Source: a bacterium (lineage in GTDB: Bacteria > Electryoneota > RPQS01). Taken from it: DNA of 64,000 bases. The stretch lies in NCBI GenBank assembly GCA_036504735.1, contig DASXUQ010000014.1, forward strand, positions 31,852-95,851. The letters run 5' to 3'. The notes beneath the pieces are model-generated. The model made no database searches. It worked only from the letters and a program-made list of their open reading frames with translations, and had not been told where the DNA came from. The position numbers and the translations under genes are program-made. Shown here in pieces: positions 1 through 64,000 of the stretch. The first letter of the stretch is position 1. Each line of letters starts with the position of its first letter.

Positions 1-1826
1 CGAACCGGTGGGATGGCTGTCAGATTCTGGATGTGGGCGTAGGTGGAATCGCAGCCGAAATCCCCGCGAAAGAAGTGCACCAGTTGGGCTTCTCCGGGGG
101 CAAGAATCACGTCGATGTGATGCTCGCAGCCGGGGGTATTCCAGCACTGATCCGTGACCGTCATATCGCCGAGCGTATGGTGGATGTAATAGGGGTTGGT
201 GTTGAAGGCCGGGGCGGTCTGCACGATCAGCCGGATTTTGCGGGTTTCGTCCGGCAGCGCCCGGCGGTTGACGATCAGGAACCAGTAGTCTTCCCACAGC
301 GGGTCGTAGAGCGGGATCTGCGGATTGCGAAAGCGCGACACCTGCACATAGGGATGCTCTTCGGGAGTCTCCGACCAGCCGCCATTGATCGAATCGAAGG
401 CCTGAATCTGGCTCACGTAACGGTTTTGCAGCGGCAGGCTGGGGAAGCGTGACAGCGTATCCGGTTGCGTAGCCGCATAGGTGGCGTTGGGGTAATTGGT
501 TTCATAGGCGCGGGACGCATAGGTTTTGACGAATTCCAGAGACTCAAGTGTGCGCTCCACCTCGAGGATGTCATTGCCCGCCTTCTTGGCAGCCGAATAT
601 CTGCCATCCGAGGCGGTGTCCACGGAAGAGGTTGTATGCGCAAGGTTGTTCGAAACGCCGCACTCGTCTGCTCGCGGATGATTCCAGCGCAGCAATCCCG
701 CCGCGAAGTTCACGGGATACCATAGGATGCCGTCAACATCGCAGGCCACGGCGAGCCACGCGGAGAGTTTCACTTCGTTGGGGGTGGGCTGGCGGATGAT
801 CCAGCAGCCTTCACACGTGGAGTCGTTGGGGTCATCATCGTCGCCTTGGATCATGGCCCAGAACTTACGGGTCGGATCCTCTCGGACGAAAGCGATCTGA
901 TCCAACAGACCGAGGTGCAAGCCTGCCCATCCGGAATTCATCGGCATCGGATAGGTTTGCATGATTATTGAGTCGCCCCAGAGGTGCTCGTCAATCGTGC
1001 ACTGTAAGGATTTGGTCCCTTGTACACGATCATTGGGGCAACCGCTCCACACAATATAGGTGCAATCGGATTCGGGGTTGGTATAGAAATCCCGGAAGTT
1101 GATATCACAACTCCTGCCGCCGCCGTAGAGATAGAATTCATCCATATGCACCGGCATCGAGACGGATTGGTCGGACATCTGCTGGAACAGCTCGTTGCGC
1201 AGGCAGCCGTTGCAGCCGGGCCACCCGGCCTGACCGTTGGTCCACAGGGTGGGTAGACCGGCGTCTTGCAGAATGCGGTTGACCTTCACAAACGACTTGA
1301 GGGGTTCCGTCTGGATCATGGTCTGTCCCTGCGGCCATTCGTCATAGTACCAGCCTGCAAAGACCGTATCGCCGTAGATGCCGCGCTGCTGCCGGAAGGC
1401 ATTGGCAATGACGTTTCTGTAGTGGCTAATCGTATCCGGCGGAGCGGAGAAGAGGCGGTGATAGCCTTCATCCCAGACCTGCACTTCGTAAATTTGAAAA
1501 GTCTGATTGTCTCCGGCATAGTTGATGCACATCCGCACGGGCACACCCCAGCCGCCGTTGAAATAATGCCGGTCCGAATTTTCGTCTAAGGATCCTCCTC
1601 CAAACGTGTGCCTGTCCGAGTCATTTTCCGTCGTGTTGAACTGATCATCAAGGAGTGTGTATGATCCAGTCGCTCCCGGATGCGGATCAATGGTAAAGTT
1701 GATGACGTCCAACGAGTCCGGTCCGTTGCGAAAGCTGTCCACGGTCAGGGCCTGGACGGGATACTGCCACCAGCCATGCCAGTCTATCGTGCCATCACCA
1801 TTGGTGTCGCGGTCTTCACGCACCAT
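1..1826 (-). CDS. Secreted cysteine-rich protein, 3' partial. It runs off the left edge of the window and contains a DTNGDG calcium-binding-like motif and paired Cys (CNGC, CEGCW, CWNTPGC). It may be the same gene as 1816..2514 with a frameshift.
   Basis: Manual translation of the minus strand shows one open frame from 2018 down to position 1 with coding-like composition. It is missing from the ORF track only because its stop lies outside the window. The first ATG is at 1826 (MVREDRDTNGDG...). Confidence 0.5.
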   Translation of the reverse strand, partial: MVREDRDTNGDGTIDWHGWWQYPVQALTVDSFRNGPDSLDVINFTIDPHPGATGSYTLLDDQFNTTENDSDRHTFGGGSLDENSDRHYFNGGWGVPVRMCINYAGDNQTFQIYEVQVWDEGYHRLFSAPPDTISHYRNVIANAFRQQRGIYGDTVFAGWYYDEWPQGQTMIQTEPLKSFVKVNRILQDAGLPTLWTNGQAGWPGCNGCLRNELFQQMSDQSVSMPVHMDEFYLYGGGRSCDINFRDFYTNPESDCTYIVWSGCPNDRVQGTKSLQCTIDEHLWGDSIIMQTYPMPMNSGWAGLHLGLLDQIAFVREDPTRKFWAMIQGDDDDPNDSTCEGCWIIRQPTPNEVKLSAWLAVACDVDGILWYPVNFAAGLLRWNHPRADECGVSNNLAHTTSSVDTASDGRYSAAKKAGNDILEVERTLESLEFVKTYASRAYETNYPNATYAATQPDTLSRFPSLPLQNRYVSQIQAFDSINGGWSETPEEHPYVQVSRFRNPQIPLYDPLWEDYWFLIVNRRALPDETRKIRLIVQTAPAFNTNPYYIHHTLGDMTVTDQCWNTPGCEHHIDVILAPGEAQLVHFFRGDFGCDSTYAHIQNLTAIPPV

Positions 1827-2514
1827 CCAAGAATGAGGCGATCTGCTGATACCCCGGAGGATTACCATTCTTGACGAGATTGCAGGTAATTCGGAAATGC
1901 ATGGGCATGAAGACATCCCAGCCAAGCAGCGCCTCCCGCCGGTTCCACCCGGCCCAGACGCCCAAGTCTGACTGGGGTTGCCACATGGTGTCCCCCAAAG
2001 CAGATCGGCGCTGCACAACTAACGAATCACCACACGTAGAATCTGCCACTGGTGATTTCCAGTTATCGCTGTGGACATATTGGTTGTTCGCATCCCTCAC
2101 TATGATGTCCCGGTTTTGTGCCTCGAGATACTTGAACGCCTCCGCCGGGTAGCTGGAGTTGAGGATTTTGATGCCGTGGAGGTTATGCCAGAAGTCGGCT
2201 GTAAAGTCATCGGCAAAGGGGTAATAGGGGATGACGTGGGTTACGCCCATCTCGCTGAACCAGTTGAACACCTGTTGTTCGTTGGCAGGTCCAATGTTGC
2301 CGATGGCCGTGGCGCGCGGGACGTGCTCGTTCCAATAGCAGAAGCTGGAATCATACACTTGGCAGCGATAGTTTACGCCGGAGCGCGCGTCAAAATAGAC
2401 GGCAATGTCAAAGGCCTGCGCTCCGTGACCGCAATAAAGCAAAATGACGGGAAGAAGTACGCAGGAAAACCGCCAGATCAAGCGATGCATGGGAGCCTCC
2501 TCAGGAAAGTACAT
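1816..2514 (-). CDS. Exported protein of unknown function with an N-terminal signal peptide. Possibly the 5' part of the gene at <1..1826.
   Basis: 232-aa ORF. N-terminus MHRLIWRFSCVLLPVILLYCGHGAQA is signal-peptide-like. Its stop at 1816 overlaps the downstream frame by 11 nt. It lies 10 nt from the stop of the preceding gene on the same strand. Confidence 0.5.
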   Translation of the reverse strand: MYFPEEAPMHRLIWRFSCVLLPVILLYCGHGAQAFDIAVYFDARSGVNYRCQVYDSSFCYWNEHVPRATAIGNIGPANEQQVFNWFSEMGVTHVIPYYPFADDFTADFWHNLHGIKILNSSYPAEAFKYLEAQNRDIIVRDANNQYVHSDNWKSPVADSTCGDSLVVQRRSALGDTMWQPQSDLGVWAGWNRREALLGWDVFMPMHFRITCNLVKNGNPPGYQQIASFLDGA

Positions 2515-2524
2515 TAGAAAAACA

Positions 2525-4051
2525 CTATTTGAGCACCATCAGTTTGGTTGTGGTTTGGAGGCTCCCGGAGGAAACCTGCAGCAGATAGAGGCCACTTGCG
2601 AGTGCGGATGCATCGTAGCGGTAGCGCACTGTTCCGGCGCTGACCGGCGCGACCGCACGGGACACGGCTTGTCCCAAAAGATTGTAGACGACCAGATTTA
2701 CCTCCTTGCTATAGGCAGGAAGTGATAGTTCGACGGTGGTGCTGCTATTGAAGGGATTGGGGTAAACGGAAAGGCTGAAGGCGGAAGGATGAAGGATGAC
2801 AGGATCGGCTGCGGCATGCAGGCCGGAATCGCCACCCAGAATCACCACCTTTCCCCGCTGCGCGGCATATTCGATCCCGCCGTTAGCGCCAATGGCTAAG
2901 TCGTCGATATGATCGCCGTTGATGTCCCCCAGATTGACCGCGGTCTTGAAGTGAATGAGGTTGAACGGATCGGTCCAGCCGTAGATCACAAAAACAGGGG
3001 TGGGATTGATCCATTGACCGCCAAGGTGGAGTGTCAACACGCCTGCATAATTGTTCTCGCAGTACCCTGCGGCCATTACAATGTCACGGAAGCCATCATG
3101 GTTGAAGTCTCCTGCTGAAACGATTCCTCCCGGACCACCTCCTGAGCAGGGGAAGTTCAAACGCCAAGTTGCTGAGGTGTCAATGATGGATGCTCCCCAA
3201 ATGATGGATGCACCACCTGTCTCACCGTGCGCTACCTCGTCGTACCCGTCGTCGTTGACGTCGGAGAGAATAGTCCCTGAAAATACATCCACGCTAGAGA
3301 AGATGTACGCTGGTATAGTGTCGGGGTTCGAACCGCCAAGAAAGAGCGGAGGGCCATAGGATGAGCCGGTATCGCAAATGAAATCCGAAAAGTGATCGCC
3401 GTTCACGTCCCTCGTGCCACGAACCGACAGAATGGGGGCGCGGGTCCAGTCGGGCAGTGTATCCATCGGGTTGCCGCCGGCCAGTGCCTGCGATCTTCGG
3501 ATGCCCGATCCGGCATCTACCAGCAGCAGTAGATCATCAAACCCATCGCCGTTGAAATCGCCTATGGGAGCGCATGAAAGCGATCTAATAACCAGATCGG
3601 GTACCTCATGCGGTCCCGGCCCGCCGAAGTAGATCTTGTAAATGTGCGCTGCGGTGCTGTCGCCGAGGTAGCTGGTGAAGATGAACCAATCAGTGTATCC
3701 ATCTCCATTCAGATCACCGACGGCCTGTGCCCCTCGCACCGCCACCTCTGTCGCCGGATCCTTGACACGCACCATGTAGGGAATTGTGTCGGGCGGGTTG
3801 CCGCCGTGGAAGAACTCCACTTTAGGCTCGTTAGGGCTGCCTTGCGGGGCATAGCCCAAGCCGGAGGCATAGACGGCGAAGTCATTGAAGCCGTCGTCGT
3901 TCTGATCACCCAAGGCTAAAATCTGGCTGCCGTAAAGGGAGGAATCCCCGGCTCCTTCCCGTGACCAGATGGCGTGCGGCGCATAGGGCTGGGCAGAGGC
4001 AAGCGCAGAACAAAACAGGAGTAAGAGTAACAGGTGAGCAACTCGCCACAT
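2525..4051 (-). CDS. FG-GAP (integrin-alpha-like) repeat protein with a T9SS C-terminal sorting domain.
   Basis: Signal peptide. Multiple DxNGDGxxD repeats. C-terminus VYPNPFNSSTTVELSLP...LYLLQVSSGSLQTTTKLMVLK is typical of the Por/T9SS CTD. Confidence 0.8.
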   Translation of the reverse strand: MWRVAHLLLLLLFCSALASAQPYAPHAIWSREGAGDSSLYGSQILALGDQNDDGFNDFAVYASGLGYAPQGSPNEPKVEFFHGGNPPDTIPYMVRVKDPATEVAVRGAQAVGDLNGDGYTDWFIFTSYLGDSTAAHIYKIYFGGPGPHEVPDLVIRSLSCAPIGDFNGDGFDDLLLLVDAGSGIRRSQALAGGNPMDTLPDWTRAPILSVRGTRDVNGDHFSDFICDTGSSYGPPLFLGGSNPDTIPAYIFSSVDVFSGTILSDVNDDGYDEVAHGETGGASIIWGASIIDTSATWRLNFPCSGGGPGGIVSAGDFNHDGFRDIVMAAGYCENNYAGVLTLHLGGQWINPTPVFVIYGWTDPFNLIHFKTAVNLGDINGDHIDDLAIGANGGIEYAAQRGKVVILGGDSGLHAAADPVILHPSAFSLSVYPNPFNSSTTVELSLPAYSKEVNLVVYNLLGQAVSRAVAPVSAGTVRYRYDASALASGLYLLQVSSGSLQTTTKLMVLK

Positions 4052-4157
4052 AGAGGCTCCGTCAAATCGGGTTAAGCTAACTATAATGTAGCCTATCCTG
4101 TTTGAAAAATCAAGAGAGTTCTATATCTTGGCGGAAACGTCTTAACAGGAGACTATT

Positions 4158-4598
4158 TTGGAACTCAATGTAAATTGTCCGAACTGCGGGACCGTGGTCA
4201 CCACGTACCGCAATCCTTTTCCTACGGTGGATGTGGTGCTTATCCGCGAGGGGCACGTGCTGCTGATTCATCGCAAGAATCCGCCGGAAGGCTGGGCTCT
4301 GCCGGGTGGCTTTGTGGACTATGGAGAGTCCGCCGAAACCGCCGCTGCCCGCGAGCTGATGGAAGAGACCGGACTCAAAGCCACATCCCTGCGACTGCTC
4401 GGTGTTTATTCCGATCCTGACCGCGATCCACGCTTTCACACGTTTGGTGCGGTCTATCTGGGCACGGCCACAGGCGACGTGAAAGCGGGAGATGATGCCG
4501 CCGATGCCCGCTGGTGGCGGGTAGATCAATTGCCCGAGGTTATTGCCTTTGACCATCGCAAGATAATCAAAGACGCTCTGAAGTGCGGGAAGGCTTGA
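4158..4598 (+). CDS. NUDIX hydrolase with an N-terminal CxxC zinc-ribbon-like motif.
   Basis: Nudix box GGFVDYGESAETAAARELMEETGL (GX5EX7REUXEEXGU). CPNCG near the N-terminus. Confidence 0.85.
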   Translation: MELNVNCPNCGTVVTTYRNPFPTVDVVLIREGHVLLIHRKNPPEGWALPGGFVDYGESAETAAARELMEETGLKATSLRLLGVYSDPDRDPRFHTFGAVYLGTATGDVKAGDDAADARWWRVDQLPEVIAFDHRKIIKDALKCGKA

Positions 4599-4605
4599 AG
4601 AAAAA

Positions 4606-4706
4606 TCTGAAAGGCTGAAAGGCTGAAACGCTGAAAGAAGAGACCCCTCCTGATTCTTTCTTTGAGAAAGGGGGAACTTCAGTGTTTCAGATTTTCAGCG
4701 TTTAGA
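4606..4706. repeat. Composite element: tandem CTGAAA(G/C)G octamers (about 4 copies), then inverted copies, around a central CCCCT...AGGGGG hairpin.
   Basis: Direct reading: tctgaaaggctgaaaggctgaaacgctgaaag ... cccctcctgattctttctttgagaaaggggg ... cttcagtgtttcagattttcagcgttta. The arms are imperfectly complementary. Lies in the NUDIX / ABC-2 intergenic region. Confidence 0.5.
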
Positions 4707-4774
4707 TCGGGTTGCTTTCCTGAGCAAGCGTTTGTATATTCAGTGAATATCCGTACCGTTAAGGTGCCTTCTCT

Positions 4775-6847
4775 ATGCAGATGAAACTCGCCAAAACTAT
4801 TTTCTTCAAAGAGTTGCGGGACATGCTCCGCGACCGGCGCACACTGTTCATCATGGTCGTGCTGCCGATGATCATGTACCCGTTGCTGTTCATCGGCATG
4901 ATGCAGATGCTGATGTTTCAATTGGGGAAAGTGGAGCAGAAGTCCTCGCGCATTGCGATTGTCGGACGGGAGAACGCCGTTGATCTGGCGCAGAAAGTGG
5001 AGAGCACATCCGGCGTGCGGATCACAGACACTCTGAGCTGGCAGGAGAAAATTGTCAATGCGGACATCGACGCGGCGCTGATTATCCTGCCGGGCTTTGG
5101 CGACTCGGTTGCGGCCGGGAAAATTCCCACGGTGGAATTGTGTTACAACAATGCCAAGGATATTTCCCTGCGTGCCCGCGACCGGCTGGAAAGCACTCTC
5201 TCCGACTACCGGCAATCTGTGGTAGCGCAAAGATTGGTGTCCCTTTCGGCAGACACTACCTTGCTGCGGCCTTTCGCCATTTCCAAACGCAACCTCGCCA
5301 CGGCCCAGCAGCAGCAGGGGCACATGTTGGGAATGTATCTCGGCTATATGCTGATTCTGATGACGCTGATGGGCGCATTTTATCCCGCGGTGGACATGAC
5401 CGCCGGAGAAAAAGAGCGTGGCACGATGGAAACGCTGTTGGTTTCCCCCGCGAGCCGCGCCGATATTGTCTATGGAAAATTTGCCGCCGTGATGGTGATT
5501 GCTATTACGACGGCCATGCTCAATCTGCTCAGCATGGGTGCGACCGGACTTTACATGATGCACTTTGCGGGCAAGTCCGCCGCATCGGCATTCTCGACCA
5601 TCGCCATCTCGCCGCTGTCGCTGCTCCTATCACTGGCCCTGATTATCCCGCTGGCGGTGGCTTTTGCGGCGCTGTTTATTGCCATTGCGGTGAGCGCCCG
5701 CAACTATAAAGAAGGCACCAGCATGCTCTCGCCGCTGATGAGCGTGGTCATTCTGCCCGCCTTTGTGTCGGTGCTGCCGGGTACAGAAATGTCGCCGCTG
5801 CTGGCTGTTGTTCCCGTGGCCAATGTCTCCTTGCTGATCAAAGAATTCATGGCGGGAAATTACCCGTGGCTCTACACGTTGATGGCTTTTGGCAGCATGT
5901 CGCTTCTGGCGGTGGCCGCCCTCGCCTGGGCCACCAGCCAGTTCAAACAGGAGGCGGTGCTCTTCCGCCATGCGGAAGACGTGCGCTGGTCGCCCTTCCG
6001 CCGCCGTCGTGGAATATTGCCCAGCCCGTTTCCTTCTCCTGGAACGGCGGTTCTGCTGGTCGCGGTTGAACTGATTCTGCTGACCGTGCTAAGCAGCGCC
6101 GTGGCGGATCAGGGGGTGCAGCGGATGCTGCTGATTACGCAGATGGCGGTGCTGATTCCGCCGCTCTTCATTTTGCGGCGCGGAGGCTATGAGCAGAAGC
6201 GCGTGCTGGCGCTGAAGAAGCCCGCATCCATGGCGTGGCCGGCGACACTGCTGCTGATTTTCGGAGCGTGGATCTTTGCCATCGAACTGGCGTCGTTGCA
6301 GAACATGTTCATGCCGTTCCCCAAGGAGATGCTGGAGAAGTTTACCCATTTTTTCAATGACCTGAACAAGATGCCGTTGAGAACGGCGCTGTTCTTTGTG
6401 GCGCTGCTGCCCGGAATCTGTGAAGAGTTGCTTTGCCGCGGCTTTCTGCTGCATTCCTTCATCCCGCGCTTCGGCAAATGGGGCGCGGTCATTGTAACCG
6501 CCGTGGCCTTTGGCCTGTTGCACATGGATCCCTACCGCTTTCTGGCCACCACGTTTCTCGGGGTTCTGCTGGGGTTCATCGTGATCCGTACCGGGTCAAT
6601 CTTTCCGGCCATGCTGGCGCATGCTACTAATAACGCGCTGTCTTTCCTTGTAGAAAAGAATCAGGCGTGGATTGCCAAACTGACGTGGCTGGATTCGGAA
6701 ACCGCGCAGCTTCTTCCGTGGTGGGCCGTGGCGCTATCCTTGCTGATGGTCGGCGCCGGAATCCTGTGGTTAAACCATATCGGCGAGGCTCGTTCCGATG
6801 CCGGCGTCGTGACCGCGCCTGTGGTGGTCGAAGAAACCAATTCTTGA
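4775..6847 (+). CDS. Fusion protein: ABC-2 (NatB-like) transporter permease at the N-terminus, CPBP (CAAX/Abi) intramembrane metalloprotease at the C-terminus.
   Basis: 690 aa. The N-terminal about 400 aa is a polytopic ABC-2 permease with a large first loop. The C-terminus carries CPBP motifs EELLCRGFLL (EExxxR), FGLLH and HATNN. Confidence 0.7.
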   Translation: MQMKLAKTIFFKELRDMLRDRRTLFIMVVLPMIMYPLLFIGMMQMLMFQLGKVEQKSSRIAIVGRENAVDLAQKVESTSGVRITDTLSWQEKIVNADIDAALIILPGFGDSVAAGKIPTVELCYNNAKDISLRARDRLESTLSDYRQSVVAQRLVSLSADTTLLRPFAISKRNLATAQQQQGHMLGMYLGYMLILMTLMGAFYPAVDMTAGEKERGTMETLLVSPASRADIVYGKFAAVMVIAITTAMLNLLSMGATGLYMMHFAGKSAASAFSTIAISPLSLLLSLALIIPLAVAFAALFIAIAVSARNYKEGTSMLSPLMSVVILPAFVSVLPGTEMSPLLAVVPVANVSLLIKEFMAGNYPWLYTLMAFGSMSLLAVAALAWATSQFKQEAVLFRHAEDVRWSPFRRRRGILPSPFPSPGTAVLLVAVELILLTVLSSAVADQGVQRMLLITQMAVLIPPLFILRRGGYEQKRVLALKKPASMAWPATLLLIFGAWIFAIELASLQNMFMPFPKEMLEKFTHFFNDLNKMPLRTALFFVALLPGICEELLCRGFLLHSFIPRFGKWGAVIVTAVAFGLLHMDPYRFLATTFLGVLLGFIVIRTGSIFPAMLAHATNNALSFLVEKNQAWIAKLTWLDSETAQLLPWWAVALSLLMVGAGILWLNHIGEARSDAGVVTAPVVVEETNS

Positions 6848-6859
6848 TGGTGTGAGCTG

Positions 6860-8569
6860 ATGCATTCCTTTCCTACATCCGCCTGGCGAATTCCCAAAAC
6901 CATTACCGGTCTGTTAGCCCACGCCAAGCAGACCTGGCCCGATAGACCCTATCTGCAGATTCGCGTCGGCAACAGTCTGAATGCCCTCACTTATCGCGAG
7001 GTGGCGCTGCAATCCGAATCCTTGGCCCAACGCCTCATCGCGCGTAGCATCCATCCGGGTGACCGTGTGGCCCTGCTTGCCGAGAACCGTCCGGGATGGG
7101 TGACTGCCTATTTCGGAATCCTGCTGGCCGGCGGAGTCGTTGTGCCTATAGATTCCCTGATGTCGCCGACCGAAATCGCGTCGGTGCTGCGCATGGCCAA
7201 TGCCCTGCTGCTGATTACCACCCGCAAGTTTCTCGATGCCGTCGAGCAGGTTCAGAGCGAAACCGGAGCGGTTCCTTTGGACACACTGCTGATCGATGAG
7301 CCGTTGGAGGTGGAAGTTTCCGACGGCAAAGACGGCCACTGGCTGCAATTGCCCAAAGCCAAGCCCGACGATTTGGCGGTGATTATCTTCACCTCGGGGA
7401 CGACCGGTTTTTCCAAGGGGGTGATGCTCACCCATCTCAATCTCTGTTCTGACGTGCAGGGGATTGTGAATGCGGAGATCCTCGCGCCGGATGACAATTT
7501 CCATCTGCTATTGCCGCTGCACCACACCTACTCGGCGACCGTCAACATGCTCGGATCGCTGGCGCTGGGGGCGCGGGCGACCTTTGCCACCAGCTACAAA
7601 TCGCGCGACATTCTCGATGACATCCGCATCGCGCGGGTCACCATGCTGGTGTGTGTGCCACAGGTTCTGGAAAATCTGATGATCGGCATCCGCCGCGCCA
7701 TTCTGGATGCTCCACGGCACAAGCGCATGGCATTCCGTACAGTCTACGCACTTTCGGGGGGCTTGCACAAACTTGGACTGAACGCCGGATCGGTGATCTT
7801 CCGTGGCTTGCGCGAGAAGGCCAGTTTGCACAGCATCCGCCGCATGATTTCCGGCGGCGCCGCGCTGCGTCCCGAAGTCAACCGCTTCTTTGAGCATCTC
7901 GGCTTTCTGCTGCTGCAAGGCTATGGCCTGACGGAGACCAGCCCCGTGGCGACAGTGAATCCCCCGTGGCAAAACCGCATCGGTTCGGTGGGCATTGCCC
8001 TGCCGGGGGTGGAGGTCAAAATAGACAACCCCGACTCCAGCGGAATCGGGGAAATCTGTGTGCGCGGCGACTTGGTGATGCGCGGCTATTTCGAGAATCC
8101 CGAAGCCACAGCCCACGTCATGGAAGGCGGCTGGTTTCACACGGGAGATGCCGGGTACCTTGACCGCGACGGCTATCTGTTCATCACGGGCCGGATCAAG
8201 AACATCATCGTCACCGGCGGCGGAAAGAATGTCTATCCCGAAGAGATTGAGGCTGTGCTCAACATGTGCCCATGCGTGTTAGAATCGCTGGTGATCGGCT
8301 TCGAGCGCAGCAGGGGCGGGGGAGAGGAACTGGCTGCGCTGCTGGTGGTGGATCAGACCTATGTGGACGGCGAGCGCGAGCGCGGCAACGAGGTGGATGT
8401 CAACGCGGAACTGAAAAAGGCCGTAGACGATTACAACCAGTCCGTTCCACCCTACCGCAAAATTCGCCAATGGCAGATTCACCCCACCGAATTCGAGAAG
8501 ACCTCCACAAGGAAGATAAGGCGGTATGTGTACAAAGATGCGGTGCAGCAGGAGAGCAAGGGAGCTTAG
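6860..8569 (+). CDS. Long-chain acyl-CoA synthetase (AMP-forming; AMP-dependent synthetase/ligase family).
   Basis: AMP-binding motif TSGTTGFSKGV, YGLTETSP, GWFHTGDAGY, and the C-terminal TSTRKIRR lysine motif. Confidence 0.8.
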   Translation: MHSFPTSAWRIPKTITGLLAHAKQTWPDRPYLQIRVGNSLNALTYREVALQSESLAQRLIARSIHPGDRVALLAENRPGWVTAYFGILLAGGVVVPIDSLMSPTEIASVLRMANALLLITTRKFLDAVEQVQSETGAVPLDTLLIDEPLEVEVSDGKDGHWLQLPKAKPDDLAVIIFTSGTTGFSKGVMLTHLNLCSDVQGIVNAEILAPDDNFHLLLPLHHTYSATVNMLGSLALGARATFATSYKSRDILDDIRIARVTMLVCVPQVLENLMIGIRRAILDAPRHKRMAFRTVYALSGGLHKLGLNAGSVIFRGLREKASLHSIRRMISGGAALRPEVNRFFEHLGFLLLQGYGLTETSPVATVNPPWQNRIGSVGIALPGVEVKIDNPDSSGIGEICVRGDLVMRGYFENPEATAHVMEGGWFHTGDAGYLDRDGYLFITGRIKNIIVTGGGKNVYPEEIEAVLNMCPCVLESLVIGFERSRGGGEELAALLVVDQTYVDGERERGNEVDVNAELKKAVDDYNQSVPPYRKIRQWQIHPTEFEKTSTRKIRRYVYKDAVQQESKGA

Positions 8570-9840
8570 GCCGCTCTCCGCAAGTCTCCAATCGCCCAGC
8601 CAATCCCGCCTACAACCGCAGCACTCACGCCGATGACGGCGAAGAGGGCTTCGGTGGAGATCAGTTCGGTGGCGAAGCCGGTGAGGGAGCAACTGATGGC
8701 GGAGAGGCCGACGACGGTGAGATTGACGAGGCTGAAGATCCGACCCTGCAAATGAGCGGGGACTTCGGTCTGAATCAGCGTGGCGCGGGGGACGAGGATG
8801 AAGGGGATGCCGATGCTGTGGATGAACCACCAGATCATCGTTGAGGTGAGCGTGTCGGTGAAATAAAACGGCACAAAGGTGATGCCGTCCCAGATGATGG
8901 CGCACAGCAGCAACTTGCCGCGTGGAAACCGGGAGGCGTAGCGGTGCACAAGAAAACTCCCCGCGACCATGCCCAATGCGAAAGCTCCCTCGGTAGCGGC
9001 ATACGCACCCGCGCCGAGTCCCAAATGCAGCCGCACATACAGCGGCGCGCCGACCAGCGCGGGACCCATGATAAACAGATTATCCACTGCGGTAATCCAC
9101 AGCAGGCCGCGAATCAAACCATGCTGATGAGCATACGACAGCCCTTCGCGCACGGTCTGCAATGGTGCAAGCTTGGGAGCCGTTGTCACTTCGAGCGGAC
9201 GAGGACGCAGCTTCAACAAAAAAAGCAGCGACACGAAAAAGGTTATCGCGTCGCCGTAGAATAAGCCGCTGATTTTTGCCCACGGGAGCATCGCCGCCGC
9301 CATGACCGGGCCGACAAAATAGGCAAAGCCATAGGAACCCTGCAAGAGGGAACTGGAGCGAGTGAGGTCTTCGTGCTCCACGACCTGCGGAATCACCGAC
9401 TCTCGCGCGGGGTAAAACAGGGTGGTGAAGAGTGCAATGCAGAAGGCCAGCAGCCCGAGCAGCATGCCGGTCATCATGCCCATCAGATAGAGCGTAGGAA
9501 TCAAGGCCACCAGCGCCACCCGCGCGGCATCGGAGAAGATCATCACGCGCTTGCGATCCATGCGGTCCACCAGCGCGCCGGCGAAAACGCCGAAGATCAC
9601 CGACGGCAGATACTGCGCCATGCCAATCAGTCCCGTGGCGATCTTGGAGCCGGTCAGCTCATAGATCAGCCACATGATCGCCACCTGGTGCAGGGAATCC
9701 CCGGCGGTGGAAATCAATCCGGCTGCCCAGAGCGGCCAGAGCCCGCGTGGAACCCACGTCCGGCGCGTTACACGTTGTTCAGCAAGTGTCAAAGGATAAT
9801 CCGTGTCCCATACAGTTAGAGAGAACGAGACGATCACCAT
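8566..9840 (-). CDS. MFS transporter (DHA3/EntS-like). The start is uncertain, between 9792 and 9990.
   Basis: 12-TM pattern. LIxxxGDxxxxVAIMWLIY near the N-terminus. The annotated 5' extension to 9990 would overlap the divergent gene by 190 nt. The ATG at 9840 (MVIVSF...) or the TTG at 9792 is more plausible. Confidence 0.7.
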   Translation of the reverse strand: MVIVSFSLTVWDTDYPLTLAEQRVTRRTWVPRGLWPLWAAGLISTAGDSLHQVAIMWLIYELTGSKIATGLIGMAQYLPSVIFGVFAGALVDRMDRKRVMIFSDAARVALVALIPTLYLMGMMTGMLLGLLAFCIALFTTLFYPARESVIPQVVEHEDLTRSSSLLQGSYGFAYFVGPVMAAAMLPWAKISGLFYGDAITFFVSLLFLLKLRPRPLEVTTAPKLAPLQTVREGLSYAHQHGLIRGLLWITAVDNLFIMGPALVGAPLYVRLHLGLGAGAYAATEGAFALGMVAGSFLVHRYASRFPRGKLLLCAIIWDGITFVPFYFTDTLTSTMIWWFIHSIGIPFILVPRATLIQTEVPAHLQGRIFSLVNLTVVGLSAISCSLTGFATELISTEALFAVIGVSAAVVGGIGWAIGDLRRAA

Positions 9841-10807
9841 CGTCTCGTTTGCGTCACAGAATCCCGAACGGCAGGCGGAATTGAAGAGCGGGGTAGAGAG
9901 GGTCTTGAGTGGCCGCCCGCACAATCTGCATTTTTCCCGCGACGAAGCCTCTGCCATGGCCGATCTGCGCGAGGCCCAGATTCTGCTCACGTACCGCCAG
10001 CGGTTTGTAGAGGCGCTGGTTCACGCGGCGCCGAATCTTCGCTGGGTGCACGTGGGCGACGCGGGAGTGGAGCAGTGCTTCTTCCCGGCGTTTCTTGAAC
10101 GCGGCGCGGTGCTCACCAATTCCAGCGGCATTCACGGGCAGTACATGTCCGAGTGGACCCTCGCCATGCTGCTCTACATTTCGCAGCGTCTCGCCGAAGT
10201 GGAGGCCTGGCGCGCCGATCACGACTGGAAGCGGCACAAGGACCCCATCGTCACCAGCCGTTTTCTGATCGAAGGCAAGAAGGCGTTGATCGTCGGCTAC
10301 GGAGAAATTGGCAAGGCCGTCGCACAGAAGCTGCTGGCTTTGGGTGTGGCCTGCGAAGGCATCGTCTCCCGTTTCCGGCCTGCGGCTATCCCCCTGCATA
10401 CCACGCGGAAGTTGCCCGAAATCCTTCGTTACTTCGACATCGTAGTCATCGCGACACCGCTTACGCCGGAAACGGAGAACCTCTTCAACCGGGACATGCT
10501 GCAGCGCATGAAACCCGGATCGATTCTGGTGAACCTCGCGCGGGGCAAAGTCACCGACGAAGCCGCGCTGATGGAGGTGTTGCGGAATGGTCCCTTAGCT
10601 TACGCCGCGCTGGACGTTTTTGCCGAGGAGCCGCTCCCTGCCGAGTCGCCTCTCTTTGCCATTCCCAATCTGGTGATGACACCGCACATCTCCGGCAACT
10701 TTCCGGAATACACTCAGCGCGTGCATGACCTCTTCCTCCAGAACCTCGAGCGCTTTGCAAACGGCAAGCCGCTGCTGCATGTGGTAGACCGGGCGAAAGG
10801 CTACTGA
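9803..10807 (+). CDS. D-isomer-specific 2-hydroxyacid dehydrogenase (NAD-binding).
   Basis: GYGEIGKAVA Rossmann GxGxxG. Catalytic-region motifs LVNLARG and MTPHISG. The start is GTG. Confidence 0.8.
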   Translation: MSHTVRENETITIVSFASQNPERQAELKSGVERVLSGRPHNLHFSRDEASAMADLREAQILLTYRQRFVEALVHAAPNLRWVHVGDAGVEQCFFPAFLERGAVLTNSSGIHGQYMSEWTLAMLLYISQRLAEVEAWRADHDWKRHKDPIVTSRFLIEGKKALIVGYGEIGKAVAQKLLALGVACEGIVSRFRPAAIPLHTTRKLPEILRYFDIVVIATPLTPETENLFNRDMLQRMKPGSILVNLARGKVTDEAALMEVLRNGPLAYAALDVFAEEPLPAESPLFAIPNLVMTPHISGNFPEYTQRVHDLFLQNLERFANGKPLLHVVDRAKGY

Positions 10808-10826
10808 AGCCAAAAGTCAAAAAACT

Positions 10827-10866
10827 TAAAAGCCAAAACGGGAACCTTCTCGTTTTGGCTTTTTGC
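10827..10866. terminator. Bidirectional rho-independent terminator between convergent genes.
   Basis: AAAA, then the perfect 10-bp stem agccaaaacg/cgttttggct with a 10-nt loop, then TTTTT. Confidence 0.75.
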
Positions 10867-10874
10867 TCTTGGCG

Positions 10875-12551
10875 CTATTTCAGAATGACCATTTTCTGAA
10901 TGGCGTGTCCTGCCGTTCCTTCGAATCTTACGAAGTAAATTCCTGTCGTAAAGCCTTCGGTATTCAAGGCAAGGTGCTGCTCTCCGGCAGCCCATTTTGT
11001 TTGCGGCCAGGTGAACGCCTCGCGTCCGAGAACATCATAGACGGTTAGTCTGCCGCTGCCGTTGCTGGGCAGCGTGAGCGTGAGTGTCGCCGTGCCATTG
11101 ACCGGATTGGGATAGGTGGACAGAAGCACCGGCGAGTTCGGAACGGGATTGGGCGTGACGGGAACCGCATCGAAGATGTAATCCGCCGCGGCGAGGGCAT
11201 TCATGATTCCCCAGCCGAAATCATTATTCGCGCTATCGGCCATGGAGGCGGTTTGCATCATCGCATGGCGCACCATCTGCGCCGTCCATGTCGGATGCGC
11301 TTCCATAATCAGCGCCGCTGCGCCGGAGACAATCGGTGTCGACAAAGATGTTCCCGCGGCAAAGCCGTAGTTGTCCTGCGTGTGGGCCTCTGCCCACAGT
11401 ACCCATGTTCCCTGCGCGGAAATGTCCGGTTTGATGCGGCCATCTCCGGTCGGACCGGGCGAGGAAAACCCGGCGATTTCCCCCGTGGTGTCCACCGCGC
11501 CGACTGCCAGAATCGAATCCGCGTCCGCCGGCGTGACGATATGATTCCAGGAGGAAAACCGTTCATTGCCGGCGGCGGTGACGCACAATATTCCGTGCGC
11601 CGCGGCGACTTCGAGACCGCGCGTGGTGGTGGCGGTATGGCCGTTCAGGTCAGGAAACGGGTACCAGAAATCCGGTGCTTCGCCGATGTAGCCGAGGCTT
11701 GACGAGGTGATATCCGCGCCCAGGCTGTCCGCCCAGTGCAGCGCCTCCACATAGTAATCTTCTTCAGCGTGCGTCTCCGTCGGCACCCATTCGGTTTTGG
11801 CGCAGAGAAAATCGGCGCCGAAGGCCGGACCCACCAGCATGCTGTCGCGATAGCCGCCGCACACCGACAGTGTTCCCGTGCCGTGGCCGCTTTGTCCTGC
11901 GCTGTCTTCGCCGGCCACATCTTGAACGGTAGTGTCGCGGTGAATAAAATCGTACTTTGCCACGACGTGCAGACTATCAAAGGCGCGGTGATACAGTTCG
12001 TAGCCGGTATCGAGGAAGCAGATCAGGACGCCACGTCCGGAGAGCCCGCGGTGATGCAACTCCGGAATATGCGACATTGCGTATTGATGCAGCGAAAGCC
12101 CGTAATTCGGATCATCAAGCGTCCCTTGCGCGCGCGTCGGATGCTCATTCATGCCGGTCTTTCGCAGATGGAACTGCTCGAGGGTCTGCACGCCGTCCAT
12201 TTCCCGGATTGCGGCAAACTGTTGGGGCGTCGCCTCAATGCTGACGGCATTCAGCCACGGGCTCACCGTGCGGATTCGTGCGCCCGTAGACCGTATCTGC
12301 TCCACATAGCGGGCGCTGACCGGAAGATCATAGTTATCGGCCAGCGGAACATGATTCTTGATCCGCCGCGCAAGCGCGCGCGGAGTGAGAGTCTGTTCTG
12401 CCTGCTGCAGGGCCAACTGCCGCTCGGCGGGGGAGAGCCCTTTGTCGCGGAGATAGACCCAGTAACGCGCGGTATCATCCGCGGCATGTGCGGTACAGAC
12501 CATCAGCAGTAGCGCCAGCGCCGACAGGGCCGGCAGTCTCCGGATCAACAT
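10875..12551 (-). CDS. Subtilisin-like serine peptidase (S8 family) with a T9SS C-terminal sorting domain.
   Basis: Signal peptide. Catalytic D, H and S in DTG, HGTG and GTSLSTP motifs. C-terminus LSTYPNPVNGTATLTL...FVRFEG...QKMVILK. Confidence 0.85.
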   Translation of the reverse strand: MLIRRLPALSALALLLMVCTAHAADDTARYWVYLRDKGLSPAERQLALQQAEQTLTPRALARRIKNHVPLADNYDLPVSARYVEQIRSTGARIRTVSPWLNAVSIEATPQQFAAIREMDGVQTLEQFHLRKTGMNEHPTRAQGTLDDPNYGLSLHQYAMSHIPELHHRGLSGRGVLICFLDTGYELYHRAFDSLHVVAKYDFIHRDTTVQDVAGEDSAGQSGHGTGTLSVCGGYRDSMLVGPAFGADFLCAKTEWVPTETHAEEDYYVEALHWADSLGADITSSSLGYIGEAPDFWYPFPDLNGHTATTTRGLEVAAAHGILCVTAAGNERFSSWNHIVTPADADSILAVGAVDTTGEIAGFSSPGPTGDGRIKPDISAQGTWVLWAEAHTQDNYGFAAGTSLSTPIVSGAAALIMEAHPTWTAQMVRHAMMQTASMADSANNDFGWGIMNALAAADYIFDAVPVTPNPVPNSPVLLSTYPNPVNGTATLTLTLPSNGSGRLTVYDVLGREAFTWPQTKWAAGEQHLALNTEGFTTGIYFVRFEGTAGHAIQKMVILK

Positions 12552-12575
12552 GGTCGTTGTCCTTATTCAGTAGTT

Positions 12576-13430
12576 CTATATGCGATAACCGATTCCCAGT
12601 ACCCAACGGGTCTCACCGTGCTTTGTCGCCGGGAGTTCCCAGCCACCTTCCACCCGCATTCCGGCCTTCATATTGCCTACGGCCGCGCCCAGTGCGATGC
12701 GGTGCTGCGCTCCTGCGATGTACCCTCCGCGCACGATGCCGTAGCCGCCCAGCGGAACCTCCGCCCCATAATGGGATGTACCGTAGTGGAAATTGAAGTT
12801 CTTGCCCGTTTCGTTGCCCCGCCATTCATAGGCAATCACCACTCCCGAAGAGGGCGAGAGAAAGGCTCCTCCCACCCGCAGACGCCGTGGAACAAGGTCG
12901 CTTCCGCCGCCGAACGCGCGTTCGATGGACGCGCCGGCGCGAAAACTTTCGAAGGTCTGCAAAAAGGTCACATCGCCGATGGTCTTCCAACCACCGCTTA
13001 CTCCGGCGATATTGGAGGATACATAAGGCAGGCGCATCACCAGCCCGAAATGGGTAGTGGAGGTGACGTCGAGACTTGTACCTGTGTAAGGAACATAATA
13101 GACCGGTTGGCGTTTCTCGGTCCAGCCCTGCGTCCACATTCCCATACCGAAGGCCTGTCCCTTATCCGAACCGGGATTGGAGAGGGCGACACCCATCTGA
13201 TCGGGTCCGGCGTGGGTCACCGAACCATAGAAGAGGTCATATCCGACTTGCGTGAGGGTTCGCAGCCCGCTGGGATTCAGGAATCCGGCGGTCGGATCAT
13301 CGGCCACCGCCACGAAGGCGCCGGCCATGCCGATAATGCGAGGACTCTCGGGCAGCGCCAAGGTCTGAACTTGGCGGGCGAGGCCCAATAAGGGCAATAA
13401 CAGCCCAAGGAAAAGAATTAAGCACTTCAT
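12576..13430 (-). CDS. Outer-membrane beta-barrel protein with a FadL/TodX/PorV-like N-terminal motif. Possibly a T9SS-associated PorV/PorQ-type protein.
   Basis: Signal peptide, then IGMAGAFVAVADDPTAGFLNPSGL (the FadL-family N-terminal plug consensus). Gly/aromatic-rich alternating strands. Terminal GIGYRI. Confidence 0.45.
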   Translation of the reverse strand: MKCLILFLGLLLPLLGLARQVQTLALPESPRIIGMAGAFVAVADDPTAGFLNPSGLRTLTQVGYDLFYGSVTHAGPDQMGVALSNPGSDKGQAFGMGMWTQGWTEKRQPVYYVPYTGTSLDVTSTTHFGLVMRLPYVSSNIAGVSGGWKTIGDVTFLQTFESFRAGASIERAFGGGSDLVPRRLRVGGAFLSPSSGVVIAYEWRGNETGKNFNFHYGTSHYGAEVPLGGYGIVRGGYIAGAQHRIALGAAVGNMKAGMRVEGGWELPATKHGETRWVLGIGYRI

Positions 13431-13470
13431 ATCAACAAGTTAGCAAAAGCCCTCCCAAATGCAAGACTTC

Positions 13471-13499
13471 TTGGAGTTGTCATTCAAAAACCCTATATT
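13471..13499 (+). promoter_or_regulatory. Candidate rRNA promoter P1 (TTGGAG-17-TATATT).
   Basis: Shares a 25-nt near-identical block (ttcaaaa(a)ccctatatt) with P2, which lies 415 bp downstream. Confidence 0.4.
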
Positions 13500-13886
13500 G
13501 GCTCCGCTCTGGAACCTCCGTCTGGAGGGGAAAGTATATATAAGTCCATGAGTGAAGCAATGGCGCGAGCCATTGTGGCGTGGAGCCTCCTGCAACTGCG
13601 GACGACCGGATTTCGATATTCGATCTGGGGCAGAGACAGGGAACCGGCCAGTAGAAATATAATTGCTGCCGGGAACTTTCCTGAAGGGTCGGCGTATTAC
13701 AGAGACGTGAGGGAAATTAACCCCTCAAATGTGGGTCTTTTTTAAGCTTACCAAGTTGTCCGAAAAGGACATCGCCTCCCCGCCAAACAGCCTCCCTTTT
13801 TCACATAAGTTTGTATAACTTGATCTTAGTGCAAAAGGCAGGGCAAGAGGCGGCGAAAAAAGGTAAAAAATTGGTAAAAGAGGGTC

Positions 13887-13915
13887 TTGACAAATCGCGT
13901 TCAAAACCCTATATT
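13887..13915 (+). promoter_or_regulatory. rRNA promoter P2 (TTGACA-17-TATATT).
   Basis: Consensus -35 and -10 with a 17-nt spacer, about 165 nt upstream of the 16S 5' end. Confidence 0.65.
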
Positions 13916-14082
13916 AGACCCGCTTGAAACAAATACGGTGTCGGCGGCAAATGCCGAAAGACATGGCAAGCTGATCCAAAATTTGACTGTTCTTTGACAA
14001 AAGGAAGATGTGCGTGCCTGATGGAACCTTTTAAGGTGAAGTCAGAGGTCCTTGAAATTCTAGCTCAAAATCTCTGTAAAAT

Positions 14083-15619
<1,537 letters not shown>

Positions 15620-15813
15620 AGCAATCTACGGTGCTACACTCTTCGGAGTTCGCACACGATAGATAAGGTCGAAACCCTGATCTCAGGTTCTACGGAACCA
15701 ACCTTTAAGATTTCTCAGACCGCACATCTTCCTTTTTGATTTTTTCCTTTTCGCCGAGCAGAGTGTCGGATCGAAAATGGCCGGCGAAAGTCGGCCATTC
15801 CCTTTCGCACGTT

Positions 15814-15889
<76 letters not shown>

Positions 15890-15957
15890 GACGATTTAGC
15901 CGAGCGCAAACTGACGCCACAGCTGGAGTCGTGGCAGAGACATCTGCCCGGATTCAC

Positions 15958-16030
15958 GGGGCGTTAGTTCAGCTGGGAGAACGCCGGCTTTGCAAGCCGG
16001 AGGTCATCGGTTCGATCCCGATACGCTCCA
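15958..16030 (+). tRNA. tRNA-Ala (UGC) in the 16S-23S spacer.
   Basis: ggggcgttagttcagctgggagaacgccggctTTGCAagccgg...acgctcca, with the G3:U70 identity pair. Confidence 0.9.
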
Positions 16031-16399
16031 CATCGTGAGCGTATTTCTTTCTGATCGAAAAGGATAGTTGCCGTTGTCGTAATGGGCGGCGGTATGATGC
16101 ACGCAGTGATCTTTCTTAGATGATTTTTCGCAGCCGGTCGCAGGACCGGTCGTGACGAATAGACGATTATCCACTGATGTCGCCCTGGCGGCAACCCAGT
16201 GAGGCCGATTATCGGCTTGATCTTTGACAATTGGAAACAGCAACGTTATTCGACGAGGATAACGTTGCGTACGAGATTCTCGAGAAAACCAACGAGGTCT
16301 AATATCGACCTCGCTAAAAAATAGATATTGCTCAGTAATGAGCTGAGAACGAAAGCTGCTTGGGACAATTTGTCTATCTGTAAAGCAGAATAGTTTTTC

Positions 16400-19330
<2,931 letters not shown>

Positions 19331-19531
19331 GATTTTTAATTCTCTTTAAAGATGGTCAAGTTGTCCCCAGCGGCTTTCGAAAATGGGTTTTTACTTCGTA
19401 CGCAAGAGCTTGTCTTTTGCTGTTTCCAATTGTTGAGTTTCTGCGGCTGATGCGGAAGAGTCCCAAGCCCCTCACGGGTGCTTCACCTTCCCAGCCGCAT
19501 TGCTTTGAGCCGCCTGTGGCGGCCAACGGCT

Positions 19532-19648
<117 letters not shown>

Positions 19649-19660
19649 AATTTTCTTTCA

Positions 19661-19697
19661 AACACCCCAATCATGATGGTTGGGGTGTTTGCTTTTT
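19661..19697 (+). terminator. rrn operon rho-independent terminator.
   Basis: aacaccccaa / ttggggtgtt 10-bp stem, 9-nt loop, then tgcttttt. Confidence 0.8.
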
Positions 19698-19752
19698 AGC
19701 GCAGAAGGCATAAATTACGAAAAACCCAAGCCGCCGAAAACTTCTATCTCTT

Positions 19753-21051
19753 GTGGTGCGAACCCCGTTGGCCCTACTGCGATCCCTTCCGGTCCGGACC
19801 CAGATCTGGATCCTTTTTGTCTTCGGATTGGCTGCGCGCACTGCTGTGAGCCTCTTTTTCGCGGACAACCATAGTCTGTATTTCGAGCATATGCTCATTG
19901 CGCGGAACCTTCTGGAGGGAAAGGGCTATTCGTGGGATGAGTGGGGCCGGGCGGCGCTGCAATCCAGTTCGATGATTCCGCCGCTATACGTGTATTGGTG
20001 TGCTTTCTTTCAGTGGCTGTCCCCTGCGAATTTTCTTCCGATGTATCTTGGGCAGGCGGTGATCGCCGCGACGGGATGTTTCCCTGCCTATCGCCTCGGC
20101 AAGAGACTGTTCTCCGAGCGCGCGGGGCTACTGTTTGCCGCCTGCTATGCCTTTTACCCCGAACTGGTGTTTATTCATTCGAAGGCTGTTGCGGAATCTA
20201 TTTATGTCGTAATGGTTCTGTGGATGATAGAAAGGTATGCGGCCCTGCGGGAAGAGCCGCCAGGATCACGACGCGCTGTGAAGATTGCCGTGTTTGTCGG
20301 TGCCCTAAGCGGGACGGCCATGCTGGTCAAAGAGGCCGCCGGAATTGTGGCCATCGCCATCGTACTGGCGCTGCTGCTCCGATTCCGCGCGCGGATTACT
20401 GCGATCCGCAGCCATATGCTGCCGGCGCTGGCCGCAATGGCTCTGGTGATGTGTCCGTGGATTGTTCGCAACGCGATTGTCCAGGGAGAGTTCATTCCGA
20501 TCCGCACCGCCTTCGGCATTAACTGGTGGGTCGCCAATCACCCGGGCGCGGCGGGGAATGACCGCTATGCGGATGGCACCTATGTGATGTCATCGCTGCC
20601 GAAGGACTACGCGGATTATTTGAACCGTATTCTTCCCTTCGACGAACAGGATCGAGATCGTGTCTACGCAGAGGAAGTGCTGAGGTTCATCAGACAGCAC
20701 CCTTCGGAGTATCTTGCGCTGTGTGGGAAGCGGTTCGTGTACTGGATTTGGTTTGTATCCGGCCATCAACTGGCAAAGAACCCCGTTTATCGGGCATCGT
20801 GGATCGCGTTACTGGCCCTGTCGATTCCGGGGCTGGTTTGCGCAGCACGTCGACACCTCCTCGATCCGGTTTTCTCTTTAAGCCTATTGGGATACATGCT
20901 GCTGTATGTTCCTACGACAGTCCTTCCTCGCTATCGTGTGGTGACTACCACCATCCTCCTGCTGTTCGCTGCCGTGGCGATTGATGGCATTGCGCGTTAC
21001 GTGGAGGCGCGATCAAAGGCCTCTGCGCTGAGCAGCCCTCCTCCCGCCTGA
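19753..21051 (+). CDS. Polytopic membrane glycosyltransferase, GT39/ArnT/PMT_2-like (GT-C fold), paralog 1.
   Basis: 432 aa, about 11 TM segments. Conserved block GKGYSWDEWGR...PPLYVYWCAFF. Clear paralog of the next gene. Confidence 0.55.
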   Translation: MVRTPLALLRSLPVRTQIWILFVFGLAARTAVSLFFADNHSLYFEHMLIARNLLEGKGYSWDEWGRAALQSSSMIPPLYVYWCAFFQWLSPANFLPMYLGQAVIAATGCFPAYRLGKRLFSERAGLLFAACYAFYPELVFIHSKAVAESIYVVMVLWMIERYAALREEPPGSRRAVKIAVFVGALSGTAMLVKEAAGIVAIAIVLALLLRFRARITAIRSHMLPALAAMALVMCPWIVRNAIVQGEFIPIRTAFGINWWVANHPGAAGNDRYADGTYVMSSLPKDYADYLNRILPFDEQDRDRVYAEEVLRFIRQHPSEYLALCGKRFVYWIWFVSGHQLAKNPVYRASWIALLALSIPGLVCAARRHLLDPVFSLSLLGYMLLYVPTTVLPRYRVVTTTILLLFAAVAIDGIARYVEARSKASALSSPPPA

Positions 21052-21107
21052 TGCCATCGTCTTCCTAAGGTGCCATTGCTTTCATCTCGGGACCAAATCA
21101 CATTCCC

Positions 21108-22379
21108 ATGAAATCTCTCCTGTCTCGGTTGAGCCCCCGCTTTGTCCCGATGCACATCCTCGCGATCTTCCTGTTTGCACTGATCGCGCGGGAGGCGGTT
21201 ACGTTTCTTGTGGCGGAGTTGGACAAGACCTTTGAGTATCAACTTATCGCTGCGAATCTTGTGAATGGGCTTGGGATGTCGTGGAATGAGTGGGGCCGGT
21301 TGCCGTTACAGCCCACGGCTCTCTTTCCGCCGCTTTACATCTACTGGTGTGCCTTTTTCATTTGGATTTTCGGCCAGAGCAACTTAGTAATGTTCGTTGT
21401 GCAGGCTGTGGTGTCCGCTTCCGGATGCCTGCCTGCCTATCTGGTCGGCAGACGGATGTTCTCGCCTCGGATCGGCACGCTGTTCGCTGTCGCTTATGCG
21501 GTGTATCCGGAGATGATGTACGTGCATTCCCGCGCCACACCCGAATTCCTGTATGTGGTCATCTGCCTGTGGGTGCTTCATCTCTATCTGCTCTTGGCCG
21601 ACAACGACGTCGTATCACGTGACTTCGTAAAGCATGCGTGGATCCTCGGATTCCTGACAGGTGCGGGGCTGTTGGTTCGCGAAGGAGTTCTCATCGTCAG
21701 TGGGGCTGCGGGGCTCTCGCTGATAATGAAAAAACGTCCGGTCGGTCTGGTTATCAAAAACCTTGTTTTGCCCGTGGCGCTCGCTACGATGCTTGTGCTG
21801 GCTCCTTGGACGATTCGCAATTGGATTGTCCAAGGGCGCTTCATCCCGCTGCGCTCCGCATATGGTCTCAATTTGTGGATGGGGAATCATGAAGAGGCCA
21901 CCGGTACGGATAAGACCATGGACGGGCGCTATCAAATGGGATTGCTTTGGGAGAAGAACCGGGAATACTACGCCCGGACCATTCCCAATGACGAATACGA
22001 CCGGAACCAGTTCTATCGCAATGAAGCCCTGGAGTATATCCGGACCCATCCCCGGCACTACATGATGTTGACTGCGAAACGCCTCTGGTACTTTGTCTGG
22101 TTCGACCCTACTCATCCGCTGGCAAAGAACCGAATCTACCGGGCATCCTATATGCTGCTGCTAATTCTTGCGATCCCCGGGATCGTGCAGGCCGCGAGAG
22201 CGCGCAAATTGGATGCGGCCCTTGTGATCGCATTCGCGGGATTTCTGCTTTTATATGTCCCGGTGATTATCCTGCCGCGCTATCGCATTGTTCCAATGAT
22301 GTTCCTGCTACTTATGGCCAGTGTGGCCGTGGACTGGATAATCCAAAGATATCTGGCAGGACAGAGGAGACGCACATGA
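21108..22379 (+). CDS. Polytopic membrane glycosyltransferase, GT39/ArnT/PMT_2-like, paralog 2.
   Basis: 423 aa. Same architecture and conserved blocks as 19753..21051 (GLGMSWNEWGR...PPLYIYWCAFF...ILPRYR). Confidence 0.55.
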   Translation: MKSLLSRLSPRFVPMHILAIFLFALIAREAVTFLVAELDKTFEYQLIAANLVNGLGMSWNEWGRLPLQPTALFPPLYIYWCAFFIWIFGQSNLVMFVVQAVVSASGCLPAYLVGRRMFSPRIGTLFAVAYAVYPEMMYVHSRATPEFLYVVICLWVLHLYLLLADNDVVSRDFVKHAWILGFLTGAGLLVREGVLIVSGAAGLSLIMKKRPVGLVIKNLVLPVALATMLVLAPWTIRNWIVQGRFIPLRSAYGLNLWMGNHEEATGTDKTMDGRYQMGLLWEKNREYYARTIPNDEYDRNQFYRNEALEYIRTHPRHYMMLTAKRLWYFVWFDPTHPLAKNRIYRASYMLLLILAIPGIVQAARARKLDAALVIAFAGFLLLYVPVIILPRYRIVPMMFLLLMASVAVDWIIQRYLAGQRRRT

Positions 22380-24094
22380 GCGGACGATATGGGTTTGCTT
22401 CGCGATGCCTCACGGCCATCGTGTTGGTTCTGGCAACGGCATTGATGACATTTGCCGACGAGTCTACTCAATACCTGCAATTCCCGCTGGTTGATCATCC
22501 GGCGTACGATTACTTCAGCCGGCTGGAGACGTCGCAGGATGTCCCGCTGTTTTCCGGAACGCGGCCCTATCTGGGATTTGTATATCATCCGCGGCGGCTT
22601 CCGGAGGAGGCGTCGCGTTCCTGTGAGGCGCGGCGGTATCTGGCGGAAGGCTCGGGCAATATGTTTATCGTCGGGCAGTTCCGTGATGAACCTCGAGAGT
22701 CCTCTTGGAATGCAGTGAAGGACAAGCTACCCTTCGGCCTGCGCAGGGCATCGTGGCTCTACGAGAGTGGCTTTCATCTGGCGAGTTGGGAATACGATTC
22801 CACGCTGGCCGCCTCAATTCAACCGGTATATGGTCTCGATGTGATTCGCACGGACAGTGCGGACAGAACCATCAAACGATTTGCCGGTGGCCTGCGGGTT
22901 GAAGGCGGCTACGCCCAGCGCCTGCACTTCATGGTGGATTTCCGTGACTATACGGAATCGGGGAATGGTTCGTATCTGGGTGATGCCATTGGCCGGGGGC
23001 GGCTTTATGAAGACCGCTGGGGGCTGGTGGAACTCGGCGACAGCAGCTCGAAGCCCATGTCCACCTCATACAACATCTCCGAGTCCTTCCTGCAGTACTA
23101 CGGTCAAAATCTTTCGCTTGCGGCGGGAAGAGGCCGCTTTCGCTGGGGACCGGCGCAGTTCGGGTCGCTGTTTCTGAACTCGCAGATGCCCCCATTCGAC
23201 TATGTCCGCTTTGACGCCGCCATCGAGGCGCAGCACAGCGACGCCGCTGTGTATTACACGTTCCTGCACGGCTGGCTCGAATCGGATCTGCCGGCGGAAA
23301 CGTTGTATGTCAATCCGGGGGGACGTCCGCGCACGCTGGATGCGGCCAAGTATTTGAGCGCGCAGCGGCTGGAGCTTCGCCCGTTCCGAAATCTACTGTT
23401 CGGTCTGTCCCAGGGCATTGTCTATGGGGATCGCCCGGTTCAGCTTGGTTATGTGACCCCGTTGAACTTTCTGTACAGCGTGCAGCACTCCATGAACGAC
23501 AAAGACAATTTCGTTCTCGGAATGGATGGGACGTGGCGCCCCGTACGCGGCATGAAGTTTTACAGTGAGCTGTTCTTCGACGACATTACCGTATCGGCGC
23601 TGACCACCGCCAGGGGCACGAACAAGTCCGCCTACACGGTGGGCACACAGCTCATGCTGCCCCACCCCTTCTTTGAACATTTCGACGCCCGGGTGGAATA
23701 CACCAAGATCCGGCCATTTGTCTATTCGCACATTTTTGCCGCCAATGTATATACCCACTGGACGTCACCCATCGGGTATACCCGGCAGCCGAACAGCGAA
23801 TTCCTGACCGCGGAATTGCGGGCGGTGTTCTATCCGCTGGAGGTGGCCGTGCATATTGTCCATCAGAATCACGGCAGCGTCGGCGGAAACATCTACACGC
23901 CGCTCTACGAGAACAGCCAGACGAATGTCTACAAATTTCTGTCGGGCGACTTGGTGCGGACGACCCGCGCCGGATTGCAGGCTTCCTGCGAAGTGCTGCC
24001 CAACCTGTTTGTCTTTGCATCGGGAACGCAGGTGAAGACGACGGCCAAGCCGGATCGCGTGGAGTTGGAAGGCGGTTTCAGTTGGAATCGCTGA
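22376..24094 (+). CDS. Large outer-membrane beta-barrel protein (capsule-assembly Wzi-like or alginate-export-like). Translationally coupled to the upstream GT.
   Basis: Signal peptide. 572 aa, rich in alternating aromatic/Gly strands. ATGA overlap with the preceding gene. Confidence 0.4.
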   Translation: MSGRYGFASRCLTAIVLVLATALMTFADESTQYLQFPLVDHPAYDYFSRLETSQDVPLFSGTRPYLGFVYHPRRLPEEASRSCEARRYLAEGSGNMFIVGQFRDEPRESSWNAVKDKLPFGLRRASWLYESGFHLASWEYDSTLAASIQPVYGLDVIRTDSADRTIKRFAGGLRVEGGYAQRLHFMVDFRDYTESGNGSYLGDAIGRGRLYEDRWGLVELGDSSSKPMSTSYNISESFLQYYGQNLSLAAGRGRFRWGPAQFGSLFLNSQMPPFDYVRFDAAIEAQHSDAAVYYTFLHGWLESDLPAETLYVNPGGRPRTLDAAKYLSAQRLELRPFRNLLFGLSQGIVYGDRPVQLGYVTPLNFLYSVQHSMNDKDNFVLGMDGTWRPVRGMKFYSELFFDDITVSALTTARGTNKSAYTVGTQLMLPHPFFEHFDARVEYTKIRPFVYSHIFAANVYTHWTSPIGYTRQPNSEFLTAELRAVFYPLEVAVHIVHQNHGSVGGNIYTPLYENSQTNVYKFLSGDLVRTTRAGLQASCEVLPNLFVFASGTQVKTTAKPDRVELEGGFSWNR

Positions 24095-24301
24095 GGCCGA
24101 TAACGAGTGTAGGAGCGAGGTCCAAAAGAACCATCGTGTGGCCTGTTGAGGATCACGGCTATGGAACGTTTTGGCTACGTGTCTGAGGGTGAACAGCACT
24201 GGCCGGACACTTGCATAGTACTCGCGCTGGTCTCTTCGGGACTGGCCCCGAATTCGTTTGTTAGTTATTGATATTATGGATATTGTAATAGGAAGTGCGC
24301 T

Positions 24302-24544
24302 ATGGCGAAGATCATTATCGAATATTGCGCGGTCTGAAACTACTATCCGAAAGCGGTCAGTATGGCCGATTATCTTGAAAAACAAGGGTTTGACAGGCCG
24401 GAACTCCTTGCCTCATCCGGCGGTGCGTTTGAAGTCAAATTGCAGGGTGACCTCCTTTTCTCCAAACACCAGCAACACCGCTTCCCTGAGCAGGCCGAAG
24501 TTCTTGATTTGATTAAAAAAGCAACGAGTAATCCCGCATCATAA
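24302..24544 (+). CDS. SelW/Rdx-family selenoprotein. The in-frame TGA at 24335..24337 is read as selenocysteine (CxxU).
   Basis: ATG at 24302 with AGGAAG 8 nt upstream. Translation: MAKIIIEYCAV-U-NYYPKAVSMADYLEKQGFDRPELLASSGGAFEVKLQGDLLFSKHQQHRFPEQAEVLDLIKK. The C-terminal part (GGAFEV..GxLLFSK..RFP) matches the Rdx fold. The ORF track reports only the 60-aa fragment after the TGA. Confidence 0.6.
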
Positions 24545-24569
24545 TTCTCTCGTAAAGATATAGCAGGGC

Positions 24570-24598
24570 TTGACATTCCATAGTGCTCGCGTTATATT
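24570..24598 (+). promoter_or_regulatory. Sigma-70-type promoter (TTGACA-17-TATATT) for the beta-helix cargo gene.
   Basis: Exact consensus hexamers with a 17-nt spacer, about 60 nt upstream of the ATG at 24657. Confidence 0.55.
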
Positions 24599-24656
24599 CT
24601 CTACCGAAGAAACGTATTGGTCAACAAAGGCAACATCAACCGGCAAAGGTGGGAGA

Positions 24657-26300
24657 ATGAGGCGGCTGTTCGGTACCATTTTCACAGCGATTCTGTTGAG
24701 CATGGGCTTGCCCGTAATGCTCATCGCTGGGGGTACTCATGTCAGCGGAGACGTCTCGGGAGTGTGGCCCACCGGCGAAGTTGTGTTCGTGGATGCTCCG
24801 ATTTTCATCTCGCCGGACAAAGCCCTGGTCATTGAGCCCGGGGTTCGCATTAGCTTCAAGACAGATGCTCCGTTCGTAATTTCCGGCTCCCTGAGCGCCG
24901 TGGGATCGGTTGATGCGCCCATTGTGATCGAACCGATGGAAAATTGGTCCGGCTTCCAGTTTTTGGAAAACGGCACCAGCAATATCCGGGTTCTGCGCTA
25001 TGTTCACATCAGCACCGAATTCGGTTTGCCGGCCTACGTCGTCGTGGCGACTCGGTCCCTGCTGAATATCGACGACTGCGATTTCCGCGCACACTTGTCC
25101 TGTCTGTGGATGGACGGCGGTCGCCTCTGGGCAGATCGTAACAGCTTCCTCACCACAAATCAGTATTCGAAGGCTGTGCGCCTGAACCAGTTGCTCAATG
25201 ACGGCGGCTCGCCGTGTGAGACGGGCTCCGCCGGCAATCGTATGTCGGAAAACATGATCAAGGTGGACGCCGATGGAGACTTTAATCCCGGCGACGACCA
25301 GATGACCATGGGGTTGATGGTGGAAGGCTCCACCAACACCTGTTTCCGCGGCAATGTAATTACGGTGTCGGCACCCGGCCAGGTAATCGGCGCCTATTTC
25401 GGACGGACCAACGACGTTGGCACGGATATGTGGGTGTTGGACTACTGTGTCGTTACGGTTCGCGGATCGGGCGCGTGGGCGCACGGCATTTTCAATGCCA
25501 ATGAGGGTGCTCTGCGGGTGATCCGCTGTTCGGTGGATGTGGCCAACATTGGCGGCCATGATCCGATGGGTGTGATTGCCTCGGGTATTGCGCAGGTAAT
25601 GGTCAACAGTTGTCTCGTCCAGGTTGAGCGCGGCGCTTCCTATTACGTCACCTTGGGCGGACGGGCCTCCATGGATGTGGACTATTCCGATCAGTGGCGC
25701 CTCCCCGGCTCGTCCGATCAGCCTGGAAATCCTCCCGGTGGTGATGGCGGCGGCATTGGAGAATGGTCTGAGTACTCCACGCAGAGCATTGTGTACGGGA
25801 ACCATGTTTACTTCATGGATCCGAACTTACGGCGTGAAGGCGAATGGGGACAGTGGCATTCTATGTCCGACGTTCAGGCCTATTACGGCGTTGCGGCTCC
25901 GTCGCCGTGTATCGATAATGGTGATACGGTGTACTGCGGCTGGGATCCCGACCGCACACTGCCGGATATTGGCCGTTACTACTACGACGAAGGTGTGACT
26001 GGAACCGACCCGCAGCACCACGCCACACTGCCTGTCAGTGCGGTGCTGTCACCGGCGTTTCCCAATCCCTTCAATGCTACAACGGTTATTCCATTCGAAT
26101 TGAGCCGCGGTGGCTCGGTTCGCGTGGTCGTGTATGATGTCCTCGGGCGCGAGGTGGCGGTGCTGAAATCCGGAATGGTTCTGGCAGGCAGCCATCGAGT
26201 CCAATTCGGGGGCGAGAACCTTTCCTCCGGCTTGTACATCGTGACAGTTCAACTCGACGGCGTCGCTGTCGGATCTGAACGGGCGATGTTACTGAAATAG
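24657..26300 (+). CDS. Right-handed parallel beta-helix repeat protein with a T9SS C-terminal sorting domain.
   Basis: Start reassigned to the ATG at 24657 (signal peptide MRRLFGTIFTAILLSMGLPVMLIAGG; RBS aaaggtgggaga). C-terminus FPNPFNATTVIPFEL...LYIVTVQLDG...AMLLK. Confidence 0.75.
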   Translation: MRRLFGTIFTAILLSMGLPVMLIAGGTHVSGDVSGVWPTGEVVFVDAPIFISPDKALVIEPGVRISFKTDAPFVISGSLSAVGSVDAPIVIEPMENWSGFQFLENGTSNIRVLRYVHISTEFGLPAYVVVATRSLLNIDDCDFRAHLSCLWMDGGRLWADRNSFLTTNQYSKAVRLNQLLNDGGSPCETGSAGNRMSENMIKVDADGDFNPGDDQMTMGLMVEGSTNTCFRGNVITVSAPGQVIGAYFGRTNDVGTDMWVLDYCVVTVRGSGAWAHGIFNANEGALRVIRCSVDVANIGGHDPMGVIASGIAQVMVNSCLVQVERGASYYVTLGGRASMDVDYSDQWRLPGSSDQPGNPPGGDGGGIGEWSEYSTQSIVYGNHVYFMDPNLRREGEWGQWHSMSDVQAYYGVAAPSPCIDNGDTVYCGWDPDRTLPDIGRYYYDEGVTGTDPQHHATLPVSAVLSPAFPNPFNATTVIPFELSRGGSVRVVVYDVLGREVAVLKSGMVLAGSHRVQFGGENLSSGLYIVTVQLDGVAVGSERAMLLK

Positions 26301-26464
26301 TTTGGTTCTTCAAAAACAGGATATTATGATAGAAGCCGCAGCAGCCCTTGTTGCGGCTTCCGTTTGGGGGACAGTGTGCATGACGCAAATTTTTGCGTGC
26401 ACACCGCCTTGATTTGCACGCAAAAAAGTGTATCTTATTAGGGATAACAATCGGCAAACCCCCA

Positions 26465-27273
26465 TGAAACTCTTTCTCCCCGTTGTACTGGTGTTCATTG
26501 TGCTTGCCGGCTGCCGCTGGACGCCCGAGCGCGACAGCACGGTGGATCCCAACTCTCCCTTCTACGTTCTTCCTCATTTCAATCGTAGACCGGCTATCGA
26601 CAGCGTTAAGATGATTACGGATTGCCGGGAAGATCTGATCGGCGACCAATGCGTCTTTGAAGTCCAGTGCTGGGTCAGCGACTCCGACCGCAATATCATT
26701 TACGATTCCCTGATTGCCCGCGTAGACACGGTGGTCCTTGGCCGGATGGCATTCGATCCCGATATTCGGGGCTTCTCCATCCGCCGGGGCGAAAGAGACA
26801 TGCCCGCTGGAGACCTTGATCATTACGTTGGGGATTCCATCTGGGTGACCGTCGTGGATGATTCCGGCGCCCAGACCTCGCGGGGAATCGAGTTCCATCA
26901 GCCTGTCAGATCCCCTTGGCCTCTCAAGAATCATCCCGTAGGCGAAACCGGGCCGGATATCGTCACCGATTACCATCCGCGTCTGGGCTGGTTCTACTGG
27001 GGGAATCTGGATGACGGCCACAAGTTCTCCGTGCTCGTCCAGCGGGATGGACAGAATGATGTGTGGGATACGACGGGCCTGGCGCCTGCCGATACATTCA
27101 TAGTGATCACGGACAGTCTCTCCGATTCCAACCTCCGCCCGGTAAACTACTCCTGGACTCTGACCGTCACCAACCGGCGGGGCGACAAACTGACCTGCCG
27201 TCCCGGACATTTTCAAATTTGGACAGATATGTTTTTGCGCGGTAAAGACAGAAGGATTGAATCGCCCAAATAG
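26465..27273 (+). CDS. Hypothetical lipoprotein.
   Basis: MKLFLPVVLVFIVLAGC lipobox. No recognisable domain. The stop is 3 nt before the next gene. Confidence 0.55.
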
Positions 27274-27276
27274 CCC

Positions 27277-28800
27277 ATGCTCGAAAACTCTTCAACGACG
27301 ACGCGTCCTGCGCAGGTGCCGGGTGCCGGTATGCTGCCGCAGGAGCAACTTCATGCGCTTTATGAAATCTCTCAGGTCCTGAACTCGATTCCGGACATTG
27401 ACCGCCTGCTGGAACGGGTCATGGACATCGCCTTACAGGCGGTGGATGCCGAGCGCGGCTTTCTGGTGTTGCAGGAAAGTGACAGTGGCAAACTGACGGT
27501 GCGCACGGCGCGGAACATCGCGCCTGAATCGGCGCTCTCCATCGCCGACATCAGCCACTCCATCGTGCAGGAAGTGATCGATTCGCAGCGCGGCGTACTC
27601 ACCGTGGACGCTCAGGCCGATCCGCGTTTCGCCGGCTCCGAGTCGGTGATCTTTAAGCAGATTCGCGCGGTCATGTCCGTGCCGTTCCTGCTGCGCGGCA
27701 AGATTCTCGGGGCCATTTATCTGGACAGCAAGGCCAAGCGCAGCGGTTTCACCGACGATTCCCTCGGCTTCCTGAAATCCTTCTCCAATCTTGCGGCCAT
27801 CGCGATTGAAAACGCGCGGCTGATGGAGAACCTGCGGGATGAGAACTACCAGCTCCGCACGGAGGTGCAGCGCACCTACCATTTCCGGGAGATCATCGGG
27901 TCCTCGCAGCGCATGCAGAATGTCTTCGAGATTCTCGGAAAAATTATCCACTCGGATATTTCCGTGCTGCTGGAAGGCGAGTCGGGAACCGGCAAGGAAC
28001 TGGTGGCGCGCGCGCTTCATTATAATGGGCCGCGCCGCGACAAGCCGTTCATCGCCCAGTTCTGCGGCAACCTTTCCGAGACGCTGCTCGAAAGCGAACT
28101 CTTCGGCCACAAGCGCGGATCCTTTACCGGCGCGATTACCGACAAGAAAGGCCTGCTCGAAGTGGCGAACGGCGGAACCTTCTTCCTCGATGAAATCGCC
28201 GACATCCCCATGTCCATCCAGACCAAGCTTCTGCGCGTTTTGCAGGACGGCGAGTTCCGCAGGGTAGGGGACACCGAGAATCGCAAGGCCAACGTGCGTA
28301 TCGTGTCGGCCACCAACAAGTCGCTGGCGCGCGAAGTCGAAAAGGGCACGTTCCGCGAGGATCTTTTCTACCGTTTGAATGTCATCACGGTCAGTATGCC
28401 GCCGCTGCGGGAGCGCACCGGAGACATTCCTTTGCTGGTCACTCACTTTCTGGCCAAGCACGCCAACAAGAACAATGATCGCGTGAAGAAGATCACCAAC
28501 GAGGCGATGCGGATTCTCGAGACCTATCACTGGCCGGGCAATGTGCGCGAACTGGAGAATGCCGTCGAACGCGCCATCGTGCTGGCCGAAGACCGGGACA
28601 TCACGCCGTCCGAGCTGATCATTCCCCGCGTCGCCAAGCCTGCCGGCAATTCCAAGTCCCTCAAGGAATACGAACGCGATCTGGTGCTGAAGACCCTCGA
28701 GGAAATGAAGGGCAACAAGACCCACACCGCCGAGGCTCTTGGCGTGTCCCTCCGCTGGCTGCATTACAAGCTCGCCGAATGGAAAGTGGGCATCCACTGA
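27277..28800 (+). CDS. Sigma-54-dependent transcriptional activator (NtrC/NifA-type EBP) with an N-terminal GAF domain and a C-terminal Fis-type HTH.
   Basis: Walker A GESGTGKE, GAFTGA loop, ESELFGH. C-terminal HTH TAEALGVSLRWLHYKL. Confidence 0.9.
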   Translation: MLENSSTTTRPAQVPGAGMLPQEQLHALYEISQVLNSIPDIDRLLERVMDIALQAVDAERGFLVLQESDSGKLTVRTARNIAPESALSIADISHSIVQEVIDSQRGVLTVDAQADPRFAGSESVIFKQIRAVMSVPFLLRGKILGAIYLDSKAKRSGFTDDSLGFLKSFSNLAAIAIENARLMENLRDENYQLRTEVQRTYHFREIIGSSQRMQNVFEILGKIIHSDISVLLEGESGTGKELVARALHYNGPRRDKPFIAQFCGNLSETLLESELFGHKRGSFTGAITDKKGLLEVANGGTFFLDEIADIPMSIQTKLLRVLQDGEFRRVGDTENRKANVRIVSATNKSLAREVEKGTFREDLFYRLNVITVSMPPLRERTGDIPLLVTHFLAKHANKNNDRVKKITNEAMRILETYHWPGNVRELENAVERAIVLAEDRDITPSELIIPRVAKPAGNSKSLKEYERDLVLKTLEEMKGNKTHTAEALGVSLRWLHYKLAEWKVGIH

Positions 28801-28802
28801 GA

Positions 28803-28830
28803 GGCAAGGATGAAGGATGAAGGATGAAGG
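28803..28830. repeat. Heptanucleotide tandem repeat (AAGGATG), about 3.7 copies.
   Basis: caaggatgaaggatgaaggatgaaggaat, immediately after the EBP stop codon. Confidence 0.6.
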
Positions 28831-29007
28831 AATACTACTCCACACTGTTCGGGTGTAGGGGCCGATTGCTCGGCCCACTCCCAACCCACACCGCATCCAC
28901 AACCTGGCCAAACCCCGTCTCATCAGCCCTCTTCCTTTTGGCATTTTGGCTTTTTAGATTTTTGACTTTTATCTTCAGGTTCTGCCGACTACGCATACCT
29001 ATAGAAC

Positions 29008-30657
29008 ATGGCTGATCACGACAGCCGTTTGACGCTGACGCGGGAAATCGCCCGCAGTGGAATCGCTACGGTCTGGGAGGGATATGACTCGGGGCTTGAC
29101 CGCAAAGTCCTGGTCAAGTCCATTCATCCCCAGTACGCGCGCGAGTCTGATCTGCGCATGCGATTTGAACGCGAAGCGCGCGCCATTGCCAAGCTCTCCC
29201 ATCCCAATGTGGTTCAGATTTATGATCTGCACGCGGGGGTGGAGGAGCTTTCTCTCATCCTCGAATTCGTGGAAGGCGCAAGCCTCGGCAAACTGCTCAA
29301 GGATCGCGGCGCGTTGCCGGTGGAAGTGGCCGTCACGCTGGCCGCCGAAATCCTCGCCGGACTGGAACATGCCCACGCCGCCGGCATCATTCACCGCGAT
29401 CTGAAGCCGGACAACGTGCTGGTGTCCAAGCGCGGTGAGGTGAAGATCACCGACTTCGGTCTGGCTTCGCTCAAAGACCAGCCCACCGTGACGCAGGAAG
29501 GCATGGTCATCGGCACGCCATCCTATATGGCCCCCGAGCAGGCGGACGGCAGTGAGATCACTCCGGCGACCGATGTCTTTGCGCTGGGCCTGATCCTGTT
29601 CGAGATGCTGACCGGCAAGCGGATTCACGCCGGCGCCACTCTGGCCGAGACCTTTCAGAATGTTCTGAAATACCAGCCGCCGCGCTTTGAAGATTACCGC
29701 GAGACGATTTCTCCCGGCATCGAATTTGTCCTGCGGCGGATGCTGGAGAAGGCTCCTGCCAGGCGCTACACCTCGGCGGTCGAAGCCCATGCCGCTCTAC
29801 TGCAGACCCAGCCCGATGGCCTCCTGCCCAATGCCCTGATCGCCGATTTCCTCTCCGGAGATACGGTGCGCCGTCCTGTGGTGACAGGCAAGGTGCAGGC
29901 CCGCGCGCGGTCTAAATCTGTCCGCACTATGGCGATTGGGCTGCTGGTGGTCGTCGCTGCAGGTGCCGCTTATCAGCTCATCACCACCCGGGCCTGGGAG
30001 AAGGCGCATACCTTGCCGCCCGTGGTGCTGACCGATACGATTCCCCTGCCCACACCTCCCGGCGACACCGTGCGGGTTAAGCCCGGCCCGACTCCTCCTG
30101 AAACTCTTTCCACCGGTGGCGTCGCGCAGAAGCCGCCCGTCAAACCTGTTTCCCCGCAGAATCCTCCCGGAAAGAAAGATACCACCGCAGGAGTGGCGGC
30201 TGCCCGCCAGCCCGGAACGCTCGACATCACGTGCCGCCCGTGGGCGACCGTCTACATCGCCGATTCCCTGATCGGCACAACTCCCTTGCCCAGCCCACTT
30301 CGGCTGTCAGAGGGCACGTATAGCCTTGTTCTGGTCAATCCTGAGATCGGTCTGCCTGTGGTGCGTACGGTGACCGTCAAAGGCGGCCAGACCACCGACC
30401 TGCGGGTCAATCTCTACGATTATGTGGCCCGGATCCGCATCGCCTCGGTCAAGCCGTGGGCGGACGTCTTTGTCAATGGCAAGTTCGAACTGCGCACCCC
30501 TTCCTCCAAAACCATCTTCCGCCCCCTTGGCACCTACACTCTGTCGTTGAAGAACCCCGACTATCCGGTCTACACCGATACTCTGACTTTCCGGGAAGGG
30601 GAGGCCCTGCGCGAAATCCGGGTGGACCTCACCGCAGCCAACGGCGCGTCCAAGTAA
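29008..30657 (+). CDS. Hanks-type Ser/Thr protein kinase with one TM segment, a Pro-rich linker and two C-terminal PEGA domains.
   Basis: HRDLKPDNVLV, DFGLA, SYMAPEQ. PEGA-like TCRPWATVYIADSLIGTTP... and VKPWADVFVNGKF... Confidence 0.85.
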   Translation: MADHDSRLTLTREIARSGIATVWEGYDSGLDRKVLVKSIHPQYARESDLRMRFEREARAIAKLSHPNVVQIYDLHAGVEELSLILEFVEGASLGKLLKDRGALPVEVAVTLAAEILAGLEHAHAAGIIHRDLKPDNVLVSKRGEVKITDFGLASLKDQPTVTQEGMVIGTPSYMAPEQADGSEITPATDVFALGLILFEMLTGKRIHAGATLAETFQNVLKYQPPRFEDYRETISPGIEFVLRRMLEKAPARRYTSAVEAHAALLQTQPDGLLPNALIADFLSGDTVRRPVVTGKVQARARSKSVRTMAIGLLVVVAAGAAYQLITTRAWEKAHTLPPVVLTDTIPLPTPPGDTVRVKPGPTPPETLSTGGVAQKPPVKPVSPQNPPGKKDTTAGVAAARQPGTLDITCRPWATVYIADSLIGTTPLPSPLRLSEGTYSLVLVNPEIGLPVVRTVTVKGGQTTDLRVNLYDYVARIRIASVKPWADVFVNGKFELRTPSSKTIFRPLGTYTLSLKNPDYPVYTDTLTFREGEALREIRVDLTAANGASK

Positions 30658-30823
30658 CTCCCGTCGGAAAGCCTACCCACAGATCCAAGAATCGCTCCCA
30701 AAACGGAGAAACTGGGTCGAATTTGGCGGTTAACACTTAAATGGGAACATTTTGGGTTGCAGAGAGTTTCTCTGAAGTTAGTGCAAGTAATCTCAAGGCA
30801 GATAAACTTCTTGTGAGTGGTCA

Positions 30824-31759
30824 ATGATCCAACTGACTCAAGTTACAAAATCCTACAACGGCGTGAAGGCGGTCAACGACATCACGCTGTCCATCCCGCA
30901 GGGCCAAATTTTGGGATTTCTCGGCCCCAACGGAGCCGGGAAAACCACCACCATGCGGATGCTTACCTGCTACATGCCGCCGACATCGGGATCTATCTCG
31001 GTGGACGGCCTCGATGTGGATGAGCATTCGCTGGAGGTTCGCAGGAAGATCGGCTATCTTCCCGAAATGGCTCCGGCCTATCAGGACATCAACGTGGTGG
31101 ATTATCTCCGCTACGTGTGCGATTTGCGGCATGTACCCAAGGAAAACCGCAGCGCCCGGATCAAGGCGATTGTCGACCGCTGCGGCCTGCAGGACGTGCT
31201 GGGCAAGGACATCGGCCAGCTCTCCAAGGGCTACCGGCAGCGCATCGGTCTGGCCCAGGCCATGGTGCATGATCCCGACATTCTGGTGCTGGATGAACCC
31301 ACGGCGGGTCTGGACCCCAACCAGATCGCCGAGATCCGCATGCTGATCAAGGAACTCGGACGGCAGAAGACGGTGATTCTCTCCACGCATATTCTGTCGG
31401 AAGTGCAGGCCACCTGCTCGCGGATCGTCATCATCAATCAGGGCCGCATCGTAGCCGATGACACTCCCGAAGGTTTGCAGGCCGGCGCGGAAGGCCGCAC
31501 CGTACTGCTCACCACCGTGCGCACCGCCGCCAAGGATGCCCTGGCCAAGGTTCGCACCCTGCCCGGCGTGGAACTGGCGCGCGAAATGCCCGGTTCTTCC
31601 GGCACCGTGCGCATGCGCATCGAAGCCGGCGGCGGCGTCGATCTGCGCGAAGATTTCTTCCGCATGGCCGTGCGCGAAAACTGGGTGATCCTTGAGATGC
31701 TTCTTGAAGCCCACAGCCTCGAGGACGTGTTCCATAAACTTACCGTCGAGGACAAATAG
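30824..31759 (+). CDS. ABC transporter ATP-binding protein (GldA-like).
   Basis: Walker A GPNGAGKTT, signature LSKGYRQR, Walker B ILVLDEPT. Confidence 0.85.
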   Translation: MIQLTQVTKSYNGVKAVNDITLSIPQGQILGFLGPNGAGKTTTMRMLTCYMPPTSGSISVDGLDVDEHSLEVRRKIGYLPEMAPAYQDINVVDYLRYVCDLRHVPKENRSARIKAIVDRCGLQDVLGKDIGQLSKGYRQRIGLAQAMVHDPDILVLDEPTAGLDPNQIAEIRMLIKELGRQKTVILSTHILSEVQATCSRIVIINQGRIVADDTPEGLQAGAEGRTVLLTTVRTAAKDALAKVRTLPGVELAREMPGSSGTVRMRIEAGGGVDLREDFFRMAVRENWVILEMLLEAHSLEDVFHKLTVEDK

Positions 31760-31766
31760 CAGAGAT

Positions 31767-32477
31767 ATGGACAACATACTCGTCATCTTCAAGAGGGAAT
31801 TCCGTTCCTACTTCGATTCCCCGGTTGCCTACATCGTTCTCATGTTCTTCCTCCTCGTCTCCGGATACTTCTTCACGTCCAACCTGTTTCTGATGAATCA
31901 GGCCAATCTCCAGACTCTCTTCGGAATTATCCCGCTGCTCTACATCTTCTTTGTGCCGGCGATTTCCATGAGGCTGGTCGCCGAAGAGCGGAAATCCGGA
32001 ACGATTGAGCTGCTGTTCACCTATCCCATCAAGGATTCCGAGATCATCATCGGCAAATATCTCGCCGCCCTCGGACTGATCCTGATCCTGCTGCTGTTCA
32101 CCCTCGTCTATGCGATCTCCGTGAGTATGCTCGGCAATATGGACGGCGGGCAGACGTTCTCCGGCTACCTCGCCCTGTTCCTGATGGGCGCGGGCTATCT
32201 GGCCATCGGCGTCTTCGCCTCGTCGATCACGGAGAACCAGATCATCGCTTTCATCGTCGCCCTTGCCATCTCCTTCTTCTTCTTTATCATCAACAAGATT
32301 CTGTTTTTCGTTCCACCGGCGCTCGCCAGCATTTTCGAGTATCTGGCCATCGAGTACCACTTCCAGAACATCGCCCGCGGTGTCATTGACACCCGTGCCT
32401 TGATCTACTTCTTCTCGATGATCTACGTGAGTCTGTTACTCGCCAGCCACGCACTGTCGCGGCGCAAGGGCGACTGA
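31767..32477 (+). CDS. ABC-2 type permease (GldF-like).
   Basis: 237 aa, 6 TM segments. Start reassigned to the ATG at 31767 (MDNILVIFKREFRSYF). Confidence 0.75.
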   Translation: MDNILVIFKREFRSYFDSPVAYIVLMFFLLVSGYFFTSNLFLMNQANLQTLFGIIPLLYIFFVPAISMRLVAEERKSGTIELLFTYPIKDSEIIIGKYLAALGLILILLLFTLVYAISVSMLGNMDGGQTFSGYLALFLMGAGYLAIGVFASSITENQIIAFIVALAISFFFFIINKILFFVPPALASIFEYLAIEYHFQNIARGVIDTRALIYFFSMIYVSLLLASHALSRRKGD

Positions 32478-32506
32478 GCGAACAAGCCAAACAGGAAAAT
32501 AGCCAA

Positions 32507-34102
32507 ATGAAACGAAAAACCTGGTCTGTCTCGTCCATCTCCAGCTTGGCCGTCGTGATCGCCATAGTCGTTGTGATCAACCTGATCGGCACACGGGTCT
32601 TCACCCGCGCCGATCTGACGGAAAAGAAGATCTATACTCTCAGCCCCGCGTCCCGCCACACGGTGGCCAATCTCTCCGACCGCCTTACGGTCAAGGCCTA
32701 TTTTACGAAGAACTTGCCGCCGCCGTACAATGCCAACTCGGAATACATCAATGACGTGCTGCGGGACTATAAGGCTTACAGCCACGGCAAATTCGTCTAT
32801 GAATTCGTGGATCCCGCCAACGAAGCCAAGCTCGAAGAGGAAGCCCAGCGCTACCGCATTCAGCCGGCTCAGGTCAACGTCATGGAGAAGGACAACCTTC
32901 AGGTCAAGAAGGTCTACATGGGCCTCGTGCTGATCTACGGCGACAAGCACGAAACCATTCCCATTATTCAGGACGTCGACGGCTTCGAATATGACATGAC
33001 CTCCACCATCAAGCGGCTGGTCTCCGATCATATTCCCAAGGTCGGGTTCCTCGGTGGTTTCGGCACGCCCGATCTCGGCCAGGACATGCGGAACCTCACC
33101 ACCGCGCTTTCCAAGCACTACGACGTGACCCCGGTCAGCACCGAAGCCGGCAACAGCATGATCGACAACAACATCGACGTGCTCTGCATCGTGCAGCCCA
33201 AGGAGGCGCTGGACGACTGGACGAAGTTCTGTATCGACCAGTATGTGATGCACGGCGGCAAGGTCGGCTGGTTTATCAACAAGGTGAAGGCCGATCCGCA
33301 AACCTCGCAGGCCAGCGGCATGAACCTCGGCATCGACGACATGACGCGCGGTTACGGTTTTGCCGTGGGCAACAACCTGGTCACCGACGCCCACGCCGCG
33401 GCCATTACCGTGCAGCAGCCGCAGGGCAACGTTATGATGATCACGCAGGTATATTATCCGGCCTTCCCGAATATCACGGACATCAGCAAGCAGCATCCCA
33501 TGGTCAAGGACCTGCAGCAGCTCACACTCTTCTTCCCCAGTTCCGTGGACACCGTCCGTCCCGTGGGCGCGCAGGTGCAGTATGCGCCGCTGTTCAGTTC
33601 CAGCGACAAGACCCGGCTTCAGGTAGGCCGCTATGACATCAATCCCATGGCGCAAATGAAGCGCGAAGATTATGTCGGTCCCAAGAAACTGCTCGGCGTG
33701 GCCATGACCGGTACGTTCCAGTCGTTTTTCTCCGGCAAGCCCGTGCCGCATCCCAAGGACAGTACCGCCGCTCTGCCGTCCGTGAGCATCGTCACCCAGA
33801 GCCCGAACACGCGCATGGTCGTCATCGGCGACGGCAACTTCGTGCAGGGCCAGTATGCGCAGGGCGGCGGCCCCAACCAGATTCTCTTCCTCAATGCCGT
33901 CGATTGGCTGAGCCAGGATCAGGACCTGATGAGCATCCGTTCGCGTGAAGCGGCGATTCGTCCGCTGAAGCCGGACATTTCCGATACGACCAAGCAAACC
34001 GTCAAGTACGCCAATCTGTTCGTGCCACCCGCGCTCGTGCTCATGCTCGGACTCTTCCGCTGGACCGCGAAGCGCAATCGCCGCAAGGGAGTGACACTAT
34101 GA
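32507..34102 (+). CDS. gldG: GldG-family ABC auxiliary component (ABC_transp_aux).
   Basis: 531 aa. N- and C-terminal TM anchors with a large periplasmic domain. Sits in a conserved gldA/gldF/gldG-like gene order. Confidence 0.7.
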   Translation: MKRKTWSVSSISSLAVVIAIVVVINLIGTRVFTRADLTEKKIYTLSPASRHTVANLSDRLTVKAYFTKNLPPPYNANSEYINDVLRDYKAYSHGKFVYEFVDPANEAKLEEEAQRYRIQPAQVNVMEKDNLQVKKVYMGLVLIYGDKHETIPIIQDVDGFEYDMTSTIKRLVSDHIPKVGFLGGFGTPDLGQDMRNLTTALSKHYDVTPVSTEAGNSMIDNNIDVLCIVQPKEALDDWTKFCIDQYVMHGGKVGWFINKVKADPQTSQASGMNLGIDDMTRGYGFAVGNNLVTDAHAAAITVQQPQGNVMMITQVYYPAFPNITDISKQHPMVKDLQQLTLFFPSSVDTVRPVGAQVQYAPLFSSSDKTRLQVGRYDINPMAQMKREDYVGPKKLLGVAMTGTFQSFFSGKPVPHPKDSTAALPSVSIVTQSPNTRMVVIGDGNFVQGQYAQGGGPNQILFLNAVDWLSQDQDLMSIRSREAAIRPLKPDISDTTKQTVKYANLFVPPALVLMLGLFRWTAKRNRRKGVTL

Positions 34103-35061
34103 AACGCCCCGTTGTACTGCTCGCCGCGCTCGTCGTTCTGCTGGGCATCTACTGGCTGGTGCAGAAAAGCAGCAAACCCGTGGTGGAAGCGGATCGTCCG
34201 TTCGTGCAGGTGGACAGCGCCAAGGTGAACAAGCTGAACGTCGTCGCCTCCGGCGAGTCCGTGGAAATGGTCAAGGAAGGCGATAACTGGAACATGATTC
34301 GCCCCGTTACCTATCCTGCCGCCTCCAAAACCGTGCAGTCGGCCATCGGCAAGTTCAAGGATATGAAGCGGCTGACCCTGATCACCTCCAAGCGCGACCG
34401 TTTCCGCGAATTTCAGGTGGATGACAGCGCCGGCGCCAAGGTGACCGTTGGCGACGGCAAGAATTCCTACACGGTGTGGCTGGGCAAGATGAGTCCGTCG
34501 GGCAACTCGTATGCCCGTATGGACGGCTCGGATGACATCTGGGAAGTGGGCGGCAATAACGCTGGCACCTTCAAGCGCAAGGCCAAGGACTGGCGCGACA
34601 AGACCATTACCGAACTGAACGCGGCGGACATTCGCAAGATTACCATCCGCTATCCGTCGGAAACCATGATGATGGAGCGACAGGATACCATGTGGACGGT
34701 CAGCAATGGCAAGACGTCGTTCATCGGCACCAAGGGTCCGGCTGACCGCATTACCAATCTGCTCGCCAGAATGCAGACGGTGGACTTCGTGGACAGCCTT
34801 GCTCCCACCGCCTTCGATGCGTCTGCCGCCACGATCACGGTGGAACTTACCTCAGGCTCGCCCATCGAGTTGAAACTGATCCCCAAAGATGCCGAAGCCA
34901 CCCAGTACTTCCTGCGCAAAACGGGCGCTTCCGCGGACTTTGTCATCTACAAGGCGACCGCCGAAGTGCTGATGAAAAAGACCAACGACTTTAAAGATCA
35001 GCCCGCCAAAGCGACCGCCGAACCCGCCAAGGGCAAAAACAAGGCAAAATCCAAAGCGTGA
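34099..35061 (+). CDS. DUF4340-domain protein (the usual partner downstream of gldG).
   Basis: N-terminal TM anchor. ATGA coupling to gldG. Lys-rich C-terminal tail. Confidence 0.6.
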   Translation: MKRPVVLLAALVVLLGIYWLVQKSSKPVVEADRPFVQVDSAKVNKLNVVASGESVEMVKEGDNWNMIRPVTYPAASKTVQSAIGKFKDMKRLTLITSKRDRFREFQVDDSAGAKVTVGDGKNSYTVWLGKMSPSGNSYARMDGSDDIWEVGGNNAGTFKRKAKDWRDKTITELNAADIRKITIRYPSETMMMERQDTMWTVSNGKTSFIGTKGPADRITNLLARMQTVDFVDSLAPTAFDASAATITVELTSGSPIELKLIPKDAEATQYFLRKTGASADFVIYKATAEVLMKKTNDFKDQPAKATAEPAKGKNKAKSKA

Positions 35062-35109
35062 CCGACCTTCTCGGTCAACCTTCGCGTATTCCTTTCGTCC
35101 GTTGACAAC

Positions 35110-35143
35110 CTGTCGGCGCAGTGGATTCTCCCTGCGCCGACAG
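35110..35143 (+). terminator. Perfect inverted repeat (12-bp stem), candidate terminator or attenuator.
   Basis: ctgtcggcgcag-N10-ctgcgccgacag. No T-run follows. Confidence 0.4.
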
Positions 35144-35176
35144 CGTTACAGGTAACCACTCAAGGACAGGACGCGC

Positions 35177-37174
35177 ATGTCCGCATCCTCCGCCCGCAAG
35201 GCTCCCGCCACACCCCTTCATGTAAAGAAATCGTCAGTTTTCCTGTCGCGCCGGTCGCTGACCATTGCGTTGTTGTTGCTGGTAGCCATGGCCTATCTGC
35301 CCGGTCTCTCCGGGCAGTTTGTCGTGGATGATTACCACCTCTTGCAAGGCCGCGGTGAGCTGATTCGCTCGCACACAGGCTTCAAGGATCTGGTAACCCA
35401 CCCGTTCTGGTGGGGTGCGCCCGCTGCGGGCGACAAGAGCGATCTCTACCGTCCGTGGGTTTCTGCGACCTACTGGCTGGAGTACCGCCTGTCCGGTGGA
35501 TCCCCCGCGCTGTCGCACGTTTCCAATTGGCTGCTGCATCTGGCGAACGCGGGTCTGATTCTCCTATTGTTCACGTCGATCATCGGAGTTGAATACGCGT
35601 TGGTGGTAGCAGCGCTCTCGGCGCTTTCGCCAATCGCCATCAGTTCCGTCGGTTGGATTTCCGGACGAACGGATCTCTGGGCCGCCTGCTTCATGCTGCT
35701 CTTCCTGATCCTCTTCCGCGCTGCGCGCCAAAGCGGCTCGCTGCTTTCCCGGCTTGGCGCCGTGGCGGCGCTGTTCCTTGCCCTCGCATCCAAGGAGATC
35801 GCGGTAATTGCCCCGGTTGTTGCCGCACTGCTGGATTATGTTTCTCCCGTGGTGCATGACGCACCGAAGAAAAATGCGCCGCCCAAATCATCGGCCCTGC
35901 TCGACTACGGTCTGTTGCTTGTGCCGCTCTTTCTGTACTTTGTGATTCGCAGCAAAGTGGTGGGAGCGGCCATCTCCGGCGGCTTCGGCAAGGACCACAT
36001 TCTGCAATCGATTCCGTACTTTCCCGAACAGTTCTTTCGCACTACGGCCCACATTCTGCTGCCGCTGCACTATGATTTCTGGTCCACGCAGCTTCAGTGG
36101 AGCGATCCCGCAACGCGCGGCATTGCCTTCATCGCCGCCTGGCTGGTATTCGTCGCGCTTATGGTTTTGCTGCTGGTTGGACTGAAGCGCAGACAACTCT
36201 GGGCCGCGGCGGGCGCGTGGTATGTGGGCACCCTGTTTCCTGTCTATGTGTTCGGTGGATCCTTTGCCCCCGTCGTGGATCTTTACGCCTATTCGGGCCT
36301 GGCCGCCTTCTGGCTCTGCGTGGTGGACGCTCTGCGATCCGTACTTTCCCTCTCCGTTCCCGCTCAGATCATCCGGCGCAAACGGTTCTTTGTGGCGTCT
36401 GCCGCTGTAGCTCTGCTCTTTGCCGCGCTTGTGGCCATCCGCCTGCCGATTCTCCATTCGGAACGCAGCCTGTGGACCCATCAGCTTGAACGCGATCCTC
36501 ATTCGTCCATAGCGCTCATGGCATTGGCTGAAATTGCCTTCCGGGAAGGCGATTCCCAGCAGGGCCTCCAGCGCACCCAACAGGCCATAGATGCGGATCT
36601 TAAGGCATGGGTGCCGCATTTAACCCTTGTGCAATACTATCTGGAGCAAGGCGATCTTCAACAGGCGGCCCCGCATGTCGATGCTTTGGCTAAGCTTGCC
36701 CCGCGCCAGATGAAGGCCCAGGCCATGATCGGACGCTTCTACTATGAGGCCGGCCATTGCCCCGACGCGGTTCATGCCTACGAGCAGGCGGCAGCCTTGC
36801 AAACGCTGACTCCCGAGGCCCTGTTTGATTATGGCTTGGCCCTGCTCTGTGCCCACGAGGACCGCAGGGCAGGGGAGATCTATGAGGAGGCGCTCCGCGC
36901 CCGTCCGGGATGGCCGCAAGCCAGCAATAATTTGGGAATCTGCTACGAGAATTTGGGAAATCTTGATCAGGCCGCGGTATGTTATCAAAATGCCGTGACG
37001 AATGATCCGAATCTTGCATCGGCATGGGAATCTCTCGCACTGGTCAGTATCAAACAGCGGAAATTTGATGATGCACGCCGCGCGGCGACGCGATACTTCG
37101 CCCTGAATCCTCCACAGGATCGCGCGGATAAACTGCGTGCGAGCCTTGCCGCTGTTGGTACGGCGCAACCGTAA
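35177..37174 (+). CDS. TMTC-like membrane protein: an N-terminal GT-C/PMT-like polytopic domain plus C-terminal TPR repeats.
   Basis: About 11 TM segments in the first 430 aa, with a DDYHLL...HTGF..YRPW motif. TPR-like repeats in the C-terminal 230 aa. Confidence 0.6.
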   Translation: MSASSARKAPATPLHVKKSSVFLSRRSLTIALLLLVAMAYLPGLSGQFVVDDYHLLQGRGELIRSHTGFKDLVTHPFWWGAPAAGDKSDLYRPWVSATYWLEYRLSGGSPALSHVSNWLLHLANAGLILLLFTSIIGVEYALVVAALSALSPIAISSVGWISGRTDLWAACFMLLFLILFRAARQSGSLLSRLGAVAALFLALASKEIAVIAPVVAALLDYVSPVVHDAPKKNAPPKSSALLDYGLLLVPLFLYFVIRSKVVGAAISGGFGKDHILQSIPYFPEQFFRTTAHILLPLHYDFWSTQLQWSDPATRGIAFIAAWLVFVALMVLLLVGLKRRQLWAAAGAWYVGTLFPVYVFGGSFAPVVDLYAYSGLAAFWLCVVDALRSVLSLSVPAQIIRRKRFFVASAAVALLFAALVAIRLPILHSERSLWTHQLERDPHSSIALMALAEIAFREGDSQQGLQRTQQAIDADLKAWVPHLTLVQYYLEQGDLQQAAPHVDALAKLAPRQMKAQAMIGRFYYEAGHCPDAVHAYEQAAALQTLTPEALFDYGLALLCAHEDRRAGEIYEEALRARPGWPQASNNLGICYENLGNLDQAAVCYQNAVTNDPNLASAWESLALVSIKQRKFDDARRAATRYFALNPPQDRADKLRASLAAVGTAQP

Positions 37175-37314
37175 AATGAGGAAATTGCAGGCTTGATCGA
37201 TAGGTTGCATGGCAGCCGACTTAAGATGAATCGCAGAACCCCAGGCCGCGGTCTCGGGTTTTTGCCATTTCTGGACATTGACCTTCCGGCTGAAATATTA
37301 TATCTTAGTAACGA

Positions 37315-39072
37315 ATGAATGCTTTAAAACGACTCTTCCCTTACCTCCGCCCTTATCGCACCGCGATCCTTCTCGGTGCGCTTATTGTGATTGTCAACAA
37401 CGCAATTGGCGCTCTTGAACCGTGGCTGCTCAAGTTGGCCGTGGACAGCCTGAGCAATCAAGGCTCCTGGGCTGTCGTGGGCAAATATGCCGCGCTGATC
37501 GTCGCAGTCGCGCTGAGTGCTGGAGTGCTGAGGTTCTATCTGCGCAAGGTGCTGATCGGCGTCTCGCGTCACGTGGAATTGGACCTGCGCAATGCGGTCT
37601 TCGCCCAGCTTCAGCGGCTTCCCGCGTCCTTCTACAATCGCCATCGCACCGGCGACATCATGGCCCGCATGACCAGCGACCTTGAAGCGGTACGCTCCGT
37701 GCTGGGGCCCGGCATCATGTATCCGATGGATACCATCAGCATGGCGGCCTTCGCGCTGGTGATGATGCTCATTCTCTCGCCCATGTTGACGCTGATGGTC
37801 TTCATCTCCGCGCCGCTGATTTCCCTGACCGTCTTTTATCTCGGGCGGCTGACTTTCAAACTGCATACGCGGATTCAGGAACAATTTTCGGCGCTATCAG
37901 ACCGCGCGCAGGAAAACCTCGCAGGTGTGCGCGTGGTCCGCTCCTTTGCTCAGGAAGAGCGGGAACTGCGCGACTTCGATTTGCTGCACCGCGAATATGT
38001 GGTTCGAAATCTGAAGATGGCTAAAGCGCAGGCGCTGTTTATGCCGGTGCTGGGCCTGATGTTCGAAATCGGCACGGCGCTGATCCTGCTCTACGGCGGT
38101 CGCGGCATCATCAACGGCCATCTGACCCTCGGCGATTTCGTCGCCTTTGTCGGGTACTTGAGCATGCTCGCCTGGCCGATCATTGCCGTTGGCTGGGTCG
38201 CCAATCTCTTTCAGCGCGGCGCGGCTTCGATGAAGCGTATCAGCGAAGTGCTGGATGCCGTTCCCGATATTCAGCCGCCGCGCAATCCTCAACTTCCGCA
38301 CACGGCGCGCGGCGAAATCGTCTTCGATCATGCCACGTTCGCCTATGGAGAAAATGCTCCGGCTCTGACCGATCTGGACTTCACCATTCCCGCGGGAAAA
38401 ACCGTAGCCATTGTCGGACGGACCGGCAGCGGCAAGTCCACGCTGGTGTCGCTGATTCCACGCCTGTTCGATCCCACCGGCGGACATGTCCTGATTGACG
38501 GCATTCCCACCACCGAATGGGATCTGCGCGCACTGCGGGACATGGTCGGCGTCGTTCCGCAGGATGCCCTGCTGTTTTCCGATACGTTGCGGGCGAATAT
38601 CAGCTTTGGTGTCGAACACGTGGCGGATGAACGCTTCGAAGAAACGGCGGAGATTTCGCAGATTTCCAAAGACGTGAAGGACTTCCCGCGCGGCTTCGAC
38701 ACTATGGTCGGTGAACGTGGCCTGTCCCTTTCCGGCGGACAGAAAGGCCGTACCGCGCTGGCCCGGGCGCTGCTCAAAGATCCGAAGATTCTCATTCTCG
38801 ACGATTCTCTGGCCGCCGTGGATACCCAAACGGAAGAGCAGATCCTCGAAGGCCTGCGGCGCTTCATGGTCGGCAGAACGTCCATTATCATTTCCCATCG
38901 CGTCTCCACGGTCAAGCATGCCGATGAGATCATTGTGCTTGACCAAGGCGCGGTTATCGAGCGCGGCAGTCACCGTGAACTGCTGGCCAACGGCGGCTAC
39001 TATGCCGAATTGGACCGCATGCAGCGCTTGGAAGCCGAACTCGAAGAACTGGAAACGGAGCCCCAGCCATGA
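37315..39072 (+). CDS. ABC exporter half-transporter (TMD-NBD), subunit 1.
   Basis: Six N-terminal TM segments. Walker A GRTGSGKST, signature LSGGQKGR, Walker B ILILDDS. Confidence 0.85.
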   Translation: MNALKRLFPYLRPYRTAILLGALIVIVNNAIGALEPWLLKLAVDSLSNQGSWAVVGKYAALIVAVALSAGVLRFYLRKVLIGVSRHVELDLRNAVFAQLQRLPASFYNRHRTGDIMARMTSDLEAVRSVLGPGIMYPMDTISMAAFALVMMLILSPMLTLMVFISAPLISLTVFYLGRLTFKLHTRIQEQFSALSDRAQENLAGVRVVRSFAQEERELRDFDLLHREYVVRNLKMAKAQALFMPVLGLMFEIGTALILLYGGRGIINGHLTLGDFVAFVGYLSMLAWPIIAVGWVANLFQRGAASMKRISEVLDAVPDIQPPRNPQLPHTARGEIVFDHATFAYGENAPALTDLDFTIPAGKTVAIVGRTGSGKSTLVSLIPRLFDPTGGHVLIDGIPTTEWDLRALRDMVGVVPQDALLFSDTLRANISFGVEHVADERFEETAEISQISKDVKDFPRGFDTMVGERGLSLSGGQKGRTALARALLKDPKILILDDSLAAVDTQTEEQILEGLRRFMVGRTSIIISHRVSTVKHADEIIVLDQGAVIERGSHRELLANGGYYAELDRMQRLEAELEELETEPQP

Positions 39073-40934
39073 GCGCACCCGGTAACGGCTGGAAACCCGA
39101 AGACGAAGTGATGGGCAAGGCCTACGACGCCCGTCTCGCCAAGCGGCTGTGGGGCTACGTGGGCGCGCAAAAGCGCATGATTGCGCTGGCGGTGCTTCTG
39201 CTGGTGCTCGGCGCCGCCGCCGAACTGGCCGGACCACTGCTCGTCAAACGGGCGATTGACGTCTACATCAAGGGCAAGGACTGGCACGGACTGGTGCTCA
39301 TCACCTTCGCCTTCATCGGCATCGCCATCGCCGGAGCCTTTCTACGCTGGGGCGAGGTCTATCTTACCAGCGCCGCCGGGCAGCATATCGTCTACCGTAT
39401 GCGGCTCCAGCTCTACGAAAAGCTGCAGCGGATCTCCATTCCCTACTACGACAAGCACCCCGTCGGGCAGCTCATGTCGCGCATCACGTCCGACGTGCAG
39501 GCGCTCTATGACCTCTTCAGCTCGGGACTCGTCGCCATTGTCGGCGATGTGATCACCCTGCTCGGCATCATGGTGGTGATGTTCATCGTCAGTTGGAAAC
39601 TGGCGTTGATCACCTGCTCTGTGATCCCCGTGTTGTTGCTGATCACCTTTACCTTCCGCAAGCATGTGCGCGATCTCTACCGCGCCACGCGGCTGAAAAT
39701 CGCCAACCTCAACAGCTATCTGCACGAGAACATCGTCGGTATGCGGGTGGTGCAGCTCTTCAACCGCGAGCCGAAGAACTTCGAGAAGTTCGACGACATC
39801 GGCGCGGATCTGAAGCGCACCTATTTGCAGACGATCTTCTACTATTCGGTGTTCTTCCCGGCGGTGGAACTGGTCTCGTCCGTGGCCGTCGCACTGATCA
39901 TCTTCGGCGGCGGCGGCATGATTCTGAAAGGCGCCCTTACGCTGGGAACGCTGGTCGCCTTCATTCAGTACGTCGAGCGTTTCTACCGTCCCGTACGCGA
40001 CCTCGCCGAAAAGTACAACATCCTGCAGGGCGCTATGGCCGCCTCGGAGCGCGTCTTCAAGGTCATTGATCACCCCATCGAAGTCCCGCCCCCACAGGTT
40101 CCTGTGGCGGCAGACTTGGTGCCCCATACCAACGGTGACGGCCACCTCGACGGCCATCTGGAAACCATCAGCAAGGTCTCCATCGAATTCCGCGACGTCT
40201 GGTTTGCCTACCGCGATGAAGAGTGGGTGCTGAAGGATGTCAGCTTTATGGTGAAGCCCGGCGAGTCCGTCGCCATTGTCGGGGCCACCGGTGCAGGCAA
40301 GACCACCATGATCTCCCTGCTCAGCCGCTTCTACGATGTCCAAAAGGGCCAAATACTTGTCAATGGCGTGGACATTCGCGACATTGACCTGCAAATCCTC
40401 CGCCGCATGATGGGCATTGTCTTGCAGGACGTCTTCGTCTTCGCAGGCACCATTGAAGACAACATCCGCTACGGCTCGCCCGAGAAGAGCCGTGCCGAAG
40501 TGGAGAAAGCCGCCGCCCTCGTGCATGCCGACCGCTTCATCCGCCGCCTGCCCCATGGCTACGACGAACCTGTCATGGAACGCGGAGCCACACTCTCGGC
40601 AGGGGAGAGGCAGCTTTTGGCTTTTGCCCGCGCCTTGCTGCTCGAACCGCAGGTCCTGATTCTCGATGAGGCCACGGCATCCATCGACACTGAAACCGAA
40701 CAGCTCATTCAAGATGCCATCGAGCGCCTGCTTTCAGGCCGAACCTCTATCATCATCGCGCACCGTCTGTCCACGATTCAGCGTTGCGACCGGATTCTGG
40801 TCTTCCACCATGGCCGTTTGCGGGAAGAAGGCACCCAGGATCAGTTGCTGGCCCAGCGCGGAATCTATTATCGTCTGTATCAGCTCCAATTCGGACGCAG
40901 AACCGTGGAATTGCCCTCCGATAAAGTCACTTGA
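39069..40934 (+). CDS. ABC exporter half-transporter (TMD-NBD), subunit 2 (the heterodimer partner).
   Basis: Walker A GATGAGKTT, degenerate signature LSAGERQ, Walker B ILILDEAT. 4-nt overlap with subunit 1. Confidence 0.85.
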   Translation: MSAPGNGWKPEDEVMGKAYDARLAKRLWGYVGAQKRMIALAVLLLVLGAAAELAGPLLVKRAIDVYIKGKDWHGLVLITFAFIGIAIAGAFLRWGEVYLTSAAGQHIVYRMRLQLYEKLQRISIPYYDKHPVGQLMSRITSDVQALYDLFSSGLVAIVGDVITLLGIMVVMFIVSWKLALITCSVIPVLLLITFTFRKHVRDLYRATRLKIANLNSYLHENIVGMRVVQLFNREPKNFEKFDDIGADLKRTYLQTIFYYSVFFPAVELVSSVAVALIIFGGGGMILKGALTLGTLVAFIQYVERFYRPVRDLAEKYNILQGAMAASERVFKVIDHPIEVPPPQVPVAADLVPHTNGDGHLDGHLETISKVSIEFRDVWFAYRDEEWVLKDVSFMVKPGESVAIVGATGAGKTTMISLLSRFYDVQKGQILVNGVDIRDIDLQILRRMMGIVLQDVFVFAGTIEDNIRYGSPEKSRAEVEKAAALVHADRFIRRLPHGYDEPVMERGATLSAGERQLLAFARALLLEPQVLILDEATASIDTETEQLIQDAIERLLSGRTSIIIAHRLSTIQRCDRILVFHHGRLREEGTQDQLLAQRGIYYRLYQLQFGRRTVELPSDKVT

Positions 40935-41006
40935 CTTTGGGTGATTTTTGGTATAGATTGCCGTCGGTTCGCGACCCCCACTATCTGGTGCGATTAGGAT
41001 TCTAAA

Positions 41007-41294
41007 GTGACTGTTACCAAAGAAATTATTGAACGTACCGCCGAATTGGCCCGGCTCCGCCTCTCCCCGGAGGAAGCTGAGGCCATGCGCGAGACGTTAA
41101 ATAAGGTTTTTCAATATATTGACCAGCTTCACGAGGTCAATACAGACGGTGTGGAACCGCTTCATCACGTCTTGGATATGTCCAATGTGATGGAACCTGA
41201 TGTGCCGCACGCCTGCTTTACGCGTGAAGAGGCCCTGAAAAATGCGCCCGACCGCACTGGGGAATTCTTCCGTCTTCCAAGGGTTGTAGGCTGA
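41007..41294 (+). CDS. gatC: Asp-tRNA(Asn)/Glu-tRNA(Gln) amidotransferase subunit C.
   Basis: 95 aa. IERTAELARLRLSPEEAEAM...VEPLHHVLDMSNVMEPDVP matches GatC. Confidence 0.85.
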   Translation: MTVTKEIIERTAELARLRLSPEEAEAMRETLNKVFQYIDQLHEVNTDGVEPLHHVLDMSNVMEPDVPHACFTREEALKNAPDRTGEFFRLPRVVG

Positions 41295-41295
41295 T

Positions 41296-42027
41296 ATGGC
41301 CGTTTTGGCTGTTATCCCTGCCCGTTTTGCGTCCACCCGCTTTCCCGGCAAGCCTTTGGCGCTGATCGCCGGCAAGCCGATGGTGCAGCATGTCTTTGAG
41401 CGCTGCTCTCGCGCCGGAAATGTGGACCGCGTGATTATCGCCACGGAAGACGTCCGCATCGTGGAAGCCTGCAAGGACTTCAACGGCGATTGCGAAATGA
41501 CGTCGCCCGACCACGCGTCCGGTACCGATCGCGTCGCCGAAATCGCCCGCCGCCATCCGGAATTTTCCGCGGTGCTGAATGTACAGGGCGATGAACCCGG
41601 CATCGCACCGGAAACGGTGAACGCTGTCGCCGGAGCTTTGCTCGACGGTCACACGCCCCTTTCCACGGCCATTTCCCCGCTGGATAATGCCGCCGATTTG
41701 GCCAATCCCAATGTGGTGAAGGTGGTCACCACCCTCACCGGCGGCGCGCTCTATTTCAGCCGCTCGCCCATTCCGTTTCACCGCGACGGCAATCCCGCTG
41801 CCCGCCCGGCCTATTTCCGGCATCTGGGGATTTATGGTTTTCAGCGGGACGTCCTGCTGCGCGTGACGGGACTTTCGGTATCGCCCCTCGAACGGGCCGA
41901 GTCCCTCGAACAACTGCGCTGGCTGCAATCCGGCTTTGCAATTCAATGTGTGCAGGTTCCGCAATATTCCATCGGCGTGGACACACCGGAAGACCTGAAA
42001 TCCCTCGCGATCTCCTTCCCAACCTAA
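41296..42027 (+). CDS. kdsB: 3-deoxy-manno-octulosonate cytidylyltransferase (CMP-KDO synthetase).
   Basis: VIPARFASTRFPGKPL, VQGDEPGI and IGVDTPEDL motifs. Confidence 0.9.
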   Translation: MAVLAVIPARFASTRFPGKPLALIAGKPMVQHVFERCSRAGNVDRVIIATEDVRIVEACKDFNGDCEMTSPDHASGTDRVAEIARRHPEFSAVLNVQGDEPGIAPETVNAVAGALLDGHTPLSTAISPLDNAADLANPNVVKVVTTLTGGALYFSRSPIPFHRDGNPAARPAYFRHLGIYGFQRDVLLRVTGLSVSPLERAESLEQLRWLQSGFAIQCVQVPQYSIGVDTPEDLKSLAISFPT

Positions 42028-44745
<2,718 letters not shown>

Positions 44746-44756
<11 letters not shown>

Positions 44757-45588
44757 AGCCTACTTTCCACTGGCGATTATCGCCGGACCCTGCGTCATCG
44801 AGTCGGAAGCCCTGTGCCTCGAAGTGGCCGAAACCTTCTTCGCCATCGCCGTGCGCACAGGTGTGCTACCCATCTTCAAAGCCAGTTTTGACAAGGCGAA
44901 CCGCACCTCTGTGGAAAGTTTCCGCGGTCCGGGTTTGGATGAAGGCCTGCGGATCATGGAGAAAGTGCGCCGCGAAGTCGGACTGCCCATACTGACGGAT
45001 ATTCACCTGCCCGAGCAGGCGGCTCTCGCTGCGGAAATCGTGGACATTCTGCAGATCCCCGCCTTTCTCTGCCGCCAGACCGATCTGCTCGTCGCTGCGG
45101 GCAAAACCGGCAAGCCGGTGAACATCAAAAAAGGCCAGTTCGTCGCGCCCGAAGATATGCGGCACAGCGCGGCCAAGGTGGAATCCACCGGCAACAACCG
45201 CATCATGCTCACCGAACGCGGCGCCAGCTTCGGCTATCGCGAGTTAGTGGTGGACATGCGCTCGCTGGTGAAGATGGCCGACATCGGCTACCCGGTGGTC
45301 TTCGATGCCACTCACAGTGTGCAGCGCATGAGCGGGCCGGACGGCGTGTCCGGTGGCACTCCTGAATTCATCGAGCCTCTGGCCCGCGCCGCCGTGGCGA
45401 CCGGCGCGGTCTCCGGTGTGTTTATCGAGACTCATCCGCGTGTGGCCCAGGCGCGTTCCGACGCCGCCAGCATGCTGCCGCTTGATCGTCTCGAAGGGAT
45501 GATTGTTGGATTGGTCAAGATTATTGAGGCCTTAGGCATTAACGCAAATACCGCTTCGTTTTCGCAGAATCTGGGGGAGCAGTCATGA
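44746..45588 (+). CDS. kdsA: 3-deoxy-8-phosphooctulonate synthase (KDO-8-P synthase).
   Basis: LAIIAGPCVIES, FKASFDKANRTS, VFDATHSVQ. Confidence 0.9.
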
Positions 45589-45956
45589 CGAAGAACGACG
45601 ATAGAATCCGCCTGAACGGCATGCAGTTTTATGCTCATCACGGCGCCTATGCCGAAGAGCGCTCCATGGGACAGGTTTTCGAAGTGGATGTGGAAGTGGC
45701 CGGCGATTTTTCGCGCCACGAAGGCAGCGATGATCTCCATTGGACCGTGGACTATACGCTGTTCTACCGCGCCGTCTCCGACATCTTCAACCGCGAGAAT
45801 TTTCACCTCCTCGAAACCTGCGCCAGCGTGATTGCCGATGAATTGCTCAAACGCTTTGATGTGGTGCAGGACGTGATCGTCCGCGTCCGCAAACCGCATG
45901 TTCCCATGGGTGGCGTTCTGAAGAACGTCGAAGTGGAGGTCAACCACCGTCGCTGA
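45585..45956 (+). CDS. folB: Dihydroneopterin aldolase.
   Basis: 123 aa. RIRLNGMQFYAHHGAYAEERSMGQVFEVDVEV. Confidence 0.85.
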   Translation: MTKNDDRIRLNGMQFYAHHGAYAEERSMGQVFEVDVEVAGDFSRHEGSDDLHWTVDYTLFYRAVSDIFNRENFHLLETCASVIADELLKRFDVVQDVIVRVRKPHVPMGGVLKNVEVEVNHRR

Positions 45957-46464
45957 GCTTGCCCGGCACGCCTACGTCGGCTTCGGTTCCAACCTTGGAC
46001 TCCGATCCGCCAATCTTGCCCGCGCCATCAAGACCCTGAAGGATGCCGGGCTGAACATGCTCCGCCGGTCGGCTGTTTACGAAAGCGAGCCGTGGGGTGG
46101 GGCGGAGGGCGACAACTTTTACAACGCGGTGCTCGAATTTGAGCGGCAGGGCACGGCGGAAGAATTCCTGCAGTTACTTCTGAACCTTGAAACCCGGCTC
46201 GGACGCACACGGGAAAAACCCAATGCGCCGCGCGTTTGTGATCTCGATCTCCTTCTCTGGGGTCCCGAGGTCGTAGAATCGTCAACTCTGACTGTGCCTC
46301 ATCCCCGCATGATGCAACGTAAATTTGTCCTTGTGCCGCTTTGTGAACTTATTCCGGATGTTCTGCATCCTGTAACTGGTCAAACCATGACGGAACTCCT
46401 TGCCCTTTGCACGGATCCGCTCGCGGTCTGGCGCGTCACATCCTCCACTTCCTCACGCTCATGA
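45934..46464 (+). CDS. folK: 2-amino-4-hydroxy-6-hydroxymethyldihydropteridine pyrophosphokinase (HPPK). The start was reassigned upstream to a GTG.
   Basis: The frame is open from 45922. AYVGFGSNLG and VYESEPWG motifs are encoded upstream of the track ATG at 46057. GTG at 45934 overlaps the folB end by 23 nt. Confidence 0.7.
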   Translation, partial: WRSTTVAELARHAYVGFGSNLGLRSANLARAIKTLKDAGLNMLRRSAVYESEPWGGAEGDNFYNAVLEFERQGTAEEFLQLLLNLETRLGRTREKPNAPRVCDLDLLLWGPEVVESSTLTVPHPRMMQRKFVLVPLCELIPDVLHPVTGQTMTELLALCTDPLAVWRVTSSTSSRS

Positions 46465-47099
46465 ATCGACCCCGTTATATTGCCGTTGAAGGTGTGATCG
46501 GAGTGGGAAAGACCTCTCTGGCTAATCTGCTCGCCGAACGTATGGACGGGCGGTTGGTCCTGGAGAACCCGGAAGAAAACCCGTTTCTCGATCAGTTCTA
46601 CAAGGATTCCCGACATTATGCGTTCCAGACGCAGCTCTTCTTCCTTCTCTCGCGGTTCAAACAGCAACAAAGCTTACCTGAGCCGGATCTATTTCATCCT
46701 CTTGTCGTGGCGGATTACGTCTTTGCAAAAGACCGGATCTTCGCGTACATCAATCTTAGCGAAGCTGAGATCGCGCTTTACGAAAAGGTAATGGGGCTGC
46801 TCGAAGTGCGCGTCAAAAAACCCGACCTCGTGGTGTATCTCCAAAGCTCCACCGAGCGCCTGATGCGCAACATTCGCGGCCGCAATCGTCCCTACGAACG
46901 GGACATTTCCGAGGAATATCTTCGCACGCTGAACGAAGCGTATAACCACTTCTTTTTCCATTACGAAGAAACTCCGCTCCTCGTGGTCAACGCTACGGCC
47001 ATCGATTACGTTGGCAATCTCGATCACCTCGAGGCTCTGATCGCCGAAATTGACCGGGATGAAATCGGCACCCGCTACTATAATCCGGTGGGACAGTAA
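46461..47099 (+). CDS. Deoxynucleoside kinase (dAK/dGK/dCK family).
   Basis: P-loop IAVEGVIGVGKTS. ATGA overlap with the folK stop. DRY/ERS-type motifs. Confidence 0.8.
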   Translation: MNRPRYIAVEGVIGVGKTSLANLLAERMDGRLVLENPEENPFLDQFYKDSRHYAFQTQLFFLLSRFKQQQSLPEPDLFHPLVVADYVFAKDRIFAYINLSEAEIALYEKVMGLLEVRVKKPDLVVYLQSSTERLMRNIRGRNRPYERDISEEYLRTLNEAYNHFFFHYEETPLLVVNATAIDYVGNLDHLEALIAEIDRDEIGTRYYNPVGQ

Positions 47100-47101
47100 C
47101 C

Positions 47102-47281
47102 ATGCTGTTTCGTGCGCTGCTCGTCATGTTGCTCCTGTACCTGATCGCGCGCTACGCCTCCAAAGTGCTGCGCCCGCGCGATCCCCAGCGGCAGGTGAAA
47201 GGCAATCCCCGCAATCGCGGCGGAGCGATCGACCAGGGCCGGATTCAGGACGCAACTTTTAAGGACCTCCCTGACAAATGA
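47102..47281 (+). CDS. Small (59 aa) single-TM membrane protein. Not in the ORF track because it falls below the 60-aa cut-off.
   Basis: ATG 2 nt after the dNK stop. MLFRALLVMLLLYLIARYASKVLRPRDPQRQVKG... The stop overlaps the ridA start as ATGA. Confidence 0.5.
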   Translation: MLFRALLVMLLLYLIARYASKVLRPRDPQRQVKGNPRNRGGAIDQGRIQDATFKDLPDK

Positions 47282-47664
47282 CACGTGATATCGTCTCGAC
47301 CACTCAGGCGCCGCAGGCCATCGGGCCCTATAGTCAGGCCGTACGTTTTGCCGGCTCCATCGTCTCCACCTCCGGGCAGATTCCCCTCGATCCGGCCACA
47401 GGCCAGGTTGTCGGCGCCACCACGGCGGAGCAGACCGAGCAGGTGCTGAAGAATCTTTCCGCGGTGCTCGAAGCTGGCGGCGCATCGCTGGCCTCCGTCA
47501 TCAAGACCACCGTCTTTCTGAAGAACATGGGCGATTTCGCCGAGATGAATGCGGTCTACGGCCGCTATTTTCCCAAGGACCCGCCCGCCAGAAGCGCGGT
47601 GGAAGTGGCGCGTCTTCCCAAAGACGTGCTCGTGGAAATCGAATGCCTCGCCCTCGTCATCTGA
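47278..47664 (+). CDS. ridA: RidA/YjgF-family reactive-intermediate deaminase.
   Basis: 128 aa. QAPQAIGPYSQAV...PARSAVEVARLPKDVLVEIE. Confidence 0.85.
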   Translation: MTRDIVSTTQAPQAIGPYSQAVRFAGSIVSTSGQIPLDPATGQVVGATTAEQTEQVLKNLSAVLEAGGASLASVIKTTVFLKNMGDFAEMNAVYGRYFPKDPPARSAVEVARLPKDVLVEIECLALVI

Positions 47665-48197
47665 AGGCGTTGCTCTTTGCTCTTGGCTTGGTGCTGATGG
47701 CCTCGCTGGCTTCCGCCGCCGATTCCACGCGCACCGTCATGCCGCTGCTCTCCGGGCGGCCGCAGAAGAGCACCACCGCTGCCGTCTTCATGTCCATGGC
47801 GGTGCCTGGCCTCGGACAGGCCTACACGCACAACTACATTAAGGCCGCCGCCGCGGTCGCCATCGAAGGCGCTCTCGGTTGGGCCATTTCCTTCAACAAC
47901 GACCAGTACCACGGCTACCGGCGGGCCAATCAGGTGGCCCAGCAGAATCTTGCCGCGGCCTATGCCGAAAACCGCCCGGACACGCTGGTTTACCGGAACC
48001 TGATTGACACGTTCTATGGACCCCGCGAGCGCTTCTTCAAAAACCAGCGCAATCGCAATATCTGGTGGCTGGCGGGAACCGTTATTCTCTCGATGGGAGA
48101 TGCCTATGTGGATGCCCACATGTACGGGCTCGACTTCTCCCCTGACATCACATTCAAGGGCGGAACGGTGGGGCTCTCCGTCGCCTGTAAATTCTAA
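47643..48197 (+). CDS. Hypothetical exported protein (DUF5683-like PGLGQxY motif).
   Basis: Signal peptide. AVPGLGQAYTHNYIKA motif. No catalytic signature. Confidence 0.5.
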   Translation: MPRPRHLKALLFALGLVLMASLASAADSTRTVMPLLSGRPQKSTTAAVFMSMAVPGLGQAYTHNYIKAAAAVAIEGALGWAISFNNDQYHGYRRANQVAQQNLAAAYAENRPDTLVYRNLIDTFYGPRERFFKNQRNRNIWWLAGTVILSMGDAYVDAHMYGLDFSPDITFKGGTVGLSVACKF

Positions 48198-48211
48198 CAC
48201 GAGCTGGCAAC

Positions 48212-49111
48212 ATGAGTCTATTTGATCGCATTGTCGTGGCCTCCATTCCGATGATCCCTAAATTCGTGGTCGGGAAAGTGGCCGCACCGTACGTCGCGGG
48301 CGAATCTCTCGAGGACGGTCTGCGCACCGCCCGCGCGCTGAACAGCAAGGGTATCATGGCAACGATGGACGTGCTCGGCGAGTTCGTCCATGAAAAAGAC
48401 AAGGCCGAAGCAAGCGTCAAACAATATCTCGATTTGATCGCCGGCATCGCGCGCGATAAGCTCGACGCCAACATTTCCGTCAAGCTGACGGCGATGGGAC
48501 TGGATATCGATCCGCAGTATGTGCGGCAGAACGTGCGCAAGATCATGTCCGCCGCCTCCGGGCACGGCATGTTCGTGCGCATCGACATGGAAGACTCGCC
48601 CCGCACGGATGAGACCATCAGAATCTACCGCGAGATGCGCCAGGAATCCCGCTGCGGCCTCGTGGTGCAGGCCTATCTCAAGCGCACCTCCGACGACGTG
48701 CGCAAGCTCTGCGAGGAAGGCCCGTCCAATTTCCGCCTCTGCAAGGGCATCTATGTCGAGCCCGAAGCCATCGCCTATAAGGGCAAGCAGGAAATCCGCG
48801 ACAACTTCATGCTCCTGCTCGACCAGATGTTCACCGCCGGCGCCTACGTGGGCATCGCCACCCATGATGAGTACCTGACCAAGGCCGCCGAGGAGCTGAT
48901 CAAAAAGCACAAGCTGACCCGCGACAAGTACGAATTCCAGATGCTGCTCGGCGTCAAACCCGACCTGCGCGATGCGCTCGTCTCCCGTGGCCACCGCCTG
49001 CGCGTCTACGTTCCCTTCGGCGAGTCGTGGTACGGCTACTGCACCCGCCGTCTCAAGGAAAACCCGGCCATCGCCGGCTACGTCGCCAAGGCCATGATCG
49101 GCCTCAACTGA
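48212..49111 (+). CDS. Proline dehydrogenase (monofunctional ProDH family).
   Basis: 299 aa TIM-barrel ProDH pattern (DVLGEFV..., RIDMED, LLGV). Confidence 0.75.
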   Translation: MSLFDRIVVASIPMIPKFVVGKVAAPYVAGESLEDGLRTARALNSKGIMATMDVLGEFVHEKDKAEASVKQYLDLIAGIARDKLDANISVKLTAMGLDIDPQYVRQNVRKIMSAASGHGMFVRIDMEDSPRTDETIRIYREMRQESRCGLVVQAYLKRTSDDVRKLCEEGPSNFRLCKGIYVEPEAIAYKGKQEIRDNFMLLLDQMFTAGAYVGIATHDEYLTKAAEELIKKHKLTRDKYEFQMLLGVKPDLRDALVSRGHRLRVYVPFGESWYGYCTRRLKENPAIAGYVAKAMIGLN

Positions 49112-49178
49112 GATATTCCCCTTTTCATACGGGTCACTTTGTCAGTCTGTCGAAGTGACCCTCTCTCTGAGCGCGCCT

Positions 49179-49997
49179 ATGAAACTCCCCGATCATCTCG
49201 TCAACGCCTTTGTAAACGGCGATTGCTTTCTGAAGATGGCGGAACTGCCGGAGGAATGCGTGGATCTCGTGCTCACCGATCCGCCATATGGAATCGACTA
49301 TCAGTCCAACCGCCGCGTCGCTCGCGAGAAACTTCCCAAGTTTGCCAACGACATCGACCTGAGCTGGGTAGACGATTGGGTAGATCAGGTGCACCGCGTG
49401 CTGAAAGATGACCGCCACTTCTACTGCTTCACGCGCTTCGACATGTACCCGGTCTTCTTCAATTCCATCAGCCGCCGCTTTAAGGTGAAGAACTGCCTCA
49501 TCTGGGTGAAGAACAATCACGGCAGCGGCGACCTCAACGGCTCGTTTGCTCCCCAGTGCGAGATGATCATCTTCGCCGTCAAGGGCAAACGCGATCTCAA
49601 CGGTACCCGCGAAGCCGATGTCCTGCACTGCGACAATGTGCCTTCCGCGCACCGCCATCACGCCACGCAAAAGCCCGTCGAACTCCTGCGGCAATTGATC
49701 GAGAAGAGCACCGAGCCCGGCGAAATCGTGCTCGATCCTTTTGGCGGCGTGGGCAGCACGGGCCTCGCCTGTTTGGACGTTCATCGTCCCCACGGCGATC
49801 ATCAGGAACGCGGTTATCTGCTGTTCGAACTCAATCCGAATTTCGTGGAGAAAGGCCGCCACGGAGGATTGGGAAAGCAGGAGACCTTGATTCATGTCGA
49901 AAAGCAGGCGCGCCACGATCCTCCCAAGCAGCGCCCCGCCCTCCGCACCAATCGCGTCCGTGCCCGCAAAGATCAAACCATCCCGCTTCCTTTCTGA
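49179..49997 (+). CDS. DNA methyltransferase, beta-class (N6-adenine or N4-cytosine). Apparently an orphan.
   Basis: Motif IV TDPPYG precedes motif I DPFGGVGST. No restriction endonuclease or specificity gene is adjacent. Confidence 0.75.
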   Translation: MKLPDHLVNAFVNGDCFLKMAELPEECVDLVLTDPPYGIDYQSNRRVAREKLPKFANDIDLSWVDDWVDQVHRVLKDDRHFYCFTRFDMYPVFFNSISRRFKVKNCLIWVKNNHGSGDLNGSFAPQCEMIIFAVKGKRDLNGTREADVLHCDNVPSAHRHHATQKPVELLRQLIEKSTEPGEIVLDPFGGVGSTGLACLDVHRPHGDHQERGYLLFELNPNFVEKGRHGGLGKQETLIHVEKQARHDPPKQRPALRTNRVRARKDQTIPLPF

Positions 49998-50021
49998 AGC
50001 GATAGAGTTTGTGGAATACGC

Positions 50022-50108
50022 GAACAGCCCGCTCATCGAGCGGGCTGTTCTGTGTTATGCAGACACGGCAAAGCCGTGTCGTCGGAGGGGCGGATCTTAG
50101 ATCCGCCC
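50022..50108. terminator. Cluster of three stem-loops between the convergent MTase and kbl genes.
   Basis: gaacagcccgct/agcgggctgttc (12 bp). gacacggc/gccgtgtc (8 bp). gggcggatc/gatccgccc (9 bp). Confidence 0.6.
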
Positions 50109-50127
50109 GCCTTATATACAAATCTCC

Positions 50128-51315
50128 CTACTTCACCACTCCCATTTCCCGTCCTACCTTGGCAAACGCCGCTATCGCGCGGTCCAGATGCTCCATCTCG
50201 TGTGCGGCGGAAATCTGCACACGGATCCGCGCCTGGCCCTGCGGCACAACGGGGAAGAAGAAGCCGATGACATAAATCCCTTCATTCAGCAGCCGCGACG
50301 CCATCTCCTGTGCCACCGTTGCTTCATACAGCATAATCGGCACGATGGGATGCGTTCCGGGGCGAACCTGAAATCCCGCCTGGGTAATCCCTTCGCGGAA
50401 ATACATCGTGTTGCGCTCCAGCTTGTCGCGCAGCGCCGTGCTGTGGGAAATCAGTTCCACCACCTTCAGCGCCGACGCGGCAATCGGCGGCGGCAGCGTA
50501 TTCGAAAAGAGATAAGGCCGCGATCTCTGCCGCAGCAGATCGATGATCTCCTGCCTGCCCGCCGCAAACCCGCCCGAAGCTCCTCCCAGCGCCTTCCCCA
50601 GCGTGGACGTAATAATGTCCACCCGTCCCATCACGCCCGCCTGCTCGTGGGTTCCGCGCCCGTTCTTGCCGATGAAACCCGTAGCGTGCGAATCATCCAC
50701 CATCACCAGCGCGTCGTACTTCTCCGCCAGGTCGCAGATCGCGGCCAGCGGCGCAATGTCGCCGTCCATTGAGAAAACGCCGTCCGTCACCACCAGGCGG
50801 AACCGCGACGTCTGACTTTCCTTCAGATGCCTTTCCAGATCCCCCATGTCCATGTGGCTCATGATGTGCCGCTTGGCCTTGGAGAGCCGGATGCCGTCGA
50901 TAATCGACGCGTGATTGAGTTCGTCCGTGATGATCGCGTCTTCCGCCTTCATCAGCGTCTCGAACACGCCGCCGTTGGCGTCAAAACAGGAGCTGTAGAG
51001 AATCGAATCGTCCATGCCCAGAAATGCCGCCGTCTTCCGCTCCAACTCGCGGTGCACTTCCTGCGTGCCGCAGATAAACCGCACGCTGCTCATGCCGTAA
51101 CCCCAGCGGTCCAGCGCCTCTTTGGCCGACGTCACCAGATCCGGATTGTCACCGAGTCCCAGATAATTGTTGGCGCAGAAATTCAGCACGTCCTGCCGCG
51201 CCACTTTGATCACCGCGCCCTGTGGCGACTCGATGATCCGTTCCTTCTTGTACAGTCCCGCGCTGCGGATCGCCGCCAGCTCGGTCTGAAGATATGTTTG
51301 GAATTTTCCGTACAT
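50128..51315 (-). CDS. kbl: Glycine C-acetyltransferase (2-amino-3-ketobutyrate CoA ligase).
   Basis: Colinear with Kbl ([47 protein letters not shown]). Confidence 0.9.
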
Positions 51316-51335
51316 GACCGTTATCTGTGTTGAAA

Positions 51336-53348
51336 TTACTGCAACCGGACGGGCAGCACCACGAACTGCAGTCCGTGGAACATCAGCCGCCGCTGCAAAC
51401 TGATCGGTGTCTCATTGTGCAGGAAGCGCGTCCAGATCGAATCCTTCCAGAACAACAATCTCGCCGCAAAGAACACGGAATTGGGAAACTCACGGCTGAC
51501 CTCCAGGCAAAGCCGCTCGATCTCCGCCAGGTAATCAATCGCCAGACTGGTGCGCGCTGTTGCCTTCAAGCCATAAGACCGCGCCAGCAGCACGTACTTC
51601 TCCGCTTCCTTGTGCACTTCCTTATCCAGCGCGGCCAGCTCGTCCGTTCCCTTGAAATGGCCCGAGTCAATCGCGCCCACCGAGACAAAAATGTATTGCT
51701 TGAACCGCGACCCGAAGAGCCGCTGCACATTCAGCAGCACGTGGATTCCCGTTCCGCTGTAACGCTCCACAAGGATCACCGCCGTAGGTTCGCCGGGATC
51801 CAGCGGCACCGGCGCCGCGTTCGCCTCGCCAAACGACAGCGTCGTCAGAATCTCATCGATCTCCGCCACCTTCGCCTGCACGCCGCGATAATGCCGCCGA
51901 ATCTGGAAGCAGAAGGTGATCAGCGCCACCGTCACGATCATGATCAGCCATGCGCCCTTCGTGAACTTGATGGAGATCATGATGACCAGCAGCATCGCGC
52001 TCACTGCAAAACCGATGGCGCAAATCGTGAACCGGCGTTTCCAATGCTCGCCGCTCTTGCGCCGCGACCACCACAGGCGGCACATGCCCAAAAGCGCCAG
52101 CGTGAACCCGACGAACACGTTAATCGCGTAAATCGCAACCAGGATGCTCAGATTTCCGCGCGAGTAGAAGATGAACATCACCGCCGCCAGTCCCATCAGC
52201 AGAATGCCGTTCTGCGTCACCAGCCGCTCCGAGAGATGGCTGAAACGGTGAGGCAGCCACGAGTCTTCGGCCATGTTGGCCAGCACGCGCGGGCCGCCGA
52301 TGAATCCGGTCTGGGCCGCCACAAACAGCAGCAGAGACGCCGAAATCAGCATCGTCCACAGCAGCATATCGCCCACGGGAAGATGCCCGATCTTCCAGTG
52401 ACCCACCATGTTATCCAGCAGCACGGCGTTGAGCGTCTTGCCTTCCACCGGCTTGACGTCGAACAGGTAATAGTTGAGCAGGATGAAACCGGCCAGGAAC
52501 GCCAGCGAGACCGCCATGTAAAGCATCGTGCGCTTGCCGGTTGCCACGCGGGGTTCCTTCAGCGAGAGCATGCCGTTGGACACGGCCTCGATTCCGGTCA
52601 GGGTACCCGCGCCCATGCTGAAGGACTGCAGCAGCCGGAAGATCACAAACAGCCAGCCGCTTTGCACCAGCACCTTGTTGGCCTGCACCGAACTATCCGC
52701 AATGTGCTGGGGAATGGCCGGGAGATGGGTGAAGAGTCCGTAGATTACCGCCGCCGAGTGCGTCACCACGAAAATCAGGAAGACCGGCAGCAGCACAATC
52801 ACCGATTCCTTGACGCCGCGCAAATTGAGCAGCACCAGCAGTCCCACCGCCACCACGGCCACGTACATGCGGAGCACCGCCCAGTGCGGCGGCAGAATAC
52901 TGAACAGCGCATCCACACCCGACACGATGGAGGTGGCAATCGTCAGCACATAGTCCACGATCAGCGCCGATCCGGCCACCACACCCGCATTGGGATGCAG
53001 CAGCTTGGATGCGACAAGATACCCTCCGCCACCCGTGGGAAACTGCTCGATAAGCTGCGTATAGCTCGCGGAGATGATCAGCACCGTCGCCGCAATCAGC
53101 AGCGCCACCGCCGGCGCGAGAAACGTCAGGCCGCCCATCGCCCGGTATGCTTCTTCCGGACCGTAGTTGGCTGACGAAATTCCGTCCGCGCCCATGCCGA
53201 CCCACGCGAAAAACGCGATCAGCGAAATATGCTGAAAGATCCGTGGATCGAACGGATTGCGTCGCTCGCCGATAAGCTTGTGACGCACCCGAACCATGAA
53301 CGGTTCAGAAGGGGCGGGGGATGTCCGTGACGACGTCGAATCGGGCAT
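51336..53348 (-). CDS. APC-superfamily amino-acid permease with a C-terminal cytoplasmic domain of about 190 aa and unknown function (paralog 1).
   Basis: 670 aa. 12-TM permease core ([10 protein letters not shown]..., [17 protein letters not shown]). Then a soluble tail ...[23 protein letters not shown]...FVVLPVRLQ. Confidence 0.75.
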
Positions 53349-53401
53349 AGGTCAGAATTGGAATTGCGCTCAGGATGACGAAGACCGGTACGGCCGGAGG
53401 A

Positions 53402-55420
53402 CTACTGAAGCCGCACCGGCAGCACCACAAACTGAAGCCCGTGAAACATCAGTCTCCGCTGGAGGCTGAACGGGGTCTCGTTATGCAAAAATCGCGTAAA
53501 GATCGTGTCCCGCCAGAACAGGAGCCGGGCCACAAAGAACACACTGTTCGGATAATCCCGGCCAACCTCAAGGCACAGCCGCTCGATTTCGTTCAAATAG
53601 TCAATCGCCATGCTTGTCCGCGCCACGGCCTTTAGCCCGAAAGAGCGCGCCAGTGTCACATAGCTTTCGGCCTGCTTCTTCACGTCCTTTTCCAGCGCGG
53701 CCAGCTCATCCGTCCCTTTGAAATGGCCCGTATCAATCGCACCCACCGACACAAAAACATATTGCTTGAAGCGTGCGCCGAACAGCCGCTGCACATTCAG
53801 CATGACATGGATGCCCGTGCCGCTGTACTTTTCCACCAGCAGCACCGCGGTCGGCTCCGCCGGATCCAGAGGCTGCGCCGTAATCGGCGCGTCTCCATAG
53901 GACAGGGAGGTCAGAATCTGGTCGATCTTCGCCACCTTGGCCTTCACCGCATGGTAATGGCGTCGAATCAGGAAACAGATGCCCACCACCGTCGCGGTCA
54001 GCACAAGGGTCAGCCAGCCGCCCTTGAAAAACTTGATCGTGATCATAATGGCCAGGAGCATGACGCAGACCACGAAGCCCACGCCGTTCACCATGAATTT
54101 TCCCAGCCATTTCTCATGCGTCTTGCGGCGGCTAAGCCACAGCTTCAGCATCCCGAGCTGCGAAAGCGAGAAGGTGATGAACACGTTGATCGCGTACAGC
54201 GTCACCAGCACCGCAATGCTCGCCTTCGAATACAGGACCAGGAGAATCGCCGCCAGCCCCATCAGCAGTATCCCGTTCTGCGTTACCAGGCGTTCGGACA
54301 GATGGCTGAACCGGTGCGGCATCCACGAATCCTGCGCCATGTTCGCCACCACTCGCGGACCGTCGATAAACCCGGTCTGCGCGGCCACGAACAACAGCAG
54401 CGCCGCCGAAATCAGCATCGTCCACAACACAAACCCGCCGATATGGAACACACCCAGCTTCCACCCGCCCGCAATTTGCGAAAACAGGACCGCGTTCAGC
54501 GTCTTGCCTTCTACCGGCTGGGTGTTGAACAGGTAATAGTTGATGAACAGCATGCCCGCCAGGAAGGCCAGGGACGCCGCCATATACGCCATCGTCCGCT
54601 TGCCCGTCGCCACGCGCGGTTCCCGCAGCACCAGCATGCCGTTGGAAACGGCCTCGATGCCGGTAAATGTTCCCGCACCCATGCTGAACGCGTTCAAGAA
54701 CACGAACAGCATCGCATAGAACCCCGTCCGGTGCAGCACCTCGTGCCCTTCGGCGGATGCCGCCGCGGCGCGCAGCGGAATATCGTGCGCATGCGTGAAC
54801 AGCCCGTAACTGACCACCGCCACGTGCGAGATGACAAAGACCAGGAAGATCGGCAGCAGCACCATCACCGATTCCTTCAGCCCCCGCAGATTCATGAACA
54901 CGAGCAGGAGAATCACCCCGATGGCGAGCAGTAACCGCGCGCTTGTCCCGAAATGGGTCGCGCCCAAACTGAACAGAAAATCCACACCGGAGACCACCGA
55001 CACGGCAATGGTCAGGACATAGTCCACCACCAGCGCCGCCCCGGAGACCACGCCCACGTTGGGATGCAGCAGCTTGGATGCCACCAGGTATCCGCCGCCG
55101 CCCGTGGGAAACTGCTCGATGATCTGCGTATAGCTGGCCGAGATGATCAGCACCGTCGCCGCAATCGCCAGCGCCAGCACCGGTGCCAGAAAGGTCAGCC
55201 CGCCCAGCGCCCGGTACGCCTCTTCCGGACCGTAGTTCGCCGACGTAATTCCGTCTGCGCCCATTCCCACCCACGCGAAGAATGCGATGAGCGAAATATG
55301 CCGGAAGATGTCCGGATCAAACGGGTTACGCCGCGCGCCAAACAGGCGGCGGCGTACCCGTGTGAAAATCGACTGCTCCGTCGGAGTAATCTGCGGCGCA
55401 GCCAAATAAACGTTAGCCAT
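53402..55420 (-). CDS. APC-superfamily amino-acid permease with the same C-terminal domain (paralog 2).
   Basis: 672 aa, about 70-75% identical to paralog 1 over its full length, tail included. Confidence 0.75.
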   Translation of the reverse strand: MANVYLAAPQITPTEQSIFTRVRRRLFGARRNPFDPDIFRHISLIAFFAWVGMGADGITSANYGPEEAYRALGGLTFLAPVLALAIAATVLIISASYTQIIEQFPTGGGGYLVASKLLHPNVGVVSGAALVVDYVLTIAVSVVSGVDFLFSLGATHFGTSARLLLAIGVILLLVFMNLRGLKESVMVLLPIFLVFVISHVAVVSYGLFTHAHDIPLRAAAASAEGHEVLHRTGFYAMLFVFLNAFSMGAGTFTGIEAVSNGMLVLREPRVATGKRTMAYMAASLAFLAGMLFINYYLFNTQPVEGKTLNAVLFSQIAGGWKLGVFHIGGFVLWTMLISAALLLFVAAQTGFIDGPRVVANMAQDSWMPHRFSHLSERLVTQNGILLMGLAAILLVLYSKASIAVLVTLYAINVFITFSLSQLGMLKLWLSRRKTHEKWLGKFMVNGVGFVVCVMLLAIMITIKFFKGGWLTLVLTATVVGICFLIRRHYHAVKAKVAKIDQILTSLSYGDAPITAQPLDPAEPTAVLLVEKYSGTGIHVMLNVQRLFGARFKQYVFVSVGAIDTGHFKGTDELAALEKDVKKQAESYVTLARSFGLKAVARTSMAIDYLNEIERLCLEVGRDYPNSVFFVARLLFWRDTIFTRFLHNETPFSLQRRLMFHGLQFVVLPVRLQ

Positions 55421-55443
55421 ATACCCGGGCCTCTGCCCGGAAA

Positions 55444-56514
55444 TTAACCCTGCTGACCGTTCGGATACAGGATCACCTTCAGGCCTTCGCCCCGAAGCTT
55501 GATCGCAAATCCTTCCTCATACTGCGCGAGGGGGAACTTATGCGTGACGATGCGCTTCGCTGTCTCGAGGAACGGTCCCTGAAGCAGCGAGAGCATCTCC
55601 ACCCATGTCGAAAAAATCTTGCGTCCCGTAATGCCGCGAATCGTCAAACCCTTGAACACGACGTCCTTCGAAAAGCTCACGGGAATTTCGCCCTTGGGCA
55701 GGCCCAGCAGCGACAGTTCGCCGCCGGTGTGCAGACAGTCGAACGCGTCGCGATAGGCCGTGGCATGGCCCGACAGCTCGAAGGCCACATCTACGCCGCG
55801 CTTGGTCGGATCCGACTTGCAGACCGCGACGAATTCCTTGCGCGCCGCCTCATCCTTCACATTAAAGACCGCATCCGCGCCTTCGCGCAGGGCTTCCTGC
55901 AGCAGCGCGTCGAATACATCGGTTACATAAATCTTGCGCGCTCCCATCAGCCGGCACAATGACACCGCCATGATGCCCATCGGGCCCGCGCCCAAAATCG
56001 CCACATCTTTGGCCGCCACGTCCACCGAACGCACGGTATGCACCGCGTTGCCGATGGCGTCCAGATACGCCGCGACTTCCATCGGCAGTTCCGGCGGCAG
56101 TTTGATGACGTTGCTGGCCGGCAGCACCACGAAATCAGCAAAGATTCCGGCGGCGTCGATTCCCCGGACCACCGTATTCAAACACCACTGCCCGTTGCCG
56201 TTGCGGCAGTTGTAACAATGACCGCAGACAATGTGCATCTCTGCCGAGACATAGTCGCCGGCCTTCAGGCCGCGCACGCTCTTGCCGACTTCCTCGATGA
56301 TCCCGCAAAACTCGTGGCCGGTGATCACGGGAAGCTTGTCTTTCATGCGGTTGATAATCTGCGCGTCCGCGCGATAGATGTCCACATCGGTCCCACAGAT
56401 CGCGGTGGCCTTAATGCGGATCAGAACCTCATCCGAATTGAGAAGTTGCGGTACGGGGGCGTCGGTCGTGTAGTTCAGGCCAACCGCCGAAGTTTGTTTC
56501 AGGATCGCTTGCAT
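55444..56514 (-). CDS. tdh: L-threonine 3-dehydrogenase (Zn-dependent MDR family).
   Basis: AICGTDVDIY, GHEFCG, CGHCYNCRNG structural-zinc motif, GAGPMGIMA Rossmann motif. Confidence 0.85.
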   Translation of the reverse strand: MQAILKQTSAVGLNYTTDAPVPQLLNSDEVLIRIKATAICGTDVDIYRADAQIINRMKDKLPVITGHEFCGIIEEVGKSVRGLKAGDYVSAEMHIVCGHCYNCRNGNGQWCLNTVVRGIDAAGIFADFVVLPASNVIKLPPELPMEVAAYLDAIGNAVHTVRSVDVAAKDVAILGAGPMGIMAVSLCRLMGARKIYVTDVFDALLQEALREGADAVFNVKDEAARKEFVAVCKSDPTKRGVDVAFELSGHATAYRDAFDCLHTGGELSLLGLPKGEIPVSFSKDVVFKGLTIRGITGRKIFSTWVEMLSLLQGPFLETAKRIVTHKFPLAQYEEGFAIKLRGEGLKVILYPNGQQG

Positions 56515-56754
56515 AGTGCTATTCCAGAAGGGGGGTGAATCAGTTGCGGAAATTTCCTAAGCCTTAAATTTACCAAATAATAACCAAATAGTCAAGGTCA
56601 TCCGCACCCTGCTGAATCTGCGTCAAACTGTCGCAAATCCCCGCCCGTACTCCGTGTTGCTTCCCGGCAGTGCCGTCTTTTCCAATCCGGCTAAAGATTA
56701 CGTACCCGGAGCCGATATTAAGTACAGGTAAAACTTTTACAGGAACTATTAAAA

Positions 56755-57186
56755 ATGGATATGGACCATTTCTCCTGCCCCAACAAGATCTGCCAGGAGT
56801 TCGGCAAATCCGGCGCAGGAAACATCGCGCTATATACGCGCTACGGGCGTAAGCAGGTCCGCTTGCTGATCTGCAACACATGCGGCAAGACCTTCAGTGA
56901 ACTGAAAGGTACACCCTTCTGGGACAGCCGCTTGGACTGGGATACCATCGAGAAGATCTACCGGACGCTGCTGGAAGGGCAGGGGATTCGTGCCACCGCC
57001 CGCCTGCACAAGCTGTCCAAGAACACCGTGAAGCGCTATTTGCGCCTGGCTAAGAAAGACTTCGGGACCGTTGAACAGTTCCTCGAGGATCGCGGCGTGC
57101 TGATGGGTAACACGGCGCAGCTTCGCGACCTTGTGGACACTCACATCAGCCGCAGCAACGGCCACGTTCACTGGGAAGCCTCCTAA
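56755..57186 (+). mobile_element. IS1/InsA-like (or IS1595-like) zinc-ribbon plus HTH ORF. A solo transposase N-terminal module with no catalytic ORF.
   Basis: CPNKIC...RYGRKQVRLLICNTCGKTFS zinc ribbon, followed by GQGIRATARLHKLSKNTVKRYL HTH (InsA pattern). The next feature downstream is tRNA-Pro. Confidence 0.5.
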
Positions 57187-57296
57187 GACTTAGTTCCATC
57201 ACTTTTCTGTCCCAAACCCTGCCCCCAAAGCAGGGTTTGGCTTTTGTCCTGCCTTGACTCATGTTACAAGGAATGCGTATTTTAGGCTCTTCCTTT

Positions 57297-57372
<76 letters not shown>

Positions 57373-57377
57373 TTGAT

Positions 57378-57406
57378 AAAACAGGAGTTTAGGCTCCTGT
57401 TTTTGC
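57378..57406 (+). terminator. Rho-independent terminator after tRNA-Pro.
   Basis: aaacaggag / ctcctgttt stem, followed by a T-run. Confidence 0.7.
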
Positions 57407-58061
57407 TTTGTCCCTTTATCACCTTGACCGCTGCCGAGCGCCGGGTGCTCCTCAATAGCAGTAACCTGTCTTCAGGGCCGTATTTCTACCGCCTGCAAAT
57501 CCCGATCTTCTTCCAGACCCGCAAAATGCTGCTGGTCCGATAATCTCGCTACAGAGCGCGCCTGAAGGCGAGGACTTCGCGAGGTTCTATGCCTCTGCGA
57601 ATTTAGATCCCCGTCGGCCCCTTCCTGCAGAGGGACAGCACCGGACAGCATTGCTCCCAGCCGCTGACTGAAGAAAACATAGCATAACATATTGTAATAT
57701 TAATATGTAACAATGTGATGTGGATTGAAGGGGATAGTTATCATAGTTGCAATGTGCGCAAAGTCTTGCACACATTCCATAATTGGTCTGATTATCATCA
57801 GCGACAGACATTCTTGGTGTGATCTGCGGCGCATAGAAGATAAATATTGACAGAGACCGATAGGCTGCTATATTATATGTCCAGTAGCACCAGTGGCGAG
57901 CATCGGCGATTTCTAATGATAAGGCTTCGCGTTATGCAGATTCGGATGTACGATGCATCAGGCGGCCGTTAGCTGAACCTAAGCTGCGGGAAAACTTTGG
58001 CGGCGACCGACACGCCGATGAATTGACATGTGGATAAGGAAATCGTGCGGAGGAAGAGACT

Positions 58062-59579
58062 GTGTCCTGTAAGCTTTGTATGGTAATCGTGAAGGCTCTT
58101 CGGAATACTATCCCCAAGTGGGGGCTTCATATATGCCTGCTTGTCAGCGCGGCTTCAGCACAGCCTCCGTCCGTAGTTTGGACGTGGGAACTGTCGGGAC
58201 CTGATGATTATCAGGCATTCGCTGCCGTCGACGTTGACTCTGGAGCGATCGTATTTGCTGGGAGCCGCTCTGCGACGCTTCACGGAGACCGTCAGGTAAT
58301 GATCGGCAAAGTCACCACAAGCGGCGATAGCGCGTGGGTACGGTCTATTGAATCTCTGACCCAAGCTGAGGCGTCCGCTGTCATCAGGTCCTCCGATGGA
58401 TCTCTGATTCTCTGCGGCAGCCGCTTGGATAGCGCGGACAACGGAAACCCTGACGAGTTCATCTGTCAATCTGGCGGCGACGGAGAATTCCGATGGGCAA
58501 CGACGGTGGGTGGACCACAACCAGAAGAGGCGAGATCCATTGCCGCCACTCAGGATGGCGGATACGTAACGTGTGGGCGGCAAATACTTGGGGGATCCGC
58601 CGCGGGACCCAGCATGTATGTGGTGAAAACAGATTCCGTTGGCGACACAACGTGGTCACGCACATATCGCGCGTCTTTGTTGTCGATATCTGAAGGTACC
58701 AGCGTAATTGCGGTGCGAGAGGGCGGATTCGTGGCATTTGGGTTTTCGACACCGGGTAATTTCGACTCGCGCGACTTCTACCTTGTACGACTCACCGAGG
58801 ACGGAGACACGCTGTGGACTCGTACCTACGGTGGATCTGATGTACCGGACGAATCAGCAGCGATTTCGGAGACGGAAGACGGCGGATTCGTCTTAGTGGG
58901 AAATACCTCGGTATCCGGTAGCGCCCTCTGTGCTCCACGGGTTATCAGAATAAGTGCCAACGGAAGTGTAATTTGGGAGAGAGTGTTCTCGCGAAGTTGC
59001 TCGCGCCATCCATGGATCAGTGATGTAATTTCGCGCCCGGAAGGCGGATGGATTATCGCCGGCGGTATCGAATCTGCCTCACAGAACGGAAACGATTATT
59101 TTCTGATGGGCATTAACAACGTCGGTGACTCTTTATGGAGCGCCACATACCCCACGGGGGGGGACGGTACGATCTCCCGCATGCTACACGCTGATGGCGG
59201 TGGGTATGTATTGTGTGGCACTGTGTTGGGCGGAGGGTTCACACGGCATCATGTTCTGATCGTACGTCTCTCGAACGAGAACCTGGCACATCCGTATCCA
59301 TACATTCCTGTCGAATCGGATGTTTTAGCCGTCTATCCGAACCCGTTCAATTCGATGGCAAACGTGATGCTCACTACACGTCGCGCCGGGCTTGTTACAC
59401 TCGATATCTACGACCTCCTCGGACGGTGTGTTGCTCACTTGTATCGCGGACAGGTCGGAGCAGGAACTCATCAATTTCCGTTTTCAGGAGCACCGCTGTC
59501 ATCCGGCACGTACATCTGTCGTGCCTTGGTTCCGGGTCCGGAACATTCCATCGCTCATGCTGTGCTCCTTATCAGGTAA
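58062..59579 (+). CDS. T9SS cargo protein with repeated GG(F/Y/W)V beta-propeller-like units and a C-terminal sorting domain.
   Basis: Signal peptide. Repeats DGGYVTCG, EGGFVAFG, DGGFVLVGN, EGGWIIAGG, GGGYVLCG. C-terminus VYPNPFNSMANVML...YICRAL. Confidence 0.7.
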   Translation: MSCKLCMVIVKALRNTIPKWGLHICLLVSAASAQPPSVVWTWELSGPDDYQAFAAVDVDSGAIVFAGSRSATLHGDRQVMIGKVTTSGDSAWVRSIESLTQAEASAVIRSSDGSLILCGSRLDSADNGNPDEFICQSGGDGEFRWATTVGGPQPEEARSIAATQDGGYVTCGRQILGGSAAGPSMYVVKTDSVGDTTWSRTYRASLLSISEGTSVIAVREGGFVAFGFSTPGNFDSRDFYLVRLTEDGDTLWTRTYGGSDVPDESAAISETEDGGFVLVGNTSVSGSALCAPRVIRISANGSVIWERVFSRSCSRHPWISDVISRPEGGWIIAGGIESASQNGNDYFLMGINNVGDSLWSATYPTGGDGTISRMLHADGGGYVLCGTVLGGGFTRHHVLIVRLSNENLAHPYPYIPVESDVLAVYPNPFNSMANVMLTTRRAGLVTLDIYDLLGRCVAHLYRGQVGAGTHQFPFSGAPLSSGTYICRALVPGPEHSIAHAVLLIR

Positions 59580-59640
59580 TTGCGCAGGCCGTTACGGCCG
59601 AAACCACATCACCTCAAACTCTAAGTGGAGGTAAAAACCC

Positions 59641-62600
59641 ATGAGATCGACTTGTCTCGCTGTGCTGCTCGTTTTTTCAATGCTCCTCTTTCAAGTGAGC
59701 ACGTCCCGAGCCGGTGTGTTGGTCCACGAGACCCGGAGTCTGAATGGCGTATCGGTTGATTACTCGAACAGTAACCCACAAGCCCGACTTCAATCCTATC
59801 GCTCCGCACTGGCGCCAGTCTTCCCGGAACTGGATGTCCAGACGCTGGAGATTCTGGACGAATTCGAGGATCCGACCTTCGGGACCCCCACGGTGCGGCT
59901 GGTGCAGAAATACCGCGGATTGACCGTGCAGGATGCCTTCACCGTGATTGACCTGACCAAAGGACATATGGGAGCGTTTGCGACATCCAATTTCTACAAG
60001 GAAGTTAATCTGCCGGACGCCGGATTTCTGAGCCAGAAAGATGATTCGGTCGCACTGGACCGATTTGCCCGGTCATTTTGGCCGGAGATCGTCGCCGATG
60101 AGCAGGTCTGGGTACTGCCCATCGTGCTCCCTATGGAGACCAGCAATCCGAAAGACTTCCAGTTCCACTATTCCTTGAACATCGCTTCGCGCCAACACGG
60201 CCCGGCGCGCTACTACGATTGGCAGACAGGAACTTTGCTGAAAGAATCGCATCGCGACGCCCATGCGAACTTTCTCTTTGACATCTCCCACGAGGTGTTC
60301 GATCCGACCAATCATAACTACACGCTGGTGGACAACGAAGACTGTCCGGGCATTGGGCGTGCCCATTTGTCCGACATTAACGAAGAAGACTCATGGGATT
60401 GCTATGACGCTGTCAATGGGGAGTGTTCGCTCGATCTGGAGGGCATCTTCCTGCTAAACGTATGCGGGCAGACCGAAGATGTCGGAATCTGGCTTACGGG
60501 TTCGGACACCGAAAACAGCTTCGAGTACTCTGATCCGTGGCAGACGAATGCTTTTACATTTGCTGTGCCCTATGGACATGACAACACTTACTCCTGCGAC
60601 TTTGCGAGCGGATGGCATGGTGCGTGCGAAGATGATCCCGCCGCACTGTACAACCTGAACCATATCGCCCGTTTCATGCGAGACCACTTTGGGGCTCCAC
60701 GGTTTACCAATGCTGTCACAACCCAGGACCAACTGACCGGAGGATCTACAAACTCCAATGTCCCCGCCTGGGCAAGCCGTGAAGCCGGTCACAACGTCAT
60801 CATGTTTGGCTTCGATGCGAACATTGATATCCCCGGCGCGACCACGTCTAAAAGCAAAGATGTCGCGGATCACGAATACGGGCATTGCTTTGAATTCACA
60901 TGCGGATATGGCGATCACGGAGGCGGCATGGAGCATGAAGCTCTGAGGGAGGGTGTGGCCGACTTCATCTCCGCTTCCTTTGCCAACAACCATGTTATCC
61001 AAAGGGATGCCTGGTCCAACGGGCGTTATATCTACGGCTACCCCGAACGTTATTGCTATCCCAATATGGATCAACTGGAGTACGAAGAACACGAGAGAGG
61101 CATTATTATCAGCAGTGCTTTGTGGAAGATGCGGGAAAACATTGCGGCGTACGGGCAAGTGCCTCAAGGACTCGATGCCGGGACATATTCGCTTCTGCTA
61201 TTGTGCAACGCTCTGCAACATCAGCCGCCGGGCTTCGCCGGAATAGCGGAGCAGATTCTGCTGCATGACGACAACATTATGGGGGATAACGTCATTGGCA
61301 ATGGAAGCCCGAACGGTCAAGCTATCTACGATGCATTCGTCATGGAGTATATGATTCCGGTCGGGATGGGAATCAATGATCCATTCCACTTCTACCTCGG
61401 AGGCTTCAACTACTGCGATTGTGACGAGGGCTCCGCGGCTGATTGTTTTCCGCGTGTCCACAGTTGGGACGCGACGACACCATCTAGCAGTCCGAACACG
61501 GGGGGCACAGGTTTTGACATGGCCTACGTGGATAACGGAGCCGTCTATTATCGGTGGGGAATTCCCGATGCGGAACACGTGCAAGACATGTTGTCTATGC
61601 CTCATAGACTGTCCTTCGGCTATTGGGGGCAATCCGCCTCTAAAGCGAGCATATCATCCTCCGGTCAATACGTTGTCTGGGACGAGCATTATTCAGGCAT
61701 AGACTCATACACGCATTCGCATCCGTGTGGCAGACGGATTACGACAGATTGGGGTATAACGGACTTTGATCCACTGCCCTCGTTCTGGATCACTCCGGAC
61801 AATACGCATCCAGTGAACAGTGACCCTATCGCCGGTCCAATCATGATTGATCAACTGGCGACACCGACCATGTTCTTCGGCGTAGCGAATAGCGATCATC
61901 CGGTCCAGGAGAATGGGGTATGGTACCAGCGGTTCAATGCTACCGACCTAACGATGGTCGGAACTCCTATCCGTGTCAGCGGCCCGGGAACGTCCGGGGT
62001 CACGTCCTTGTCAGTCTGCGCCGGCACCGAAACGCATCCGACGGTCTGGGTTGCCTGGATCGAAGGCGGACGCGTGTATTGCACCTACGGCCGCACGGGT
62101 GCGGACGGAGCGATCACAAGCTGGCGGGCCACTCCCTACACGTTAGGCGAAGCCAACCGGAACCCGAGCAACGTGTGCGTGGCATTCTCTCCCGAAGTCG
62201 GAGGAATATTTGTCACTTGGGAAGAAGGACCGGCGGGTCACCCGGAGACTCGCAGTGTTGCCATCGAGAAGGGATACGCCGTGGGATATCCGCCGGACTA
62301 TCAGTTCGTTGCGGATGACATCCAATACCTGAATGCGTCGCCGTGGTGGTCCATACGAAATCCAGTCGTGGCGTCCACCAATTACTGGTATACCAGTTTC
62401 AATCCCGTCAACATGGCCTTTGAATGGAATATGCACCTGCCGATTCCGCAGGGGTGGTGGGGGTACCTGTGGTTGGACATCGATGTCATTTGCGGGCTTC
62501 AGCTGGCGGTCAATGAAGATCATGTTTCCGACCCGAACGATTGGGAATGGTCCATTCCGATTTTCGCCGGACTCGGCCGATCCCCCAACCTCTACTCACC

Positions 62601-64000
62601 GCACGACCGCTACGAGAGCTATGCCCTCTATACCGGAGAAAGCAATGCGGCGGGCGAGCATGTCCTGGGAGTGCAATCTTTCCAGCCCGTCTTTCCTGAA
62701 TTTGCCGCCATACAACCGGGCCGAGTGGTTATTGACCGAGACGTCGCACTTCCCACGCCTATCGGATTTGCGGACAGCGTCATCGTTGAGCCGGGAGCTA
62801 CCCTCTTTCTTATCGCGCCCGACGATGCTCCGTCAAGCGAGGTGCAATTCTTCAATCAAGGCAGAGTCATTGTGAAATCCGGTGGCACGCTCCTGATCAA
62901 AGGGGCATCACCGAGCAAGCCGGTGCGGTTGAAGTCCGGCGACGGTGATCCATGGCGAGGCATTGAGCTAGAGGGCGGGCGTCTTCGTATCGAAAATGTG
63001 CACATGTTCGATTGCGACAATTTCTGCATTTCCGCGATTAAGCCGACAGGGACCGACACTCCGGTGGATATCCAGAATTGCTACTTCGACGGCAAGCGCC
63101 TGATCAAAGGCGCGGATGCGATCCGAGTCATCGGTGATGGAAAGGGCGTGGTCCGAATTGCCAATAGCCGGATTGACTCGGTAAAGAACGCGCGCGGGCT
63201 TTATCTCTTCAATTGCGTGGCAGACTTCAGCGGCGATACTATCCAGGGCTGCGACACGTCCAACACCTACCTGAAAAACGTCACAGGCTATTTCTCGGGC
63301 TGCCTGTTCCAGGGACGGTCCAATGGTCACGGCGTGGTGTTTGATGGCAGCAATTGCACTCCCAACTTCCAGTGCTGCACCTTCAAGAATCTGGCTCCGA
63401 CCAACGCCAACGGGAACGCCCTGCTGGCTCTGCAAGGCACCGGCCCAACCTTCGGCTGGGAAGGCGCCAGCAGCGGCGTCAGCAACGTGATCAGTGACTC
63501 GGCCAGCAGCCTACTGTACTTCTACAAGGACAAGGTGATGCCGATCATTGACAACGTCAACAAGAACGGCGGTCCCGGCGGCAAGAACGACTGGTACCAG
63601 CGCAAGGGCACGGGTCGCTATTTGTACTGGGACAAGACCATGTCCGGCGATAAGTATTCGGCAGAGAATCAGTACTGGAACAACGGGGTCAAGGACGCCT
63701 ACTTCAACCCCACTCCTGCACTGACCTACTTCGCACTGGACACCACGCAGAAGAACCCGTGGGGCCTCTGCGGTAGCGGTGGCAGCAGCAGCCAGGGAAT
63801 GGCCTTCCATGGTGGCTCTGTACGCGGCTCGGCCCGCAATGGCCAGGGACTGGACAATTTCGACGACGATCTGATCATGTTCTCCAATGCCCTGACCGCC
63901 GAAGTGGAAGGCGACTATGCTGGCGCTCAGGCTTCGTTCCACAGCGTGGTTGCGGCCACCGGCGATGACCAACTGCGCTGGCAGTCGCTGACGCACATCC
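59641..64000 (+). CDS. Very large secreted protein, 5' partial in this window. It has a gluzincin (HEYGH...EALREGVAD, M4/M36-like) metallopeptidase domain followed by beta-helix-like repeats.
   Basis: GGAGG RBS, ATG at 59641, signal peptide MRSTCLAVLLVFSMLLFQVSTSRA. Manual translation shows a continuous frame of more than 1450 codons to the window end. The ORF track omits it because no stop lies inside the window. Confidence 0.7.
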   Translation, partial: MRSTCLAVLLVFSMLLFQVSTSRAGVLVHETRSLNGVSVDYSNSNPQARLQSYRSALAPVFPELDVQTLEILDEFEDPTFGTPTVRLVQKYRGLTVQDAFTVIDLTKGHMGAFATSNFYKEVNLPDAGFLSQKDDSVALDRFARSFWPEIVADEQVWVLPIVLPMETSNPKDFQFHYSLNIASRQHGPARYYDWQTGTLLKESHRDAHANFLFDISHEVFDPTNHNYTLVDNEDCPGIGRAHLSDINEEDSWDCYDAVNGECSLDLEGIFLLNVCGQTEDVGIWLTGSDTENSFEYSDPWQTNAFTFAVPYGHDNTYSCDFASGWHGACEDDPAALYNLNHIARFMRDHFGAPRFTNAVTTQDQLTGGSTNSNVPAWASREAGHNVIMFGFDANIDIPGATTSKSKDVADHEYGHCFEFTCGYGDHGGGMEHEALREGVADFISASFANNHVIQRDAWSNGRYIYGYPERYCYPNMDQLEYEEHERGIIISSALWKMRENIAAYGQVPQGLDAGTYSLLLLCNALQHQPPGFAGIAEQILLHDDNIMGDNVIGNGSPNGQAIYDAFVMEYMIPVGMGINDPFHFYLGGFNYCDCDEGSAADCFPRVHSWDATTPSSSPNTGGTGFDMAYVDNGAVYYRWGIPDAEHVQDMLSMPHRLSFGYWGQSASKASISSSGQYVVWDEHYSGIDSYTHSHPCGRRITTDWGITDFDPLPSFWITPDNTHPVNSDPIAGPIMIDQLATPTMFFGVANSDHPVQENGVWYQRFNATDLTMVGTPIRVSGPGTSGVTSLSVCAGTETHPTVWVAWIEGGRVYCTYGRTGADGAITSWRATPYTLGEANRNPSNVCVAFSPEVGGIFVTWEEGPAGHPETRSVAIEKGYAVGYPPDYQFVADDIQYLNASPWWSIRNPVVASTNYWYTSFNPVNMAFEWNMHLPIPQGWWGYLWLDIDVICGLQLAVNEDHVSDPNDWEWSIPIFAGLGRSPNLYSPHDRYESYALYTGESNAAGEHVLGVQSFQPVFPEFAAIQPGRVVIDRDVALPTPIGFADSVIVEPGATLFLIAPDDAPSSEVQFFNQGRVIVKSGGTLLIKGASPSKPVRLKSGDGDPWRGIELEGGRLRIENVHMFDCDNFCISAIKPTGTDTPVDIQNCYFDGKRLIKGADAIRVIGDGKGVVRIANSRIDSVKNARGLYLFNCVADFSGDTIQGCDTSNTYLKNVTGYFSGCLFQGRSNGHGVVFDGSNCTPNFQCCTFKNLAPTNANGNALLALQGTGPTFGWEGASSGVSNVISDSASSLLYFYKDKVMPIIDNVNKNGGPGGKNDWYQRKGTGRYLYWDKTMSGDKYSAENQYWNNGVKDAYFNPTPALTYFALDTTQKNPWGLCGSGGSSSQGMAFHGGSVRGSARNGQGLDNFDDDLIMFSNALTAEVEGDYAGAQASFHSVVAATGDDQLRWQSLTHI

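Follow-up and report, generated by a model that had tools for sequence, protein, structure and literature searches.

A SelW-like gene of the Rdx family with an in-frame UGA, almost certainly a selenocysteine codon, and a conserved coding-region hairpin in an uncultured T9SS-rich bacterium

The window, i.e. the whole stretch of 64,000 nucleotides analysed here, carries on its forward strand a frame of 80 codons that begins with ATG, is crossed by one in-frame TGA at codon 12 and ends with TAA (Table 1). The complete frame reads MAKIIIEYCAV*NYYPKAVSMADYLEKQGFDRPELLASSGGAFEVKLQGDLLFSKHQQHRFPEQAEVLDLIKKATSNPAS*, the internal stop being TGA and the terminal one TAA; with the TGA kept as a codon, the translation of 24302-24544 is MAKIIIEYCAV-UGA-NYYPKAVSMADY...NPAS-TAA. 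Gene callers give only the last 60 codons, because the in-frame UGA is counted as a stop. The preliminary description had presented the gene as an unannotated SelW/Rdx selenoprotein for which only a 60-residue ORF, starting at ATG 24362, is called. The ORF list confirmed that ORF and the gene model is truncated to 60 residues; the word "unannotated" did not stand, the source database naming the fragment "selenoprotein W-related protein".

The same-frame upstream start with a good ribosome-binding site, also proposed earlier, was recovered: a Shine-Dalgarno-like AGGAAG stands before ATG 24302, and no comparable motif was found upstream of ATG 24362. Of 135 homologues, 115 have an in-frame ATG 10-12 codons ahead of the UGA, and 86 of 132 show a Shine-Dalgarno-like 4-mer in front of the homologous ATG. 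The codon homologous to ATG 24362 is a possible start in 37 of the 135 and a non-start in the other 98, CTG being found in 93. The idea that homologues might begin at this downstream ATG did not hold, given this low count and the Cys forms, which read YC..CNY.

Table 1. Coordinates of the SelW-like locus, its neighbours, other features of the window and the tandem Cys/Sec pairs of related loci.
Feature	Position	Strand	Remarks
Complete rRNA operon	14084..19649		16S, tRNA-Ile(GAT), tRNA-Ala(TGC), 23S, 5S
PMT_2-type glycosyltransferase paralogues, in tandem	19753..21051; 21108..22379	+	
Wzi-like outer-membrane capsule-assembly protein	22376..24094	+	
36-aa ORF of the source annotation, probably spurious	24161..24271	+	L155 9800-9910; overlaps the terminator-like hairpin
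Terminator-like hairpin and T-rich tail	24235..24252	+	consensus scan; after the Wzi-like gene (ends 24094)
Shine-Dalgarno-like AGGAAG	24290..24295	+	6 nt before ATG 24302; read from the sequence
Full SelW-like/Rdx selenoprotein CDS (predicted)	24302..24544	+	80 codons including UGA (Sec12), then TAA stop; ATG 24302-24304, Cys9 (TGC) 24326-24328, TAA 24542-24544
CxxU redox motif TGC GCG GTC TGA (Cys9-Ala-Val-Sec12)	24326..24337	+	from the sequence; aligned to CxxC of Cys-form homologues
Predicted selenocysteine codon, in-frame UGA	24335..24337	+	TGA conservation at the homologous codon
Bacterial SECIS core hairpin CGGUCA-GUA-UGGCCG	24354..24368	+	6 bp; apical loop G24360-U24361-A24362; UGA spacing 22 nt
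60-aa ORF from gene callers	24362..24544	+	ATG overlaps SECIS loop and 3' arm
Strong sigma-70-like promoter match	24570..24598		consensus match; before the T9SS-tail protein gene
Proteins with a T9SS C-terminal sorting domain	2525..4051; 10875..12551	-	
Proteins with a T9SS C-terminal sorting domain	24570..26300; 58062..59579	+	first gene directly downstream of the SelW-like gene
GldA/GldF/GldG-like ABC cluster	30824..34102		
DUF4340	34099..35061		
DUF5683	47643..48197		
Small ORF, weak HTH/TnsD-like matches	56755..57186	+	E ~1e-4
tRNA-Pro	57297..57371		adjoins the small ORF
Tandem Cys/Sec pair, L080	3034 + 3375		Thermoanaerobaculia MAG
Tandem Cys/Sec pair, L158	634 + 906		short assembly contig
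Tandem Cys/Sec pair, L159	369 + 712		short assembly contig

Upstream of the SelW-like gene lie two tandem glycosyltransferase paralogues and a Wzi-like gene, for which no functional link to it is evident, and a gene for a T9SS-secreted protein follows directly downstream. The terminator-like hairpin behind the Wzi-like gene appears to delimit the SelW-like transcription unit on its 5' side; with this hairpin upstream and the promoter match downstream, the gene looks monocistronic. The 36-aa ORF that the source annotation places across the terminator-like hairpin is probably spurious.

The wider window holds a complete rRNA operon and at least five proteins whose C-terminus is a T9SS sorting domain, one of them on a long ORF that runs off the 3' end and measures 1682 aa in the sister assembly L157. 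The T9SS tails, together with the Gld-like ABC cluster, DUF4340 and DUF5683, indicate a bacterium of the FCB-superphylum type. Towards the 3' side, a small ORF with weak HTH/TnsD-like matches adjoins the tRNA-Pro gene, and the listed ORFs from 59.6 to 64 kb gave no Pfam matches; the region from 56755 may mark the border of an integrated element or have no significance.

We compared the 80-residue product, in which U was replaced by C, with profile libraries. It matched Pfam Rdx (PF10262) with 65.2 bits (cutoff 22.6) and an E-value of 6e-18, residues 3-73 aligning to positions 1-74 of the 74 of the profile. The 60-aa ORF scored 40.4 bits and covered profile positions 35-74 only, i.e. the N-terminal 11 codons bring both the higher score and the complete profile. 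With 53.2 bits against a cutoff of 34.2, the protein also belongs to the subfamily described by NCBIfam TIGR02174 (CXXU_selWTH), while it remained below the cutoff of the equivalog NF041051 (SelTWH_Campy; 80.7 bits, cutoff 88), to which it is related as a non-member. The GGAFEV, LLFSK and RFP blocks, which the preliminary description had recognised downstream as the Rdx signature, are present and are invariant among the homologues. All the PDB sequence matches have the Rdx fold, namely MIEN1 (2ljk), Atu0228 (2fa8), SAV_2001 (3dex) and 2ojl. Judged from its sequence, the locus 24302-24544 is a real 80-codon redox-protein gene of the Rdx family.

The fold was examined on an AF2 model of the Cys-form homologue P0003, used as a stand-in for the window protein, to which it is 49% identical over residues 1-72 without gaps. 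The model (pLDDT 88, pTM 0.74) exhibits the elements E4-9, H15-29, E34-38, E43-47, E50-54 and H66-78, in other words the beta-alpha-beta-beta-beta-alpha order of a thioredoxin-like fold, and the C9xxC12/U12 motif sits between strand beta1 (4-9) and helix alpha1 (15-29). By alignment with P0003, the C9-A-V-U12 motif of the window protein would take the same place, which agrees with the earlier statement that CxxU comes right after the first strand. In a Foldseek search with the P0003 model, the best PDB structures were the bacterial SelW-related proteins 2fa8, 2oka, 3dex, 2obk, 2ojl and 2p0g (TM 0.73-0.89), followed by MIEN1 and mouse SelW and then by thioredoxins.

The in-frame UGA is conserved far outside the window. 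Related loci were retrieved by sequence patterns from metagenomes (72 loci) and from MAGs (80 loci), the latter labelled as Thermoanaerobaculia/Acidobacteriota, Phycisphaerae/Planctomycetota, Calditrichota, Bacteroidota, Krumholzibacteriota, Nitrospinota, Gemmatimonadota and others. Over all the related loci, which come from many phyla and number 154, the homologous codon is TGA in 150 and Cys in 4. As the patterns either spelled Cys at this codon or did not cover it, the excess of TGA is not a bias of the search. In the Cys-form homologues (P0003, P0005, L026, L039, L071 and L078), the position of the UGA is taken by the catalytic Cys of CxxC. The window protein is 72% identical to L001, the translated relative closest to it, and 55% to the nearest MAG protein. 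One Calditrichaceae MAG carries an identical SelW-like gene and flanking peptide on two contigs (L087 and L088), either by duplication or by redundancy of assembly or binning.

The codons upstream of the UGA vary as those of a translated gene do. In 135 distinct sequences, the first two codon bases of this stretch are invariant or nearly so and the variation falls at third positions, with TAC and TAT for Tyr in 104 and 31 sequences and TGC and TGT for Cys in 123 and 12. The upstream stretch is therefore translated in the frame of the downstream one.

The truncation of the gene model is not peculiar to the window. A word-indexed protein search returned 6 proteins, of which 1 was the 60-aa fragment itself on a JGI contig of 99.7 kb, 3 were other truncated calls (56-61 aa) and 2 were full-length Cys forms, both of which read YCVVCNYYPRA; where the DNA of the truncated calls was available (2 cases), an in-frame M..I.IEYC..-TGA was found upstream in both. 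In a library-wide search of representatives, ~31 of the best 150 were short proteins whose first residues align to query residues 16-33. Truncated gene models are systematic in the SelW-like family and concern about one fifth of the closest catalogue representatives, and the 60-aa ORF of the window is an artefact of a Sec codon taken as a stop.

We then turned to the RNA downstream of the UGA, where the preliminary description had expected a SECIS hairpin. The 78-nt segments from UGA-15 to UGA+62 of the 135 distinct sequences could be aligned without gaps, and RNAalifold, unaided, returned from this alignment a single element, a 6-bp hairpin of columns 35-40 and 44-49 closed by a 3-nt loop. 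Standard pairs fill 97.9% of the pair cells, compared to 18-58% in controls with the 3' arm shifted by 1-3 columns. Compensatory double-sided changes occur at 4 of the 6 pairs (41 cells), and the covariation score of 0.268 was reached by none of 500 shuffles (0.133 ± 0.006). The pair 36/48 is never broken, being CG in 105 sequences, GC in 16, UA in 8, AU in 3 and UG in 3; because both of its positions are wobble bases of Ala codons, its covariation is not explainable by the protein. The first loop base is G in 135/135 sequences and the second is U in 129/135. The stem-loop looked for between 24338 and 24385 thus exists, is conserved and covaries; the location "immediately 3' of the UGA" needs correction, the hairpin starting 19 nt after the U of the UGA.

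The choice of codons was examined at the codon that extends over the closing pair and the loop. Where it codes for Gly, it is GGU in 82 of 82 cases, compared to 12% of the Gly codons in the remainder of these genes, and where it codes for Ser, it is AGU in 46 of 46 cases (4.8% of the Ser codons in that remainder). No Cys-form gene has both 6/6 pairs and a GU loop, and three of them have 3/6 pairs only. Among the latter, L078 codes for the same AASLA peptide through AGC and other codons. By these comparisons and the covariation, the hairpin is kept by selection and not by the encoded peptide. The window copy presents a G-C pair where the consensus is C-G, and its hairpin is fully paired with the loop GU kept; this compensated pair points to selection on the structure in this sub-lineage too.

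The bSECIS model calls for an apical loop of 3-9 nt, an upper stem of 4-16 bp and 16-37 nt between UGA and loop, with a G at loop position 1 or 2, usually as G[G|U], and an MFE of at most -7.5 kcal/mol (PMC13188914). The geometry of the window hairpin agrees with this model in its 3-nt loop, 6 bp, G followed by U and spacing of 22 nt. Its stability is borderline: the hairpin is the MFE structure of the segment from the UGA to +50, at -7.2 kcal/mol compared to the threshold of -7.5 and with a pair probability of ~0.7. From the UGA to +60 it is retained with extra pairs and the MFE is -10.0 kcal/mol, i.e. the energy varies with the stretch folded. Taken alone, the hairpin has -5.9 kcal/mol versus a family mean of -7.4 and stands among the weaker members; its five outer pairs are present in the unconstrained MFE structure of 111 of the 135 family sequences. 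When the 66 nt from 24335 to 24400 were folded, a small competing hairpin at 24341-24362 was the MFE structure; it was rejected as the relevant element, since comparative analysis and shorter folding windows favour 24354-24368.

No SECIS family was found by Rfam, whether the window was scanned at gathering thresholds or 24200-24600 permissively, the latter giving chance matches of E > 2 only. Rfam covers bacterial SECIS elements poorly, and for this reason the result is not counted against the element. A generic terminator scan called the SECIS hairpin "terminator-like", because an A/T-rich stretch comes after it; small hairpins in coding regions can be mistaken for terminators. The archetype of the bacterial elements, the SECIS of E. 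coli fdhF, is likewise a coding-region hairpin close behind the UGA, and its small apical loop opens with G and then U. Compared with it, the window hairpin with its 6 bp, 3-nt loop and -7.2 kcal/mol appears shorter and weaker, and neither a conserved lower stem nor a bulged U was detected.

A few Cys forms still have most of the hairpin and resemble the cases reported as "fossil SECIS" after recent conversions of Sec to Cys (PMC1794560). In three related loci, a Sec paralogue is directly preceded by a Cys-form Rdx gene on the same strand, ~100 nt away, and the Cys copy holds a partly decayed SECIS-like hairpin. These tandem pairs could serve as a backup when selenium is limiting, or could stem from a recent duplication in which Sec was converted to Cys. 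The very compact core of the element follows the consensus GCC-GCC-[G/A]GU-YUG-GCG, which encodes the peptide A-A-[G/S]-L-A and is nearly invariant in at least 8 phylum-level groups. Since it is uniform across phyla and has no Rfam model, it might be defined as a family-specific bSECIS class of its own, and the Cys/Sec tandem of some Thermoanaerobaculia-type loci might be read as a selenium-limitation backup pair like the Cys/Sec isoenzymes of methanogens; we regard both proposals as speculative and rather doubtful.

The capacity of the host to decode Sec was then considered. Pfam scans of ~50 ORFs of the window gave no SelA, SelB or SelD domain, and ARAGORN found no tRNA-Sec in the window, in the flanks L155-L157 or in 115 related loci, the tRNAs of the window being tRNA-Ile, tRNA-Ala and tRNA-Pro only. 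In two soil-metagenome loci (L041 and L042, 2453-2540, minus strand), ARAGORN reports an unusually long "tRNA-Val(GAC)" of 88 nt with its anticodon at position 37, ~0.5 kb from the SelW-like gene; its anticodon (GAC) excludes it as a tRNA-Sec. The window corresponds, reversed, to positions 3454-67453 of the 99.7-kb contig Ga0376481_000298 of JGI 3300035523, which was read for ~8 kb beyond the 5' edge of the window, to 75638; the search for sel genes thus covered positions 3454-75638. Sample SRR11794808 contains the same organism. The flank to 75638 carries no sel genes, and its genes encode a 676-aa protein without Pfam match, PDZ, citrate-synthase, FapA and peptidase C25 proteins. No sel genes were found on the 3' side in the sister assembly L157 either. 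This absence says little, as ~72 kb is a small part of a genome of probably several Mb.

Stop-codon usage bears on the same question. Among 32 genes of the window that have Pfam support, 15 use TGA as their ordinary stop, and a recoding at 24335 must therefore be site-specific; a genome-wide reassignment of TGA was rejected on these counts. We also scanned the window for a second selenoprotein, i.e. for TGA-interrupted ORFs with a redox motif and a SECIS-like hairpin, and found no convincing one; the 18 TGA-interrupted candidates were rejected as compositionally implausible out-of-frame ORFs.

The reading that we prefer is that 24302-24544 is one Rdx gene for an 80-residue protein of thioredoxin fold, in which the UGA is decoded as selenocysteine by means of the downstream hairpin. 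It is very probably correct, and the in-frame UGA itself almost certainly encodes selenocysteine, as the preliminary description had proposed on the first inspection and as the family match, the conservation of the UGA and the covarying hairpin support. The gene could instead be a relic, if the lineage had lost Sec decoding, in which case the UGA would end translation after 11 codons and the locus would be a decaying pseudogene. Selenoprotein loss is common in bacterial evolution (PMC1794560), and the weakness of the isolated hairpin and the lack of Sec machinery in the ~72 kb examined are in line with such a relic, but both halves of the ORF are intact with every family-invariant residue kept, the hairpin is fully paired with its compensated G-C and its loop GU, and the stretch examined is too small a fraction of the genome for the absence of sel genes to say much. 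We consider a relic improbable.

A true product of 60 residues starting at ATG 24362, with the upstream similarity as a leftover, would be a protein without strand beta1, without the redox motif and without part of helix alpha1. It is what the gene callers predict and it still scores 40 bits against Rdx, but its ATG, unlike ATG 24302, has no Shine-Dalgarno-like motif before it, most homologues have CTG or another non-start codon in its place, and the 11 upstream codons are conserved with third-position variation; such a product is hardly credible. It is very improbable, if slightly less so, that decoding of the UGA involves no selenium, whether because TGA is reassigned (code 4 or 25) or because near-cognate read-through, independent of a SECIS, inserts Trp or Cys. 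The sequence cannot tell which amino acid is inserted, and near-cognate insertion of Cys or Trp at a Sec-UGA under selenium limitation is documented in other organisms. Sense reading of TGA throughout the genome is nevertheless excluded by its use as a stop, the UGA aligns with the catalytic Cys of CxxC homologues, and the hairpin, which is conserved, covaries and has U behind its invariant loop G, is of the kind that characterises SelB-dependent decoding.

Building on the frame conserved across the UGA, the family membership, the conserved UGA and the covarying hairpin, all of them observed, decoding as selenocysteine may be pictured as follows. A ribosome would reach the UGA, the mRNA hairpin with its GUA loop would be bound by SelB carrying Sec-tRNA(Sec), and selenocysteine would be inserted with no termination, translation running on to the TAA; selenium would thereby be incorporated in this organism. 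The product would most likely be a thiol/selenol-based oxidoreductase in which Cys9 and Sec12 join in a selenenylsulfide.

SelW-like selenoproteins are the commonest prokaryotic selenoprotein family in marine metagenomes (PMC1088965, PMC2398784) and the most abundant one in GOS, where 427 Sec genes stand against 56 Cys homologues (PMC2398784); they are also on record from the Sargasso Sea metagenome, and they occur in many sequenced genomes with few Cys homologues (PMC1794560). Bacterial SECIS elements that lie 3' of the UGA and have a G in their small apical loop have been described as well (PMC1088965, PMC2398784, PMC1794560). The window gene shares with the bacterial SelW-like proteins (Pfam PF10262, formerly PF05169; TIGR02174) the length of ~80 aa, the CxxU after the first strand, the GGAFEV/FSK/RFP blocks, the in-frame UGA and the small hairpin with an apical-loop G. 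Cys forms are scarce alike, with 150 Sec and 4 Cys loci here. Nothing of substance differs, and the window gene adds a new sequence from an uncultured T9SS-rich bacterium.

The Cys-form Rdx structures Atu0228 (2fa8), SAV_2001 (3dex), PA3341-like (2oka), 2obk, 2ojl and 2p0g have the same thioredoxin-like fold; unlike the window protein, they carry CxxC, measure ~100 aa and need no recoding signal, and they are 27-38% identical to it. Mammalian selenoprotein W (2npb) and MIEN1/C17orf37 (2ljk) belong to the same family with CxxU or CxxC at the same position. MIEN1 is the best PDB sequence match to the window protein (E = 3.4e-8), and the structural similarity of the mammalian proteins to the P0003 model is lower (TM ~0.6). 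The eukaryotic SelW genes rely on a SECIS in the 3'-UTR with a kink-turn core and on SBP2/eEFSec, whereas the window gene presents a hairpin of bacterial type in the coding region. To our knowledge, no biochemical function has been established for any bacterial SelW-like protein, and the locus sheds no light on it, because the gene is apparently monocistronic and its neighbours encode glycosyltransferases, a Wzi-like protein and a T9SS-secreted protein.

The gene is a new sequence in a SelW-like family catalogued since 2005, and the result is an annotation correction and no novel system. It opens no new question, and its value lies in the annotation, where the deposited 60-aa gene model is without the active site. 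For the organism, the uncultured and T9SS-rich host is a probable user of selenocysteine, a status from which selA, selB, selC and selD are to be expected in the remainder of the genome, and perhaps other selenoprotein genes that were mis-called.

Follow-up and report, generated by a model that had tools for sequence, protein, structure and literature searches.

Genes and signals at the locus

Four open reading frames on the minus strand, in the order tdh, permA, permB and kbl, span exactly positions 50128-56514 of the window (the whole stretch of 64,000 nt that was analysed), where an earlier note on this DNA had placed tdh and kbl on the same strand with two permease-like genes between them (Table 1). 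The intergenic gaps are 23, 53 and 20 nt, in keeping with the 20-55 nt given in that note, the middle one becoming 104 nt with the second ATG of permB as start codon, which the 653-aa product of the public annotation implies.

Table 1. Genes and other features in and around the tdh-kbl region (positions are those of the window)
Feature	Positions	Strand	Description	Basis or remark
DNA methylase gene	49155-49997	+	N6/N4 DNA methylase	convergent with kbl
Hairpins	49998-50127	.	three GC-rich hairpins between the convergent genes kbl (-) and DNA methylase (+)	MFE and sequence
kbl	50128-51315	-	glycine C-acetyltransferase (2-amino-3-ketobutyrate CoA ligase), 395 aa	equivalog models
permB	51336-53348	-	permA paralogue, 670 aa (653 aa if second ATG, 53297)	70% identity
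permA	53402-55420	-	predicted KimA-type (KUP-family) transporter, 672 aa, 12 predicted TM helices	sequence, fold, residues
tdh	55444-56514	-	Zn-dependent (MDR-type) L-threonine 3-dehydrogenase, 356 aa	domains, NCBIfam, PDB matches
Promoter-like element	56567-56595	-	sigma-70-like; TTGACT-17 nt-TAAATT, TG before -10; upstream of tdh	pattern scan
orf143	56755-57186	+	143-aa zinc-ribbon and helix-turn-helix protein, IS1 InsA-like	divergent from tdh

The identities proposed earlier for the two outer genes hold good. The kbl product passes two equivalog models (NF005394, 641.4 bits with a cut-off of 460; TIGR01822, 638.5 with a cut-off of 493). Neither of the TDH equivalog models was passed by the tdh product, which reached 361.6 bits with its best family, NF003808 (L-threonine 3-dehydrogenase), just under the cut-off of 380, and 342.3 bits with TIGR00692 (cut-off 458). 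It carries ADH_N and ADH_zinc_N domains, and its best five PDB matches are all TDHs (from 3.9e-79, for 5kia, to 1e-67), the best ordinary alcohol dehydrogenase following at 1.8e-33. Visible in its translation are C40, H67 and E68, which we take to be the residues of the catalytic-zinc motif, and a four-cysteine lobe (C97, C100, C103 and C111), presumably the structural-zinc ligands. Public names for this protein differ, NCBI having 'alcohol dehydrogenase catalytic domain-containing protein' and JGI threonine 3-dehydrogenase. Together, TDH would oxidise L-threonine to 2-amino-3-ketobutyrate, which KBL would cleave with CoA to give glycine and acetyl-CoA.

A pattern scan found no convincing terminator within tdh-permA-permB-kbl; the four genes lie behind a single promoter-like element, upstream of tdh. 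When the orf143-tdh intergenic regions of nine genomes were aligned, the TTG of its -35 hexamer and several other positions proved invariant and the rest of the element matched the consensus, while the surrounding sequence had no conservation; the element may thus be presumed to act as a promoter. In relatives, the gaps among tdh, transporter and kbl genes are mostly 0-100 nt (in locus L006 the last position of tdh is 6000 and the first of the transporter gene 6001). From the spacing, the promoter and the terminator scan, the four genes look like one operon, and we infer that they are co-transcribed, in which case transcription would run from the single conserved promoter ahead of tdh to the hairpins after kbl.

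Those hairpins had been described as a three-hairpin terminator. As structures they are real, the region having an MFE of -65.3 kcal/mol compared with -36.8 +/- 3.8 for shuffled sequences (z = -7.5), but on the kbl strand there is no U-tract and the terminator scan flags none of them; the third hairpin is flagged as a terminator on the plus strand only. It is likely that all three serve as bidirectional transcription stops. A minus-strand open reading frame at 49134-50036 was considered as a fifth operon gene and rejected: Pfam gave no match for it, and it merely mirrors the methylase gene on the opposite strand. No riboswitch or leader RNA (c-di-AMP/ydaO, glycine or T-box) was found in 49500-58200 at permissive Rfam settings, the only matches being a tRNA-Pro and a chance match to RsmY (E 0.42).

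The divergent gene orf143, whose Pfam matches (TnsD, HTH_7 and HTH_Tnp_IS1) are weak, is the single-copy neighbour upstream of tdh at those clade loci with enough upstream sequence, except L018, where tblastn found no orf143. More distant homologues (P0216 and P0212, 59-62% identity) sit in unrelated contexts and not beside tdh. A role for orf143 as regulator of the tdh operon is possible.

The transporters and their relationship to KimA

The products of permA and permB are 70% identical over 660 aa, at the lower edge of the 70-75% estimated earlier (nucleotide identity is 71%, and dN/dS 0.25), the similarity being greater in the C-terminal domain (81%) than in the membrane domain (65%). The public annotation of permA is 'APC family permease' (HEY3296201.1). 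The earlier note, working from such a Pfam-level label, had taken both proteins to be dedicated importers of threonine, serine or glycine, and it is conceivable that members of a family with the KimA fold have been recruited to supply the flanking enzymes with their substrate in this way. Both proteins do match Pfam AA_permease_2 above its gathering cut-off of 27 bits, if weakly (72-76 bits); this match says nothing about substrate, however, because PDB depositors have labelled KimA, a K+/H+ symporter, an 'APC family permease' too. No amino-acid transporter model of NCBIfam was passed, the sole match being to the ethanolamine permease model (28 bits, cut-off 382).

KimA was the single solved relative found by phmmer (1.1e-59), and when a family profile was compared with all PDB sequences it came first at 4e-82, the next match, to a cationic amino-acid transporter, having E 0.04 and 15 bits, so that beyond the shared fold there is no detectable similarity to characterised amino-acid transporters of the APC type. 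A full-length AlphaFold model of the transporter (pLDDT 81) gave as its top Foldseek matches three KimA entries (7.6e-28 to 2e-21, over 632-671 columns; the best, 8b70, over 641), with alignments that take in the USP-like C-terminal domain as well as the membrane domain; cation-chloride cotransporters (about 1e-12) and amino-acid APC transporters (about 1e-10) came after these. The cytoplasmic C-terminal domain (about residues 520-672 of permA) was also modelled alone (pLDDT 85). Its fold is USP-like, matching both the cytosolic domain of KimA and the KdpD USP domain in complex with c-di-AMP, and is closer to USP proteins (1.8e-4) than to the KimA domain (9e-3). A domain of this kind mediates dimerisation in KimA.

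The roles of individual KimA residues have been defined experimentally (PMC6994465; PMC10284832), and eight such residues were reported to be conserved in Caulobacter Kup, where mutants were altered in K+ affinity (bioRxiv 10.1101/2023.07.05.547876). We compared 92 sequences, 14 of them linked to tdh/kbl and 78 unlinked. KimA residues D36, Y43, D117, Y118, T121, S125, T230, E233 and Y377 were invariant in all 92, and N237 was kept in 91, the exception being one unlinked sequence. In permA the K+-site and gate residues D56, Y63, T137, S141, T253 and Y409 correspond to KimA D36, Y43, T121, S125, T230 and Y377, the tunnel aspartate D133 to D117, and the proton-coupling glutamate E256 to E233; permB carries the same K+ residues. 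The c-di-AMP site is less clear: Y118 and N237 are conserved, KimA R337, a c-di-AMP contact, aligns to H369 (with R370 adjacent), and the cytosolic residues P479, H579, N580, Q581 and S582 are not alignable by sequence. Substitutions specific to the linked clade were sought in the pocket as a sign of a new substrate, and this idea was discarded: six positions in total distinguish linked from unlinked sequences, no ligand is among them, and the closest position is A61 (Ser in the other group).

The invariance of K+ ligands, gate residues and proton-coupling glutamate, and the absence of any remodelling of the pocket in the linked clade, argue against import of a pathway substrate. Amino-acid transport keeps a small probability, but neither sequence nor fold gives it positive support, and the claim that these are Thr/Ser/Gly importers is not upheld. 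It is most likely, judging from sequence comparison and structural models, that permA and permB encode members of the KimA subfamily of KUP proteins, with a LeuT-fold membrane domain, that import K+ together with H+. The public names ('APC family permease' or 'amino acid transporter') would then be a functional mis-assignment; at least 8000 homologues were found at E <= 1e-10, and such a name is seen on the named close homologues listed. The KimA family has so far been characterised in Firmicutes.

Conservation of the unit and its possible significance

Examination of related genomes for the order of these genes, a check that the earlier note had proposed, showed that tdh-transporter-kbl is kept in one uncultured lineage (its MAGs are labelled KSB1 or Calditrichota), mostly with one transporter copy. 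Wherever the transporter is at least 58% identical, tdh, kbl or both are found alongside, at every locus (linked transporters occur in the window, L001-L007, L009-L011, L018, L089 and L095-L101), and a metagenome scan with permA yielded eight loci, three of them in the clade and all three fitting the pattern. At greater distance, 82 homologues spread over many phyla were examined, and none has tdh or kbl nearby, the gene standing alone there, which is a further point against a transporter specialised for the pathway substrate. The 44 immediate same-strand neighbours of homologues with 45-50% identity share no family (two are OmpL-like porins, and two have DUF4118 together with histidine-kinase domains), and only the two DUF4118 and histidine-kinase genes hint at K+, so that there are no consistent K+-related neighbours of the transporter outside the clade.

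Most clade members have one transporter copy and one subclade has two, permB falling in a separate 'B' lineage in a tree of clade members. On these comparisons the two-copy state is an old duplication, with both copies kept under purifying selection; an ancestor of the lineage would have acquired one transporter gene between tdh and kbl, and the duplication would have come later, within the subclade.

One might suppose that a K+ transporter gene simply landed between tdh and kbl in that ancestor and has been harmlessly expressed from the operon promoter ever since, with no functional link. The absence of any association with tdh or kbl outside the clade would fit this, as would the retention of tdh and transporter in L009, which has lost kbl. 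Moreover, the whole block downstream of kbl (methylase, ProDH, DUF5683, RidA, dNK, HPPK, FolB and DAHP synthase) is syntenic across the clade, and because of this conserved gene order alone is weak evidence of functional coupling. Nevertheless, synteny ends immediately upstream of the orf143-tdh unit, which is itself retained; the arrangement persists down to 58% transporter identity; the duplication has survived, with long retention of both copies; and several relatives have genes very closely joined, with 0-30 nt between them. In addition, the place of the zinc-type enzyme is taken in one subclade (L010 and L097-L101) by a TDH of the SDR/epimerase type, which matches PDB TDHs down to 8e-131, with transporter and kbl unchanged. 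As the transporter and kbl stayed in place through this exchange between unrelated TDH families, a clean non-orthologous displacement, the unit appears to have been kept by selection, and we regard a mere passenger as unlikely.

It also speaks for a substrate importer that the transporter has stayed between tdh and kbl throughout the clade, even where a non-homologous enzyme has taken over from TDH. Catabolic operons, moreover, commonly include a transporter for their substrate, as the tdc operon of E. coli does with tdcC. Set against the evidence from KimA relatedness, this leaves such an importer rather improbable, a little more so than a passenger.

Another idea is that imported K+ activates a step of the pathway, the operon supplying its own activator. 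In Trypanosoma cruzi, K+ is an allosteric activator of the SDR-type TDH, which is nearly inactive without it, and for the TDH of S. aureus, too, K+ activation has been reported (PMC11910319); one subclade of the lineage, as we have seen, uses an SDR-type enzyme in the operon. However, the TDH of the window is of the zinc-dependent MDR type, for which we found no report of K+ activation in the literature. Furthermore, cytoplasmic K+ in bacteria is normally far above the concentrations that activate the T. cruzi enzyme, and because of this a dedicated supply would be unnecessary. We consider this idea very improbable.

The interpretation that we favour, as somewhat more probable than all others together, is that of a four-gene operon in which KimA-type K+ importers would be co-transcribed with the catabolism of threonine to glycine and acetyl-CoA. 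Given that permA and permB are close relatives of KimA, the locus would represent not a threonine uptake system but an unexplained, lineage-conserved pairing of K+ uptake with threonine catabolism. As a physiological coupling, K+ uptake might be expressed together with amino-acid catabolism, or K+ might be supplied to a K+-activated enzyme step. Several points count against a K+ function: no more than 24-25% of residues are identical to KimA in the structural alignment, the C-terminal domain cannot be aligned to that of KimA by sequence, the c-di-AMP contact R337 is replaced by H369, the homologues outside the clade lack consistent K+-related neighbours, the neighbourhood is otherwise amino-acid-catabolic (ProDH, RidA), and a transporter gene within a catabolic operon usually serves the substrate of the pathway; also, we know of no physiology that needs K+ import with threonine catabolism.

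More speculatively, the TDH-KimA-like-KBL unit could embody a real mechanistic coupling, the proteins either carrying threonine, glycine or an aminoketone despite an intact K+ site, or performing a K+/H+ symport that is integral to threonine catabolism. Possible forms of the latter include a K+-activated TDH, charge or pH balancing, and a permA-permB heterodimer formed via the conserved USP-like domains. We think such a coupling doubtful.

A search of the literature yielded no relevant paper on a transporter gene between tdh and kbl, or on an association of tdh/kbl with permeases or K+ transporters, and in what we searched a conserved operon of an uncultured lineage that combines K+ uptake with threonine catabolism would be undescribed. 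A functional link would suggest that amino-acid catabolism depends on K+ homeostasis in a way not yet recognised, or that the KUP fold has a new substrate; failing such a link, this is an ordinary catabolic operon with an ion transporter as passenger.

Comparison with known systems

With the E. coli kbl-tdh operon and other bacterial tdh/kbl pairs the locus shares the presence of both enzymes on one strand and in one unit, with a zinc-dependent MDR-type TDH. It differs from the E. coli operon in that tdh comes first and kbl last, with one or two transporter genes between, and in that a sister subclade of the lineage has the unrelated SDR-type TDH. The E. coli tdcABCDEFG operon, for threonine and serine, includes a proven carrier of these amino acids, TdcC, and tdcC, like the genes described here, is a co-oriented transporter gene inside an amino-acid degradation operon; but TdcC belongs to a different family, whereas the closest characterised relative of permA and permB carries K+.

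Amino-acid transporters of the APC type (AdiC, ApcT, GkApcT, BasC and LAT1/2) have the LeuT fold in common with permA and permB (TM-score about 0.7 on the target, Foldseek, membrane domain), and share the AA_permease_2 match. Sequence similarity to them is nevertheless negligible (E >= 0.04 with the family profile), they lack the C-terminal domain, and the Asp and Tyr in TM1 of permA and permB are of the KimA type.

KimA itself, the top match by sequence, profile and fold, likewise has a LeuT-fold domain of 12 TM helices followed by a cytoplasmic alpha/beta domain, and D36, Y43, D117, Y118, T121, S125, T230, E233, N237 and Y377 are shared by permA and permB. The differences are that the C-terminal domain is not alignable to that of KimA by sequence, that a c-di-AMP-contacting arginine is replaced by histidine, and that no ydaO-type riboswitch lies upstream; furthermore, permA and permB lie inside a catabolic operon, as tandem copies that have diverged from each other.

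The four-gene unit and its transcription

The genes of the threonine-catabolic locus (tdh, for L-threonine 3-dehydrogenase, TDH; permA and permB, for two transporters; and kbl, for glycine C-acetyltransferase, KBL) lie on one strand with gaps of 23, 53 and 20 nt, and the ORFs and family scores agree with what the earlier note had read from the DNA (public accessions of window proteins, HEY3296199-HEY3296203). The tdh product has both domains of a Zn-dependent medium-chain dehydrogenase (MDR type), and its translation shows the catalytic Cys/His/Glu and the structural Zn lobe of four cysteines. Its top family is L-threonine 3-dehydrogenase (NF003808; 361.6 bits, narrowly short of the curated cut-off of 380), and in a PDB search TDHs took the first five places among solved relatives (3.9e-79 to 1e-67), the first ordinary alcohol dehydrogenase coming at 1.8e-33. 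The kbl product is glycine C-acetyltransferase (641 bits against an equivalog cut-off of 460). The middle genes are indeed tandem paralogues, their products being 70% identical over 660 residues (nucleotide identity 71%, dN/dS about 0.25).

The sigma-70-like element upstream of tdh (Table) is, in a nine-genome alignment, the sole well-conserved block in its part of the region between tdh and the divergent orf143. A pattern scan of the minus strand between the four genes revealed no convincing terminator and no further promoter-like site, and we infer that tdh-permA-permB-kbl are co-transcribed as one operon. The three strong hairpins that had been taken as its terminator are present in the 130 nt after kbl (-65.3 kcal/mol, z = -7.5), with the refinements that they have no U-tracts on the kbl strand and that they sit in a convergent intergenic region, the downstream gene being a plus-strand N6/N4 DNA methylase. 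A minus-strand ORF directly after kbl (49134-50036, 300 aa) matches no family and was rejected as an antisense shadow of this methylase gene, its translation being 'conserved' in relatives because the methylase on the other strand is conserved. The tdh-permA gap (55421-55443, minus strand) contains a 6-bp GC hairpin, CCGGGC-agag-GCCCGG, which ends 4 nt before the ATG and is absent from relatives such as L006, whose tdh and transporter genes abut.

The product of orf143, a zinc-ribbon and helix-turn-helix protein, carries public names such as 'IS1 family transposase' and 'transposase-like'. The gene is single-copy, its position beside tdh is fixed in the lineage, and the protein is 55-88% identical over about 100 clusters; its distant homologues are not adjacent to tdh. 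It has the appearance of a domesticated DNA-binding protein of the InsA type. A strong hairpin (57212-57240), just upstream of tRNA-Pro, was flagged as a plus-strand terminator for this gene.

Table. Features of the window and SDR-type TDH genes of related loci
Feature	Position	Strand	Remarks
16S, 23S, 5S rRNA	14084-15613; 16400-19332; 19533-19649	+	complete rRNA operon, 14084-19649
rRNA spacer tRNAs, two	15815-15888; 15958-16030	+	
RidA	47278-47664	+	
DUF5683	47643-48197	+	
Proline dehydrogenase	48212-49111	+	monofunctional
N6/N4 DNA methylase	49155-49997	+	PF01555, 2.2e-30
kbl	50128-51315	-	395 aa; ORF scan
permB	51336-53348	-	670 aa; ORF scan
permA	53402-55420	-	672 aa; ORF scan
tdh	55444-56514	-	356 aa; ORF scan
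Sigma-70-like element	56595-56567	-	TTGACT, 17 nt, TAAATT, TG extension; about 50 nt upstream of tdh start; pattern scan
orf143	56755-57186	+	143 aa
tRNA-Pro (UGG)	57297-57371	+	between orf143 and T9SS-tail protein gene
T9SS-tail protein	58062-59579	+	505 aa; T9SS C-terminal sorting domain
SDR-type TDH	L010:4868-5848		326 aa
SDR-type TDH	L097:3990-4970		326 aa
SDR-type TDH	L099:2156-3136		326 aa
SDR-type TDH	L101:3920-4900		326 aa

Relationship of the transporters to KimA

Both transporters fall weakly into Pfam AA_permease_2 (72-76 bits), and neither passed any NCBIfam transporter model. When permA was compared with all PDB sequences, the sole match was KimA of Bacillus subtilis, a K+/H+ symporter of the KUP family (1.1e-59), and a profile from 38 family members found KimA at 4e-82, the next entry being a cationic amino-acid transporter at an E-value of 0.04. 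An AlphaFold model built with the 38-member alignment (pLDDT 81, pTM 0.76) gave three KimA entries as top Foldseek matches (7.6e-28 to 2e-21, over 632-671 columns that span the membrane and C-terminal domains), followed by cation-chloride cotransporters (about 1e-12) and amino-acid APC transporters (about 1e-10). The C-terminal 175 residues, modelled separately (pLDDT 85), form a five-stranded alpha/beta domain with the universal-stress-protein (USP) fold, whose top structural matches were USP proteins (1.8e-4), among them the c-di-AMP-bound USP domain of KdpD (2.3e-4), and the cytosolic domain of KimA (9e-3).

According to cryo-EM and mutagenesis studies of KimA (PMC6994465, PMC10284832), D36, Y43, T121, T230 and Y377 coordinate or gate K+, with S125 nearby; the cytoplasmic tunnel holds D117, and proton coupling depends on E233. 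The permA equivalents of these eight (D56, Y63, T137, T253, Y409, S141, D133 and E256), as well as that of Y118, are invariant among 14 tdh/kbl-linked and 78 unlinked sequences; the N237 equivalent departs in one unlinked homologue. Just six columns of the 92-sequence alignment split the tdh/kbl-linked clade from other homologues, and none of them is a ligand. The same eight residues are reported to be conserved in Caulobacter Kup, where mutants have altered K+ affinity (bioRxiv 10.1101/2023.07.05.547876). On this evidence, we read permA and permB as probable KimA-type K+/H+ symporters. Thus, while the operon (its co-transcription being an interpretation) and its conservation stand, the uptake of threonine, serine or glycine previously proposed for the permeases is not borne out. 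An alternative is that the substrate has changed in this lineage, a change of which the conserved K+ site gives no sign. The proteins do differ from KimA, identity between it and permA being about a quarter, and its c-di-AMP contact R337 is a histidine in the window's transporters. No c-di-AMP riboswitch was found upstream of the operon genes.

Conservation, duplication and a change of dehydrogenase

The window belongs to a 99.7-kb contig of a MAG; among named relatives, the closest to its proteins carry the labels candidate division KSB1 and Calditrichota. To survey conservation, gene contexts were looked up and one genome for each GTDB species was scanned. From 58% identity to permA upwards, every transporter locus has tdh, kbl or both beside the transporter. 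The tandem order tdh-perm-perm-kbl, whose conservation the earlier note had proposed to check, occurs in four genomes (the window, L001, L003 and L004), and a single-transporter version in five more (L005, L006, L007, L011 and L018). Partial contigs (L002, L089, L095, L096) fit the tdh-transporter-kbl pattern, and L009 (5962-9076) has kept tdh and one transporter but lost kbl, a methylase gene lying about 300 nt past the transporter. Most gene junctions in these relatives measure 0-100 nt (in L006, the transporter gene begins at 6001, right after the end of tdh at 6000). In contrast, 82 loci whose transporters are 44-50% identical, drawn from Acidobacteriota, Deltaproteobacteria, Binatia, Elusimicrobiota, Verrucomicrobia and others, had neither tdh nor kbl within about 6 kb, and the 44 immediate same-strand neighbours of these distant homologues included no common family. 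Members of this transporter family thus usually stand alone, as is common for ion-transporter genes, and the link to tdh and kbl is a trait of one lineage.

A neighbour-joining tree placed permA, both L001 copies, L009 and the first copies of L004 and L003 in an A lineage, and permB, the second copies of L003 and L004, and L011 in a B lineage. By this tree, the duplication took place before these genomes diverged, and one paralogue type has been retained in each of L009 (A) and L011 (B). In the window, L003 and L004, an A copy is paired with a B copy (63-69% identity), whereas the tandem copies of L001 (8001-12111) both belong to the A type and share 79% identity, which suggests re-duplication or gene conversion. 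permA and permB have diverged most in their membrane domains and least in their C-terminal domains (65% against 81% identity). The A and B lineages show just ten fixed differences; one of these is at position 252, adjoining K+ ligand T253, with F in A, and L in B and in KimA, a difference that may tune affinity. KimA is a domain-swapped homodimer joined via its cytosolic domains (PMC6994465), and permA-permB heterodimers, or copies differing in affinity, are plausible conjectures.

L010 differs in its tdh slot: the ORF there does not match the window's TDH, and encodes instead an SDR/epimerase-type L-threonine dehydrogenase of 326 aa (matches to TDHs in the PDB reach 7.8e-131; 2.5e-115 with 2yy7 of Flavobacterium frigidimaris, and 1e-75 to 1e-86 with mouse and trypanosome TDHs), with a KimA-like gene and then a genuine kbl (655 bits) after it. 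L097-L101 share this arrangement. Hence one position is filled by either of two unrelated enzyme families that share an activity, while the transporter and kbl have not moved: a non-orthologous displacement in place. This argues that the unit has been upheld as a threonine-catabolic operon with a transporter inside it, an argument that is silent on the transporter's substrate.

Potassium, threonine and the surrounding genes

Why should K+ uptake accompany threonine catabolism? Our literature search found no published link between K+ uptake and a threonine operon. Activation of TDH by K+ could account for the transporter: the SDR-type TDH of Trypanosoma cruzi is nearly inactive without K+, K+ activation is likewise reported for the Staphylococcus aureus enzyme (PMC11910319), and in one subclade here the TDH is of the SDR type. 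The TDH of the window, however, is a Zn-type enzyme. Moreover, K+ is normally abundant in the cytoplasm, so we consider this explanation improbable. Alternatively, the transporter and the threonine enzymes may be co-expressed without biochemical coupling, or the transporter may be a passenger in a syntenic block, as the stretch that follows kbl is conserved clade-wide (methylase, ProDH, DUF5683, RidA, dNK, HPPK, FolB and DAHP synthase), but the change of TDH lowers the probability of a purely accidental insertion soon to be lost.

The RidA/DUF5683/ProDH block (47278-49111, plus strand) is conserved lineage-wide on the strand opposite kbl, and the subclade with SDR-type TDH has an extra PALP-family enzyme beside ProDH. 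On the other side of the locus, the sorting domain of the 505-aa protein is consistent with an FCB-group organism, and five ORFs of 132-237 aa scanned in 60454-63435 had no Pfam match.

The components of the operon are all of known kinds (TDH, KBL and KimA/KUP); their conserved order, the tandem paralogues and the exchange of TDH types set it apart as a variant rather than a new kind of system.
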